Of a DNA stretch of 62,119 nucleotides, positions 1 to 62,119 are shown in pieces. The notes beneath the pieces were generated by a model. That model was not told the DNA's origin. It made no database searches and was given only the letters and a program-made list of their open reading frames with translations. The position numbers and the translations under genes were made by a program. This DNA is from Gracilinanus agilis. Taxonomy: Eukaryota. How positions within the stretch are numbered: the first letter of the stretch is position 1; the number at the start of each line of letters is the position of its first letter. The stretch is taken from assembly GCF_016433145.1 (NCBI RefSeq), contig NC_058132.1:28975890-29038008 (forward strand), read 5' to 3'.

Positions 1-849
1 AGTGCCTCCCATCCCCCAGGAAACACAAGAGGCTCTGGGGGGCAGGGAGTGTCCAGGTGCCCACTGCCCAGGTGCTCAATGTTGTCACCAGCTAATCTGG
101 TGGGTGAGTCACGGCCCCAGGAGAGGAAGGCCAGGACAGCCTGTGCCCCTCGGCTGAGGGCCAGGGGGCATCTGGGACAAGCATGGGCAATAGGGCCCCC
201 CTCCTGGGCCAGAAATAGCCAGCCGATGATCCCTGCCACCTGTGGGAGCACGGATCCAGGAGCCAAAAACGCCTGGCTCCAGGAAGGATCAGCTGGTGCA
301 GAGGAGACAAAGGTGGAAAGGGAGGGCTGGGGGTCAGTTCGGGGAGCTCCAAACTCGGGGCTGATACAGCCTGTTAAGCTCTGCCTCCTCCTTCTGGGAT
401 TCGGTTTATACCCTGGGAAAATAGAAGCAATGAACCTCCAGCTCTGAATCCTCTTTGTGGCCCTACCTGAGCGGTCCCCAGAGATAAGGAGGGGGCAGCT
501 GGGGGTGCCAGGAGGTCAGTAAGGAGGCCCCCTGAGTGGGAAGGGCCAGAAACATGGATAAGTGGTCTGGGGTACCAGACTACGGGGCGCACTCCCTGGG
601 GGGGGGGCCTGGTCCTGCACCCTGCCTCGCCGCCTGCACTCCTGCTGGGCTCTGGCAGAGATTTTATGACCCCATGTGGGCCCCCCTCCCCCACAAGGAA
701 GCTCCTAGTAGGTTGGATTCTTCTTCCTGCCAGGGATCCTCCGACTCCCCACCCTTTCGGTGTCGGCTGCCGATCCCTAGTCAAAAAACACCTCCGATGC
801 CCCACATGAGCCAATCCAGCCCCTTTCTCGGCCTCTAAAATAAAAGTAG

Positions 850-1102
850 CCAATAGAATGGCGCGACCTTCTTACATAGTCCCGCCCCCACAAAAAAACA
901 ACGAATGGACGAAGGTGCCGCCTACGCAAGTGCATTTGGGCGCGGCACCGCGAGGCGGTTGAGAACTACGGAGCTGCTCCTTTTCCCGCCCCAGTGCTTC
1001 TGGCAAGGGGGGCGTGTCTGAGGCGGCGTTGCTTAGTGACAGGCAGCGCTGGCTTCGGGGAAGGAGAAGGGAAAGGAGATTCGAGGAGGTGTCGGCGGAG
1101 GC
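850..1102 (+). promoter_or_regulatory. CpG-island promoter of PROSER3 with CCAAT box (850-854) and RFX X-box (1028-1040)
   Basis: CpG-rich sequence upstream of the ATG at 1103. GTTGCTTAGTGAC (reverse complement GTCACTAAGCAAC) fits the RFX X-box pattern. Confidence 0.6.
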
Positions 1103-7665
<6,563 letters not shown>

Positions 7666-7673
7666 GATTAAGC

Positions 7674-7690
7674 AATAAATGTTCAATAAA
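7674..7690 (+). terminator. Tandem AATAAA polyadenylation signals of PROSER3
   Basis: AATAAA at 7674-7679 and 7685-7690, just after the stop at 7663-7665. Confidence 0.75.
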
Positions 7691-8406
7691 TTGCATCAGA
7701 GTCGCTTTGTTGCGGGAAGGGAGGGTACATCGCCTGGGGTGAGGGGCCCAGGCTGTGCCCTGGCCCTCAGGATGTCTTTGCTGAGTCCCTGCCCACCTAC
7801 CCCCAGGGAAGAGGAGGGAAAGAGGCTGGAGAGGGCCCTCCAAGCCAGGGAAGTGGAGAAGAAGGTTGGAGGACTCTTAGAGGCAGGGCTACAAGCTAGC
7901 TGGGGGTGTAGCTTAGATTGAGGAAGGAGAGGGGCCATTTTGTAGAGATGACCAGCGATTGTCCCATTTTACAGATGGGAAAACTGAGGCCCAAAAGTTC
8001 AGTGAGCTGTCCAGGGTCACTTAAGTGCCCACTGGCCAGCTTTGATTCAGAGCCCGGACCTCTGACTCGGAGCTGCTGTTCCACCAACCAAGCCCCACGC
8101 TGCCCTCAGGGAAGTCAGGGATGTAGGGAGGAACTCGGCTCGCCCCTCTGCCACAAGAGCAGCTTTGTTTGACAGACAGCTGGGGGGCGGGGTACGGCGC
8201 GAGGACACTGGAGGCGTGGCCTGAGGGAGTGGGTGGTGCCTAATTAGACCAAGGCCAATGAGGAGCTAGGGGGGCGAGGGCGGGGCTCGTTTTTCCCTCT
8301 GGTTGGCTGGTGTCCTCTAAGTCCCCGCCCTCCGCGCGCACCCGGGCCGTTGGGGACGTTAGGGGCGTGGCTTCAGCTCGCGCGCCCCTCGCCCCATTGT
8401 GTCGCC

Positions 8407-8445
8407 ATGGCGGCGGCGGCGGTGGCGGAGGAGGCCCCGGCCTGA
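8407..8445 (+). other. Upstream ORF (MAAAAVAEEAPA*) in the ARHGAP33 5' UTR
   Basis: gccATGg Kozak context; the uORF stops 92 nt before the main ATG at 8538. Whether it lies within the transcript is inferred. Confidence 0.6.
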
Positions 8446-8537
8446 GCAAGAAGAGGAAGAGCGCGGCCGGGTCCCCTCTGGGCCCCTCGCCCGCCCCAGG
8501 TCACAGGGTGACGGCAGCAGTGGTGGCGCGGCGGGTC

Positions 8538-11500
8538 ATGGTGGTGAGCTGGGCGGGGGCGGCCGTCTGTCTGGGAGGGAGGGACGGAAGGAATGAGAGA
8601 GGGATGGGGGCAGCGGGGGCGGGGCAGGCCTGGGCGGCTCCGGACTGGGCCCAGACCCTCTGCCTCCCCACTGCCACCCCCACCCCACCCAAGGCCCAGA
8701 TCTCCCTCCTTCCCCAGGTATAGCCCCTCCCTAATGAATGTCTGTCCTCTCACCAGCTCTCCCTCTTCCCACTCAATAGACCTCCCTCCTCCCTCCCAAC
8801 TAGTCATTCCTATCTTCCCTCTCAGTAGGTCTCCCTCCTCCTTTTTACCAGCTCTCCATCCTCCCTCTCAGCAAATCATTCCATCATACCTCTCATCAGC
8901 GATTCCTCCTCCCTCTCAGAAGGCCTCCCACCTTTCAATAAGTCCTCCTCCCTCTCAGCAAGTCTTTCCATCATCTCACCAGCTCTCCCTCCTCCCACTC
9001 AATGAGTCTCCCTCTTCCCTGTCAACAGCTCTCCCTCCTCTGTCTTACCAACTCTCCCTCCTCTCTCATCAGCTCTCCCTCCTCCCTTTCAAATCTCCCT
9101 CTCAGCCCAATCTATTTCTGTCCTGTCAACCTGACTATCCTTCACTAAACCTGACATGTCTTCCCCCTCAGCCATCCTCCCCTCAACTCTCTCCCTCCTC
9201 CTTGACTGCCCTTCACCCTGGTCTCATTTTTCCTCTTCAGCTCCCCTTGACCTCTCTTCAGCCTGACCCCCAGTCACTTCAGGCCAACTACATCCTCCCA
9301 TATCCCTAGCCCAGGTCCTTTCATCTCTCAGTCCCATAATCACATAGCAGCCTGTTCCTATCCCAAGTCCTTTTCCCTACCCACCCCAGGCCTACTTAGT
9401 CCACCCTTCCCTTCTCTATCACCAGCTCATCTGATCCCACCTCTAGCCCTTCCCTTTCAGCCCCTCTGGGTCTGGGTATTCTTCATGTTTGTCCTGTCCA
9501 TACCATTGTCTCACTCCTATTGCTCTCCCTGGGTCTGTGCTCCTCTTCCCATCCCAGCCCACCATCTCTGCCTGATTGGGGTCTTCCCCCCTCCCCTCCC
9601 CTTTCCAGGCCTCATTTCTTTCTCTGGTTCTTCCTAACCTTATCCTATCTTTAACTCTACAGTATTTTTATTCCTGATCTGCCAGCCTCCAATACTCCCT
9701 CCTTTCCTATACCTTTTTCCCATTCTTTCTTCCTATCCCATCTGCTGGAGGGAGAGGGTTGGTGGTACAATTGGCTAGAACCCTAGACCCTAGTCAGGAA
9801 TCCTGTGCAGACACTCTTTGACTGGATGACAGCAAGCAAAGTCTGCCTCAATCTATTTCCTCATCTGTAAAATGGGGATAATAACTCCATGTACTCCCAG
9901 GGTTGATGTGAAGATCAGATGAGATAAGATTTATAAAGCACTTAAGGCAGTGCCCAGCACAGAGGAAGCACTAAGTAAATGTTAATTACTATTATTGTTG
10001 TTATGTCTACAGTCTCCTCTCCCTCATTCCACCTTCCCAAAGTTTCCAATGTTCTGGCCCTGTCTTTACTCGAACTTTTACTATTTGACTTTTTTTTTTT
10101 TTTAAGTACTGGCCACCTTTTCTTGTCCTCTGTCTGTACTGGTCAAGAAATATCATCTTGCTCTTCTTTGGGGGGGTCTAGGTTCTAGTGGCACTTTAGC
10201 TAGGGTTAGGCATCCCTCAGGCATCTTTTTCTTCCCACAGGCCAGAAGCACAGATAACCTGGATGGTCCAGGGGAGGGGCCTGTACCACCATTGCCCCCT
10301 TCAGGGGGTTCTAACGTGAAAGGGAAACCTGGAAAGAGGTAGGAAGAGAGGGGTGCTGCTTGGAATCAAAGGCCGTGAGAGCACATCTTGAGCTCTGGCA
10401 GCCAGGTCTTTCCACTTCTGGGATACTCCAGTTCTAAGTTCAGCTTTGGGGACTGGGCCAAGATACTCAGGGTGACTTGTGACTTAAACTCCTAGGATCT
10501 CCGCCCCTCGTGGCCCTTTTCCCCGGCTGGCTGACTGTGCCCACTTCCACTATGAGAATGTCGATTTTGGCCACATTCAGGTACTTGGAGCCCACCCTAT
10601 CTGGGCATGGCAGCATGAGATCCCCAGCCCCATCTCCAATTGCCTGGCCTTTTTCCTGTTGTGTGTTATATGTTTAGCTTCTGGTAATTGGGGTAGGGGA
10701 TAGTGTTGGAAGAACCACATGTCCTGGGCCTTCCCTTTTAGCTACTGCTATCTCCAGATCGAGAAGGCTCCAATCTCCCTAGTGATAATGAGTTGGTGTT
10801 TGGGGTCCAGGTGACCTGTCAGGTAAGACCTTTGATTCCACATTTTGTCCTTCAGCCTTACATTGACAATAGCCTAGCCTTGTTCCCACGTGCTCACAGA
10901 CTCTGACCCATGATCCTTCTTCAGTCTAAAGTTATGAGTATAATCTGTCACTTTTACCCTGCTTGACTCATTGTTTCCTCCAGGGCCGTTCCTGGCCTGT
11001 TCTCCGAAGCTATGAGGATTTCCGCTCCCTGGATAGCCATCTTCACCGGTGCATCTTTGACCGTCGCTTCTCCCGCCTTCCAGAGCTACCGCCAGCTCCA
11101 GAGGGTTCCCGGAACCAGGTAATGTCCCAGCCTCTCCTCTGCCATCTACCCCCAAACCTGGAGTTCTGCCCCAGGGAAGAAGTGGTATTTCAGCAGTGAA
11201 GAATGAAGGGAAAGGAGATCTGGCTAAGAGGCTTCTTAGTTCTACCTAATCCCTCCCCCACCTTCTTCCCCATTCAGCTGCTGGTGCCATTGCTGCTACA
11301 GTATCTGGATACTCTGTCTGGACTGGTAGACAGTAACCTCAACTGTGGCCCTGTGCTTACCTGGATGGAAGTAAGGGGGGAGAGACAGAGAGAGGGAGAG
11401 GGAGAGATCAAATGAACAAGGGTCAAAGAGAGAGGAAGAGAGGAGGGAAAGGAGGGAAGAGAGAAAAGGTGGGGAGAGATGGGAGAGGGAAGGATAGGAG

Positions 11501-14500
11501 AGGCAGGGGATGAGGGAGGAAAGGAAATAGATTGAGGAGGGGAGGAAAGCCAGGACAAGCATCTAGGTTGGTGGCAAGTAGAACAGCAAATAAGGGCTGA
11601 ATGAGGTGGGGGCAGGTGGAAGATGGTTCTTTGCCTATCACTAGATCCTTAAGAGCATGCAAGCTGCAGTGGAGAAGGGCCTGGGGTGGGGGTGACATCT
11701 CCGTGGCCAGGTCCTGGCCGAGAAATGGCATACATGTATCAGAAGCAGCTTGGGAAATGGCTACGGAAATGGAGGAGGGAAAGTAGGTGACGGGAAAAGG
11801 CTTGTGGGTTGTGTGTCTCCAATGGGGGATGCCACCGCCTCCACTCCCCTCTGCCCTTCCTCTAGCTGGATAACCATGGTCGGCGGCTGCTCCTCAGTGA
11901 GGAGGCCTCCCTGAACATTCCTGCGGTGGCGGCAGCACATGTGATCAAGAGATACACAGCCCAGGCTCCAGATGAACTGTCCTTTGAGGTAATGGGTCAA
12001 GGAAAGGGCTGCAGGGTTGTGCTGGATTTTCCCCCTTCACTGACTCCCTTCTGCTCCCTATTCTCAGGTTGGTGACATTGTCTCCGTGATTGACATGCCA
12101 CCCACAGAGGACCGAAGCTGGTGGCGTGGGAAACATGGATTCCAGGTAGAAAGAATGGACAGGGGAGAACCTAAGAGGCCTAGGACCTTGAGAGGTACTC
12201 AAGCCATCTGACCTTTGGCTTTTGACCCTTCCCCTTAGGTTGGTTTCTTCCCTAGTGAGTGTGTAGAGCTGTTTACCGAAAGACCAGGCCTGGGAGTCAA
12301 AGCTGGTAACAAAAAGTGGGCTGTGCCAGGGGAGAGGCCTATCTCCATGGAAAAAGGGTTAGGGAAGGGGAAGGGGAAGAGATCTTGAGCCATTCATACT
12401 GGTTTCCCCCCCACAGATCCCGATGGCCCTACATCCAGCATCCCAGCTCCCTTAAGGGAGGGCCCTCCCTCTCTAACGTCAGGTAACAACTGCAGATATT
12501 ATCCCCTGTGACTTGTCCCAGATTACTCCTCCCCTCTTTAGCTGTGCCTCTCCCTCACATTGAATACCCTCTCTTTCCCACTACTACCACCGCCAAGCAG
12601 TGCCCCGGCCCCGAGGAAAACTTGCAGGCCTCCTCCGTTCTTTCATTCGTTCTCGCCCATCTCGTCAGCGGCTGAGGCAGAGGGGCATCCTTCGGCAGCG
12701 TGTCTTTGGCTGTGATCTTGGGGAGCATCTCAGCAATTCTGGCCAAGATGGTGAGGTTCTGGCCCTGCCCCAATCTTGGTGGGTCACTCCATAGCTTCCC
12801 ACACCTCCCAGTCCTCTAAAAAGGGATTCCTCGTATTCTCTCCCTACTTGTGCATTTATAATAGCTGGCATTTCTACAGTTATATAGTTTTGCAAAGTCC
12901 TTTACAATATCTTATTTGAACAATCCTGTGAAGTAGGTACTACAGGTATTAATTATCCCCTTTTTTACAGATGAGAAAAGTGAAGCTTAGTGGCATTAAG
13001 TGACTTAATATGCATGGTCGCTAGTAAATGCCAAAAGTGGGATTCAAATACATCTAATTCCGAGCCCAGCACACTCTCAGTTACACCATGCTGTCTCCAA
13101 ACGTGTCTCATAATCAATAACTTAGAAATGAAAACACTAGAAAGACTACTCGGGCCTTACCCACTTATGGGCATCCCTTTGGATTTGGTTGTTCTTCCCC
13201 CTGGTCCTGCCCTTTTACACTTTTTGTTCTTCTAACCTGATTGTGGCCCCTTCTGCCCTGACCCATCATCCTTTCTAAAAGTTCCCCAAGTCCTTCGCTG
13301 CTGCTCAGAGTTCATTGAGGCCCATGGGGTTGTCGATGGAATCTACCGGCTTTCAGGTGTTTCTTCCAATATCCAGAAACTAAGGTAGGGAGGCCAGAGG
13401 CTAGGGAGGGAGGAAGAGTGAGCTCCAGGGTGGAGAGGGAGGTATCCCCAGGGAGATGTGGGGAGAAGAGGGAGGAAAGCACATGGAGGCAGGGCCCCAA
13501 AATGAAGAGAGGCTTTGGGAACTCTGATGTCTTCTCCACCCCTGCCTGTGGGGTCTCAGGCACGAATTCGATAGTGAGAGGGTCCCAGAGCTGAGTGGAC
13601 CAGCCTTCCTCCAAGACATCCACAGCGTCTCTTCCCTTTGCAAACTCTACTTTCGGGAGCTGCCTAACCCCCTGCTCACCTACCAACTCTATGGAAAATT
13701 CAGTGTAAGTCTAAAGGGGGAGGCCAGGGAGACCCAGAGGTGAAGTCCCAGCCTGTGCCCACCCTCCTCCTTCACTCTGTACCCCTAGGAGGCCATGTCT
13801 GTGCCTGGAGAAGAGGAGCGCCTGGTTCGGGTTCATGATGTCATCCAGCAACTGCCCCCACCTCATTACCGGTATGGGTAGCGTAGGCGAAGGGAGTGGG
13901 GAACAGGAAGCTGTCGGGCTGGGCCGGAGGGAGGGTGCCATGCTCCATCCCTGCCTCCCCTCCAGGACCCTGGAGTACCTGCTTCGACACCTCTCCCGGA
14001 TGGCCCAGCACAGTGCGGACACCAGCATGCATGCCCGGAACCTAGCCATTGTGTGGGCCCCCAACCTGCTTCGGTGAGTAGGGAAGGAAAGCCACTAAGG
14101 CAGAGCGCCCAGAGGGAAGGTCCAGAGACTCTGCATGGTGCTGGAATGTTGGTAGGCATTGAATTCATGCTGAATTGAATGAGGTGGGCCTGCCTGGCTG
14201 CTAGCCTTCCAGGCCTCTGGAGAGTCACCTGAGGGGAGGGTGCTCAGGGTCCCTTCCGGAGGCTCCCTAGAGCTGGACAAGGAGCCTCTTCAGGGCCCCC
14301 AACCCTTGCATTCATTCCCCGTCACTGCAGGTCCATGGAGCTGGAGTCCGTAGGGCTTGGGGGAGCGGCTGCCTTCCGAGAGGTTCGAGTCCAATCTGTT
14401 GTCGTCGAGTTTCTTCTCAGCCACGTGGATGTTTTATTCAGCGATACGTTCGCCTCGGCAGGCCTAGATCCTGCAGGTATGCCTGCTGCCTGGTGCTTGT

Positions 14501-17500
14501 GTCCCGATCCTCCTGGAGATGGATGGAAGCTCCTAGGGGCTGGGATGGCAAGCGATGGGCTGGGCTGGGGGAGGGCAGGGCCTCAAGGTCACTGCCCTGA
14601 GTGGGGCAGCCTCCAGCTCAGTTTCCCCCGGGGACCCCAGAACCCTGTCCCCTCCCCCCCAGCCTCCTTCTCATTTCAGCTCGACTCAGGATCCCCCACT
14701 GGTCCCGGATGCTGCATCTCCAACCCCCACCCCATCCGTAGCTCCCTCAGGGCCCCCTTGGGACTGGTGGTGCCTGGGAGGGGTGCCCTTAGGACCATAG
14801 GCACACTCCTGGGTATTCCCAGCTCCTTCAGCTTTAGAGCCATTTTAGAGCCCACTTTTCCCCAAGAAACCCCAGCCACACCCCCTTCTCTCATTCCCAT
14901 CCCTGCCCCACAAACCCTGGACCCCTGCGGAACACGGATCATCGGCCGGGCCCTCCCGAGGTAACTGAGACGGCTTTCCTCCTGCAGCTGCCGCCGCCTC
15001 TGCCTCCTCCTCGCCTGCTGCTGATGCCCCTACTCCTCCCCTCCCTTCCCTCCCAGGCCCCAGGCCCCACCCCACCACTCCCCTCCCCAATCCCAGGGTC
15101 CCTGCCTTGCTGATCCCTGGCCGGGGGCTTGGCCTGCCAGGGCTCCCAGGGGAGGTGGGGGGTTGTGCTTAGCTTTGCCTGCAGGGGAGATGGGCCAGCT
15201 CGATAGGCTGACAGACTCTCCTCTCCCACTCCCCAGGTCGTTGTCTCCTCTCCAGGCCCAAGTCCCTGGTGGGCAGCGGACCCTCCACCCGCCTCCTGTC
15301 CCTAGAGGAGGCTCAGGCTCGGTCACAGGGTCGGCTATCTGCACAGGGGGCCAAGGCCGCTCCTCCACCTGAAGACCGGTGAGTAACAGGGTGGCAGCAA
15401 GGAAAGGGGAAGATGGGCCCTGGCCCAGACACCATCCTGTCTCACACCTGTGCCCCATCTAGGAGGAAGGGGGTCATTGGGGAGAAGTGGCGGAAACCAG
15501 GTGGCAGCAGCTGGAAGACCTTCTTTGCCCTGGGCAGGGGCCCCTCCTCAGTCCGAAAGAAACCCTTGCCCTGGCGTGGAGCTGGCCAAGGGTCCCAGCC
15601 ACCCCAAGGTGAGCAGGTGCATGGGCCCAAGGTGGGCGGACAGGAAGGGTAGTTTGGGGCCTTTGTAGCCAACACTTTTCCTGCCCCTTCTGGAAATCCA
15701 GGTGGCCCAGCAGAAACCGCCCCACTTCGATCAGCCAAGAGTGAGGAGTCACTGTCATCCCAGGCCAGTGGAGCTGGTGAGGATGCCCTGGGGGTGGCCT
15801 CCCTGGGGATCACAGTCTGTGGGGAAGGAAGGAGGGAGGGAAATTGGAGCATCTTCAGATCTAATTCAGTTCAGCCAGAGCAGATAACGTCAGTGTTCCA
15901 TATAGACTGGGCCTGAGCTGGAGGAGGGTTATTGGAAAAGGATCATCAGAGCTGGGAGGAGGCCCAGAGGTCATCCAGGCCAAGGCCCTGATGCTACTGG
16001 GGGAGGCCCTAAGAGTTATCCAAGTCACACAGCTAGTGAGAGGCAGAGCAGCTCCCTAAACTCCAGCTCTGTCCCCACAGATATCCCAGCAGAAGGGAAT
16101 TGTGGTCAAGCCTTGATGTGGAAACTGCCCGGGGGAGAGAGCTGATCCCTGGTGTAGGGAGAGCAGGGATGTGGGACAGGAGCAATAGCAGAGAGGAGTC
16201 TGTCTCCCTCTAGGGGAGGCTTAGGAGTGGAAATCAGAAAAAGATCCTGGAGTTAGCCCTTGAAGGGCCTAGAATGGCATTGTGAGGCTCTGCCCTTCTT
16301 TAGGCCGTGGGGAGCCAGGCAAGGGTCTTCCAACTGAGGAGATGGTCAACTGTTTGGGTTTCAAGCCTTGCTCTGCCAAGTGCTAACTGGGTGGTGAACT
16401 CTTCCCCTCTCTGGGACTCAGTTTCCCTGTTTGTACAATTGGGCAGGGGCGGGGGTGGACAGGTTGTCTGCCCCCAAGCCCTGTGAACGACACTGACTAT
16501 TTGATTCCATTCAAGTGTCCTGGGCAGAGGGGTTACCAAGATTTGAAAAAATGACCCAGCCCCTACTTTAAGGAGCTTCCATTGTCCTGGAAGTAAGGAG
16601 TAGGCCTGGGTGGGCATAGAGAGCTGACCACAGACCATAGCATGAGGCCAAGGGGGAGCCAGCCAGGGCACTTTCAGAGAACAGGGCCAGGAGCAGGTCA
16701 GGCTTTACTGCTGAGAGAGCTGCCTGAGCTCACCGTGGAGGACAAGAAGGATGGGAGCTGGAAAGGCAAAGATGAGTTCACTCCTCACCCGGGGATGCAA
16801 ACGGCTGCTCCCTGGCTGATCTGGGCCTCTCGGGTGAAGGGAGCAGCCCCAGGGATCACCCTAGGTTAGCGCAATAGCCCATCACTGGAGACTTGGGGTT
16901 GGGGAGTGAAGAGTCAACAAAGGAGAAGACCCCAAATTAGGAGAGTAAATGCTGAGGGGAAGGGACAGACCTTACAGAAGTAATGCCACCACCACCTAGA
17001 TGGGTTGAGAAGTCGGGCAGAGGGGCAGGGAGTGGCATTGGGTCCCACTTGCACAGCGGACATTGAGGTAGAAAGAGGCCACCAGGGAGATGGTGGGCTC
17101 CCAGAGATTGGGGCTCTTTGGAGATGCTATAGCCTGGCAGCCCATCCATACAAAGGGAGCCAGAACCAGCGGCCTCCAGAGCAACCCTTCCTCTTGGCTC
17201 CCTGCAGGCCTCCAGAGGCTGCACCGGCTGCGCCGGCCCCGCTCCAGCAGTGATGCCTTCCCTGTGGCTCCAGGCCTGGCCGGCTCCTGTGAGAGCCTCT
17301 CTTCTAGCACCTCTTCAGCCTCCTCCACCACCACTTCCTCTGTGGGGAGTGGAGAGCTGGTGGGGTCCCCTCCACATCGCGTTTCAGCCTGGCTGGATGA
17401 TGGCGATGACCTGGACTTCAGCCCCCCTAGGTGTCTGGAGGGGCTGAGGGGCCTCGACTTTGATCCCCTCACTTTCCGATGCAGCAGCCCTACCCCTGGG

Positions 17501-19465
17501 GACCCAGCCCCCCCTGCCAGTCCTGCCCCTCCAGCGCCTACAGGCTCTTTCATCCACAAAGCCACTCCCCCAGCTCGGTCTCCTCGAGGCCCCAGGAGCC
17601 CTGCCCCACCCACTGCCCTGGATATCTCTGAGCCTGTGGCCGTCTCTGTGCCTCCTGCTGTCCTGGAACTGCTGGGAGGGGGTGCCCCAGCCACCCCTTC
17701 CCCTCCACCTGCCACCCCTGCTCCCCAGCTCATCCCTCTACTGCTGCGCAGTGCTGAGACAGAGTTGAGTGACAGCTGCCAGAGGGAAATCCGGAGTAAA
17801 TTGTCCTTAACCAGCCAGAAAGACCTTCAAGGCTCACTGAGTGAGTAAGAAACCTCCCACCTGGCCCCAGGAACCCCAGCCTCTGGGCCTCAGGGACCAA
17901 GCAGCAGCTCCTCCATTCTAAGGTCTTCCCCCTCTCCTCTCCATACAGGTCCTGTGCCTGGGTTTGAGTCCCCACCGATGCCCGTTCCCTTGTCTCTCCT
18001 TCGCCCTGGAGGGGCCCCTCCTCCGCCCCCCAAGAATCCGGCTCGCCTGATGGCCCTTGCTTTGGCTGAGCGAGCTCAGAGGGCAGCCCAGCGTCAGCGC
18101 CAACAGGAGATGGGGGGTACAGTCCCACCCCTACCTCGCTCCCCTTTCCGGCGTTCCCTGTCCCTGGAAGGGGGTGGTGGGGAAACTCCAGGGGTGGGGG
18201 CCCCCAGGCCCCTCTACTCCATGGTAAACCCCAGCCACCCAGCACCAGGGCCCCCCGCCTCCTTGCAGCGGCAGCAGAGTGATGGGGGCCTGCTGCGCAC
18301 ACAAGTCTCTGGTCCTCCACGGAGGGAACGAAGAGCTCCTGCTCAGGTCAGTGAGGACAGAGTCCCTGACTCTCCCCTCCAGGCTGCCCTTAGTTCTGTG
18401 GGGTTTGGCCAAATGAAGGTTTGCCCACCCCGCTTAGGTAGGCCCATCCTCTAGGCCAGTGATGGTGAACCTTTTAGAGACCGTGTGCCATGCCGTGCCT
18501 CTCCACACACACACACACACAGGAGGAAGCTCTCCTATTGGGCTGCTGGGCAGAGGGCTGGGGAGCAGCTCCACCCAAGTCTCTAGTAACGATTTGGGGG
18601 TGGTAGGTTCTTGGTCACTGGGCCTTCTAGGGACTTCCCCAACGAATCCCATTCTCCGTCACAGGTGCCTGCCTCCTTCTTCGCTGTGACCTCCCCCAGC
18701 CCCAAGGAGCGTCCCTCACCCTTCTCTGGCCCCCCCAAGCCGCCGCTTCATTCCTTGGGTATTCCTTCCTTCCGGTCTGGACCCCCACCCCCTACCCGGA
18801 GGACTCCACATGGTCCCCCCTTGCCACCTGACAAGGGGGAAAATCTGTACTACGAGATCAGTGGGAGCGAGGGGCCTCCCTACCCAGGCCTGCCCCGGCC
18901 TTGGGCTCCCTTCCACCAGGCCCCAGAGGGGCTCAGTACTTCCTATGGGATTCGGGAACAGTCACCACCCCAGGGTCCCCCTGACTTCCTCTTCTGCTAC
19001 CCCCCACCTCAGCCATACTCCCCGGCCTTGCAGCCTTTTTCCCAACATGGCCGCCTCTGCTACCACCCCCAAGAGTCCCGGCGTCACCCAGCCCATCTGG
19101 AACCTGTCTATGTCAACCTGCCCCTGGGTGGGGGTGGACCCTCCCCTACTTCCTCCTCTTGTTCTTCCTCCCCTCCTGCCCATCCCCGAAGTCGCTCTGA
19201 CCCTGGCCCCCCTGCCCCACGACTCCCCCACAAGCAGCGATCACCTTGGGGGCCACGGCCCCCTCGACCCTGGGGGCCTCTAGATCCCCTCCTCCTCTAC
19301 CGGACACCCACCCAGGCCTATGGGAAAGGAGGAGGGGAGGGTCCTCATGGAGTCCAATATGGCAATGTGGGGGATGGACACGGAGAGGGGGCTGGCCCCC
19401 CACCCTCCTACCTGCCCCCAAGCTGGTCCCTCCATGCTAAGGGCCAAACTCACAGCTACTGCTGA
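8538..19465 (+). CDS. ARHGAP33: Rho GTPase activating protein 33 (PX-like, SH3, RhoGAP, Pro-rich tail)
   Basis: Exon 1 MV at 8538-8543 and exon 2 ARSTDNLDGPGEG at 10241-10338. Also seen: GRSWPVLRSYEDFRSLD, SH3 exons, RQRVFGCDLGEHLSNSGQD, TLEYLLRHLSRMAQHSADTSMHARNLAIVWAPNLLR, and the C-terminus SWSLHAKGQTHSYC*. Confidence 0.97.
8700..9750 (+). repeat. Pyrimidine-rich low-complexity tract (CTCTCCCTCC-like units) in ARHGAP33 intron 1
   Basis: Strong C/T strand bias with recurring ctccctcctccctctca units. Confidence 0.7.
18457..18600 (+). mobile_element. Truncated hAT-type MITE
   Basis: Starts CAGTGATGGTGAACCT, a hAT TIR-like sequence. No matching TSD was found on the right side. Confidence 0.5.
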
Positions 19466-19934
19466 GTCTCCCAATCTTTCTTTTGTAAAATGGCCCCTTG
19501 AGTTGATGAATGGGAATCCCGGGGCCCCAGCTGGGTGTGCCTGTTGATGACTGAGGTCCCTCTCAAGAGTCGGACCCTAGTGCCATCACTGGCCCTGGGG
19601 CCCCAATTCAATTCTCCCTCCATTTTGTAATTTTTCCCAATTCCTCAAGTTTCTAACTTTGTAAACTGTTCCAATGTGATCTCATAACCTGTAACCGTAG
19701 TTTCTCTCTGCTCCCCTCCCCACCCTGGGGTTTCTTGCACTAATCTGGGGGAGGCTGAACATGCAAACACTTCATCTCCCCCCAACCTCCAGGGATCCCC
19801 CAGCATGTCCTGCTCCCCTCCCTGTATGTGTGTGTCCAGATGAGGGGCTTCAGGGGTGCGTGTGGGTGTGTGCGTGTCCCGGACGAGCCCCAAGCCTGAC
19901 AGCTGTGTACTAAACACTTCAAAACATTAACAGA

Positions 19935-19940
19935 AATAAA
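19935..19940 (+). terminator. AATAAA polyadenylation signal of ARHGAP33
   Basis: AATAAA 470 nt after the stop codon, followed by a GT-rich stretch. Confidence 0.75.
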
Positions 19941-20011
19941 AGTAAAAATGATCTGTGGATTGGCATGTGTTTGATCATAGTGAGAGACGGGAAGAAGCTG
20001 GCTGGGGAAGC

Positions 20012-20017
20012 TTTATT
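20012..20017 (-). terminator. AATAAA polyadenylation signal of the TEX14-like gene
   Basis: TTTATT on the + strand, ~50 nt downstream of the predicted stop at 20069-20071. Confidence 0.7.
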
Positions 20018-20068
20018 GGGTTTGGGGGTCAGAGAGCCGACACCGACTGGGTTCTGCATCTTCTACTC

Positions 20069-23000
20069 TCAGCTCCTTGGCTTGGGGGGCCCTGAGGGAC
20101 AGAACCAGAGATGCCACGGCTGAGCCACATTCCCCAGGCCTGCTCTTCAAGGCCTCAGGAACCCCCATGGGCCAGGGTTTGGGGAATGTTTGTTCATACA
20201 GGTCTTGTCTGTGCTCCCCCCCACCATCCCTCACCTCATCCCCCCACCTCACCCTGTAGTTCTGTGATGATCTCCTCTAGCAGGTCTAGCCTGGGGGAGG
20301 GGGGACAACATAAAAGGCTGGCGTCATGATGGAGACCCCTCAAGGAAACGGAAAATGCTTGGGGGCTGGAGAAGGGACTGCCAGCTACTTACTTCTGCAG
20401 GCTGGTGAAGGGGCCTTCCTTGGCCAGCTCAGGGACCAGCACCTGGCAGGGAAGGGACAAAGGCTGCGCTTCAAGTCCATATGACCTGTGCTACACGGAG
20501 ATGATTCCCAGCTGGGGCGCCAGGAGGGAGGACCCTGGCAAGGCGGCCCCCCCAGAGCTTGTGGGGCCTTCCAAGCCCCAGGAGGGCAGACACTGCCCCT
20601 TCTTTCTCTGCATCCCTAGATCCCACAGGGGAAGGCCCTCCAAGGTCCCCTCAGGCGGCCCCTTCATTTTGTTGTGGTCGGGGAGCGTAGGAGGGACCCG
20701 ACTCCATTCAGCGTCGAACACAGGCTGGATGTGTGTGCACTGCTCACCTTTAAGCCCCACCAATGCACATTCCTTCTTCCTAATCCCAAAACAACTGGTG
20801 CTCCTCATACTACCTATCTTTCAGGGCACTGACAACAGGAGGGAAGTGAGGAGGGCAGCCTCTTCATTCCTTTGTCCGAGGGAGGTGGGGCGGTCAGTCA
20901 ACTCTAGAAGCCTCCTCCCCAGGCCCAGAGCCTCCACACAAGCGCCAGCGCTGAGGGCTCCCTCTAAGGCCTCTGAGCTCTGCAGGCCACTCCAGGCCTA
21001 CAAGCCCTGGGAGGAAAGGAGCACGTAGGAAGTGGACCCCTTCTGATCACAGCCTCCTTGTCCCCGGCCCCCAGATCCCTACCTGGGTCCGACCCTCCTG
21101 TCTGTCCAGGTTTCGGGCCCGGGCTGCAAGGTCTATGCACTCCTGAAGACTGGGGCCACCTGGGGGCAAGGGGAAGGTCCTCAATCACTGAGGAGGAGGA
21201 AGGCCTTTGTCCTCGCTCCCCTCCTCACTTACTCTGGGGACAGGCGGACTGGGATGTCGGGGCCTCTGGGCTGTCTCCCAGCAGCTCCTGCAGGGTCCGG
21301 ATCCTGGCTGAGAACCTTCTCTCCAGCCTCTCCAGGGAGCCCTGGGCCTGGCCCAGCAGGCAGGCCGACTCTCTCAGACTGGTCAGCAGCGACGGCCTCT
21401 GACAAGAGCAGAGGGAGGGCCTGGGTCAATGGCCGGGCAGTGAGCAGGCAGCAGGAGAGGGCAGGAGGAAGGGCCAGGGCAGGCAGCCGGCCCTACTACC
21501 TCAGTGCAGGCGGCCTTCCTGCCCTCCGCTGACGACTCTTCGTCTGGCTGGGACGTGAGGCTCAGGCTGCTCCCTAGAGTCAGGCTGCTGCCCGAGTCCA
21601 AGGCTGGGGAGCTCCAGGTGTTCTCCCAGGCCCCGCTGCTCCCCGGGGACTTCAAGGCCTAGACGGGAAATGGAGGAACGCGGGGCCTCCTCTCTGCGCC
21701 CCCGGCCGCCCCCGCCCCGCCCTCGGTCTCCCTCCCACCAACAGCCCCATTACCTCGGATGGCTTGGGGTTGGGGACCGTCTTGGGGGACGGAGGCCTAG
21801 GTGTGCTAGTGACCTTGGGCTGCGCCTCCAACAGCGGCTCTGTGTGCGGGGGGCAAGGTAAATGGCGGCAGCCCGGCGGGGGGTCGCCCCCCCTGCCCAC
21901 GTGCCCCTCCTTACCAGGCGGCGGGGGGCTCTTTGGCTCCGAGGAGGGGCTCCCCAGAGAAGTTTCCTGGAGTGCCGACTCCTGGGGACGAGATGGCCTG
22001 TCAGCACCCGGCGGGTCCTGCCTGCCCCCCATTGCGCTTCATCCCCCAGTCCAGCGTCTACCTGAGCCAGCGCCACCCTCAGCTTGTAGCGGGCGTCCTG
22101 CAGGCTGCCCTTTCGGTCTCGAGCCCACAGCCCCAGGCCGGCCTTGACCAGAGACTGGTAGGCCGGGGGAACCCGGGCCTCCAGAGGCGGCCCCTCCCCA
22201 GACTCCAGCTTCGCCTTGACCTGCAGGCCTTCCTGTCCGGCCCAGGGAAGGTTTCCTGTGGCAGCACATTGAGGGGGGCAGGAACAGGAAGAAGAAAGCG
22301 CTCATCAGGGGTGCGGGGAGGTTGGGCAGGGGGAGACGCCCAGTTGGGGTGGCCGGAGACCCATCACTAACCAGTAAAGACCTCTTGGGCCAGGATGCAG
22401 AAGCTGTAGAAGTCGGACGTCAGGGTCGGGGCTTCGCCTCGAATCAGCTCCAGCGGTAACCAGGGGTACAGCTCGGAGGGTGGAGGCGGCCCCGGGCTGG
22501 GGCCTCCCCAAGGAAACGCTCTCTCTGGTCTGCGGAGCCAGAGGGAGGGGGTGAGCCGGCTGTGTGCAGGATGCTGGGGGTGGGGGACGGGCAGGGCAGA
22601 CGGGCCGGAGGTCACTCACTGGGGCCGGGGCAGGGCCCGCCCGTGTTCCAGGTGGCTGACTTTGACCAACCCCGGTCGGACCAGCTGGACTGCGTGGGAG
22701 CTGAGGCCGCCATGGGCCCGGGCCTGGCCTTGGAGGTAGAGCAGGGCCTCCAGCACCTGTAACAGCAGCTGCCCTGGGGAGAAGCCGGGGGGAATCCTGG
22801 GGCAGGAGGCGTCCTGGTGGGGAGAGAGGGCAGCGTCCAACTGCGGCCACCTCTCTGGAGTGGTCATGATGCTGGGCCGAGAGCTCACCCCACTATCTCC
22901 TCCAAGCCCGGGAGAAGGCAGGCCAGGCTCTCCTCCCGTCCCCCAGCCACAGCGCAGCCACGCCAGGCCCTGGCCAGGCTCTCCTCCCACTTCCCCGGTG

Positions 23001-25623
23001 CCGCAGGAGCCCCAAAGTGCGCCCCGACAGGAAGCTGCCTGATGGCCCGGCTCCTCGCTCCCCCTGCCCGCCCCCTCCGTGGCTCCAGGGAAGGCCCTGT
23101 GGAGCCGGGCACTACTCACCCCTGGGGGGTGTAGCACGAGGTGCAGGGAGCCCTCCTGGATGGGCTCAAACAGGAGGCACAGGCCAGAGAGGTCCGGGGA
23201 GGGGCTGAGGGCCATGAGCAGCAGCAGGTTGGGATGGTGAAGGAGGCTGTGGGAGGCAGGAGGACGCTGGGGCCGACTCCCAGGGGTCTGGGCCCTCCTC
23301 CCCGCCCCCTCCCCTGCTGGCCCCAGAACTCTCCGAGCACAGCGCCTGGCACAGCGCCTGGCACGCGGCGGCCCCACACGTTTAGGGACCAAACCCGAGC
23401 AGTACCTGCAGTGCTTCAGGTCGGACAAAAGCAGGTCTGGGAGCGCCGGGGCTGGGGGTGGCTTCAGTTTCCGCACGGTCACTGGGTGTCCCCTCCACAG
23501 GAGGCTTTGGGACACAAGAGCAAGATCAGGGGACAAGAGGCGGCCCAGGGAGGGGGGGGGCTGCAGAGGTACATGGCAGGGGGTGGGGGACCCTGCTGGG
23601 TTTAGGGGAGGATGGCCAGAAGGACGCTGCTCTGATGGGCCTTTCAGCTCTCTCACTTGACCATGATGGTGTGGGTGCCGCACTCATAGGTCCGATCAGG
23701 CTCCCCCTGTGCTGGCAGCAGCTCCTCAGGATCAACCAGGGGAACCCCAGATGTGAGCCCCAGAGGCCTCAGACTGCTCAGCTTGGGAGAAGGGGAGAAA
23801 CCCCATTCAGCTAGGCCCAGTTGGAGGCCCTTGGCCTCTCCCCTTCCTTCTCCTCTTCCATGAGTCGCTCCTACTTACCTGGCCAAACCCCAGTCCTGGG
23901 ACCTGGGGAGACCTCTGGACTTGCTGGGGCCACAGTGACCTGGGGGTGGGAGGGAGGTCAGCACCCAGCAGGTGCTCTTTCCCCCAGGGATAATGGGAGA
24001 AGGGTCCAGGCAGGGCAGGTGAAGGAATAAGCAGCATCAGCTATTACCCTTCAGCCTGAGGCAGGAGCTGGGAAGGCAGGGTCAGGTGGAGGCTTCCCAG
24101 GGATCCAGCCCGGAACCCCCACAGCTCCCCCAAGGACGAAGCCAGTGCAGTCTCACCCCCCTGGGCCAGCAGGGCCATTCTGGCTCGGCATTCTCGAAGC
24201 AGCTCCAAGACCTAGAGGGTGCGGCATGGGACAGGTAGGGCCAAAGAGGCATGTTCAGTGGCGCCAAGCCTTATGGGACTGGCAGCTTTCAGGTATCAAA
24301 GGGGACGTTGGGGGCTGACCCAGGATTTCATGGGGACGGGGCCTCCTAGTGTGGAAACACCTGCTCCCTGCTCTGAATTCTTGGTCTTGAGAGTTGCTTC
24401 TGAGAGGTTCTTCCCGAGTCCCACCCAGCAAAAGGCAGCCTAGGCTGGCCTGGCCTAGACAGAGCCAGGGCCCACTTCTGCCTCGTCCTGGCAGCTCAGG
24501 GATCACTTCTACAAGCAGAAATGGCAGAAAGATGCTGCCTTTGGAACGGTGGAGAGCATGTCCTCATCCTGGAGGTCCCCGATACTCATGAAATCTCGGG
24601 TGTCGTCTGTCCCCATCCCCCATGAGATTGGACCTGGACCCCATCTTCCTGTCTCTGTGGCCAGCTCTAACTGCTATTCTGAGTCATTTTGTCTTCAAAT
24701 GGAATTTATTAGTATTAAATCAGATATATCCAGAGTCCCACCCCATCCCCATCTTTTGTCAGACCCTGCCCTAATGCCACACACACACACACACACACAC
24801 TCACTTCCCAGCTCTCTGCTCCAGCCTGCTGGGCCCAGTCCTCTGCTGTCCAGCCCTGCTGGTCATGCAGTCTCAGGTCTCCTCCAGCCTCCAGCAGCCA
24901 GAGCATGACCTGGCAGTGGCCAGAGAAAGCTCCTGCATGGACTGGGGTACTTCCATCCAAGCATCGGCTGTGGGGAAGAGACAAAGAGAGGGACACTGAG
25001 GCACTGGGGGAGAGACCAACGGGAAGGTAAGGAACTGGAAGAGAGGGGAGCTGGAGATGAAGGGAGCCAGATGACACCCTTGGAGGGGGGCATCACAGAA
25101 GAGCTTGGCTTTGGGGCTGAGGAACTCACTGGTTGGGGTCTGCTCCAAAGCGGAGAAGAAGTTTGACAAAAGCTGCCCGGCCCAGCAATGCTGACAGGAA
25201 GAGGCTGGTCTGACCCGATGAGTTTTCTCCATCCACCTGTACCCCTGGGGGGCAAAGGAGGAGGGGAAAGAAGGGGCAGGAAGCCTCTGGATGGGCATGC
25301 TGGCACTTTCCACGGCACTGCCCACCCAAAAGATTCTCTCCATGTCTGATCAACAAGTAACTTCTGTGGATCCCATGCCCACATCTCCCTCTGCCAACAA
25401 ATCCCCCTAAACTCCATGACCAGTCTGTATGCCCTTCCCCAGCCCCCCCCCCCCCACTGCATATCCATGCTGGGCACCTCCAAGAGTCACCTTTTTTGAG
25501 CAGTCGGGCCAGCCGCCAGCAGGGTCCCCCAGCAATGGCCAGTCGGTGTAGCTGGGCCAGGGGGCTATCCTGCTCACTCAAGGAACCCAGCTTGATAGGG
25601 CACTGAGGGGGGAGGGTGGGCAT
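20069..25623 (-). CDS. TEX14-like protein: N-terminal ankyrin repeats, pseudokinase domain, low-complexity/coiled-coil tail (~742 aa)
   Basis: Coding exons (high to low): 25623-25491, 25244-25130, 24967-24805, 24211-24048, 23939-23879, 23781-23657, 23504-23406, 23246-23120, 22813-22620, 22559-22372, 22255-22062, 21981-21915, 21839-21754, 21658-21500, 21398-21233, 21159-21083, 20442-20393, 20290-20253, 20091-20069. All are GT-AG, phases are consistent and the total is 2229 nt with no internal stop. CPIKLGSL..AQLH, GQTSLFLSALLG, HRCLDGSTPVHAGAFSG and LLEAGGDLRLHD closely match TEX14 as recalled. The last ~6 exons are less certain. Confidence 0.88.
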
Positions 25624-25929
25624 GAGGGGGGCTGCCCACTGGTCAGCCAAGGGCCAGGCTGGGGACAGGGGGGAGGGCCTGAGAGGGGCAGGGCAGAAGC
25701 CCCATGGGGATGGCCGGTCAGCAGAGGGCTGGGGGGGAAGCACTAAGAGGGAGAATAAGGGAGGGGGCTGCGGGCATGAAGGGGCTCTGGGGAAGGGCAG
25801 CGGGGTTACAGGGTTGATTGGGGGAGATGGGATGGTCTACGGGATTAGAAGAGGGGGGTGTGGAGGAGGAGGGGAGGAGGAACTAAGGGAGGAGCAAGGA
25901 AGGGGGACAGGCGTGAGGGGGGGATTTGG

Positions 25930-26270
25930 GGGAGCAGCCTCGAACAGAGACCGTTTGGTAGGCGCCCCGACCCGAGTTTGGATACCCGGCTCGTTGGCAA
26001 GGGCTGTGGGCGGGAGAAGGAGGAGCGCATGCGCACGAGACCCGGCGCCTACACCTCAACCTCCCCTCCCCTCCCCTCCCCCACCGCGCTGTTCTGCTTT
26101 ACGGCACCTGCGCAGTCCGAGCGGCTCCTGGGCCTGAAAGCGGGAAAACGTCAGGGGTGCGAGAGCGCCGGGAGCGGTTGGGAACCGTTAGTGACGTCAG
26201 AGGCGCCAGGGCCACGGCGGACTGAGGGAGGCTGAAACCCGGAACGGTGAAGAGAGTTCCCCCGCCGATT
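25930..26270 (-). promoter_or_regulatory. CpG-island promoter of the TEX14-like gene with NRF1, E2F/E2F6, MYB and CRE motifs
   Basis: GGCGGGA 26009-26015; GCGCATGCGC 26025-26034; TTTCCCGC (minus strand) 26140-26147; MYB-like CAACCG (minus) 26175-26180 and TAACGGTT (minus) 26183-26190; TGACGTCA 26192-26199. Confidence 0.65.
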
Positions 26271-29200
26271 GAGGGGCTCTGCTTGGAGACCTGAGGGACC
26301 TCCTCCCTGCCCCCCAGACTGAAAGAAAAGCCTGAGACCTCCCCCAGCCCTCTAGAGACTGGCGGGACCCCCTCCCCACTTAGAGACTGAGGGACTCCCT
26401 CGATCCCCAGAGATTGAGACTTACTGTACCCCCCACCCCTAGAGACTGGAGGGACACCCCCCTCACACCCTCCGGAGCCCGAGACTTCCTCCGCCACCCC
26501 CTACAGGGGCTGAGGAACTTCCCTCCCTGAGTAACCTTCACCCCCATCCGAGACTAAGACTGAAGGAACCCCGTCATCACGGCCTTAGAGACTGAGACTT
26601 CCCTAACCCCCCAGACACTAGAAAAAGGCGGACCCCTCTCCACTCTCAGAGATTGAGGGGAACCCCCTACCTCCCCAGAGTCTGACTCCCTCCAAAGACC
26701 CAGATCTCCCTCACTTTCCGGAGCCTGAAGGGGGACCCCCCTCACCTCCCTTAGAGGCCCAGAGATCTCTTATATCCTCCTTAGAAACTAAGAGATCTTC
26801 CTCACTCCCCTACCCCTTATAGACTGAAGAGACGGAGACCTCCATCAGACCTCAGACGGAAAGAGCCCTCTCCTCTAGAGACCTCCCTCACACTCCTAGA
26901 GAGTGACTGACCCTCCCCACCCCACCCTCTTAGAGCTTGAGAGACTCCTTCACCCCAAAGCTAAGGGAAGACTGAGGGACTCCCCTTTATCGAGACCAAA
27001 GGATCACTCTCTTAACTCATTCCTCCAGAAACTAAAGGATTCCTCTCACACCCTGAGCTTAAGGGACCTTTTCTCACCTAACCTAGAGACTGAGGGTTCT
27101 CCCACAAACTAAGGTACCTCTTTCACCTGCTCCCCCAGAGACTGAAGGACTTCCCATAGAACACAAAATGAGGATCTCCCATAAATTTCACCAACTGAAG
27201 GACTCCCCTAGATACTGAGAGACCTTTCTCAACCTACCCCTCAGACTGAGGGACACCTCTCCATTATAGAAAATAAGAACCCCTCCCTCACCCTTCTTAG
27301 AAACTGAAGGACCCCCCCAAGGACCCTCCTTATCCAACACCTCCCAGACTGAAACCCCTCAGATCTCACAGACTAAATGGCCTCCCCTCATCCCCTCTAG
27401 ACTACTGAGGAACCCCCACAGACCTCAAAGACTAAAGGATCTCCCCTCATCCCCTCTAGAGACTAAAGGACTCTTCTTACCTTAGGCCAGTGGTTCCCAA
27501 ACTTTTTTGGCCTACCGCCCCCTTTCCAGAAAAAATATTACTTAGCCCCCTGGAAATTAATTTTTTAAATTTTAATAGCAATTGGAAAGATCAATGCACC
27601 TGTGGCCATCACCGCTGTCCTGGATCGCTGCAGCACCCACCAGGGGGCGGTGGCGCCCACTTTGGGAATCACTACCTTAGGCCATAAACTGAGGAACTCT
27701 CCTCAACTGCCCTCCCCACTCCCAGAATACAGAACTCCACCTCAAAGACTGAGGGACACCCCAAACACAGACTTCAAAGACTGAGGGGCCCTTTCAGCCT
27801 ATCTCACAGACTACCTCTCACCTCAATCTTGGAGTCCAAAAGACTCCTCTAGCCTATAGACTGAGGGGCTCCCCTCACCCCAGAATCTTAAGGGACATTC
27901 CTCACAGGCTGTAGGATCCCTCCACAGCTCCACAGATTTGAGAGATCCCCTTTACCCTACCTTACAAACCAAGAGACCCTCCTTATTTTCCCTCACAGAA
28001 TAAGGGACTTCCTCACTTTACCTCAGAGACTGAAGTACCCTCCACATCCTGCCTCACAGACCAAAGGAACCCCCTCCACCCTAGCAACTGAAGGGCAAAA
28101 CTTGGGGACTAGACTAAGGGACTCTACCTCAGTCTGCCTAAGAGTAAGGGATTCTCTTCATGTATTCATCCCAACTTATACTGAGGATCTTCCTACCCCA
28201 CTACAAAGACTGAAAGGCCCCCCCACAGAAAAGGGACCCCTCTACTGTAGAGTTTGAGAGACCCCTACAGACTGAGGGAGCCCTTCACCCTACTTTATAT
28301 ACTGTGAGGCCTCTCACATCATCCCAGACTGAAGAATTCTCCACAACTCCCCAAAGAACAAAGGGTTCTCCATAGACTGAAAGATCTTCCACCTTACTCC
28401 AGACCCTTTCTCAGACCCCAAAGACAGAGACCTTCAAACTCCATAGCTCTTAGACCCCATTTCAGAGACCAACAGACATTACGGACTTAGGAACCACCCT
28501 TACACAATCTAAAAACCAAGGGATCCTCTTCACACCTCCAGAGACCAAAGTATCTTCCCAGACCTAACACTGAGGAACCCCCACCCAGATTCCACAGATC
28601 TCACAAACTTAAGAACTCTTTCCCCCAGATATGAATCTACTAGAAACCATAGAACCTTCTCAGATCATCTATACTGTGGGACCCCCCCCATCCTCTAGAG
28701 ATTCCACAAAGTGAAGGATTCTCTTCATCCCACCCCAAGATTTCGTAGATCAAGGAATAAGCACTTTCTACCCTCCCAGAGACCCATTAGTCTGAGGACT
28801 TTGAAAAAGACTTTGTAAAACAAAGGACCCCCTTCAAGACTCCACAGATTGGGGCTCCCTTAAAACAACTCTCCTTTAGCTTCTTCAGAGACCCCATAGC
28901 TCAAGGGATTCTACCTCAGCAACTCAAGACTCCACAGGGCCCCCTTTCCTTCTCCCAAGATCTCATAGACCCAGGGATCCTTCCCAGCCTCTCCTTCAGG
29001 CCTATAGTCTGAGGGACCCATACCCATACATACCCCCCGGAGAGAACCAGGCCACAGATCAAGGGATACCAACTCAGCCTCCCCCATCAGGGACTCCAAC
29101 AGAGGTACCCATCTGCCTAGAGAATCTTTGGGATTCCCTTTAGCCTCTCCCCAAAGATTTCAGAATTTGAGGGGTATCTTCCAAAGACCCAACAGAGGGA

Positions 29201-29760
29201 TCCCAATGAGTATCTCTATAGAGGGATCCCTCAGCCTTCCACCAGTCAAACTTCACAAAAGGGCCCTCCCCTCGGCTTCTCTTCAATCAGATACCTCTTA
29301 AGGAAAACAGCTCTTTCAGTAATTAGCTCCCCAGTCAATTCTCAGAGGGGCTCAGAGATGAAAATGTTCCCCTATTTCCTACCCCTCATTAAAGTTTCCT
29401 TCTGAAATACCTCATACCCTCAGGCACTAAGACCAAGGTATTCTCTTACTTGCTGCTTCCCAATTAAAAACCCGCTCAATAGGTGCCTTTCCCTTCAGGC
29501 TCTCCTTAGCAAGAGACCCCAAAGTAGGACTCTAGGCGTCTTACTCTTAGAGCCCCAATCCATAAGCACCCCACAGAAGGACTCAAAGGCCAAAAGAGTC
29601 TTGCCTCTGTTTGCTCTGCACTCAGAGGCCCTATAGAGGAGCTTAAAATCCAAGACAAGCTTCCCTCAGCCTTGTAGCCCAGCCCTCCCCAGATGACCTA
29701 ACAGGTCTTGGATACCAAGGCACCTTCTCATCCTCTGCTCCCATTTCAGAGACCTCCCAG
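26260..29760. repeat. Degenerate minisatellite built on an AGACTGA(G/A)GGA(C)CCCC motif
   Basis: The motif recurs dozens of times at irregular 20-50 nt spacing. C-rich on the + strand; no long ORF. Confidence 0.7.
27488..27674. mobile_element. hAT (Charlie-type) MITE, 187 bp
   Basis: TIRs CAGTGGTTCCCAAA ... TTTGGGAATCACTA with a perfect 8-bp TSD CCTTAGGC (27480-27487 and 27675-27682). Confidence 0.9.
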
Positions 29761-30041
29761 GACAAAGTGGCTTAGGGAGTGGGGCACCTTCCCCTCAATG
29801 AACTCCTTTCAGCCCCGTGAGAAACCTAGGCATCCTCCCTCCCAATTCAGGGTCTCCACAGAGTGTCTCGGCCTGAATCCTCCTGGGCGAGTTGGTCCAA
29901 TCCCTTCATTTTGCGGATGAAAGGACTGAAGCCCAGAAACTCATAGTTGCTTGCCCAGTAGTCAAAGGATCTAACAGGAAACTGCAATTCCTAGGCTCAA
30001 GTGCAAATAGCACAGATAGATGTGGTTTTTTCTTCAAGACC

Positions 30042-30047
30042 TTTAAT
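30042..30047 (-). terminator. ATTAAA polyadenylation signal of PRODH2
   Basis: TTTAAT on the + strand, ~60 nt after the PRODH2 stop. Confidence 0.55.
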
Positions 30048-30105
30048 GTCAGCTATCAGGGTGGGGAGAGGGGAAGCCAGAAACGAGGCGGGAACATGTG
30101 ACGTC

Positions 30106-33100
30106 TTAAGGACGGCGGGACAAACGCCGAAGAAGCTCCTGGCTCAGCAGCTCCTGCTCTCTCCTCGCCCCTTGAAGCACACTTCTATTCTCCTGGGCCC
30201 GACGAAGCAGGTAGGGAATTACCTCCTCCAGAGAACCATAAGGGATAGACTTGTAGATGGAGTAACCAGCCTGCCCTGGGTAAGAGAGGATATCGGGGGA
30301 ATGGGGACTGGCCTTCTCCTTCATGCTTCCTTCCCCACAGATAATGGCCCTCTCATCTTGACTTCACTATTACAGACCAAGGGCAGGCTCAAATTGTGGA
30401 CGGAGAAGGGAAGAGAGAAGGCTATTAGATTGAAAATTATGCCCATGAGAGCAGGGATCGAGGGCAGGCTAGTCTAATGGGAACACATACCCAGGGCAAG
30501 GGAGACATGGTCACACATGCCGAGCAGCTGTCCAAAGCAAACAGCACCATCTGGAGGAATCCCCAAATCTGACATCCTATGGCATTTGAAAACAAAGTTA
30601 ATGCTCTACAATAAACATTTAAGTGCCTGCTGTGTGTAGTGCTCTGTGCTTGATTCATGATGGCCTCTGAAAGGGAGGAGGAATTCTTTAGCCTGCCATG
30701 TAAAGCCCTCACCCTCCTCTCAAGTCTTTGTTCCTAGTGCTCCCACTCTCTATAGAATCATCGACATGTCCATCTCCCATCTCCTGCTCTGTGCCTTTGC
30801 TTAGGTGCCTGGGCCCCATACCTGGAATACACTCCCTCTCTCATCTCCCTCATCTGCGCTAAGCTCTTCTTGATCCTTTCATTTTTGTGGTTCTCTTTTC
30901 CCTCTGAAATTCTCTTGCTTTAGGAGTAGCCTCACACTGAATGGTCACTAATAACGTTGGTTAAATTGAAAAACCTTTTCATTACAAAAAGTTATATATA
31001 AAGTTAATAAACCAAAGAGCAGGATTTATATAGCACTCGTACTCATTTGAGTTAGGTACAGCAGGTAGTGTCCCCATTTTGCAGACAAGGAATCAGAAGT
31101 GTTTAAGGCAGAATTTGTACCCAAGTTAGTCCCGAGGCTATGTCAGTCCAGCATTCTTTCCACTACACCAAATATTTTGGTGTAAGGTTAGGTAGGGAAA
31201 GTTCTTAAAAGAGAGCCCATAGGGCAAGACAGTAGACCCACTTCCTTTTCCTGCAGCTCTGAATCCCTCTCCTCCTGGCCCCAAGAGGAGATCAGGCTTC
31301 AGCTGAATCCTTCAGATCTGCAACTGCCTCTTGAGAATCTTGGACACATCACTGAACCTCCTTGGACTTGCTTTTCTCCCTTCTAAATACGGGAATTGAA
31401 ACGATTACCTCTAAAAAGCTCTGCACTGCTTCGGATAGTCTCTGCATCTCTAACCCCCTCATCATCTTGTGCTTGCTTTCTTTGGCCTTTCCTGCCTCTT
31501 TAAGAATACCCCCCAGGCTCCCCCTCTCCTCTGGCCCCAGCCTTACCGCTTGACTGCCTGGCGCACAGACTCTTCATTGTGGGACGCTACCATGAGCTGA
31601 CATCGTGAGCCCCGGCGGCTAACGTGCCCTAACATCAGCTCCAGGCATCGGCTGTAACTGGGGGAGGGAGGATGGGAGGGAAGGTATGGGAGTCACTGGT
31701 CCATGGTAAACCTAATCCATGTCTCTACCCTCACTCCCTTCTGTGGGAGCCCCACTCTTGCCTACCTTCGGCTTGTGTCCTCATAGTTGGGCTGGGTAGG
31801 ATCTGCTGTCCCGCTCTGCTGGGCAAGCGCCCGCTCTGTCTCCAGATATGCCCCACGAACCAGCTTCACCCCAAAGGCCAGACCTCCTCTCTCTGCTGCC
31901 TCTGCTGCCTGATTCAGCCGCTCATGAGTGTCCTGAGGTGGTAGTACAGGAGGCAGGGGACGTAAGAGACCGGGGGTCTTTCCCCACCCACTCCGAGGGG
32001 CTTCTCGGCTCCCTTTCCCTAAGCTGCTTGTTACCTTGAGATAGGCCTGGTAGGTGTTCCACACCCAGGGAGCCCCATCCCTATCGACTTCCTCTGGGCA
32101 GTTCCAACGGACAGCCAGGGAAGACACGAACAGGGTCAGTGCTGGGTTCAGAAAGGTGTACTCTGCATCCACCAGCAGCCTCACACCCTGCTTCCGGGCA
32201 TACTGTGGAGGAGGATAAAAGAGATGGGGGTCACTGGACTCTGGCTCTGGAATGGAGTAGGGGATTTGAGGGCTTTGTTTGAAATGAGGGGGAGCACCTT
32301 TGGAAGAACTGGGGCTGAAGTAGATATTGGGGTTCACCTGGGCAATGCGATGGAAGCGGCTCAGCGAAGCTCTGAGGTGCTGGTTCTGCTCAGGGCTGAG
32401 ACTGGAAATCGAAAGGTCCTGAGGGAGAGCAGAGCTTAGATTCAGGGCCTTCAGGGAGACGTTCACAAATACTTTGGGGATAACGGGTGTTTGGAGAGCC
32501 TCACCTTACCACTTTCCATGGTGGTAGCAAACCTTTCAGGGCTTAGCTCCCTGGCAGTCCCAGGCTCCCTGAGCCGGAGTGTTAGTTCTTTCTGAAATGG
32601 GCAGCAAAAGTGGGGTGGGGAATTAAGGGGTGCATAGTTCAGGATTCAAATTCAGGTCCAACCCCCAAGTTCTCCCCCAGATCTTGGGTGTCTTACGCAG
32701 AGTTGGGCACTGGTCAGTGCTGTCACTTTGAGTTGCATGAGGGCAGGCTGTGGTGGTGGGGATCCTGGGGGCCCACAGGACAGATCCACACAGTGCAACA
32801 TAGCATTGAGGTTTTCCTCATACCAGGCTTCTCTGCAGACCAAAGAGAACCTGAGTTGCCAAGGTCCTGCAGGTCCTTTTCTTTCAGGTTTCTCACCCCC
32901 AAAAGCTTCTTTCTCTTGTCTCCACCTTCCCTTTACTCTCGTCTTGCATTTCACCCTCCCTTGATCCATGTTCTTACCCTCCCCGATCTGTCCCCGGCTC
33001 CTCCTCAGTGGGCACAGCCAGCAGTGGCCGTAGCCGGAGGCCCTGAAGTCTCTGGACAGAGCCTTGCACCTCAGCAGTTGTCTCCCCAGCCACAAACTGC

Positions 33101-33505
33101 CCATACACTGAAGCCCGAAGTAGTGCCCCAGATAGCCGGGAGCCCAGGAGCCTCTGGGACCAAGACAGAAGCTAGGTGATAAGAAGGAAAAACAGAATTA
33201 AAATTGGAAAATATTTTAGAATTCCCTTAGATACAGAAGTGCCTTAGAATGCCTTATATTAGAATTGAGGATACCTTAAATAATTCTTCCCATGGGGGTC
33301 AGGACTGGAGAATACTTACTGTTAACCCATAGGTGACCAGAGGAGGCCAAGCACAGAGCCGAAGCACCAACAAGGCCCGAACTAGTTCCCTTGTCTTTTT
33401 TAGACGAAAAGCTTCCCCATCAAACCGTAAAATTGGCCCCTGGGCTCCTGAACCTTGCAAAGGGGAGGTAACCCGAGATAGCAGTACTCGGCTGGTTCGG
33501 AGCAT
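30106..33505 (-). CDS. PRODH2: Hydroxyproline dehydrogenase (proline dehydrogenase 2), 10 coding exons
   Basis: Motifs ALLVLRLCAWPPLV, RASVYGQFVAGET, LMQLKVTALTS, VRLLVDAEYT, GVKLVRGAYL, LMVASHNEESVRQA, FGQLLGMCDHVSLALG and YKSIPYGSLEEVIPYLLRRAQENRSVL. Exons checked were open. Confidence 0.97.
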
Positions 33506-33669
33506 TCTGCCTGCCTTCTAAGTACCAGTCTCAAAGGAAGGGAACCTTAAGGCAATCAATGGGACCAAAAACCCACTTTCCCCGCCTTTTGGGTGGCATA
33601 TGACCAATTTACTTGGGGGGGGAACATAGCTAGGGTCAGTGGCTCCTTGGTGGGCGGGTAAGGGGATGG

Positions 33670-33702
33670 GTAACTCATTAACCAGACTTGGGGCAGAGTT
33701 CA
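33670..33702. promoter_or_regulatory. Adjacent HNF1-like and HNF4-like sites in the PRODH2 promoter
   Basis: GTAACTCATTAAC at 33670-33682 (reverse complement GTTAATGAGTTAC) and GGGGCAGAGTTCA at 33690-33702, ~170-200 nt upstream of the ATG. Confidence 0.55.
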
Positions 33703-34079
33703 GGTTTGGGATGGGGGGCAGGGGAGGAAACCTAGAATTATTAGGGGCTCTGAAAAGCATATTCCCAGATTTTTATACTGGATTGAGCTAGTATTGCAAG
33801 ATCATAGGACTAGAGAACAGGCCTAGAGCTAACCATATGCCCCATCTTTGCCCCAGTCTTACTTTTTAGGAAAGAGTGGCTTCAGTTTTGAGGAAAAACC
33901 CTTAATTCTGAACCATTCATAACAGTCTGTTCTCATCTTTAGTCACCTTGCTAAGTAAGTCAGTAAGAATGGTGGGGGAATGAAAAGCCTGGACCCCAAA
34001 TATTATGGTAGGAGAAAAAGAGGAAAAACAAACTCTACTCCTTCTGGCTGATATCAGGCCAAAGACTGTCACTATAGGG

Positions 34080-34286
34080 GTGTGTTGGCGAACCCATGGC
34101 ATGAGTGCCAGAGTGTGCTGGAGGGGGCTGCTCCCCTCCCCATCTCCCCATGCACTTGAGGACATTTCTCACATAACCGGCTCTCTGCCCAGCAGCCCAG
34201 TGGGAATGCTTCCTCCCTTAGGGGCTCACATGCAGCATGAGGGTTGCAGTTTGGGCATTTGGTCTCTAAAAAGTTTGCCATCACTG
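34080..34286. mobile_element. hAT MITE, 207 bp
   Basis: Degenerate left TIR GTGTGTTGGCGAACC and right TIR AAGTTTGCCATCACTG, with 8-bp TSD CTATAGGG (34072-34079 and 34287-34294). Confidence 0.85.
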
Positions 34287-36491
34287 CTATAGGGTCTCTG
34301 GCTGCGTTCACTGGGGAAGATGGAATCATGGAGAGGTAATTATGGGTTCAGATTGGGTTCCCAGCACTGTGATTTTGTAGTCTTGGGGCCAAGGGTCATA
34401 AGAGCTATTTGTGTGGGGTCCGGTGGGGCTTTATAGTGCTGCTTTGGTGGGGCCTTTGAGTACCTAATTACCATCCAGTGTGGGATGTGAGCTCCTGTGG
34501 TGGTACTGTGGAATCTCTAGACTTAGATTGGGTCACAGGAGCTCAACACAACATTTATCAAGAGCTTCCAGTGTATACTGAGGATACCAGGAAAGACGTT
34601 CCCTGTCCTTCATTCTACTAGGGGCAGGGGGTGAGAAAGAAACGTCAAATGTGTTCTAAATGGAAGACAAGCTGATTTGAGAAAGGGAAAGAAAACGAAC
34701 AGCTAAGGGTTGAGGATCAGAGAAATCCTCATCTAGGAAGCCTTAGCCTTACACCTTAGTGGAAAGGATTTCTGCAGATGGAGGGTCAGATTTTCCCTGG
34801 CCTAAGCAGGGAATTTAGGAAGGTGGGGATACTGTGGGTGTATGATGGAGTAATGCCTTCTTCCCAAAGTTTTGACTGGGAAGCCACTAGAAGAAAGAAA
34901 AATGTCTGACAGCGTACATTTCCCCAAACCCTTGGGTCTTTTCTTCCTTTCTCCTTGAAGAATCTTTCCACCATCCAATTTGGAGGGCAGAAGAAAAAAG
35001 CTATGTTCGGCCAATTAAGTCTTTTTTTTTTTTAAACCCCTACCTTCCGTCCTAGAATCAATAACTGTGAATTAGTTCCAAGGCAGAAAAGGGGTAAGGG
35101 CTAGGCAATTGGGGTTAAGTGATTTGCTCGGAGTCACAAAACTAGGAAGTGTCTGAGGCCAGATTTGAACCTGCACCACTTAACTCTTAACCAGCATCTT
35201 ATTTCCTTGTACAATAGTGTATGACCACATTGTGGATTGCCTGTACATTGGGAAATGGTGGTCAGAGGCAAAAGCCAAACCAAGATTTCTATAATTTTAT
35301 GTATGGGGAGGCGGGGGAGTAGTAAGGGGAGGAAGGCTCTTATGTTTTGCACGTGAGGCCACTCCAAAGTTTAAAAAGGCTTTTTTTTCTGCCCCAAACC
35401 CATCCAAATTACAAATGCTCAAATCTGAAATGTATTATTTCACAAGTGGACTAGAGGGACTAAGTCGATGAAGGAACTCCCGATCAGCCACCCGCTATAC
35501 TTGATATTTCAGAGCAATGCCCAACGTTCTGAAAACTGAATCGGGGCCAGCCCTGCACATCCAAGCCATGTATCTATTCAGAGTAGTCTGAGGGCTTGTA
35601 AGTCAGTGCCCTGGGAAAGGCAAGGAAGACCCTGCGGCCTTTGGCAAAGCCTGTCCATGCACACCAGATAATATGCGGATGAAAACACTTGACTGGATGA
35701 CTGAATGTGTTGCCATCTGGTTACTTAGCTAATAAAGTGAGAACCTGCTTCTCAGCATGCAGAAAGCAGAAAAGGAGCCAAGTATGGGCGGTTCTTTCTG
35801 TGGCAACACCTCGGCTGTCACGTGGAATACCCACCAAGGGCACAGACAGCCTGTGTCACGTAAGTCTATATATTTAGAACTGAAAAGCATCTTAGAAGTC
35901 TTCGGGCCCATTTCCTTCAATTGAATCCCATTACTGTATATTGTGGGGGGGTGGGCCAAGATCAAAGTGAAAGGATAGGACCTAAGGATGGAAGGGATGA
36001 GGATAATGATGGCAGAAAGAAAGCAGGGCTGATCATTTCTCATTTTGTTTTTCTCTGCAAAGGAGAGTGACTTTTATACTGGAAATGACAATACAAAAAG
36101 TGACTAACAGGGAGTTGATACACAAGACAAGTGAGGAGATAGCAAGATAGCACCTCGCTGCTCTCAGTGAGCTTAAATGAGGCTGGCACTGATGAATAGC
36201 ATCCCTGGGCTGTGAAAGGCCCAGAAAGTGTGATCATGGAGCCACTTTCAGTGATTTCAGTGATCTCTGCAAAATCATGAAAAATGGAAGAGTTACCTCC
36301 AAACTAATGGGCAAACGGCCTGACATCTACAAAGGGAAGAAAACAGAGTCTGCAGACTGTAGACTGGTAAACTTGACCTAGATCCCTGGGAAAATTCTAG
36401 AATGGATCATTAGAGATATGGATGGCAAACATCTAGAAAGGAAAATAGATTTACAAAGAACCAGTTTGGTTTCATCAAAAATCTATCATGC

Positions 36492-36629
36492 ACGGGGCAG
36501 CGGGTGGCTCACTGGATTGAGAGCCAGGCCTAGAGACAGGAAGTCCTAGGTTCAAATCTGGCCTCTGACACTTCCTAGCTATGTGACCCTGGGCAAGTCA
36601 CTTCACTCCCATTGCCTAACCCTTGCTGC

Positions 36630-36675
<46 letters not shown>

Positions 36676-36928
36676 TTTTAAACTCTTCTGTGTATTAGTT
36701 CCTTGGTGGAAGAGTGGTAAGGATAGGCAATGGGGGTCAAGTGACTTGCCCAGGGTCACACAGCTGGGAAGTGTCTCAGACCAAATTTGAACCTAGAACC
36801 TCCCGTCTCTAGGCCTGGCTCTCAATCCACTGAGCTACCCAGCTGCCCCATCCCTTTGCTGCTCTTTTGCCTTAAAACCAATACATAGTATTAGTTTTAA
36901 GACAGAAAGTATGAGTTAAAAAAAAAAC
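36492..36928. mobile_element. SINE (+) with a nested SINE1_Mdo-type copy (-, ~36668-36848)
   Basis: Head at 36492, tail at 36850-36928. The inner copy is flanked by duplicated TTGCTGCTCTTTT. Confidence 0.8.
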
Positions 36929-36949
36929 TTATCAAACTAAAAAATAGCT

Positions 36950-39048
36950 ATAGTCATATAAAAAAAAATGTGCCAAATCACTATGGATTAGAGAAGTACA
37001 AATTAAAACAACTCTGAGATACCACCTTATACCTACCTGATTGACTAACATGACCAAAAAAGAAAATAATGTTGAAAGGAATGTGAAAAAAAAGAATACA
37101 CTAATACACACTGTTGGTGGAACTGTGAACTGATAACAACCATTCTGGAGATCAATATGGAACCAGGCTCACAGGGCTACCCTTTGACCCATCTATATCA
37201 CTACTAGATCTATATCCCAAAGAGATCAGAGATAAGGGAAAAGAACCTATCTATCTGTACCAAAATAGTTTTAGCAACTCTTTTTCTAGTGACTAAGAAT
37301 GGGAAACTAAGAGGTTTTCAGCCATTTGAGGAATGGATGAACAAGTTGTGGTACTGGAATACTATTGCACTACATAAGGAACAATGAACAGAATGAGTTC
37401 AGAAAAACCTGGAGAGACTTATTTATATGAAGTGATGCAAAGTGAAGTGAGCACATCCAGGAGAACAATGTATACAATAATAGAAATACTATACAATGAG
37501 CAACTATGAAGAACTAAACCATTATCAGCAAAGCAAATCTCCAAGATAACCACAAGGGACACTTGAAGAAAATGTTCTCCATAGCCAAAGAAGCATGCCA
37601 TCTTGCTCTATATTTCCTTCATGAGATTTATATTTTATTGTGATATGTGGCTTCTATCATGACATGAGAAATACGGAAATATGTACTACATTATAATAGT
37701 TAAATTGGGATTTTGAATTAATAATAAGAGAGTTATAAAAAGTGGTCACCAATTATTAACCCTTAAGTCAGGAAAACTATTAGCAACTTTTAGCAATTTT
37801 ATTTAATTGGAATATTAGTAAAAAGAGGAAAATGTGGAAGGGAAAAGAGGTAAGGAGACTGCCTAGCCTACCCTAAATGCTGATCTCAGGAAATGAAGCT
37901 TGCTTGCAGACAGAGTTCCAATCTCCACATGGGAATCCTAGTCACTCACCAGCAAGCCCAGCAGGATCCAGGCAAGGTCCCAATGCAGAAAAACCCTTTG
38001 TAAGCTAAGCTCACTGAGGCAGCAGTGAACCCAACAAAGTTCCTGACTCCAAGAAGCTCCAAAGCCGAAAGTCAAAGTCCTGAAGCCGAAAACTCCAGTC
38101 AAAAGGCCCAAAGCTCCAAGTCGAAGTCAGAGTCCAAAAGCCCCAAGGAGCTGTCCTCCAAAGAAGAAGTCCAAAGGAGAAGATTCAAGAAGTCCTTTTG
38201 GCCAGGAAGTTCAGGACTTTTTATAGTCTTCCTGCCCCTTCTCATTTTATAGGAACCAATCACAGTCTTTCAATTTGCCTAGCACTGCTAGGTGTGGGGT
38301 GGTAGGGGGAGTCCCTCCCTGCAGTGGCCTCTGGAGTTGTCACCTACTCTAGCAAGTAACTTGTGAACTCTCAAACTTAGTGACTGGTAAGGTACTAAGA
38401 AGGGGTACTTAGTTTTTGATTGATTAACTTAAAAGTCACTAATTGATAGACAGAGTTTGATTCACTCTTCACAATCCTCCCTGTGATTCTTTGGGAGACT
38501 AGTCTCTCCAATGAATCATTTAACATATACATAACATAACATATATAACATAACAGCTTATCCCTCTAAAGATCTTCTAGCCAAAGGTTTATACAATATT
38601 GCACTTTCTAAGAGGAAATTACAATAATTGGAAATAAGAGGGAAATAAAAGAGAGAGCAAAACCAATGTTTGGTAGGTGCATTGACAAAAAGCCAAGTTT
38701 ACATTCAGAATAAATGTGTTCAACCCCCTTCAGTTCAATCAATTACATCCCAAAGTTCATTCTGGATCTTCTGATGCAGTGTAGATTTCTTTATGGCACT
38801 TTCTTCAAACAGTTCCCTTTCTTGATTCAAAAAGTTGATGAGCTGCTTTTCCTGAAATTTTTCTCAAAAAATTTTAAGTCTTGGATTTTATGAAAATTTT
38901 ACAACATGAAATTACAGATATAACATATATTATTCACTGACTGGGGAGAGGACAGGGGGAAGGAGAAAACTTGAATTCTAAAATGTCAAAAAACAATTGT
39001 CAAAAATTGTTTCTACATGTAACTTTTAAATATTGGAAGAAAAAAAAA
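36950..39048 (+). mobile_element. 5'-truncated L1 (ORF2 C-terminus, 3' UTR, poly-A) interrupted by an ERV fragment
   Basis: L1 ORF2 end (..AAATTAAAACAACTCTGAGATACCACC..) at 36950-37680 and 3' UTR/poly-A at ~38900-39048. Duplicated CTATCATGC at 36483-36491 and 39050-39058. Confidence 0.75.
37690..38900 (-). mobile_element. ERV 3' LTR (~37690-38473) with polypurine tract and adjacent internal sequence
   Basis: Minus strand reads PPT ..CACAGGGAGGAT followed by TGTGAAGAG.., with CCAAT and TATAAAA elements inside the LTR. Confidence 0.7.
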
Positions 39049-42000
39049 CCTATCATGCTAGACTACCTCATTTCCTTTTTGGAAAGGATGCTATAGGGTT
39101 GAGTTTACCTGGATTTCAGCAAAGCTTTTGAACAAGCATCTCATACTTGGGGAGAAGATGTAGAAATATGAATTAGATGATGACATTCAGATGGATGCAG
39201 AGTTGGTTGGATAGCTGGATTCCAAGAGTAATTATTATTCAATATCAGCACTGTAAGAAATCTCCAGTGAAGAACCCTAGGAATCTATACTTGATCCTGT
39301 GCTGTTTAACATGTTTACCACTAACTTGGACAAAAGTACAGATGATAGGCCTACTAGATTTGCAGATAACAAAGCTGGGAGGGATAACTAACACAGTGAC
39401 TGACAGAATCTGGATCCAAAAGAAACTTGATCAGCATTGGGCTGAATTGAACAAGATGAAGTTAAAGATATATTTAAAAGTCTTGTACTTGGGTACAATA
39501 ATATAAAATTAAAATTTAAGCAACCTCGCAAATAGAAGATGGGGAGACATGGAGAGATAGCTGTTCAGAAAAAAATTTGAGGGGATTTTTTTAAACCCTT
39601 TTGTCTTGGAATCAATACTGTGTATTGGGGCATTAAGTGACTTGCCCAGGATCACACAGCTCAGGAAATATCTGAGGCCAGATTTGAACCTAAGACCTCC
39701 TGTCTCTAAGCGTGGCTCTCCATCCACTGAGCTACTCAGCTGTCTCCTTGAGGGTTTTAATAGACTACAAAATCAGTACATGTTGGTTATGTGCTATGGT
39801 AGCCACGAAAAGACATGCAATCTTAGGCTGCATTAAGGGGGTGGGATATAGCTTCTAGGAATAGGGAAAAGCAACAACTGTGTTTGTTTTAGTCAGACCT
39901 GGTCCTAGAGTGTAATTATCAGAAGGGCTTTAAAAGTCCATGATTTATGAGATTTGGTTGATGGAACTGATAGCTGCCTTCAGTGTTAAGGGCTATCTTG
40001 TGGAGGGATTAGATTTGTTCCATTTTGCCACAGAGAGCAAAACCAGGATCAATGGATGGAAGCTGCAAAGCATCAAATTTAGATTTGATGCAGTATATTA
40101 AGCTCTGTGGTCTCACTCTTCCAGAGCTAGCTGACTACATCTCTTCCCTCAGAGTGTTGGGGGAATAGTTTCTAGACATAGCCCTAAGGGCTTAGGATGT
40201 CTCTTCTCTAATGTTATTGGCTAAAGCCCATACCTTGATGTGGTCCCCCATTGTTAGCCATCAGTTACCTGCATCCTAGTTCCATTTTTAATGAATTATC
40301 TCAAAAATTTAGCAAGAACAGAAGTACAAGCCATAATTTCTGGGCCCACTGGTTCGTTCCTCTACCACCTTGGTCTCTGAGTGAGTGGCTCAAACAATGC
40401 AGTTTCAGGCCTACTAAGTTGAGGTCTGAATTTATCATTGCTACTAAGTGAGTGTTAATGAAATGTTGGCCAACTTGAAATATTGCAGAGCTGGGTCTCA
40501 AAGGTTGCTTCTCTGAGTCTCATACTGACTACAAATCTCAGAATGGTCTCCACTCCTGAACCTGTTCCTAACTCACTCTCGTTACCTTTTGAGACAAGTT
40601 CATAGCCTCCAACCTTCTTTACCTAAAATTAAAAAATGGAGGCAAAGAAATGGCATGGGTGGAGAGGCATTATTTCTTAATACTTTCAGTTGAACTAAAA
40701 ATAGGTTTTTAATATCCTTCCATAGAACCAAAACCAGTATTCATGGACAACAGGTCAACATTGGCTAGGGAGAGCCCTTGGCATCAACCCTTCAAACGCT
40801 TTTCTCACTGGAGCTAGCAGGTTAGAAGGCAGAAAGAAGTGGGCTGAAGAAAAGAAATGAGTCCAACTAATCCATTTTAAATATATCCCCAGTTCTGTCT
40901 AGGAAGTTACAGCCAATTGAAGAGGCGCCCTTTCATCATGAGGTTAGCAGACCAGAACTAGTTATAGAATGTCTACACATGTTCCAAAGTCCATGTGGGA
41001 ATTATATCAGCTGAGCATTCTGTACATGCTTGTAAAGACTGGACTCATCAACCAATGGCCCATTACACTCGCCATTCCCTCTTAGCTTCATACTGGTTCA
41101 GAAGGAGAATCCCCTGATACAACAGGAGAAACAGATCAGCCTTCTTCTATATCACAAAAACAAAACAAAACAACAAAAACTTCCTGACAAATAGAGCTGT
41201 CCAAAAGTAGAATGGCTTACTTGAAGAAGTGGTGGCTTCCCCGGCCTTAAAAGTCTTCAAACGGAACTTAGACAACCACATGTCACATATGTTATAGTGT
41301 GTATTCTTTTCATGATGGACTAGATGGCCATCAAAGTCCCTTCCAACTCTCACATTCTGTGATTTCATACAAAGGAGAGACAGAAGCTAGCATGTGCCAG
41401 GCCAGTCAAACCCTGCCTACAACCTTGACCACCATCTTCCCTCAGACCCCAGGGGAAACAACCCAGAGCCCTGAGCCCCAAGACCCATTGGAAACAGCAT
41501 GGCTTCTAGTACAGTGCCTACAACCATCTTTCTAGGAAGCAACCCTATGGAGCTGAAGCCTGGCAGCCGCTTCTGTTTACAGATGCTAATGCCACAGCTA
41601 TTGAAGGCTGCAAGAAAAATTTTTGCCCAACAAAGTTCTTGACATTGCCAAATCAGAAATCAAATTTATCAAAAGTGACATTAAAGAAAAAGTATCATCT
41701 TATTTAATTGCCATTTTGCTGGTTCACCCCAAGGACCATGGGACCTTTCCTCCTGTCTTGCAGCCCAAACCTTCCATTTGTGTTATATGACCCATCAGAA
41801 AGTGAGCTCTGGTTCAAATCTGGCCTCAGACACTTCCTAGCTGTGTGACTCTGGGCAAGTCACTTAACCCCCTTTGCCTAGCCCATACCACTCTTTCTGC
41901 CTTGGAGCCAATACACAGTATCCAAGACGGAAGGCAAGAGTTTAAAAAAAAAAAAAAAAAGAAAAAGAAAAAGTGAGCTCCTTGAGGGCAGGGACTGTCT

Positions 42001-43219
42001 TTTTCTCAGTGTTATGCACAGTGCTTTGCACATTATAAGTGTTTAATAACTGCTTTCTAAGATTTATTTAATTGATTCATTCAATGTCACAGATAGTAAT
42101 GGTTGATCCAGAATTTGAAACTAGATCTTCTGACTCCAGGTAGAATAGTCTTTCCTATACCATATTACCCTACTTGAAATAATGCTAGAAAAATAGGCTC
42201 TAGCTAAACTGTGGAAAATCTTTAATGTCAATTTAAGGATTTTTTATCTTATCCTAGGGGCAATGGGAAAGACATCAAAATTTTTCTCTCAGCCTTGCTA
42301 TCCCCTCAAACTATATCTTCTCCTTTCATTGCCACTCTCAGGGGGGAATTTGTTTATATTCATCTTACTTTATTTCTTTACATTCTGCTCACTTCTTGAT
42401 CCTTTGCAAACTGGCCTTCAGAAAAGCAAATAGTGTCCTGGGCTTCTAGCCATGAAAACCTAAGTTAAAATCTAACTCCAGATACTTACTTGTTCTGTGA
42501 CTTTGAGCAAGTCACCTAACCTCAATTTTCTCAACTATAAAATGGGGATCAAAATGACACCTACCTTGAAGGATTGTTGTAAAGATCAAATGAGCTAATA
42601 TTTATTAGGGTTTTTTAAACATTAAAAAAAATTTTTTTCTTTGGTTACATGATTCACGTTATTTCCCTTCCCTCTTTTCTCCCTCCTCCCAGTGTTGACA
42701 AGCAATTCCACTGGTTTATATGTGTATTATTATATGTGTATTAAAAAGAAAAAAATTCTTTTTAAAAAGCTAAGCTTTTTGCTCAAAACCTATTTCCATA
42801 TTATTAATTTTTGTAATAAAATAAGCTTTTAAAACCAAAACCCTAAATCATATACCCACATAAACAAGTGATAAATCATGTTCTCTAACTGTGGATAGCG
42901 TTCTTTCTCATAAGTGTCAGAATTGTCCTGGATCAATGCATTGCTGTTAGTAGTAAAGTCTTTTACATTTGATTAGCCAACTGTTCCTGTTACTATGTAT
43001 AATGTTCTCCTGATTCTGCTTCTTTCACTCTGAATCAGTTCATGTAGGTCTTTCCAGTTCCTAAAGAAATCATCTGGTTCATCCTTCCTTATAGCACAAT
43101 CATATATCACCATCATATACCACAATTTGTTCAGCTATTCCCCAATCAAGGGACATCCCCTCAAATGAGCTAATATTTGTAAAGCACTTAGCAATACCTG
43201 GTACTTAATAAATGCTTAT

Positions 43220-44000
43220 TCCCTCCATCACCACTCAACTGAAATTTCTTAAAGTCCCTCATATTCTCCTAATTGTTTATTACAATGGCTTTTCTTAGTC
43301 CTCCTGCTTTTTTGGCCTCTCAACAGCATTTGATGCTGCTGACCAACCCTTCTTGGATATACTCCTAGGATTTTTTGAACATTGCTTTCTTTTGGTTTTA
43401 TTTTGCCTCTCCTTTTTATCCTTTTTGCTAGATCATCATTCATGTATTATTGCCTATAAATGGATGAGTCTAAGAACTCTTTCCTGATCCCCTTCTTCTC
43501 TCTCTCTCTCTCTATTCTTCCTTAGGATCACATTAGCTCTCATGGGTTCAGTTATCTCTATCCAGATGATTCCCAAATCTGCATATCCAGATCTTATCAT
43601 TCTCCTGTGTTCCCATCCCTCATAACTAGTTTCCTGTTTGGCATCTTCATTGAGATGTCCCATAGGCCTCTCAAAATCAGTGTATCCAAAATAGAATTCT
43701 TTATCTTTAATCTCTAAACTTACTCCTCGTCCTGTCTACCCTGTTTTTCTTGAAGGAACCACCATTTTTTAGGTCATGGAAACTTGACATAATCCTCAAC
43801 TCTTCCCTTTTCCTTAATTCCCATATCTAGTTTCTAAGTCCTAAGGACTCTACCTACACCACATATCTCTCATCATCCTCTCCTCAACTTGCACAACTAC
43901 CACCCTAATTCAGGTCTTCATCACCTGAACTGTAGCAAGAGCCTCCTAAATGATCTCTCTGCCTTCACTTTCTCACCTTTCCAAACTTCCATACAGCTGT
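43220..44000 (+). mobile_element. L2 LINE remnant
   Basis: Decayed RT motifs (..LSTAFDAADQP.., ..GFSY.LYPDDSQI..) and an L2-like 3' portion. Confidence 0.6.
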
Positions 44001-46689
44001 CAAATGTTTTTAGTTGATATTTTTTTCAGAATTTAAACATGTAGCACTTAGATTTATGCAAGCAGAAATCAAAAAGATTGTATATAAAAACGAGTATATA
44101 AAAAGTAGTAAAATTCTTTTTAAAAAGCTAAGCTTGGTGGACTAATTGCTCTCAATCAGTAATCACTTGCTTTTAAAAAAAAAGTACATAATAAATTCAA
44201 CGTTACTTTGCCAAAGCATGCTCCTTGAAATTTCCTTCCATTCTCTTTTGTGCATTAAAATATTTTAGGGGCACTCTTTTTTTATTGCTAGGATTGTTCC
44301 ATCCCATTTCCCCATTTTAAAATGGAGGGAAACCTTATAACAAAAAAGCATAGTCAAGCAAAACAAATTTACACTGTGACCATGTCTAAAATGTTAACTT
44401 GTATCTTTCTGAACATTATCAATAATCTCTGTCAAGAGGTAAGTAATATTCTCTAAATAACCTGAAGCCTCTAAGAGAAAACACAAGTTCCTCTCTTTGG
44501 CATTTAAATTCTTTCCCAATCTCCCACCTATTTTTCTACTCCAATTTTTTTTCAGACCCTCACCTTTCATCTTGAAATCAATACTATGTATTGGTTCCAA
44601 GGCAGAAGAGTGATAAAGGCTAGGCAAATGGAGGTTAAGTGACTTGCGCAGGGTCACACAGCTAGGAAGTATCTGAGGTCAAATTTGAATCCAGGACCTC
44701 CAATCTCTGGACCTGACTCTCAGTCCACTGAGCCACCTAGCTGCCCACTTTCTACACCAGTTTCATGTTATTCTTCCTTTCATTTATTCCTATACTCCAG
44801 AAAATTTGTCTTAGGTTCAGATAGTCAGAGATATTAATATAGGTTCTTTGGGCTACTAAAATTCTATTCCTTAGTTTCTTTCTTGTTTATTTTTTGGTTT
44901 GATTTATCTAGTTCTGAGAGGGGAAAGTTAATATTCCTTGCTAATATGTCTGTTTCCTCCTATAACTCATTTAACTTCTTTAGGAATTTGAATGCTATCT
45001 GGTTCATATATGTTTGGTTTTAATATTACTTCATTGTCTATTATATCTTTTTTCAAGATGAAATTGTCTTATCTCCTTAAATTAATGAAATTTTGCTTTT
45101 GCTTTGTCTGAGATCATAATTGCTACCCCTGTTTTTTTAACTTTGGCTGAAGCATCATATATTCTTGCACTAGCTCTTTACCTTTATTCTGTGTGTATCT
45201 CCCTGCTTTAAATGTGCTTTCTGTAGACAGCATGTTGTGGGATTCTAGCTGTTAATCCACTCTGCTATCCTTTTCTGTTTTATGCGTAAATTCATCCTAT
45301 TTACATTCACAGTTGTTATTACTATGTATTTCCCTCCAACTTATTTCTCTCCTGTTTATCTTCTTTCTTTTCTTTCAGCCTTTCTCTATTCACAAATTTC
45401 TTCCTTCTGGTTACTGACTACCCTAGTTCACCCTCCCTTTGGTCCATTCCCACCTTTCTTATTCCCTTCCCCCTCTTACTTCCCTATAGGGTACTGAGAG
45501 TGGACATTACTCCCATTTTGAGCCAATTCTGATGAGAAAGTTTCAAGCATTGCCCACTACCCCACCAATTTTCCTCTTCACTATATTGACTTTTAAACAC
45601 CTCATCATGAGAGATAATTTACTCCTATTTTCCTCTCCTTTTCTCTTTTCCCAATGTGTTCCTTTTTCTTATCCCCTAATTTTTTTATATTATCCCCTCA
45701 AAATCAGCTTACTGATATCTTTCCATATGTGTTCCTACTTGCTGCTTTAATAGTGATAAAATTCTTAAGTATATTCAGTATCTTCAGTGTCTTTTATCTT
45801 AAAAATCTTAATTATCACTTTCTTATGTAGTAATGTAATCAGTTTGATATCACTGATTCCCTGGAGTACCTCAAGTTCTTAAGTAGTTTAAGTATTTGAA
45901 GTATCTCTTTTATCATAGATATCTTAAGTATCCTGGTTAACACTTTGCCATGTAGGAATGTATTTAGTTTAATTCCCTTGAGTTCCTTGAGTTTTCTCTT
46001 CATTTATCTTTATGCTTCTTTTTTGGCTTCAAATTTTCTTTTCAGTTCTGGTCTTTTATCAGAAATACTTCGGGTCCTCTATTTCATTAAATATTCATTA
46101 TGCTCAGTTTTGCTAGGTAGCTGATTCTTGGTTGCAGTTGTAGATCTTTTGCCTTATAGATATCATATTTCTGCCTTCCAGGCTTTTAATATAGAAGCTG
46201 CTAGATCCTGTGTAATCGTAACTGTGGCTCAATAACATTTTAATTGTTGGGGGGATTTTTTTTTCTCCTTAGCTTGAAAGTTCTGAAATTTGGTTACAAT
46301 AATGCTGGAACTTTTAAATTTGGGATCTTTTTTCAGGAGGTAATCAGTAGATTCTTTCAATTTCTATTTTCTCCTTTTGTTCAAGAGCATCAGGGCAGAT
46401 CTCTCTGATAATTTCTTGTACTATATGGTGTTCAGGCTCTTTTTTAAATCATAGCCTTTTCTCCTGGAGCTATTTTCTAGGTCAGTTTTTTTCCAGTGAG
46501 AATTTCAGATTTTCTATTATTTTTCCATTCTTTTGAATTTGTTTTATTGTTTCCTGATGTCTTATGGCATCATTAGTTTCCATTTGTCCCATTCTAATTT
46601 TTAGTGAGTCATTTTTTTGCTTGAGGTTTTATACTTCCTTTTTGGGGGAGTTATTTTCTTTAGCAATTTTTTTTCTAGGTTTCAGTCTC

Positions 46690-47074
46690 ATTAACAGGGG
46701 GTCTGCCCAGAGACAGATAAAACCAGAGTGAAGTAATATAGCAAAGTATTATTTAGAGGAAAAGGGGGCAAAGGGAGATGGGAGGCCAATGGCAGTAGAA
46801 GGTGGGGGGAGGGGAGAGGGAGAATAAGGGGGAGGTGTAGGAAAAAGATCAATTCCAGCAAAGATGGCTGCAGAGCCTCCACTGAGTGGAGAAGGGGTCA
46901 GTCTCTTATAGTGTAGTTGTCTGGGATGATGTAACCTGGATTATCTCTCTTGGTTCAGATTGTGCTACTTGGATCCAGTCGTTGGATGATCCTGAGAAAG
47001 TTGGCTTTGTAGGTAGGGGCTTTTGGTTCCCAGGCTTGTGCAAAGTTGAGGGATAAGATTTTGGTGTTCTGCCA
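46690..47074 (-). mobile_element. Probable solo LTR inserted in L1 ORF1
   Basis: Non-L1 ~390-nt insert with a TATAAGA element and U5-like sequence. Boundaries are uncertain. Confidence 0.45.
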
Positions 47075-47160
47075 GGCAGTTGATATTTTCATTCCTTTCT
47101 CAGCTTTTCTTCTATTTCTCCTATTTGTTTTGTCATATTTTATAGCTCTTCCAGGAATTC

Positions 47161-49782
<2,622 letters not shown>

Positions 49783-50352
49783 TTATTGGAACCTTACCTA
49801 TATACTGAAACTCTGCTCCTAGGATGGAAGAAGTAGCATTGTAAGCTCACACTGTGGTCATTTCCAATGTCTGGGGTCCACCCAGCTGCATCTTGGGTCC
49901 TGTGGAGTGAGCACTCTGTGGGGCCAGGCCAGCTGGCCGCTGTAGGGAGGCCTGCAGGTTTTCCATCCAGATGCTACTTGAGCTAGATTGTGTTGGGTTC
50001 TGCGTTCTACAGCAGCAGCTGGACCCTGTTAGATTGCATTCCTTTCATTGCTGCCCTCATTGAGGGTTGAGTTAGAATCCACTACCCCTGAACTGTGCTG
50101 GGCTTCATTCCTCCCACCACTGCCCACACTGTATCAAGTTGCATTCTGCTCTCTCCTCCTGAGGCTAGGCTGAACCCAATTTTACTCCTTCCCAGTAGCT
50201 TGTACTGGATTGTGCCTGAGTTCCACCTTGGCAAACTTGACTTTGTTCTCCCCTCCTACCCCAGTGATGTGGGCTCTCCTTGCTATCCCTCTACACTGTT
50301 CTGGATAGAGAGCTCTACTTCACACTGTCTTCTGTGAGTCTCACTGCTCCAG

Positions 50353-50497
50353 NNNNNNNNNNNNNNNNNNNNNNNNNNNNNNNNNNNNNNNNNNNNNNNN
50401 NNNNNNNNNNNNNNNNNNNNNNNNNNNNNNNNNNNNNNNNNNNNNNNNNNNNNNNNNNNNNNNNNNNNNNNNNNNNNNNNNNNNNNNNNNNNNNNNN
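50353..50497. other. Assembly gap (145 N)
   Basis: Run of N; both flanks look like the 5' UTR of the same minus-strand L1. Confidence 0.99.
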
Positions 50498-50849
50498 GTG
50501 AGCTGGGAGCACTCCTTTTTCTGCCATTTTGACTCCCAGAAGGGGAATTTCCAATAGCTTAATTAGACTTCCAGCTTCCGGACTTTCCCTTTCTCAGCCA
50601 GTTTGCCTCCACATAAAGCATGAATATGACCCTATCACTCTCCAGCTCAAGAACCTTCAAGGGCACCTCAGTGTCTTTGACCCTTCACATCCTACCTGCC
50701 TTTGTAGGCTCATTGCACATTATTCCCCTTCACATGATTTTTGTGATAACTAAAATGGCATACTTACTGTTTTTCTGAACTCAGAATTCCTTCTCCTCCT
50801 TGCCTCCTGTAACAAATGAAATTCTCTGGGGAATATATATATATTTTTT

Positions 50850-51755
50850 TTAATTTAAATTTTGAATATTTTCCCATAGTTACATGTTTCATGTTCTTTC
50901 CCTCTCCCCCAAACCCCCCACCCCCATAGCTGACGCACAATTCCACTGGATTTTACATGTATCATTGATTAAGACCTAATTCTATATTATTGATAGTTGG
51001 ACTAGAGTTATCGTTTAGTGTCTACATCCCCAATAATATTCCCATCAGGCCACTGATCAAGCAGTTGTTTTTATTCTGTGTTTTTACTCCCACAGTTCTT
51101 CCTCTGAGTGTGGCTAGTTTGCTCTGGATCCTTGCATTGCTGCTAGTAGAAAAGTCTGTTATGTTCAGTTGTACCACAGTGTATCAGTCTCTGTGTTTAA
51201 GGTTCTCCTGGATCTACTCCTTTCACTCTGCATCAATTTCCTGGAGGTCATTCCAGTTCACATGGAATCCCTCCAGTTTATTATTCCTTTGAGCACAGTA
51301 GTATTCCATCATCAACAGGTACCACAATTTCTTCAGCCATTCCCCAATCGAAGGACATTCCCTCATTTTCCAATTTTTTGCCACCACAAAGTGCATGGCT
51401 ATAAATATTTTTGTACAAGTCTTTTTCCTTATGATCTCTTTGGGATATAAACCCAGCAGTGCTATGGCTGGATCAAAAGGCAGATAATCTTTTAGAGCTC
51501 TTTGGGCATAGTTCCAAATTACCATCCAGAATGTGGATCCATTCACAACTCCACCAGAAATGCATTAATATCCCAATTTTGCCACATCTCCTCCCACGTT
51601 CACCAGTTTCCTTTGCTGTCATGTTAGCTAATCTGCTAGGTGTGAGGTTGCTTTGATTTGCATTTCTCTAATTATAAGAGATTTAGAACACTTTTTCATG
51701 TGTTTGTTGATAATTTTGATTTCTTTATCTGAAAATTGCCTATTTGTGTCCCTTG
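50850..51755 (-). mobile_element. L1 3' fragment (ORF2 C-terminus and 3' UTR)
   Basis: ORF 51223-51546 contains LPFDPAIALLGLYPKE..CPSIGEWLKKLWY..MEYY, typical of the L1 ORF2 C-terminus. Confidence 0.9.
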
Positions 51756-51769
51756 CTGGGGGCTATATA

Positions 51770-52434
51770 TATTAAATGTAATTTCTTAATCAAACTCTCA
51801 AGAAAATCTAATTAGCCAATGGACTCTCTGAGTAGCCTTAACAGATATCACAGAACTTGAGTGGGACAGAAGGCAGGGGCCCAAAAAGAGAGATATGATC
51901 GAGAGTAGCCAAGCAGCAGGGCTGGGCCAGAGAGAGGAGCATGACTAACTAAGCAGCTAGGCTTGGGGAGAAAAGAGTAAGAATGTAGTCAGAAAACAGG
52001 GACAAAAGATACCTCCTTCCTCAAGTCTAGAGCATATCTTATATATACCTTGAGCCATCCTCATCCAGTCCCTCCCTAGGACATCCTATGAGGTTTCTGA
52101 TTGAAAGATAGCCACACAGGAAGTGGCCTCAGAGACCTTGGTTTCTCCCTCACCATTTCATCCCAGAAAGAAGCTACCAACCTCCTGCCATGTGACTAGA
52201 CTACCATGACTGCTAGAACTGACTGACTTCATTATTTAAGAGAGTTCTTGTTTACAGATACATAAGAAGCAGGTCTCCACCCTGTCTATAAAAGATCTTG
52301 GCAAAAGAAGGGACGGCCCAACCTAGTTTCGTAGTCTTGGGAAGAGGCTATTGAAGCTTTCAAATCAAACTATTCTTGGGGGCCAAAGGGGGAACCAATT
52401 CAGTATACCAATCCACTATTAAATGTCTGCAACA
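51770..52434 (-). mobile_element. Probable solo LTR
   Basis: Minus strand starts TGTTGCAG.. and contains TATA-like (TATATATAAG) and U5-like sequence. Confidence 0.55.
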
Positions 52435-52807
52435 CTTTAGCCCAGGCTGTCCCCCATGCCTGACATGCATGTCCTCCTCTCTTCTGTCTCTTAGAATGCT
52501 GAGTTTCCTTCAAGGCCCAGCTAATGAGTTTTTCCATCTCCTATGGAAAGCCTTTCCAGCCTCCTGGTGTGTTTCCCTCCTCAAATGGTCATGTACTGCA
52601 TATATCTTTCTGTCTACATGTTCTTTCCTCCTCAGGAATTAGTTTTGGGGTTTTGTCTTGGCATTCATATCACCTTTGTTTTTGTTACCCCTCCCATACT
52701 CTTTTATACCGCCCCTTTATGTGTTGTAAACTATCTTGCTTGTATTTGTGCCTTTAATGCTTAGCACAGTTCCTGGCACAGAGTAATTACTTTCTTTTTT
52801 TTTTTTT

Positions 52808-52980
52808 TAAACCCTTAACTTCTGTGTATTGGCTCCTAGGTGGAAGAGTGGTAAGGGTGGGCAATGGGGGTCAAGTGACTTGCCCAGGGTCACACAGCTG
52901 GGAAGTGTCTGAGGCCGGATTTGAACCCAAGACCACCCATCTCTAGGCCTGACTCTCAATCCACTGAGCTACCCAGCTGC
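52808..52980 (-). mobile_element. Young SINE1_Mdo-type SINE
   Basis: Near-consensus copy ending ..CACCTAGGAGCCAATACACAGAAGTTAAGGGTTTAAAAA. Confidence 0.9.
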
Positions 52981-55900
52981 ACCCCCCCCCCAGAGTAAAG
53001 TAATTACTTTCTAAATGCTTTTTTCTTTGATTTATTCATTTGAGTTAATTCAGAGCCTCTGTGGGGGGCACTCAGGGATATTTTTGTGGGATTCCCAGTG
53101 GGTTTACAAATATGTCACTCTGAAGGATTTAGGACTCTGCTATCCTAACAATGAATGTTATTCTTATAGGGTGTTTGAGCGCTGTTGGCTTAGTGTCATT
53201 TTGAGGTTTTAGTAGATTCATGGGAGTTATTGTGGCATTACTAGGTGCTTGCTAGACTATTATAGGAGATCTCTGGGACCAGATGGGGCTTCCTTTTCAA
53301 TTTCCTGGAAGGTTTCCAGGGGGTTCACAGATGAGTTCCCACTGGGAACCCACAGTTGCTTTGCTGACAGTCTATACCCCCTGCTCTCTGTGTTTGTTAT
53401 GATGGTATCTGTGGAATCCTTTTGGTCTCACATGGTTATATCATAAGTATTGCCACCAGCTGTGTGTTTTTGTGGATCCTCCCTGGTCCCAGGGGGGACT
53501 CACCCAGGGATCTTGTCTGTTCTAGCTCTGAATTCCAGCTAGACTATGGAAGTGATGGTGTGGGATATTTTTAGGGTAGGCTTCCTTAGGGCTCCCAGGT
53601 ATATTATTAGGTGTACCCTGACCTCAGATACCATTACAAGGTATTGTTATAGGATCGCTAGGCCTACGGAGGGCCCAAGGGGTAAAACTGGATGGTCTCC
53701 AGGTCACTTTCTGGGTTTAGGGGAGTTTTTCAAGGTTTTGGAGTTTCATCAATGTTAATCAATGAATGAATGAATGCTGTCTCTTGTCAGGCACTCTGCT
53801 TCCCCCTGCACCACATCCTATAATTCCTGGACCATATGCTGATGTCCCTTGTAAGGGATAAGCCTCTTCTGCTCTCATTTTAGCTCCCAGAGATTTACTC
53901 ACACAGTCACATACCCCCACTCAGATTCCTACCCCACCCCTCCATGCTTCCTAGCCAGGTTTTTAGCACCCTCTGTCGAGGGAGGACTGCTTTCAGAGGG
54001 AAGCCCAGCTTCCAGCTCTCTCTAACCTCGCGTTGCTTTCTTTTCTTTCCGTTCACCTGCTCCTCTTATACCTTGCCCCAGAATTCTCCGCTTCTTTTTA
54101 ATTCCTGTGTCTCCTTATCTCCTCTCTCTAGATCTCTCGAGGAGTCCTCACCTCCCTTCTCTTGCTTATGGCTTATAGTCCCCCAAGTCTCACTCCGTGG
54201 AGCCAGCCCTGGGAAATCGAGGGGATCCTGGGAGCCGGTGTATGAACTGTTCATCCATGACAATCCAAGAGTACAAGGGTGGAAGCTAGAGGAACCAGGG
54301 AGTTGGCAGTTTGGCTGAAGCAGATGGGAGGGCTGGGCACCCCCTCTGTCCTGGTAGGGTTTGTGGTGTGTCAGGTCACTGGGTGGCTATATACGGAGGA
54401 TCTTAGAAGCAGAAAAAAAGGTCTGGGGCCCTTGCCTTGCCTCTAGTTAGCATCAGACGTAGCCATGGCCCTTCCCTTCTTCTCCCCCTGCACTGTTATT
54501 TTCCCTCTCTGCCCAGCAACAGCTTATTTCCTGCCTTGGCTCCCCAGGGCCTCATCCCAGATGCTCCCTCTTTCCATCTCCATCGTGGGGGGGGGCAGGG
54601 AGTGAAAACATCGAGGGAAAACTGTTCACAAGTTTCCATTCCCTGTGCTGCCCTTCCCCCGCCCCACTAGCTCTAGAACCCAGGCATTCAGCCAGCTGTC
54701 TGGTAGCTGTTGATCCCCAAATCCTCAGGCAGCCTGGTGGGGGGGGGTACAGAGGTGGGCATCTGGATTGGTGGCTAAATCCAATGAAGTTGGGTGATTT
54801 AAGGCCAGATTTCTGACCCTACACGACATGTCATCCTCTCAGAGTTGAGCTTAAAGCATCTGCCCCCTTACCCCCACCCTGCCCCCGCCATTGCAATCCT
54901 CAGACATCCAGCTTCTCCTCTCGGGCCCTCTCCCCAGAAGGCCCCAGGTGGCCGCCTCCCCAGCCTCACACCCTTCCCCGCACGGTCGGAGGCATCCATC
55001 CCGCCCCTCCCGGCCCCTCTTCTTAGGGACCCAGGTGTCCGGTCTTCTGTGGGAAGGGGAGATTTCTCAGGGATCCGCTCCCTTCCCTCCCACCTGCCTG
55101 TCCCAGCTGCCCTAGACCCCTTTGGCCCTCGTGGGAACGCGCGGCTGGGACCCTCATTGAACCGTCAGGACAAGCTGCTCCGTTCCCAGCCTCCTAGTCC
55201 CCGGCCCCGCCTCCTTTTCTGGTGTCTCCCGGGTGACCAGAGAGGCAGTGAGGACCGAGGCAAGTGTGCAGGCTTCAATGCCTGGGAGCTTGCGGCGGAG
55301 GGGTGGGCGGTGGCCCCCAGAGCTCCGGGCGTGATACGGCGGCGGAAGGGTTGGTATTGCTTGGTTTGAGCAACTTTGTCTCATACAGCCCATAACTAGG
55401 CTGGGAACCCGGGGAGGGGGGGGGGCAGGATGCGGAGACGCCCCTTTGGCTGTCTCTTCAGCACCCCTCTCCCTCCGTCACTGACTCAGTTTCCCTCCCA
55501 AACCTCTGGCCCCGATCTGACCTTGTTCTTAGGCTAAAAATAGCCCTCCATCCCCAGGTCGGCAGCTCAGCTGGGACCCCTGAGGCCTGGGCCGTTTATA
55601 TCGTCTTTTCCACTTGGGGACCCGGGAGACTCGGCTTCCTCCCCCTAGGGCCGCGGCTGAGCGACTTTGTTCCACTGACTGAACGAACTCCCAGCCACAC
55701 CCCAACAGGGAGCCCCCAAACCCCCCCTCCCAGGCCAGACCCCCTGCGTCTGCCCCTTAGCCCACTGCCCTCCCTCCTCCCCTCCCGACAGGTGCCCCCC
55801 CCTTCCCAGCCCCCTCCCCGGTCTCATTCTCAGCCTAGGAAGGGTTTTCTCAATGAGGAGGGGCGGGCCCAGTTGGGGGCGGGGCGGGGGCGGGCTGCCC

Positions 55901-56114
55901 AAGTGTGTAGCCTGGCCCAACCCGGGGGGACTTGCGGAGCGGCAGGCTAGCGGAGAGACTGGAAGAAGCCGGAGCCCCGCTTCCAGGAGCTTGAGCCTGA
56001 GGGGTCCGGAGGGCCGCCTTGGGGGCGAAAGGAGCAGAAGGGGCGGGGCTCCAGAAGAGCTTTTTGTGGGGGACAGAAAGTTTGGGGAGTTGAGGAAGCC
56101 CCAAGCCGGCCAAG

Positions 56115-59100
56115 ATGCTTTCGGGCCACTTCCTTCTGCTGCTCCTTCTCCTGGGCTCCAGTGCAGGTACGGGATAGGAAGTGAGCGGAGGGGTAGCGCT
56201 CTCTCCGCGAGCCTCATTTTCCTTTCCAGTTCTTCCAGCTCTGGTGGGGCGGGGGGCAGGCCTCAGAGCCAGCAGCACCAGCTCTAGGGCTCTGGGGGGG
56301 GAGGACAGAGACCAGGGAAGGGGACAGGTCCGAAGCTGGGTCCTGGGGGAAGGGACCAGTGCACCGGAATTCTGTTACCTTCCACAGAAGAGCACTGAGA
56401 CTGGGGCCAAGGGAGAGGAGAGGGTGAGGTCTAGTTCTGCTCCCACCCTACCTACCTTAGGGGAGAGGTCTGGCCTTTCCAAGCCTGGCCGGGGGCCTGA
56501 GGAAGGTTGGGCTCCCTGCAGCTCCCTGAGAAGCTCTTGATTGTCTTTCTCCTCTGCCAGGCCATGCTCCCCATTTCCTACAGCAGCCTGAAGACCTGGA
56601 GGTTGTCCTGGGGGAGGAGGCCACGCTCCCCTGTGTCCTCAGCGGCTATCATGGTTTGGTTCAATGGACAAAAGATGGACTAGCCCTGGGGGGTGAACGG
56701 GATCTGCCTGGTGAGAAGAAGCCTCAGGAGTGATTTAGGGGCTGGAGCATCTCTGGAAAGGGGATTAGAGAAGTCTTGGCTGCACTGGGCTTTGGAAATC
56801 TGAACCTTCTCCCTTTGGTTACATGGCTCTCCCAGGGTGGTCCCGGTACTGGATCTCTGGAGACAGGGCCACTGGCCACCATGACCTGCACATCGGGGCA
56901 GCTGAACTGGGCGACGAAGCATCCTACGAGTGTCAGGCCACCCAGGCCGCTCTTCGCTCCCGACCGGCTCGGCTCCAGGTACTTGGTGAGTGATACGTGA
57001 TCCCTTTTCTAGCTGGGACTCTTTGGGGCATTTGTCCCAACTCACTGGTCCAACCTCACACATTTGGCCTCCAGGACTCAAGAACTGGTCCCCCATGTAT
57101 TGCTTCAAGGTCCCAAGTGTTTGCCTCCTCTATTGCTAACTATGTGTGCCCGTACAAGGCACAGGATGGGGTCTCTGATGAAACAGGGAGGGCTGGGGCT
57201 CACTGTTCTGCTTTTCTCCTTAGTTCCCCCAGAAGCACCTGAAGTGTTAGGGGCTCCAACGGTGGCTCTGGTCGCTGGGGTTCCTGGGAATCTGACCTGC
57301 CGGACCCGAGGTGGAGCTCGACCGATGCCTGAGCTGCTCTGGTTTCGGGATGGGGTCCGTCTGGAAGGAGCCACTTACAGCCAGGTCAGATTATAATCTG
57401 GAGCTGCCTCCCTCACAGCATGGAGAGGACAGAATGTTCTGTGGAAACTTTTGCAAGCTGTTGGGTAACAGCGACCTCTCCAGGGGATGAGAATCCAGAG
57501 ATAAATTGGGCTCTTTCCTCACTGAGGGTCAAAGAAGTCAACCACCCTTAACCCCCTTCCCTTTTTCCACCCCCCAGACTCTGCTGCCCAGTGGGATCCT
57601 GGGAGCAGTGGAGAGCTCTCTCTCAATCACTCCCTCTGCCCAGGATGACGGTGCCTCTTTCATCTGCCAGGCCCGAAGCCCAGCCTTGCCCAGGGGGAAA
57701 GACACTAAGGTCACCCTCAGCCTGCAGTGTGAGAACTGGACATCTGGGATCTGTGGGGGATTTGAAGGGCTCTTGGACAAGGAAGCAAGGGATGTTGGGC
57801 AACTCCTGCTTTACTCTGACTACAATCTCCTTCCATCTCCTAGATCCCCCAGTGGTGACCCTTTCTGCTGAGCCACAGACTGTGCCCGAGGGTGGGAAGG
57901 TCACATTTCTGTGCAGAGCAACAGCCCACCCCCCAGTCATTGGCTACAGGTGAGCCTACAAAACAGTGGGACTCTCAAGACTCCGTACTTGAGGCCCCCA
58001 CCAATACTGAGCCTTCCCATCCCCCAGGTGGGCAAAAGGGGGATCTGTGCTGCCTGGAGCTCGAGGGCCCCTTTTAGAGGTGAAAGCTGATGCTTCCTTC
58101 CTGACTGAACCTGTGTCCTGTGAGGCTACCAATGCCGTGGGCAGCACCAATCGGAGCACAGCATTGGATGTGCAGTGTGAGTAGAGGGGCAAGACCTCTT
58201 GTCTCCAAAGGGGCTGTGACTGGGATGTTCCTAGTGTCTGGGTCCCTACAGCAGGTAAAGAAGCTGTCTTCTTGAGGCAGCTGGGTAGCTCAGTGAATCA
58301 AGAGCCTGGCCTAGAGATCCAGGCTTCAAATCTGGCCTCAGACACCTCCTAGCTGGGTGACCCTGGACAAGTCACTTCACTCCCATTGCCTAGCCCTTAC
58401 TGCTCTTCTGCCTTGGAACCAATACAGAGTATTGATTCTAAAACGAAAATTAAGGGTTTTTAAAAAAATCTATCATGCAGGGCTTCCTGCAGGGCTTGGG
58501 AGGACTGTGAGGCCCTCCTGATGCCTTGAGGCACTCTCAAAGCCTAGAGGTGGCTGGGCAGCTTAGGAGGGCTGCAGCCTGGGTCCTCCTAGCCTCACTG
58601 ACAGCCTCCTTTAACCTCTAGTCGGTCCTCTCCTCCTTTCTCCGCCTGAGCCACTGGCGGTGGATGTGGGGGAAGACGCCTCCTTCACCTGCACCTGGAA
58701 GGGAAACCCACCCCCACGAGTAACCTGGGTCCGTCATGGGGGGTCGAAGGTAAGGGACAGAGTGAGGGGCAGGGCCAGGGCTCTGGATTTAGCCCATTTT
58801 CTCCTTCCCATCTCCCCTAACCCACTCGTCTTGTGTCCACAGATCCTCAGTTCTGGGCCCACCTTGCGTCTGGTGTCCGTGGGGCCCGGAGACTCGGGAA
58901 GCTACCAGTGTCGGGTGGAGCCAGGACCTTCAGGAATGGGGGGCGGCCTGGGGGAGGCCACCTTGACTGTGCACGGTGAGCAGAGGTTGGGGGCAGGCCA
59001 GAGGGCAGGGGGTAGAGAAGCCTGGGTGAGGGCCAGAGAGGCCCTGACTGCACCTTGAATCCTCCCAGGCCCCCCGGCAGTGACTGCCCTGCACTCGCCT

Positions 59101-60909
59101 CCTGCTGCCCTGGGAGCCCCGGCCCGGCTGGAGTGCCTTGTGCTCGGATCTCCAGCCCCTGATGCAGTGGTGAGCCCTTCGGCCTCAGCCTCCACACCCA
59201 CCCGCCGACCCCCAGGCTCCAGCCCGAGCTGAACCTTCCCTTCTCCCTGTCCCTGCAGGTCTGGTCCTGGGGCGAGGGCGACCTGGCCTCAGGCTCTCGA
59301 GGCCGCTTCCTGGTGGAGACGGTCCCTGCCCCGGGGGCTGCCGGGAGTGGGCCGCGGGGGCTGCTCTCGGTGCTGCACATCTCAGGGACTCGGGAAGCAG
59401 ACTTCGCCAGAGACTTCAACTGTAGCGCTCGGAACCGGCTGGGCGAGGCCGGCGCCAGATCCGGGCTGACCCGCAGTGGTGAGCCCTGAGCCCCGCAAGC
59501 CCCTGGCCTCTTGGGCGAGGAGTTCAGGGCCCTAAGGCCCCCGGGGCGGGGCGGGGGCGGGGGACGGGACCCAGCACCTTCCACACTTCGTGGGAAGCCT
59601 GCCCTGCTTTCGGGATGGCGCGGCCCTCAAGGCCCCGCTTTGATCCCTGTATCCTCTGCCAGACCCCCTGCCCCTGGTGCGCCTCGTGGCCGGAGTGGCT
59701 GCCGCAGCCACCGCCTTCCTGTTGCTGCTCATCGCGGGGGGCGCCCACTGCTGCTGGCGCCGAGCTCGAGGTCAGTGTAGTCCGTTGGGGTCCTTCCCGC
59801 CTCGCTGGCCCCTAGTCACTCCTGGTTCAGCTCGCCGGGTTTCTGGGGTACCGCCCTCAAGCTCCGCCCTTCTCCCCACCCCCAGGCTCCGGAGCCAGGA
59901 TCTCTAAGCGGGACATCCTAGTGCAAATCACCGACAGCGATGGTTCCAGCCCTCGGGCCCCGGAGGAAGAGGACGAGGGGAGCCGGGAAGACCGGGTATG
60001 CGCCCCCGCGAGGCTGCGGAAGCCCTAGTGGGAGGGGAGGGGAGGGGCGGGGCTGTCCTAGGACGCTCGGTGACAGGCACGGTGCCGCCCTGCAGGTCTC
60101 CAGCAGCGAGTCCCCCGGCACTGCCCACACCAAGCAGAGCGACCTGGAGGCCGAGGAGGAGGCGGGGCCCGAGGCCAAGGTGGGCGGAGCCTGTAGGTTC
60201 TGGGGCCCATTCTAACAGCCTTCCTGTCTGTCTGACTTCTTCCCTGCATCCCTTTCGGGGTCCCGCAGTCGCCTGACTGCTTTCTCTTTCCTTCTCTTGC
60301 TCAGGCCCTGCTTGGCCCACCTCTCCGAAGTCCTTCCTGTCAGGGCACATCATTATGGGAGGGAGGGGGGGTCTCTTTCCCCCATTGGCCTAGTTGTGGC
60401 TCCTCGGTTTCTCTCCTCTATCAGCCACCGCCCAGGCTCCCTGCTGTCTCCCTTCGGTCTCCCTGGCTCCTCCAAAGCTCTTTCTTGGGTCTGGCCCCTC
60501 ATATGGACTCTCCTGGGGCCTCTGTTGCCCCCCTTTCCTGATGCCTCCGGCCCATTTTCATCCCTTTCATCTCTCCCAGGATCCCACTAACGGCTACTAT
60601 AAAGTTCGATGTGCCGTCGGGAGCCAGGACCCCGGACCTGCCCTGTTCTCCTCGCCAGCGTCCCCTGTCTTCCCTGCCAGCCCCTCTGGACTCTATGACC
60701 TGGCCCCTCACCTGGCCTTATTCCCCCCGGACCTAGGGGGCCTCTACCTGCCCCGGGAGGGCTACCTCACCACTCCATACACCCGGGCGTTCAGCAGCTA
60801 TGTCAGATCCACCCCGTATGGGGCCCCTGAGCCAGCCCCTGGGGCGCCCCCCTTTTCCTACACTGTCCTCCCAGTTCCTGGCCACCAGCGCCTTCAAACC
60901 CACGTGTGA
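56115..60909 (+). CDS. KIRREL2: Kin of IRRE-like 2 (NEPH3/filtrin): signal peptide, 5 Ig domains, TM, cytoplasmic tail ending THV
   Basis: Exon 1 [17 protein letters not shown] at 56115-56166. [67 protein letters not shown] and QRLQTHV* match KIRREL2 as recalled. Confidence 0.96.
58277..58465 (+). mobile_element. Opossum SINE in a KIRREL2 intron
   Basis: GGCAGCTGGGTAGCTCAGTG head, CCCATTGCCTAGCCCTTAC body and A-rich tail. Confidence 0.85.
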
Positions 60910-61417
60910 CCTGCTGCTCAGCCCGCCAGCCAAGGGAAGGCCTCTGGAAAGTCTCCAGTCTTCTTGGGTGATGAACTGGGCCACCAAGATTCCCCCCTCA
61001 AGAGAGCAAACCAAGTCTGGGAATGGGGAGGGAGGAGGGGAAAGACTTTGATGGACAGCTGACCCAGCAAATGGGAAAGGCTCAAGCCAAACCACGCCAA
61101 CAGGTCACTCCAGTCGAGAGAATTCAAAGTGGCAGGTGGGCTAGGACGGAACCCTGGTATACAGGGGACGGCATCGAGGATGGCATCGAGGGCACAGATA
61201 TCCAAAAGCAGAGCCAGGATGGCATGAAGACCGAGACTGCCTGGTGGGTGCTCAGTCTCATAGAAACGTGCCAACATGGCTTGGTGGGCCCAAGGTGGCC
61301 ACCTCACCTGCGGGGGAGGAGGGCACCTGGGGTGCGTTTCTCCAAGTGGCCCCATTGCCGAGGCAAATACGAATTGGGAAATGTGGGGTAGATGTCGGGG
61401 TTTGAATATTTATGTTT

Positions 61418-61423
61418 AATAAA
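61418..61423 (+). terminator. AATAAA polyadenylation signal of KIRREL2
   Basis: First AATAAA after the stop, in an AT-rich patch. Confidence 0.65.
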
Positions 61424-61539
61424 AAAAATTTTAAAAAGGAAAACCCTTCGTGTGAGATCTTTTGCTAGCCAAAAGCAGCCGGGTCATGGAAGACTGTCCG
61501 CAGGGCTATTCTAGCCCTTCAGCCCCGGGGCAGGGCCCT

Positions 61540-62056
61540 TCGGCAGCTGAGGAAGCCGGCGGGGGAGGGGGGCGGTATCGTGACTGTGGAGATGGCGTGC
61601 CCAGGTGTCTGAGGGGGCTGGGAGACCTCTGCTTCGATCGCCCACGCATGGCGAGGTCCTCAAGAGGTCTAGGAGGCGGCCCGGGGCCCAGTGCGTGCAG
61701 CAGGGCGAGCACTCTCACCCGCGCTATTGTCCGGGCCAGGGAGGCGGGGCCGGGGCGGGGCTGGCGGCGCCGGCGCAGCCCGGGGCTGGGGGGGGCAGCA
61801 GGAGGAGGAGGCGGCGGCGGTGCTGGGAGCTCCTGTCACCGGCGGGCCCAGGGCGGGGAAACCCGGGGGAGGGGGCTGGCGGAGTGAAAGGAGGGCCACC
61901 AACCAAGGACTGGGGGAAGGGTAGGGCGAGCTCGTCTGAGCCGGGAGGAAGGCCGGGCCGGGCCGAGCGAGGAAGCGGATCGCGGGCCCACGGCTCGCTG
62001 CAGGGCCAGGCAGGGGAGACAGAGGAGGGGGCTCGGGCCCCGGCCCCGGCCCGGAT
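61540..62056 (+). promoter_or_regulatory. CpG-island promoter and 5' UTR of APLP1
   Basis: Very CpG-rich with GC boxes (GGGGCGGGG), directly upstream of the APLP1 ATG. Confidence 0.7.
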
Positions 62057-62119
62057 ATGGGGGCAGCGAACCCCGCGGCCCGCGGGCTCGGCCGCCGCCT
62101 CTCTTCGCTGCTACTGCTG
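62057..62119 (+). CDS. APLP1: Amyloid beta precursor-like protein 1, start of signal peptide (truncated by window end)
   Basis: MGAANPAARGLGRRLSSLLLL resembles human MGPASPAARGLSRR..; synteny downstream of KIRREL2 fits. Confidence 0.85.
   Translation, partial: MGAANPAARGLGRRLSSLLLL

Follow-up and report, generated by a model that had tools for sequence, protein, structure and literature searches.

An intact, transcribed, half-length sister gene of TEX14 between PRODH2 and ARHGAP33 in a didelphid marsupial

The 62,119-nucleotide stretch of Gracilinanus agilis DNA analyzed here (the window) raises the question of what is encoded by a gene that strongly resembles TEX14, the germ-cell intercellular-bridge factor, at positions 20069 to 25623. 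A sequence-only reading of the window had called this likeness unmistakable, and it holds up on alignment: the predicted protein is 36–37% identical to TEX14 over residues 4–518 (about 515 residues, E ~1e-90), far above chance. The explanation that best accounts for the whole of the evidence, at a probability of roughly 0.85, is that this is the ortholog of the TEX14-like gene known as Arhgap33os, intact, transcribed, and constrained, whose protein probably works as a noncatalytic scaffold.

The gene is intact, spliced, and transcribed, with 19 exons on the minus strand. It extends from an ATG beginning at 25623 to a TGA whose last letter is 20069, the exact limits proposed from the letters. 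The coding sequence of 2199 nt gives 732 amino acids plus the stop, contains no internal stops, and is interrupted by introns that all (18/18) run from GT to AG. The 19 GT–AG exons in one open frame assembled by the sequence-only reading therefore stand, while its length of ~742 amino acids was about 10 too long. The exon model was guided by the Antechinus protein P0061 (tblastn) together with RNA junctions, and exons 1–11 agree exactly in length, and in their AG/GT flanks, between the window and five other marsupials. The encoded layout comprises three ankyrin repeats (residues ~30–135), a linker, a kinase-like domain (~240–510), a segment rich in Ser and Pro, and, at the C-terminus, three short conserved helical motifs, which agrees with the ankyrin repeats, kinase fold, and coiled-coil-like tail noticed earlier. 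A poly(A) signal, AATAAA, lies past the exon 19 stop on the minus strand at 20017–20012.

The first five exons, which like all that follow lie on the minus strand, encode the ankyrin repeats and linker. Exon 1 (25491..25623, 133 nt; ATG at 25623–25621) carries the N-terminal 'CPxxLG...AQLH' and the start of ankyrin repeat 1; it rests on its donor, AAG/gtgact, and on a length equal in five marsupials, with no RNA junction seen. Exon 2 (25130..25244, 115 nt) encodes an ankyrin repeat with a Pfam Ank match (E ~4e-3 on the piece) and is conserved among marsupials, and exon 3 (24805..24967, 163 nt) encodes another, with an Ank_2 match (E=1.7e-3 on the piece) and the GGDLRLHD motif common to TEX14. 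The helical linker after the repeats is encoded by exon 4 (24048..24211, 164 nt), located by tblastn with P0061 and equal in length in five marsupials, and continues in exon 5 (23879..23939, 61 nt), located in the same way and conserved among marsupials.

The kinase-like domain spans exons 6–11. Its N-lobe starts in exon 6 (23657..23781, 125 nt), whose junction with exon 7 is found in RNA. Exon 7 (23406..23504, 99 nt) encodes the beta-3 strand 'VTVRKL', where Arg occupies the position of the catalytic Lys, and also helix C, as identified by motif alignment and the RNA joint 23246>23406; exon 8 (23120..23246, 127 nt) encodes the kinase-fold hinge region 'HHPNLLLLMA', and RNA shows both of its junctions. 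The catalytic-loop region in exon 9 (22620..22813, 194 nt) reads 'AHGGLSSHAV', lacking the HRD Asp, followed by 'VSHLE', lacking DFG; the acceptor is seen in RNA, and the donor, CCA/gtgagt, is placed by homology and conservation. Exon 10 (22372..22529, 158 nt), which is conserved, contains 'WLPLE' at the APE position and helix F, with a Pfam PK_Tyr_Ser-Thr match at E=2.7e-3 on the piece. The C-lobe ends in exon 11 (22062..22255, 194 nt), whose donor is seen in RNA (joint 21980>22061), with contigs spanning 22061–22256.

In the tail, RNA shows both junctions of every exon from 12 to 18. The Ser/Pro-rich segment starts in exon 12 (21915..21981, 67 nt), which is 12 nt shorter than in five other marsupials, and is followed by the Pro-rich exon 13 (21754..21839, 86 nt) and by exon 14 (21500..21658, 159 nt), in which 'DSGSSLTLGSS' is kept from lungfish to marsupials. 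Exon 15 (21233..21398, 166 nt) encodes the helical motif 'SLRESACLLGQAQGSLERLERRF', kept in reptiles, amphibians, and lungfish and predicted to form a helix in the ortholog model. The conserved motif 'SLQECIDLAARAR' lies in exon 16 (21083..21159, 77 nt) and 'PELAKEGPFTSLQ' in exon 17 (20393..20442, 50 nt). Exon 18 (20253..20290, 38 nt), where RNA depth is highest, encodes the C-terminal helix 'LDLLEEIITELQ', the most conserved tail motif of the family, present in all TEX14-like proteins including those of eutherians. The coding part of exon 19 (20069..20091, 23 nt; TGA at 20071–20069) has its acceptor in RNA, and its frame was checked.

Contigs of RNA from the same organism contain 11 of the 18 splice junctions, that of the last exon with the stop included. 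This count combines 10 spliced joints (runs X2–X4), all CT..AC on the plus strand, with a contig end at 23504 that runs on into 17 letters starting at 23657 (23657–23673), the exon 6/7 junction. No junction was seen in the contigs of these runs for the seven introns toward the 5' side, and introns 1–5, 9, and 10 are supported by conservation. Depth is ~250 over the last exons, 3–9 over the kinase exons, and below 2 over the ankyrin exons, a steep fall suggesting that most of the transcripts seen may be 3'-biased or short forms; some contigs retain introns. A lack of spliced transcripts had been named as an outcome that would count against an intact gene, and the RNA shows the opposite.

The window gene is the didelphid ortholog of the gene that NCBI calls 'inactive serine/threonine-protein kinase TEX14-like' (here TEX14L), which is mouse Arhgap33os, formerly Gm1082. 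Its protein is 91% identical to Monodelphis domestica TEX14-like X1 (XP_056681268) and 86% identical to that of Dromiciops gliroides (P0060), whose model has the same 19-exon structure; these and the Mus spicilegus gene share with it the position between PRODH2 and ARHGAP33, the diagnostic residues, and the C-terminal motif. The gene is not new. The earlier suspicion that it might already be auto-annotated proved right, as dozens of genomes carry it as TEX14-like, with Mus and Bos records named 'Rho GTPase activating protein 33, opposite strand' or 'gene model 1082'. The models differ in detail: exon 12 is longer in the five other marsupials, the Monodelphis and Antechinus models read through a 75-nt in-frame intron 12 that the window gene splices out, and the tail motifs of exons 15 and 16, kept in marsupial, reptile, and amphibian proteins, are missing from most annotated eutherian isoforms. 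The proposed placement also holds. The window gene lies downstream of PRODH2 and convergent (tail-to-tail) with ARHGAP33, the window aligns collinearly with the locus in Monodelphis, and the order PRODH2 > TEX14L > < ARHGAP33, with Pro_dh and SH3+RhoGAP neighbors, is found in Dromiciops, Antechinus, Monodelphis, wombat, and tammar.

The supposition that the gene was retained in marsupials and lost in some eutherians understated its spread. Annotated copies of TEX14L occur in rodents, carnivores, artiodactyls, bats, xenarthrans, lemurs, and lorises, and outside mammals in turtles, squamates, amphibians, lungfish, coelacanth, and a ray. The gene is kept in most eutherians and in other vertebrates. 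A lemur query returned no catarrhine protein, and platyrrhine models are truncated; the catarrhine absence fits a loss of the gene in humans.

The protein has the broad architecture of the TEX14 family, with ankyrin repeats at the N-terminus and, after them, a kinase-like domain that has neither the HRD Asp nor DFG. Pfam matches on the raw exon pieces of the window are weak (17.5 bits for the exon 10 piece). The scores above the gathering cut-off belong to orthologs 86% and 91% identical to the window protein rather than to the spliced window protein itself: Ank_2 at E=4e-16 and PK_Tyr_Ser-Thr at 38.0 and 40.3 bits (cut-off 23.1). Where VAIK, HRD, DFG, and APE would be expected stand 'VTVR.L', HGG, SHL, and PLE; anchored on an EGFR alignment of opossum TEX14, the catalytic Lys, HRD Asp, and DFG Asp are replaced by Arg, Gly-Gly, and Ser-His-Leu. 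The match of the orthologs to a kinase model, together with the loss of the catalytic Lys and both Asp residues, marks a pseudokinase. The window protein has all the diagnostic TEX14L features: the beta-3 'VTVR.L' shared with all 18 other TEX14L compared, 'WLPLE', shared with 16 of these 18 (Nycticebus has WLSLE and Lissotriton WLAPE), and the C-terminal 'LDL(L/M)(E/Q)EII.EL' found in all full-length tails compared.

It seems likely that TEX14L does not phosphorylate substrates and acts as a noncatalytic scaffold, its ankyrin repeats, dead kinase fold, and C-terminal helices offering separate protein-binding surfaces. Integrin-linked kinase (ILK) is the best-understood model for an ankyrin and pseudokinase protein that works without catalysis. 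Like TEX14L, it joins ankyrin repeats at the N-terminus to an inactive TKL-like kinase fold, and by sequence it is among the nearest solved structures (E=2e-5), along with the TKL kinases CTR1 and MLK. ILK belongs to a different family, however: the similarity is distant and confined to the kinase domain, and ILK lacks the long disordered tail bearing C-terminal helices. We know of no TEX14L partner equivalent to PINCH or parvin. The scaffold idea draws on sequence rather than structure. AlphaFold models the ortholog poorly, averaging pLDDT 53.8 overall and staying below 50 in the N-lobe; helices are predicted in the tail of that model, and the tail motifs are kept from lungfish to marsupials.

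A more specific role was proposed by the sequence-only reading, in which TEX14 and TEX14L form a two-component system that turns midbodies into stable germ-cell bridges. This is improbable, although it has the better standing among the alternatives. The two proteins share the ankyrin and pseudokinase module, are retained together in many vertebrates, and may share a tail helix, since that of TEX14L aligns weakly with a TEX14 helix ~200 amino acids past the kinase domain (blastp E=0.002 for lungfish TEX14L against caecilian TEX14; hhalign E=0.08). The GPPxxxY motif of TEX14 binds the CEP55 EABR, and competition there is the known route by which TEX14 blocks abscission. To our knowledge, a bridge mechanism has been demonstrated for no other element of TEX14. 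GPPxxxY is present in 9 of the 12 TEX14 proteins checked (amniotes, a caecilian, and a teleost) but in none of the 19 TEX14L proteins; the window protein has three GPP triplets, none followed by Y at +6. TEX14L would thus be unable to block abscission by the TEX14 route, and if it acts in cytokinesis, bridges, or kinetochores, it would have to do so through the parts common to both proteins, namely the N-terminal module and perhaps a single helical motif. Catarrhines apparently lack TEX14L and still make germ-cell bridges, which rules it out as an obligate bridge component. A literature search for Arhgap33os, Gm1082, TEX14L, and LINC01529 found gene lists only and no functional paper, and the lists that include mouse Arhgap33os come from colon, brain microvessel, prefrontal cortex, and muscle, not from reproduction papers.

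Marginally less probable still is that the kinase-like domain keeps nucleotide-dependent or atypical catalysis, which would make TEX14L an enzyme or nucleotide switch instead of a pure scaffold. Some pseudokinases retain nucleotide binding or atypical catalysis, and some bind ATP without the canonical residues; sequence alone leaves room for either in TEX14L. The domain is also the most constrained part of the protein (omega 0.14), and between residues 239 and 505 of P0060 it has 55 positions that do not vary from lungfish to mammals. Against this, the Lys, HRD Asp, and DFG Asp are all missing, mammalian proteins have further changed HRA to HGG and the helix-C Glu to Asp, no glycine-rich loop is recognizable, and the N-lobe is modeled at low confidence.

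Purifying selection on TEX14L in marsupials bears on whether there is a functional protein at all. For exons 1–11 (511 codons, six species), pairwise dN/dS is 0.055–0.22 and the maximum-likelihood omega is 0.136 (lnL -4586.5 vs -4856.7 at omega=1); for the tail (221 codons, four species), omega is 0.19 (lnL -1779.1 vs -1844.1). The ratios, which had been suggested as a check, thus fall far below 1. A transcribed unitary pseudogene or lncRNA, its open frame an accident of a GC-rich region, is very hard to sustain in the face of these departures of 270 and 65 lnL units from neutrality. LINC01529 in humans may be such a relic, the mouse 'os' label hints at the same, the region is 60–67% GC with long stop-free stretches in all frames, RNA covers the 5' half very thinly, and introns are retained in some contigs. 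But the 19 exons stay in frame with zero stops and no lost splice sites, and the lengths of exons 1–11 are identical in six marsupials at dS 0.19–0.56.

On the evidence of the tree, the window gene is a true paralog of TEX14 and not its 1:1 ortholog, as the sequence-only reading had proposed. Rooted with four invertebrates, the tree separates a TEX14L clade (99/97), with members from ray, coelacanth, lungfish, amphibians, reptiles, and mammals, from a TEX14 clade (90/83), and the ray Mobula has one protein in each. The window protein is sister to that of Monodelphis in both trees (100/98 and 100/100), within the same mammalian clade. This topology dates the split of TEX14L and TEX14 to before the divergence of cartilaginous and bony vertebrates, from a single invertebrate-type gene. 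The two still share the N-terminal 'CPxxLG', three ankyrin repeats, and a catalytically dead kinase fold. They differ in that TEX14, at ~1500 amino acids, is twice as long, retains the beta-3 Lys where every TEX14L has Arg, reads 'W(S/A)APE' in place of 'WLPLE', and lies on another chromosome. That the gene is TEX14 itself, relocated and shortened in marsupials, has domain architecture and name similarity in its favor and can be set aside: a distinct TEX14 of 1,129–1,523 amino acids is found in ten marsupial species (full-length models 1485–1523), and in Dromiciops, tammar, bilby, and opossum it maps to other chromosome-scale records, as the expected length and different synteny block foretold; the tree puts the window protein into the other clade with starred support, and its length is short of ~1400–1700 amino acids; and eutherian TEX14-like genes share the PRODH2/ARHGAP33 synteny (fused PRODH2 models in pig, bear, and mouse lemur). 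With TEX14L as the preferred reading, this marsupial carries in the window an ancient, half-length sister of TEX14 that is working and transcribed.

Part of the window between 20 and 26 kb is 59–67% GC and has long stop-free stretches in every frame, so a mechanical list of open reading frames is uninformative here; when raw stop-free exon pieces were searched with Pfam, the ankyrin and kinase matches stayed below threshold. On the minus strand, an ATG at 25623 is followed by three short ankyrin-repeat exons with clean GT/AG borders. A search of 1.84 billion representative proteins with the longest stop-free stretch (22619–23683, minus strand) retrieved a 725-aa wombat protein at 85% identity along with 54 more proteins. 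Antibody matches in a PDB sequence search with the 355-aa translation of this stretch were spurious and came from translated introns. With the Antechinus ortholog (P0061) as a guide, together with junctions seen in RNA, the TEX14-like gene (TEX14L) could be modeled as 19 exons, with GT..AG borders at all 18 introns, a 2199-nt coding sequence, and a TGA at 20071–20069. An AATAAA lies 52 nt past the stop, giving a poly(A) signal at 20012–20017 (minus strand). This model reproduces the limits, exon count, and architecture proposed in the sequence-only reading and revises its length of ~742 aa to 732 aa. The Dromiciops ortholog (P0060) and isoform X1 of the Monodelphis TEX14-like protein (P0300) served as proxies for the spliced protein in database searches.

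Along 26 kb, the window aligns collinearly with the Monodelphis locus; by this alignment, ARHGAP33 occupies the plus strand as far as ~19.5 kb, and PRODH2 lies at ~30.1–33.5 kb on the minus strand. The same arrangement is found in Dromiciops, Antechinus, Monodelphis, wombat, and tammar, with a Pro_dh gene upstream on the same strand and an SH3 and RhoGAP domain gene converging from downstream. Adjacency to PRODH2 is also indicated independently, because several pipelines fuse TEX14L with PRODH2. The last coding ORF of ARHGAP33 ends at ~19465 (plus strand) and the TEX14L stop is at 20069 (minus strand), a convergence within ~600 nt. The two 3' UTRs may overlap, which, if real, would explain the "opposite strand" in the mouse gene name. 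Past a run of 145 N at 50353–50497, either an assembly gap or a masked stretch, a GC-rich block at 54–62 kb lies beyond PRODH2. It holds an open stretch at 58660–59058 (plus strand) with Ig_3 (E = 6e-11) and I-set (3e-10) matches, which from human gene order we take to be probably an exon of NPHS1 (nephrin).

Four public sequencing runs of the same organism contain DNA of this region. One (X1) is genome-like, unspliced and with an even depth of ~22; the other three (X2–X4), of 80–100 million letters each and carrying no tissue label, yield spliced contigs. Ten splice joints in these RNA runs all read CT..AC on the plus strand, that is, GT..AG for a minus-strand gene, and at the exon 6/7 junction a contig end at 23504 runs on into 17 letters starting at 23657. 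Spliced transcripts therefore exist, with 11 of the 18 introns supported by RNA. All junctions downstream of exon 11 are among them, which fixes the reading frame down to the stop; the spliced form of introns 1–5, 9, and 10 was not seen in the RNA contigs of X2–X4. Intron 12 (21840–21914), which is 75 nt and in frame, is spliced out in RNA from the window, whereas the Antechinus (locus L002, 13866–14069) and Monodelphis (locus L003, 14244–14483) models read through it and the projected sites there are not GT/AG. Exon 12 itself has 12 nt fewer here than in the five other marsupials.

RNA depth is ~210–250 over exons 17–19 and their junctions, ~60 at the exon 16/17 junction, and ~20 over exons 12–16, so that exons 17–19 are covered 4–10 times as deeply as the latter two. 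Upstream, coverage drops to 3–9 in the kinase exons and to <2 in the ankyrin exons. An unspliced RNA contig spans 20417–21110, inside the 640-nt intron 16. The 3' excess and this contig could come from 3' bias, from intron retention, or from an internal start of a short 3' transcript. An X3 contig of depth 9 (22566–22812) runs from exon 9 through the donor into intron 9 and meets an in-frame TGA at 22618–22616; it is either a retained-intron form truncating the kinase-like domain before exons 10–11 or unspliced pre-mRNA. Small differences within introns were also seen. Position 20974 (intron 16) is T in the window and C in all four runs, the DNA run included, and reflects a variant or an assembly error. 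Behind 25442 (intron 1), the DNA-run contig has one extra C beside a run of ~11 C (plus strand; G on the minus strand, ~25443–25453), a length variation or sequencing artifact outside the coding sequence. A (GT)n microsatellite (24770–24812) begins in intron 3, directly past the exon 3 donor.

A search with the wombat protein shows that "inactive serine/threonine-protein kinase TEX14-like" is a common automatic label for TEX14L, given among others in eight marsupials, many eutherians, turtles, and squamates. The cow gene is named "gene model 1082-like," the rat gene is also annotated, and in Mus spicilegus the name is "Rho GTPase activating protein 33, opposite strand," or Arhgap33os. Further members are found in lungfish, newt, caecilian, coelacanth, and the ray Mobula. 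The suspicion that the gene might already be auto-annotated was thus well placed, as it stands in public annotation under two names, and its retention is the rule in tetrapods rather than a marsupial peculiarity. With Monodelphis TEX14-like X1 the window protein shares 91% identity, with the Dromiciops protein 86%, and with eutherian orthologs 58–62%. Given a synonymous distance of 0.19 to Monodelphis, the window is DNA of another didelphid. The searchable literature mentions the gene only within lists from expression or methylation work, the names "TEX14-like" and "TEX14L" occur in no paper there, and nothing was found for SgK424 and nothing relevant for NKF5/SgK307; many matches to "Gm1082" are actually to Gm10824 and similar names. 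TEX14 belongs to kinome family NKF5 as SgK307, and another NKF5 member, SgK424, may correspond to TEX14L. TEX14L is an already annotated, functionally uncharacterized gene, and the present result confirms automatic annotation and is not a discovery. What is added here is a dating of the duplication, a test of selection, and the family-wide loss of the beta-3 Lys, as well as the absence of GPPxxxY, a map of tail motifs, and a probable loss in catarrhines.

The window protein matches TEX14 over residues 4–518 at 36–37% identity (E about 1e-90). True TEX14 is annotated separately in ten marsupials (Monodelphis, Sarcophilus, Dromiciops, Petaurus, Trichosurus, wombat, koala, tammar, Sminthopsis, and bilby) at 1,129–1,523 aa, with full-length models of 1,485–1,523 aa. 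In Dromiciops, tammar, bilby, and opossum, TEX14 and TEX14L map to separate chromosome-scale records. With four invertebrate outgroups, maximum-likelihood analysis of the ankyrin and kinase region yields a tree that separates a TEX14L clade (support 99/97) of ray, coelacanth, lungfish, amphibians, reptiles, and mammals, the window protein among them, from a TEX14 clade (support 90/83) of teleosts, shark, ray, and tetrapods including marsupials. The proposal that TEX14L is a paralog of TEX14 is borne out by this placement. The ray Mobula hypostoma has one gene in each clade (P0053 and P0040), on different records, and the duplication therefore predates the split between cartilaginous and bony vertebrates, an age that fits the early vertebrate genome duplications. 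In a first tree with one copepod outgroup, lungfish and amphibian TEX14L were unresolved with amniote TEX14L; the two clades were resolved once the ray, the coelacanth, and three more invertebrates were added. The mammalian TEX14L stem is long, at 0.86–1.0 substitutions per site. Abalone, barnacle, and copepod proteins (P0044, P0049, P0037, and P0051) share the ankyrin and kinase-like layout and form the outgroup, so the family is older than vertebrates.

When the 19 exons were projected onto the five other marsupial loci, exons 1–11, which encode the domains, had identical lengths, retained AG/GT flanks, and contained no stops in all six species. Both parts of the protein evolve well below a dN/dS of 1. 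Neither a ratio near 1 nor an absence of spliced transcripts, two outcomes that would have spoken against the sequence-only reading, is seen. Across 511 codons of exons 1–11 in six species, pairwise dN/dS is 0.055–0.22 and maximum-likelihood omega is 0.136 (lnL -4586.5 versus -4856.7 at omega = 1). For 221 codons of the tail in four species, pairwise values are 0.21–0.34 and omega is 0.19 (lnL -1779.1 versus -1844.1). Exon 15, encoding the SLxESA...LERLERRF helix, carries frameshifting indels in wombat (locus L004, about 14568–14713) and tammar (locus L005, 14563–14724), and gene models in both species skip it or use another frame. This suggests a tail motif decaying in diprotodonts, or else assembly errors.

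Catalytic columns were set by aligning opossum TEX14 to the EGFR kinase. At beta-3 (VAIK), TEX14 reads VTVKEL and keeps the Lys; TEX14L reads VTVR.L, with Arg in every member. The helix-C Glu is kept in TEX14 and in most nonmammalian TEX14L and is Asp in mammalian TEX14L. The catalytic loop (HRD) is HRS in TEX14, HRA in most nonmammalian TEX14L, and HGG in most mammals. Neither protein has a DFG (the window has SHL), and APE is intact in TEX14 and PLE in TEX14L. Because of the residues at the VAIK, HRD, DFG, and APE columns, TEX14L is predicted to be catalytically dead, and more completely than TEX14. Among solved kinase domains, those of TKL kinases and the ILK pseudokinase are nearest. TEX14 occupies the EABR of CEP55 through the GPPxxxY motif, thereby blocking abscission; because germ cells stay connected through its action, it is indispensable for male fertility. 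TEX14 of amniotes, a caecilian, and a teleost carries GPPxxxY, which is absent from all 19 TEX14L proteins compared. The sequence-only reading had pictured a two-component TEX14/TEX14L bridge system; nothing ties TEX14L to intercellular bridges, and the lack of this motif weighs against that picture.

Ser, Pro, Thr, and Gly together make up 41% of the tail, which carries four motifs conserved from lungfish to marsupials: DSGSSLTLGSS, SLxESAxLLxxAQxSLExLExRF, SLQxxIDLxAxAR, and PFxSLQxLDLLEEIIxEL. In an AlphaFold2 model of the Dromiciops ortholog (mean pLDDT 53.8, pTM 0.35), the ankyrin repeats are confident, the C-lobe moderately confident, and the N-lobe poorly modeled, and the tail is disordered apart from helices that coincide with the three C-terminal motifs. 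By blastp, several pairs show a weak alignment of the first tail helix to a TEX14 helix ~200 aa past the kinase domain (best E = 0.002); hhalign, matching a profile of the TEX14L tail to one of the region behind the TEX14 kinase domain, gives E = 0.08 over 33 columns. These matches are only suggestive of a helix common to both proteins. Most annotated eutherian isoforms (P0069, P0073, P0088, and P0098 were compared) lack the two middle motifs (exons 15–16) and retain the C-terminal LDLLEEII helix; in panda and slow loris, the first motif survives in degenerate form. Tails of marsupials outside Diprotodontia are closer to those of reptiles and amphibians (P0060, P0012, and P0017 in the alignment).

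A lemur TEX14L query returned full-length proteins from strepsirrhines, only truncated models from platyrrhines (Saimiri, 490 aa; Sapajus, 469 aa; Saguinus, 499 aa), and no catarrhine protein among the best 120 of 177 matches at E <= 1e-20, the weakest listed being 7e-114. TEX14 itself is abundantly annotated in catarrhines. This pattern of matches, as indirect evidence, fits a loss of TEX14L in the human lineage and agrees with the LINC01529 annotation that the sequence-only reading gave for the human locus. The gene is found in mouse, rat, livestock, and marsupials, and apes and Old World monkeys apparently lack it. An "opposite strand" or "LINC" label can mask a conserved protein-coding gene.

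TEX14L may act as a noncatalytic, ILK-type scaffold that binds through surfaces on its ankyrin repeats, dead kinase fold, and C-terminal helices; within the overall explanation, we hold this part to be somewhat probable. A bolder reading is far more tentative, and we give it roughly one chance in ten. TEX14L would be a sister of TEX14 dating to the 2R duplications and kept for >450 million years from rays to mammals. Through the shared ankyrin–pseudokinase module and the shared helix, it would act independently of CEP55, as a partner in TEX14-type functions or a modulator of them, at the midbody, intercellular bridge, or kinetochore, and it would later have been lost in the catarrhine lineage, including humans. 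TEX14 has an ancient, strongly constrained, half-length sister that lacks the one motif explaining the action of TEX14. The mouse gene, already named Arhgap33os, is a cheap and clear target for learning what the ankyrin–pseudokinase module does alone. If the bolder reading is true, mouse and most mammals would own a germ-line or cytokinesis factor that is absent in humans.

Follow-up and report, generated by a model that had tools for sequence, protein, structure and literature searches.

TEX14 (SgK307) is a germ-cell intercellular-bridge factor. The EABR site of CEP55 is occupied by TEX14 (through a motif, with block of abscission), ALIX and TSG101, a mechanism summarised in PMC13216642. The window analysed here, a stretch of 62,119 nucleotides of the Gracilinanus agilis genome, carries on its minus strand a gene that an earlier note, made from the letters alone, had described between 20069 and 23504 as a catalytically dead TEX14 paralogue devoid of the CEP55-binding motif. 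We asked what this gene is and whether its product could act on CEP55 as TEX14 does.

Gene model, identity and constraint

The gene rebuilt from the sequence (minus strand, 25623-20069) comprises 19 exons and 732 codons followed by TGA (2199 nt), and all 19 exons have AG/GT borders, consistent phases and zero in-frame stops (Table 1). The limits given in the earlier note fall on the first base of E7 (23504) and the last base of the stop codon (20069). For RNA support we used three runs from the same study as the genome run and scored minus-strand GT..AG joints. Spliced contigs from these runs yielded E7, E8 and E11-E19 with joints on both sides, as well as the E8/E9 joint; the joints recovered are thus E6/E7, E7/E8, E8/E9 and each junction from E11 to E19, none of which is present in the DNA run X5. 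The E6/E7 joint is a loose RNA end at 23504 bearing the final 17 nt of E6. The contigs leave E1-E5 and E10 uncovered, E6 is backed only by this loose end, and the E9/E10 intron is represented by a single contig, in which it is unspliced; homology is accordingly the basis for the 5' half of the model. RNA over the E3 region is a single unspliced piece (24947-25150). The 75-nt intron was found retained (contigs 21811-21944) in all three runs and also spliced (joint 21839/21915), and a retained form was also seen for the 640-nt intron upstream of E17.

Table 1. Exons and other features of the TEX14-like gene in the window.
Feature	Position	Strand	Content	Basis and remarks
E1	25491..25623	-	ATG 25623-25621; N-terminal segment running into first ankyrin repeat	GT donor; tblastn to marsupial orthologues; no RNA contig
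E2	25130..25244	-	Ankyrin repeat	Weak Pfam Ank/Ank_2 matches on ORF; AG/GT and phase check
E3	24805..24967	-	Ankyrin repeat; (GT)n run directly after donor	Pfam Ank_2; 51/54 identical to Antechinus
E4	24048..24211	-	Helical linker past ankyrin repeats	Orthologue alignment; AF2 helices 132-172 in Antechinus orthologue
E5	23879..23939	-	Linker, ends GLGFGQ	Low pLDDT in orthologue model
E6	23657..23781	-	Start of kinase-like N-lobe, degenerate glycine-rich loop	41/41 identical to opossum and Dromiciops models
E7	23406..23504	-	beta3 strand VTVRK and alphaC (DLKHC, Glu lost)	RNA joints; motif tables
E8	23120..23246	-	N-lobe and hinge (LLHHPNLLLL...)	RNA joints both sides; 42/42 identical to opossum model
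E9	22620..22813	-	Catalytic-loop remnant HGGLSSHAVQL and DFG remnant HLE	5' RNA joint
E10	22372..22529	-	GPPPPSE and APE remnant PLE	Weak Pfam PK_Tyr_Ser-Thr match; orthologue alignment; no RNA contig
E11	22062..22255	-	End of C-lobe, GPPLEAR	RNA contigs and joint to E12; 63/64 identical to opossum model
E12	21915..21981	-	Pro/Ser-rich tail begins	RNA joints
In-frame intron, 75 nt	21840..21914	-	No stop codon	RNA spliced and retained; wombat model keeps equivalent
E13	21754..21839	-	EPLLEA at site of LYYEV-type motif in other TEX14-like proteins	Alignment and RNA joints
E14	21500..21658	-	DSGSSLTLGSSLSL (SSLTLGSSLSL) block at 21589-21557	RNA joints; block conserved within TEX14-like
E15	21233..21398	-	Coiled-coil block LRESACLLGQAQGSLERLERRF at 21377-21312; predicted long helix	54% identical to lungfish; RNA joints fix conserved reading frame
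E16	21083..21159	-	SLQECIDLAAR helix block	RNA joints; conserved block SLQxxIDLS
E17	20393..20442	-		RNA joints
E18	20253..20290	-	LDLLEEIITELQ	Best-conserved tail element
E19, coding part	20069..20091	-	(G)PPKPRS, then TGA 20071-20069	RNA joint 20091/20253; opossum model C-terminus identical
Polyadenylation signal	20012..20017	-	AATAAA	Read from sequence; RNA contig extends to 20010

The encoded protein (~732 residues) runs from three ankyrin repeats through a linker and a kinase fold to a tail. The repeats give weak Pfam Ank/Ank_2 matches on the exon ORFs, orthologues have PF12796, and the AF2 model of the Antechinus orthologue has a pLDDT of ~90 over residues 1-153. The earlier assignment to the TEX14 family, with an ankyrin and pseudokinase scaffold, is upheld. 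The best matches are RefSeq proteins named "inactive serine/threonine-protein kinase TEX14-like" from more than 100 mammals and reptiles, and one match, from Mus spicilegus, bears the name "Rho GTPase activating protein 33, opposite strand". Per-exon identity is highest with the Monodelphis (Monodelphis domestica) model (91%), other marsupial models reaching 79-89%. The gene lies downstream of PRODH2, on the same strand, and is convergent with ARHGAP33: Pro_dh-like ORFs are found in the window at 30106-32466 (-) and a proline-rich terminal ORF at 18611-19465 (+), while the orthologue has Pro_dh upstream and an SH3-RhoGAP downstream in wombat, and an SH3-RhoGAP gene on its 3' side in Antechinus. 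The window gene is thereby shown to be the didelphid-opossum orthologue of the vertebrate TEX14-like gene (Arhgap33os in mouse), of which 20069-23504 is the kinase-like and tail half. We take TEX14-like/Arhgap33os (formerly Gm1082) to be probably Manning's SgK424, of the NKF5 family. The gene is already annotated in RefSeq yet unstudied, and the window copy is an ordinary gene.

In a tree of its relatives, TEX14-like sequences from ray, lungfish, amphibians, reptiles and mammals form a clade apart from TEX14 (support 100/99), to which the window gene was assigned via its 79-91% exon identity to the marsupial members; in the ray Mobula each of the two clades is represented by one gene. TEX14-like is shown to be an ancient sister of TEX14 that was already present before the lineages of cartilaginous fish and mammals parted.

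Against Antechinus, dN/dS is 0.12 over the ankyrin and kinase parts, 0.25 over the tail and 0.16 overall (dS ~0.49), so the window gene is not decaying; it is transcribed, spliced and under purifying selection. That it should be a unitary pseudogene in the making, transcribed with a residual ORF, is highly improbable. Decay would fit the long stem branch of mammals, at 0.95 changes per column, with its further motif erosion, the retained introns among the RNA contigs, the low depth across the 5' exons and the many RefSeq isoforms that are short or lack tail exons (in the wombat model, E15 is read in a different frame), but the overall dN/dS at this divergence argues strongly against decay, as do the 19 of 19 intact exons with canonical splice sites, the annotated orthologues in more than 100 species and the constancy of E18. 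The latter is 12/12 identical in 6/7 covering marsupial models (11/12 in tammar), has pN=0 against Antechinus and is conserved in the alignment as far back as ray. Since the mammalian branch is long and the window gene has lost its alphaC Glu, its HRx arginine and its LYYEV-type motif, TEX14-like function in mammals may differ from that in other vertebrates.

The kinase-like domain

The VAIK, HRD, DFG and APE positions were fixed by aligning the lungfish orthologue to MLK4 and EGFR and extended to marsupials via family alignments. With this equivalence, the degenerate motifs listed in the earlier note were found where it had placed them: VTVRK at 23482-23468 (its Arg, 23473-23471, occupying the VAIK-lysine position), HGG at 22714-22706 (HRD), HLE at 22654-22646 (DFG) and PLE at 22456-22448 (APE). 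E9 reads AHGGLSSHAVQL ... VSHLEHG, in which the family catalytic-loop signature H-x-x-L-[ST]-S-H-A-V-Q-L is present and neither the HRD nor the DFG aspartate is. In the window, the active-kinase positions VAIK Lys, alphaC Glu, HRD Asp, catalytic Asn and DFG Asp are Arg, Lys, Gly, Ala and His, and from these residues the fold is predicted to be incapable of phosphotransfer. GLGFGQ in E5 was considered as a P-loop and rejected on its low pLDDT in the orthologue AF2 model.

The fold itself is well kept. In the AF2 model for the orthologue from Antechinus, which is 86% identical, pLDDT exceeds 90 across the ankyrin and kinase parts, and a Foldseek search with this model gave TM ~0.8 to the kinase domains of SYK, CSK, TAK1 and CTR1; by sequence, the nearest solved kinases are MLK/DLK/CTR1-type TKL kinases and tyrosine kinases. 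Some pseudokinases employ non-canonical residues, which, with such a fold, would speak for residual nucleotide binding or an atypical catalytic activity, but the simultaneous departure of five canonical elements (beta3 Lys to Arg, alphaC Glu to Lys, and no HRD Asp, catalytic Asn or DFG Asp) and a glycine-rich loop that is degenerate too make this extremely improbable.

"Catalytically dead" holds for the residues and fails as a mark of the paralogue, since the HRD Asp, catalytic-loop Asn and DFG Asp are also missing in TEX14 and in invertebrate homologues (salmon louse, abalone). Going by the alignments, the catalytic aspartates of HRD and DFG had been lost in the ancestor of the entire family, to which TEX14 and the invertebrate homologues also belong. 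Family motif tables assign specifically to TEX14-like the changes of beta3 Lys to Arg and of APE to PLE/PPE, and to mammalian TEX14-like only the change of HRx to HGG and the loss of the alphaC Glu.

The tail and the CEP55 motif

TEX14 tails carry DEVD...A(V)[G/A]PPx2-3Y, in which A/P/P are invariant and Y near-invariant, with the motif ~25 residues after DEVD and downstream of the coiled-coil block; variants are GPPx2Y in frogs and teleosts and APPxCY in shark and ray. The coding frame of the window gene holds three GPP strings, the same three that had been noted before: GPPPPSE (from 22492), GPPLEAR (from 22193) and GPPKPRS followed by the stop, with its Gly split between 20253 and 20091-20090. 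Scanning the entire locus with its introns in three frames returned zero GPPx3Y, and [G/A]PPx2-3Y occurs in no minus-strand frame of 19000-30200. A hidden tail exon is excluded by the RNA contigs, and no locus frame could encode GPPx3Y. This absence alone is unremarkable, because only 0.006 occurrences are expected by composition in such a protein; it becomes informative only through the conservation of the motif, at one fixed position, in the TEX14 clade. The CEP55-type motif is likewise absent from every TEX14-like sequence examined, ray to mammals, and in the alignment the flanking DEVD element is absent too. Parsimony suggests that the CEP55 motif would be a feature of the TEX14 lineage and not a recent loss in the TEX14-like gene.

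Six tyrosines are present in the protein, all within E6-E11, leaving zero in the tail (E12-E19); in E13, EPLLEA replaces the LYYEV-type motif and its tyrosines are therefore lost. The tail is largely disordered and Pro/Ser-rich, with three conserved helices (the coiled-coil block, SLQxxIDLS and the C-terminal LDLLEEIIxEL). The tail blocks specific to the TEX14-like clade are, in order, S-L-x-E-S-A-x-L-L-x-x-A-Q-x-S-L-E-x-L-E, SLQxxIDLS and LDLLQEIIxEL, and the window has all of them (E15, E16 and E18). In a profile-profile comparison of TEX14 and TEX14-like tails, the coiled-coil block alone aligns, weakly (35 columns, E=0.016). Of the tail blocks said earlier to resemble TEX14, the coiled-coil LRESACLLGQAQGSLERLERRF thus has this weak counterpart, whereas SSLTLGSSLSL was not recovered in TEX14 and is a TEX14-like block.

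Proposed function and comparison with known proteins

We consider it likely that the product of this intact TEX14-like orthologue is a non-catalytic scaffold with neither TEX14-type CEP55 binding nor the abscission block. The protein would probably act as a scaffold whose ankyrin/pseudokinase module and C-terminal helices would bind partners. With a tail that has neither DEVD...AxGPPx2-3Y nor any tyrosine, it would be unable to occupy the CEP55 EABR site as TEX14, ALIX and TSG101 do, and, being unable to occupy it, would not block abscission by the TEX14 mechanism. It is very unlikely that TEX14-like binds CEP55 or otherwise stops abscission via a non-canonical element, redundantly with TEX14: this would draw on the general family relationship and on the tolerance of some TEX14 orthologues for motif variants (GPPx2Y, APPxCY), but even the relaxed [G/A]PPx2-3Y is in no locus frame, the tyrosine that is near-invariant in the TEX14 motif has no equivalent in a tyrosine-free tail, and DEVD is missing as well.

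The idea of the earlier note, that a protein unable to hold CEP55 is a physical partner, modulator or antagonist of TEX14, we regard as unlikely, if less so. It could pair with TEX14 via the coiled-coil block or compete for an ankyrin/pseudokinase partner such as centralspindlin; the ankyrin-pseudokinase architecture is common to both proteins, one collinear coiled-coil block aligns between the tails (E=0.016; blastp pairs), and the two genes have been retained together from before the split of ray and bony vertebrates. However, the tail similarity is marginal, a binding or localisation report for a TEX14-like protein was not found in the literature searched, and among the sampled representatives no teleost sequence falls in the TEX14-like clade, yet teleosts keep TEX14, so TEX14 may not need TEX14-like.

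The scaffold that we favour has a functional analogue in ILK (integrin-linked kinase), a protein-binding scaffold with ankyrin repeats followed by a pseudokinase; the analogy is one of layout and implies no sequence relationship. Compared with the RefSeq TEX14-like models, the window gene shares synteny and agrees with the Monodelphis model in exon structure, in its motifs and in the C-terminus ELQGPPKPRS, the differences being at species level only (e.g. HLE in the window where other marsupials have NLE). With TEX14 it has in common ankyrin repeats followed by a kinase fold, the absence of the HRD Asp, catalytic Asn and DFG Asp, the signature H-x-x-L-[TS]-S-[HY]-A-V-Q-L and a coiled-coil block after an acidic/Ser-rich stretch in the tail. 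TEX14, in contrast, has roughly double the length, retains both APE and the beta3 Lys and carries DEVD...A(V)[G/A]PPx2-3Y, and its full-length tails (three representatives only: caecilian, halosaur fish and shark) end in W..PHRVI, where the window protein ends in ELQGPPKPRS.

Gene model, transcripts and constraint

We mapped exons by tblastn of orthologous proteins combined with splice signals and RNA contigs, yielding for the window gene (the minus-strand orthologue of TEX14-like, a gene separate from its sister TEX14) 19 exons, E1 to E19 from 5' to 3', all bordered by AG/GT with agreeing phases and zero in-frame stops. Together they form a coding sequence of 2199 nt, or 732 residues (coordinates are collected in the table below). 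The interval 20069-23504, in which the earlier note had read a TEX14 paralogue, is the 3' two-thirds of this multi-exon gene, with 23504 the first base of E7 and 20069 the last base of the stop codon. An alternative E7 acceptor at 23561 was rejected because the wombat model and an RNA loose end place the acceptor at 23506-23505.

Four sequencing runs were compared with the window: a DNA run that covers 99% of the stretch and is likely the source of the genome, and, from the study behind that run, three small ones covering 23-31% of the stretch. The latter carry ten minus-strand GT..AG joints absent from the DNA run, which identifies them as RNA and the gene as expressed. These joints are E7/E8, E8/E9 and all junctions from E11 to E19; in addition, a loose end at 23504 consists of the final 17 nt of E6, and a single contig runs through E13-E14-E15-E16. 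The tail as we translated it is thus the one that is expressed, and the stretch from the kinase domain to the stop hides no further exon. No contig of the three RNA runs lay over E1-E5 or E10, and the E9/E10 intron was present in them only unspliced.

Two introns were also seen retained. In each of the three RNA runs, one of them, 75 nt long, in frame and stop-free, was present in spliced and in retained form; its equivalent is retained in the wombat RefSeq model, and retention would add 25 Gly/Pro-rich residues. Two RNA runs carry the other, of 640 nt, unspliced in a contig of 694 nt. Contig depth was about 210-250 over the last three exons (two runs) versus 3-12 over the kinase exons, a step that could come from bias towards the 3' end or from a short 3' isoform; contig depths cannot rank gene parts.

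To measure constraint, we aligned codons exon by exon between the window and the locus of Antechinus flavipes (L001) and added up the per-exon counts; the E19 match was spurious (6 codons) and left the totals unaffected. The gene is constrained, with a dN/dS of 0.12 in the ankyrin and kinase exons, 0.25 in the tail exons and 0.16 overall (dS about 0.49). E18 (LDLLEEIITELQ) has zero non-synonymous changes relative to Antechinus and is identical in 6 of the 7 marsupial models covering it, tammar differing by one residue. The low dN/dS and the unchanged E18 exclude a decaying pseudogene. The window gene is an ordinary gene and had been read correctly in the earlier note, whose kinase, GPP and tail strings were all found as quoted.

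Coordinates of features in and around the window gene
Feature	Position	Strand	Remark
ATG	25623	minus	start codon
TGA	20071-20069	minus	stop codon
AATAAA	20017-20012	minus	polyadenylation signal
VTVRK	23482-23468	minus	Arg where the VAIK lysine sits
HGG	22714-22706	minus	HRD position
HLE	22654-22646	minus	DFG position
PLE	22456-22448	minus	APE position
GPPPPSE	from 22492	minus	E10
GPPLEAR	from 22193	minus	E11
GPPKPRS-stop	20253 + 20091-20072	minus	Gly codon divided between E18 and E19, PPKPRS-stop in E19
EPLLEA	about 21839-21820		E13
SSLTLGSSLSL	21589-21557	minus	E14
LRESACLLGQAQGSLERLERRF	21377-21312	minus	E15, coiled-coil block
75-nt intron	21840-21914		spliced and retained
640-nt intron	20443-21082		also retained
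T in window	20974		C in all four runs, DNA run included; assembly/read difference or allele
(GT)n microsatellite	24780-24804		abuts E3 donor
Additional C	after 25442		in the DNA run; within a G/C run of intron 1
CpG-enriched patch	26000-26499		only such patch near the gene; GC 0.66, CpG observed/expected 0.59
Proline-dehydrogenase-like ORFs	30106-32466	minus	
Terminal ORF of SH3-RhoGAP gene	18611-19465	plus	long, proline-rich
145-N run	50353-50497		gap or masked

Orthology and neighbouring genes

Database searches used single ORFs or exons of the window. Searching the kinase ORF against 1.8 billion representatives gave 55 matches, headed by a wombat protein named "inactive serine/threonine-protein kinase TEX14-like". 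A 90%-cluster search found this name on orthologues in well over a hundred mammals and reptiles; other orthologues are labelled "Rho GTPase activating protein 33, opposite strand" (Mus) or "gene model 1082-like" (cattle), and some, in several species, are annotated as PRODH2 fusion models. Identity per exon was highest to Monodelphis domestica (91%) and reached 79-89% to other marsupial models, which points to a didelphid opossum or a near relative as the source of the window. The wombat genome has the same gene order as the window (Pro_dh, TEX14-like, convergent SH3-RhoGAP gene), and the Antechinus locus holds TEX14-like together with the convergent SH3-RhoGAP gene.

In the window, the strand of the TEX14-like gene also carries proline-dehydrogenase-like ORFs about 4.5 kb upstream; we take them to be PRODH2, given the Pfam Pro_dh match of the wombat neighbour. 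RefSeq lists PRODH2/TEX14-like fusion isoforms in pig, bear, desman, mouse lemur, gerbil and a fruit bat, which hint at read-through transcription. The CpG-enriched patch, 400-900 bp upstream of the ATG, is a plausible promoter candidate. On the other side, only about 550 bp separate the end of the terminal ORF of the SH3-RhoGAP gene (ARHGAP33-like) from the window gene's polyadenylation signal; the 3' ends of the two genes probably overlap, hence the mouse name "Arhgap33 opposite strand".

Some marsupial annotations differ: wombat XP_027711299 reads E15 in another frame and loses the coiled-coil block, and several koala isoforms are without E15/E16. The conserved E15 frame is used by the Dromiciops, Antechinus and Monodelphis models and by the RNA joints of the window; annotation artefacts or minor isoforms probably account for the deviant models. 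TEX14-like is presumably SgK424 of Manning's human kinome, in the NKF5 family whose SgK307 is TEX14. Our literature search found no functional study of TEX14-like or Arhgap33os, the latter name occurring once each in three of the papers listed, in none of them in the title or abstract; a match to "Gm1082" was rejected, being actually Gm10824, another gene.

The pseudokinase core and the family tree

Positions equivalent to VAIK, HRD, DFG and APE were assigned by aligning the lungfish orthologue to MLK4 and EGFR and carried over to marsupials by family alignments. The HRD Asp, the catalytic-loop Asn and the DFG Asp are absent from TEX14-like, TEX14 and invertebrate homologues alike: the HRD position reads HGG in mammalian TEX14-like and HRA, HRS or HCS in other family members, the Asn is Ala or Ser, and the DFG Asp is N, S, H or G. 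Because the same three residues are missing family-wide, the pseudokinase state is ancestral to this bilaterian family. The earlier note had called the paralogue catalytically dead with degenerate motifs; the residues are indeed missing, as an old trait shared with mollusc and crustacean homologues rather than through degeneration of this copy. Changes specific to TEX14-like are the beta3 Lys to Arg substitution, present in all its members (and in two invertebrate homologues) while sampled vertebrate TEX14 keep Lys, and APE to PLE or PPE; within TEX14-like, HRx to HGG and the loss of the alphaC Glu (DLKHC in marsupials) are specific to mammals.

We modelled the Antechinus orthologue as a full-length proxy with AF2 (56-sequence alignment), obtaining a mean pLDDT of 70.9, with values above 90 across most of residues 1-153 (ankyrin repeats) and 230-520 (kinase fold) and a tail predicted as disordered except for helices at the coiled-coil, SLQxxIDLS and C-terminal LDLLEEII blocks. 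Foldseek matched the kinase part of the model to SYK, CSK, TAK1 and CTR1 (TM about 0.8, about 20% identity). A PDB search with the unspliced 355-aa ORF of the window yielded noise alone, intron-derived residues making up most of the signal. TEX14-like probably works as a non-catalytic scaffold.

A maximum-likelihood tree built on the ankyrin and kinase half separated three groups: four invertebrate homologues, among them salmon louse and abalone; TEX14, within which elasmobranchs join tetrapods (98/98); and a TEX14-like clade (100/99) of ray, lungfish, newt, caecilian, turtles, squamates and mammals. The window gene is assigned to this last clade by its 79-91% per-exon identity to marsupial members. 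Three teleost-type TEX14 sequences form their own group, weakly placed relative to elasmobranch and tetrapod TEX14, and no teleost among the sampled representatives grouped with TEX14-like. Mobula hypostoma, a ray, has both a TEX14 and a TEX14-like gene, so the duplication is older than crown gnathostomes. TEX14-like has a long mammalian stem branch, with 0.95 changes per column. Placental and non-mammalian TEX14-like share [LP]-Y-[YF]-E-[VIL] right after the kinase domain (columns ~105-112 of tail alignment A1); its aromatic residues are lost in marsupials, the window reading EPLLEA.

The CEP55-binding motif and the tail

As summarised in PMC13216642, TEX14 acts through GPPX3Y, which competes with ALIX and TSG101 on CEP55. 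A three-frame scan of the minus strand of 19900-25800, introns included, contained no GPPx3Y, and the minus strand of 19000-30200 no [G/A]PPx2-3Y. The window protein has six tyrosines, all within E6-E11 and none in the tail. Composition alone would lead one to expect 0.006 GPPx3Y in such a protein, and its absence is thus meaningful only against TEX14. Two candidate remnants were rejected: "GPS LQE C" at the E15/E16 junction belongs to the conserved SLQxxIDLS block, and GPPPPAMY at 23592 is intronic, out of frame and four codons past a stop.

In TEX14 tails, a coiled-coil block (VLNLKxSQxLLQQ...) is followed by DEVD and, about 25 residues on, by A(V)[G/A]PPx2-3Y. Its form depends on the lineage: caecilian, anole, one frog and one fish have GPPx3Y, other frogs and teleosts have GPPx2Y, and shark and ray have APPxCY. 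A, P and P are invariant, Y near-invariant. None of the TEX14-like sequences examined has a motif of this type 3' of the coiled-coil block, and none of the four invertebrate homologues has GPPx3Y, the relaxed pattern matching only a non-PP string in abalone. The claim that the paralogue is without GPPX3Y was thus borne out by the window scans, the RNA-supported tail and the orthologues, and the absence, extending to every TEX14-like sequence examined, is clade-wide and ancient. Judged from these sequences, the motif was most simply never acquired by the TEX14-like lineage, early loss being the alternative.

Tails were compared by blastp pairs and profile-profile alignment (14 TEX14-like versus 10 TEX14 tails). 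The coiled-coil block alone aligned, over 35 columns at a collinear position (E=0.016), a suggestive but marginal sign of relationship. Both SSLTLGSSLSL and LRESACLLGQAQGSLERLERRF had been noted as resembling TEX14; this holds, marginally, for the latter, while the SSLTLGSSLSL block, like the C-terminal helix, is a feature of TEX14-like that these comparisons did not recover in TEX14.

Germ-cell intercellular bridges and male fertility require TEX14. TEX14-like is probably unable to compete for the EABR site, the CEP55 region gripped by TEX14, ALIX and TSG101, as TEX14 does. It could conceivably, though we think it improbable, be a CEP55-independent component or regulator of TEX14's cytokinesis or kinetochore machinery, recruited through the shared ankyrin-pseudokinase module or the coiled-coil block, with the strictly conserved C-terminal LDLLEEIIxEL helix docking partners; vertebrates would then own a second, unstudied bridge or abscission factor. 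Well over a hundred vertebrate genomes carry an annotation of this ancient sister of TEX14, whose mouse name merely marks it as an "opposite strand" transcript. Compared with TEX14, whose tail carries DEVD and A(V)[G/A]PPx2-3Y after the coiled-coil block, the tail of the window gene has no such motif, and TEX14-like offers a comparative handle with which the roles of the ankyrin-pseudokinase core and the coiled coil could be studied free of CEP55 activity.

What the first reader, a model, noticed from the sequence alone, without database searches (positions are those of the whole stretch)
33506..56114. NPHS1 (nephrin) is missing from its conserved slot between PRODH2 and KIRREL2
In human and mouse, NPHS1 (29 exons, ~26 kb in human) lies here head-to-head with KIRREL2 on a shared promoter (established). 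I found no Ig- or FN3-coding exons or nephrin C-terminus on either strand; the interval is almost all TEs (seen). The single gap is only 145 N and is flanked by an L1 5' terminus (50537-50498) on one side and the L1 5' UTR leading to ORF1 on the other, so it looks internal to one L1 (inference). Nephrin has therefore been relocated or lost in this lineage, or two L1 copies were misjoined in the assembly. Nephrin is essential for the slit diaphragm in mouse and human. It has been reported absent from the chicken genome, so a mammalian loss or an uncoupling from KIRREL2 would be notable.
Basis: partly seen in the sequence, partly recalled or inferred. Interest (0 to 1): 0.82.

Follow-up and report, generated by a model that had tools for sequence, protein, structure and literature searches.

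The report
Nephrin moved, not lost, in marsupials
The kidney-filter gene nephrin really is absent from the space between PRODH2 and KIRREL2 in this marsupial window, but it has not been lost: in marsupials it sits about 100 kb away between COX6B1 and UPK1A, so an ancient nephrin-KIRREL2 gene pair has been split by a rearrangement.

Summary
PRODH2 (minus strand, ATG at 33505) and KIRREL2 (plus strand, ATG at 56116) lie head-to-head. The 22.6 kb between them has no nephrin exon by tblastn with 11 nephrins or by a nephrin profile over all six frames.

The alarming readings do not hold. Four marsupial orders have full-length nephrin genes (1236-1246 aa, 80-87% identical). In public assemblies the gene lies COX6B1 > NPHS1 > UPK1A:
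- Devil has all three genes in 35 kb of gap-free sequence.
- Brushtail possum and bilby have COX6B1 > NPHS1.
- Opossum has NPHS1 > UPK1A.

So the scan had already found this on other DNA.

Outgroups:
- Platypus has KIRREL2 <> NPHS1 > UPK1A.
- Elephant and bat have KIRREL2 <> NPHS1, and sawfish has a KIRREL-family gene in that position.

The nephrin-KIRREL2 pair is therefore ancient and marsupials broke it, probably by one inversion (inferred). Continuity across the 145-N gap could not be tested, but the conclusion does not depend on it.

This is a modest, apparently undescribed rearrangement.

The parts
30109..33505 (-). PRODH2 gene. The ATG is at 33505 and the last coding exon is near 30109-30363.
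   Evidence: Exon translations. Pfam Pro_dh E 1e-17 and 9e-9.
33506..56115 (.). Head-to-head PRODH2-KIRREL2 spacer with no nephrin exon. Read as a rearrangement junction later filled by retroposed DNA.
   Evidence: tblastn. Nephrin HMM. Composition.
36494..36850 (.). Inverted pair of SINE copies. Other copies of the same family lie at 35022-35173, 39624-39748, 41809-41972, 44544-44746 and 52787-52985.
   Evidence: the repeat finder families D1-D6 and I1-I9. Dispersed matches. Sub-threshold Rfam hairpin hits.
47163..49640 (-). RBBP4 processed pseudogene. It is intronless, frameshifted, and ends in AATAAA plus a short A run.
   Evidence: Pfam CAF1C_H4-bd 1.7e-16 and WD40. Pieces lie in different frames. 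3' end.
49641..50537 (-). L1-like 5' UTR and start of ORF1, joined to the RBBP4 retrocopy. It contains the assembly gap. The L1 identity was not verified.
   Evidence: Sequence read on the minus strand. No in-session homologue. Atlas search uninformative.
50353..50497 (.). Assembly gap of 145 N. Continuity across it is unknown.
50865..51696 (-). L1 3' fragment with the ORF2 C-terminus at 51226-51564. A related fragment lies at 42496-43163.
   Evidence: ORF2 C-terminal motifs. Direct repeat D4.
55060..55211 (+). Conserved non-coding element about 1 kb upstream of KIRREL2. It stayed with KIRREL2 after the split.
   Evidence: 76% identity to bat L006:7413-7491 in the same orientation relative to KIRREL2, and to platypus L002:1882-1993 where it is inverted.
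56116..60906 (+). Complete KIRREL2 gene.
   Evidence: Exon translations. ATG and splice donor. Pfam Ig hits. Colinear with bat KIRREL2.

Best explanation
NPHS1 is absent from this interval because in marsupials the gene lies roughly 100 kb away on the same chromosome. There it sits between COX6B1 and UPK1A, with all three genes on the same strand.

The 22.6 kb between PRODH2 and KIRREL2 is the scar of that rearrangement. It is a junction between two genes that were not ancestral neighbours, later padded by SINEs, L1 pieces and an RBBP4 retrocopy.

Shown:
- The interval has no nephrin exon.
- Marsupial nephrin is intact.
- The order is COX6B1 > NPHS1 > UPK1A in four marsupial orders.
- A KIRREL-family gene lies head-to-head with NPHS1 in sawfish, platypus, elephant and bat; it was shown to be the KIRREL2 orthologue only in bat.
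- UPK1A follows NPHS1 in platypus and echidna.
- The NPHS1-proximal promoter motif travels with NPHS1, and a conserved element about 1 kb upstream stays with KIRREL2.

Inferred:
- The mammalian ancestor was platypus-like, with UPK1A, NPHS1 and KIRREL2 adjacent.
- The marsupial stem lineage inverted the block from PRODH2 to NPHS1. One break fell in the KIRREL2-NPHS1 spacer, between the two conserved elements. The other fell beside COX6B1.
- Eutherians independently inverted the same block without NPHS1.
For: Absence from the interval:
- tblastn and a nephrin HMM found nothing, with positive controls.
- The motif TGGCATGTGCTGACA is absent from the window.

Nephrin is intact in marsupials:
- Full-length models of 1236-1246 aa.
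- 80-87% identity among four orders.

Gene order in marsupials:
- Devil: COX6B, NPHS1 and a tetraspanin all on the plus strand in 35 kb without any N. The tetraspanin is 66-81% identical to platypus uroplakin-1a.
- Opossum: NPHS1 followed by a tetraspanin.
- Brushtail possum and bilby: COX6B followed by NPHS1.
- Same genome: scan note s1-176224 places NPHS1 after COX6B1, 88.6 kb before the window.

Outgroups:
- Platypus: KIRREL-type gene <> NPHS1 > UPK1A.
- Echidna: a fused nephrin-UPK1A gene model.
- Elephant, bat and sawfish: KIRREL-type gene <> NPHS1.
- The bat neighbour is the orthologue of the window's KIRREL2.

Conserved elements.
Against: - I could not read this genome's own DNA 88 kb upstream, so for this assembly the new position rests on an unchecked first-stage note plus other marsupial assemblies.
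- The window's species is not known to me. It may or may not be one of the four sampled.
- PRODH2-KIRREL2 adjacency was not checked in another marsupial assembly, and continuity across the 145-N gap is untested.
- The inversion scenario assumes that platypus PRODH2 lies beside COX6B1, which was not tested.
- The eutherian PRODH2-NPHS1 adjacency comes from general knowledge. The bat's 10 kb 3' flank held no PRODH2 exon.
- The KIRREL-type neighbours in platypus, elephant and sawfish are identified only by Pfam pattern, length (703-704 aa) and position.
Confidence: 0.8

Rival explanations
1. Assembly artefact. NPHS1 really lies between PRODH2 and KIRREL2 in this species. Either it is hidden in or beside the 145-N gap, or its contig was misplaced next to COX6B1.
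For: There is a gap in the interval. Its flanks cannot be shown to be continuous. Older devil annotations carry truncated nephrin models of 752 and 846 aa, which shows this locus has been hard to assemble.
Against: Four marsupial assemblies from four orders agree on COX6B1 > NPHS1 or NPHS1 > UPK1A, and the devil locus has no N over 35 kb. A 14-16 kb gene does not fit an estimated 145-nt gap inside L1-like sequence. No NPHS1 promoter motif or exon relic lies on either side of the gap.
Confidence: 0.03
2. Nephrin was lost in this lineage.
For: Only its absence from the interval.
Against: Full-length, conserved nephrin genes exist in devil, brushtail possum, opossum and bilby, with shorter isoform models for koala and wombat. 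All exons were recovered in the devil locus. The scan's own note reports NPHS1 in this same genome.
Confidence: 0.01
3. NPHS1 was relocated by another route than one inversion from a platypus-like ancestor. Examples are two successive inversions from a eutherian-like therian ancestor, or duplication of NPHS1 to the COX6B1 side followed by loss of the original copy.
For: The far side of the platypus arrangement is unknown. Cobra and sawfish have a different 3' neighbour, an ankyrin gene, so this region has been rearranged repeatedly. The conserved element upstream of KIRREL2 is locally inverted in platypus, which shows small extra events.
Against: NPHS1 > UPK1A, same strand and 2-7 kb apart, is shared by monotremes and marsupials. 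On the other routes that would be coincidence. No nephrin pseudo-exon remains in the interval, although more than 80 million years (my estimate, not tested) could have erased one.
Confidence: 0.16

Closest known systems
Human and mouse NPHS1-KIRREL2 (nephrin-Neph3) head-to-head gene pair at 19q13.12
   Same: The genes are the same. The window's KIRREL2 is the orthologue of the gene that faces NPHS1 in bat. A conserved element about 1 kb upstream of KIRREL2 is retained. The pair is described as head-to-head and 5 kb apart, and is proposed to share regulation (PMC2736951). Both genes are reported to be driven by Ptf1a in the cerebellum (PMC3278613, citing Nishida 2010).
   Different: Here KIRREL2 faces PRODH2 across 22.6 kb, and NPHS1 is about 100 kb away behind COX6B1. 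The two genes cannot share a promoter region.
'Missing' nephrin of birds
   Same: An essential slit-diaphragm gene appears to be absent from its expected place in a genome assembly (PMC3278613).
   Different: In chicken the gene was later found by RNA-seq in GC-rich sequence that had not been assembled (PMC5470226). Here the gene is assembled and annotated, but in a different place.
Evolutionary breakpoint regions and micro-inversions in mammalian chromosomes (general knowledge, not tested here)
   Same: The junction of two non-ancestral neighbours is enlarged and loaded with lineage-specific SINE, L1 and retrocopy insertions. Possible reuse of the COX6B1-side breakpoint in marsupials and eutherians is inferred.
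   Different: The scale is small, a block of about 100-150 kb, and the break falls inside a bidirectional gene pair conserved since cartilaginous fishes.

Membership tests
NPHS1 (nephrin) gene in the interval 33506-56114 | Exons that encode nephrin's Ig C2-set domains, FN3 domain, transmembrane segment and tail | tested here: not met
   tblastn with 11 nephrins gave a best E of 1.2. A nephrin HMM gave no hit at E 10, against 21 hits in the devil NPHS1 locus.
NPHS1 (nephrin) gene in the interval 33506-56114 | NPHS1-proximal promoter motif TGGCATGTGCTGACA, invariant in devil, bat, platypus and echidna | tested here: not met
   No match in the window at up to 2 mismatches. The motif itself is defined.
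KIRREL2 (Neph3) | Ig-domain exons colinear with a eutherian KIRREL2, a signal-peptide first exon, and a C-terminal THV | tested here: met
   77-80% protein identity to the bat gene that lies head-to-head with NPHS1. Pfam Ig_3 and I-set hits. ATG at 56116 and an end of ...QTHV*.
PRODH2 | Proline dehydrogenase domain, with an N-terminal exon facing the interval | tested here: met
   Pfam Pro_dh 1e-17. Exon 1 with its Met at 33505. The call as PRODH2 rather than PRODH rests on my recollection of the human protein and on synteny.
Marsupial arrangement COX6B1 > NPHS1 > UPK1A | NPHS1 flanked by a COX6B-domain gene of 86 aa upstream and by UPK1A downstream, all on one strand | tested here: met
   Devil, opossum, brushtail possum and bilby. 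For this genome the evidence is only scan note s1-176224.
Single inversion from a platypus-like ancestor | The outgroup has KIRREL2 <> NPHS1 > UPK1A, with PRODH2 beside COX6B1 at the other end of the block | tested here: inconclusive
   The first half is met in platypus and echidna.
Processed pseudogene (RBBP4) | Intronless copy of the mRNA with a poly(A) signal and tail, disabled frame, and target-site duplication | tested here: inconclusive
   Colinear intronless RBBP4 pieces lie in several frames. AATAAA plus an A run is present. No target-site duplication was found.

The most novel reading that the evidence does not exclude
The nephrin-KIRREL2 bidirectional pair has been kept since cartilaginous fishes. 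It was split in the marsupial stem by one inversion whose COX6B1-side breakpoint was reused independently in eutherians. If so, marsupials are a natural experiment on this pair. Nephrin would work with only the proximal promoter that moved with it. KIRREL2 would work with the conserved upstream element it kept, so any regulation the two genes share, for example by Ptf1a or WT1/NF-kB, would not need them to be adjacent.
Probability: 0.45. Interest if true: 0.5.

Novelty: new member of a known kind. Interest (0 to 1): 0.35.

Why it matters
- It removes a false alarm. No mammal is shown here to lack nephrin, and the gap need not hide it.
- It corrects the idea of a 'conserved slot'. The pairing with KIRREL2 is ancient, but the PRODH2 side is not shared even by platypus. 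Marsupials and eutherians each appear to differ from a platypus-like order by a different inversion.
- For kidney, cerebellum and beta-cell biology, marsupials give a natural test of whether co-expression of nephrin and Neph3 depends on their shared intergenic region.
- It narrows the break to the stretch between two short conserved elements, which could guide enhancer dissection.
- It is one more reminder that absence from the expected place is weak evidence of gene loss.

Tried and rejected
- No tool gave a nephrin sequence directly. Every sequence used afterwards was returned by a tool.
- The first full-length search listed only eutherians. An aberrant devil model then led to the marsupial nephrins.
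- Two look-ups were lost on isoforms that are not on record.
- blastn between marsupial and platypus spacers found little beyond the two short elements.
- The ankyrin gene next to NPHS1 in cobra and sawfish matches nothing in the window, so it is not the TEX14-like gene. I think it resembles NFKBID, from memory only.
- The gap flanks have no homologue in the window or the fetched loci, and no target-site duplication was found. The Atlas search of the putative L1 ORF1 start was uninformative.
- Read laying on 55001-61000 with four RNA(?) runs of a related organism was dominated by an intronic SINE and gave no KIRREL2 exon coverage. It says nothing about expression.
- Rfam found only sub-threshold SINE hairpins.
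- The scan's notes gave nothing by sequence or for UPK1A and KMT2B.
- The paper by Nishida et al. 2010 is not held.
- No paper in the library describes the marsupial position of NPHS1.
Full report
**Layout of the window**

PRODH2 lies on the minus strand from about 30.1 kb to its ATG at 33505. Its exon 1 translation carries the N-terminal PRODH2 motif, and two exons hit Pfam Pro_dh.

KIRREL2 is complete on the plus strand. A signal-peptide exon starts at the ATG at 56116, with a splice donor at 56167. Ig-domain exons follow, and the protein ends ...RLQTHV* at 60906.

The spacer is AT-rich (GC 0.34-0.47 from 34 to 54 kb) and CpG-poor. The last 2 kb before KIRREL2 are GC-rich. The only N run is 50353-50497.

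**Is nephrin there?**

I had no nephrin sequence. One fragment then retrieved full-length nephrins, and further searches gave eutherian, marsupial, monotreme, fish and shark nephrins.

- tblastn of 7 and then 4 nephrins against the window gave nothing better than E 1.2 inside the interval. The same searches picked up the paralogous first Ig domain of KIRREL2 (E 1e-9 to 1e-14) and at least 18 exons in the devil NPHS1 locus.
- A profile HMM of 13 nephrins was searched without filters against all 2431 stop-to-stop pieces of the window. It hit seven pieces, all in KIRREL2, and none in the interval even at E 10. It hit 21 pieces of the devil locus.

**What fills the interval**

- Several copies of one SINE family are present, plus two L1 3' fragments.
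- An RBBP4 processed pseudogene lies on the minus strand at about 47163-49640. It hits Pfam CAF1C_H4-bd and WD40, has several frameshifts, and ends in AATAAA plus a short A run.
- The retrocopy is joined at its 5' side to a sequence that reads like an L1 5' UTR and ORF1 start (49641-50537). The gap lies in that stretch.
- With the DNA I hold, only about 14% of the interval can be shown to be dispersed repeat, and about 15% more is the retrocopy with its L1-like part. 'Almost all TEs' is plausible but not verified.

**The gap**

Both flanks are non-coding and lie on the same strand of the L1-like 5' region, so there is no reading frame to keep. I found no other copy of these flanks in the window or in the fetched loci, and no target-site duplication that would tie the two sides to one insertion. 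An Atlas search of the putative ORF1 start was uninformative.

Continuity therefore remains unknown. The main conclusion does not depend on what the gap holds.

**Where nephrin is**

A first-stage note of this scan (s1-176224) says that in this same genome NPHS1 follows COX6B1 directly, 88,638 nt before the window's start. I could not read that DNA, so I tested the idea in public assemblies.

| Species | Arrangement found |
|---|---|
| Tasmanian devil (GCA_048593225.1) | COX6B-domain gene of 86 aa, then NPHS1 (1242 aa, 15.4 kb), then a tetraspanin. All are on one strand, in 35 kb with no N. The tetraspanin is 66-81% identical to platypus uroplakin-1a. |
| Opossum | NPHS1 followed by a 269-aa tetraspanin |
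| Brushtail possum | COX6B gene 8.5 kb upstream of NPHS1 |
| Bilby | COX6B gene about 8 kb upstream of NPHS1 |

The four marsupial nephrins are full length, 80-87% identical to one another and 61-63% identical to eutherian nephrins. Nephrin is therefore intact. Across the deepest splits of living marsupials it lies between COX6B1 and UPK1A.

The 88.6 kb between the noted NPHS1 and this window is compatible with the block from UPK1A to ARHGAP33, which is about 108 kb in human by my recollection of the map.

**Polarity**

| Outgroup | Arrangement found |
|---|---|
| Elephant | KIRREL-type gene of 704 aa head-to-head with NPHS1, 3.5 kb away |
| Bat | KIRREL2 (703 aa) head-to-head with NPHS1, 3.5 kb away. 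It is the orthologue of the window's KIRREL2. |
| Sawfish | A 703-aa gene of the same type, in the same head-to-head position |
| Platypus | The 703-aa gene head-to-head with NPHS1. Uroplakin-1a lies 2 kb downstream of NPHS1 on the same strand. |
| Echidna | The longest 'nephrin' model (1463 aa) runs on into the tetraspanin, so the two genes abut there as well |

The KIRREL2-NPHS1 pairing is therefore ancestral and was lost in marsupials. The NPHS1 > UPK1A adjacency is shared by monotremes and marsupials and was lost in eutherians.

In signed gene order, a platypus-like ancestor would read +COX6B1 +PRODH2 -(ARHGAP33...ZBTB32) -UPK1A -NPHS1 +KIRREL2.

- Inverting PRODH2 through NPHS1 gives the marsupial order.
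- Inverting PRODH2 through UPK1A gives the human order.

The left half of that ancestral order is an assumption that I could not test. The human order itself comes from general knowledge.

**Where the break fell**

- A 150-nt element about 1 kb upstream of KIRREL2 (window 55060-55211) is conserved with bat, in the same orientation relative to KIRREL2. It is also conserved with platypus, where it is locally inverted. It carries CACCTG and CAGCTG boxes and two TGGGAA/TTCCCA motifs. That it is a PTF1/RBPJ-type site is my inference. Ptf1a is reported to drive both genes (PMC3278613, citing Nishida 2010, which is not held).
- A 15-nt motif 250-400 nt upstream of NPHS1 is invariant in devil, bat, platypus and echidna. 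It is absent from the window.

The break therefore lies between these two elements. Each gene kept its proximal control region.

**Literature**

The head-to-head pair, 5 kb apart, is described for human, and shared regulation has been proposed (PMC2736951). Nephrin and Neph3 were reported missing from the chicken genome (PMC3278613). Chicken nephrin was later found by RNA-seq in poorly assembled GC-rich DNA (PMC5470226). I found no paper on the marsupial position of NPHS1, although it is implicit in public annotation.

**Verdict**

Loss is wrong, a misjoin is unnecessary, and relocation is right. This is an ordinary kind of event, a small evolutionary rearrangement. It has one interesting consequence: a gene pair kept since sharks is uncoupled in marsupials.

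Interest is modest at 0.35. I put the relocation itself at about 0.95 and the single-inversion history at about 0.55. The overall confidence of 0.8 reflects both.

Noticed in passing
window 47163-50537 (minus strand): An RBBP4 processed pseudogene is joined at its 5' end to an L1-like 5' UTR and ORF1 start, and one open frame runs from the L1-like start into the RBBP4 N-terminus. This may be an L1/mRNA template-switch chimera. No target-site duplication was found.
   Followed up: partly
window 55060-55211; L006 7413-7491; L002 1882-1993: A conserved non-coding element lies about 1 kb upstream of KIRREL2 in marsupial, bat and platypus, and is inverted in platypus. It has E-boxes and paired TGGGAA motifs. 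Contigs from RNA(?) runs of a related species cover 55072-55542 at about 95% identity.
   Followed up: partly
L001 9726-9751; L006 9587-9609; L002 9756-9775; L005 9793-9812: The motif TGGCATGTGCTGACA, followed by GGGGA, is invariant 250-400 nt upstream of NPHS1 in devil, bat, platypus and echidna. It is a candidate core element of the nephrin promoter.
   Followed up: partly
L005 10001-29552 (echidna): The longest RefSeq 'nephrin' isoforms (1463 and 1452 aa) fuse nephrin to uroplakin-1a, and 'nephrin isoform X4' (253 aa) is simply UPK1A. This is either read-through or an annotation merge.
   Followed up: partly
nephrin C-terminal tails (P0280, P0281, P0283, P0298, P0296): The middle YDEV motif of the nephrin tail (human Tyr1193 by my recollection) is not conserved in marsupials or platypus. 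The first and third YDxV motifs are largely kept, though platypus reads YAEV at the first.
   Followed up: no
P0023 (752 aa) and P0282 (846 aa), Sarcophilus: Older devil annotations carry truncated or mis-spliced nephrin models. This suggests the locus was incomplete in earlier assemblies.
   Followed up: no
window 36502-36840: Two SINE copies in inverted orientation (88% complementary arms) give sub-threshold Rfam matches to plant miRNA precursor families. It is a SINE hairpin, not a miRNA gene.
   Followed up: partly
window 58200-58600 (KIRREL2 intron): A SINE copy attracts enormous contig depth from RNA runs of a related organism and swamps any read-laying on this gene.
   Followed up: no
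L003 79517-84882 (cobra); L004 56611-57783 (sawfish): In cobra and sawfish the 3' neighbour of NPHS1 is an ankyrin-repeat gene on the opposite strand. It looks NFKBID-like from memory only, and it is not UPK1A or PRODH2.
   Followed up: partly
Brushtail possum NPHS1 locus (no DNA returned): A 1692-aa product with no Pfam hit is called on the opposite strand across the whole COX6B1-NPHS1 region in the brushtail possum annotation.
   Followed up: no
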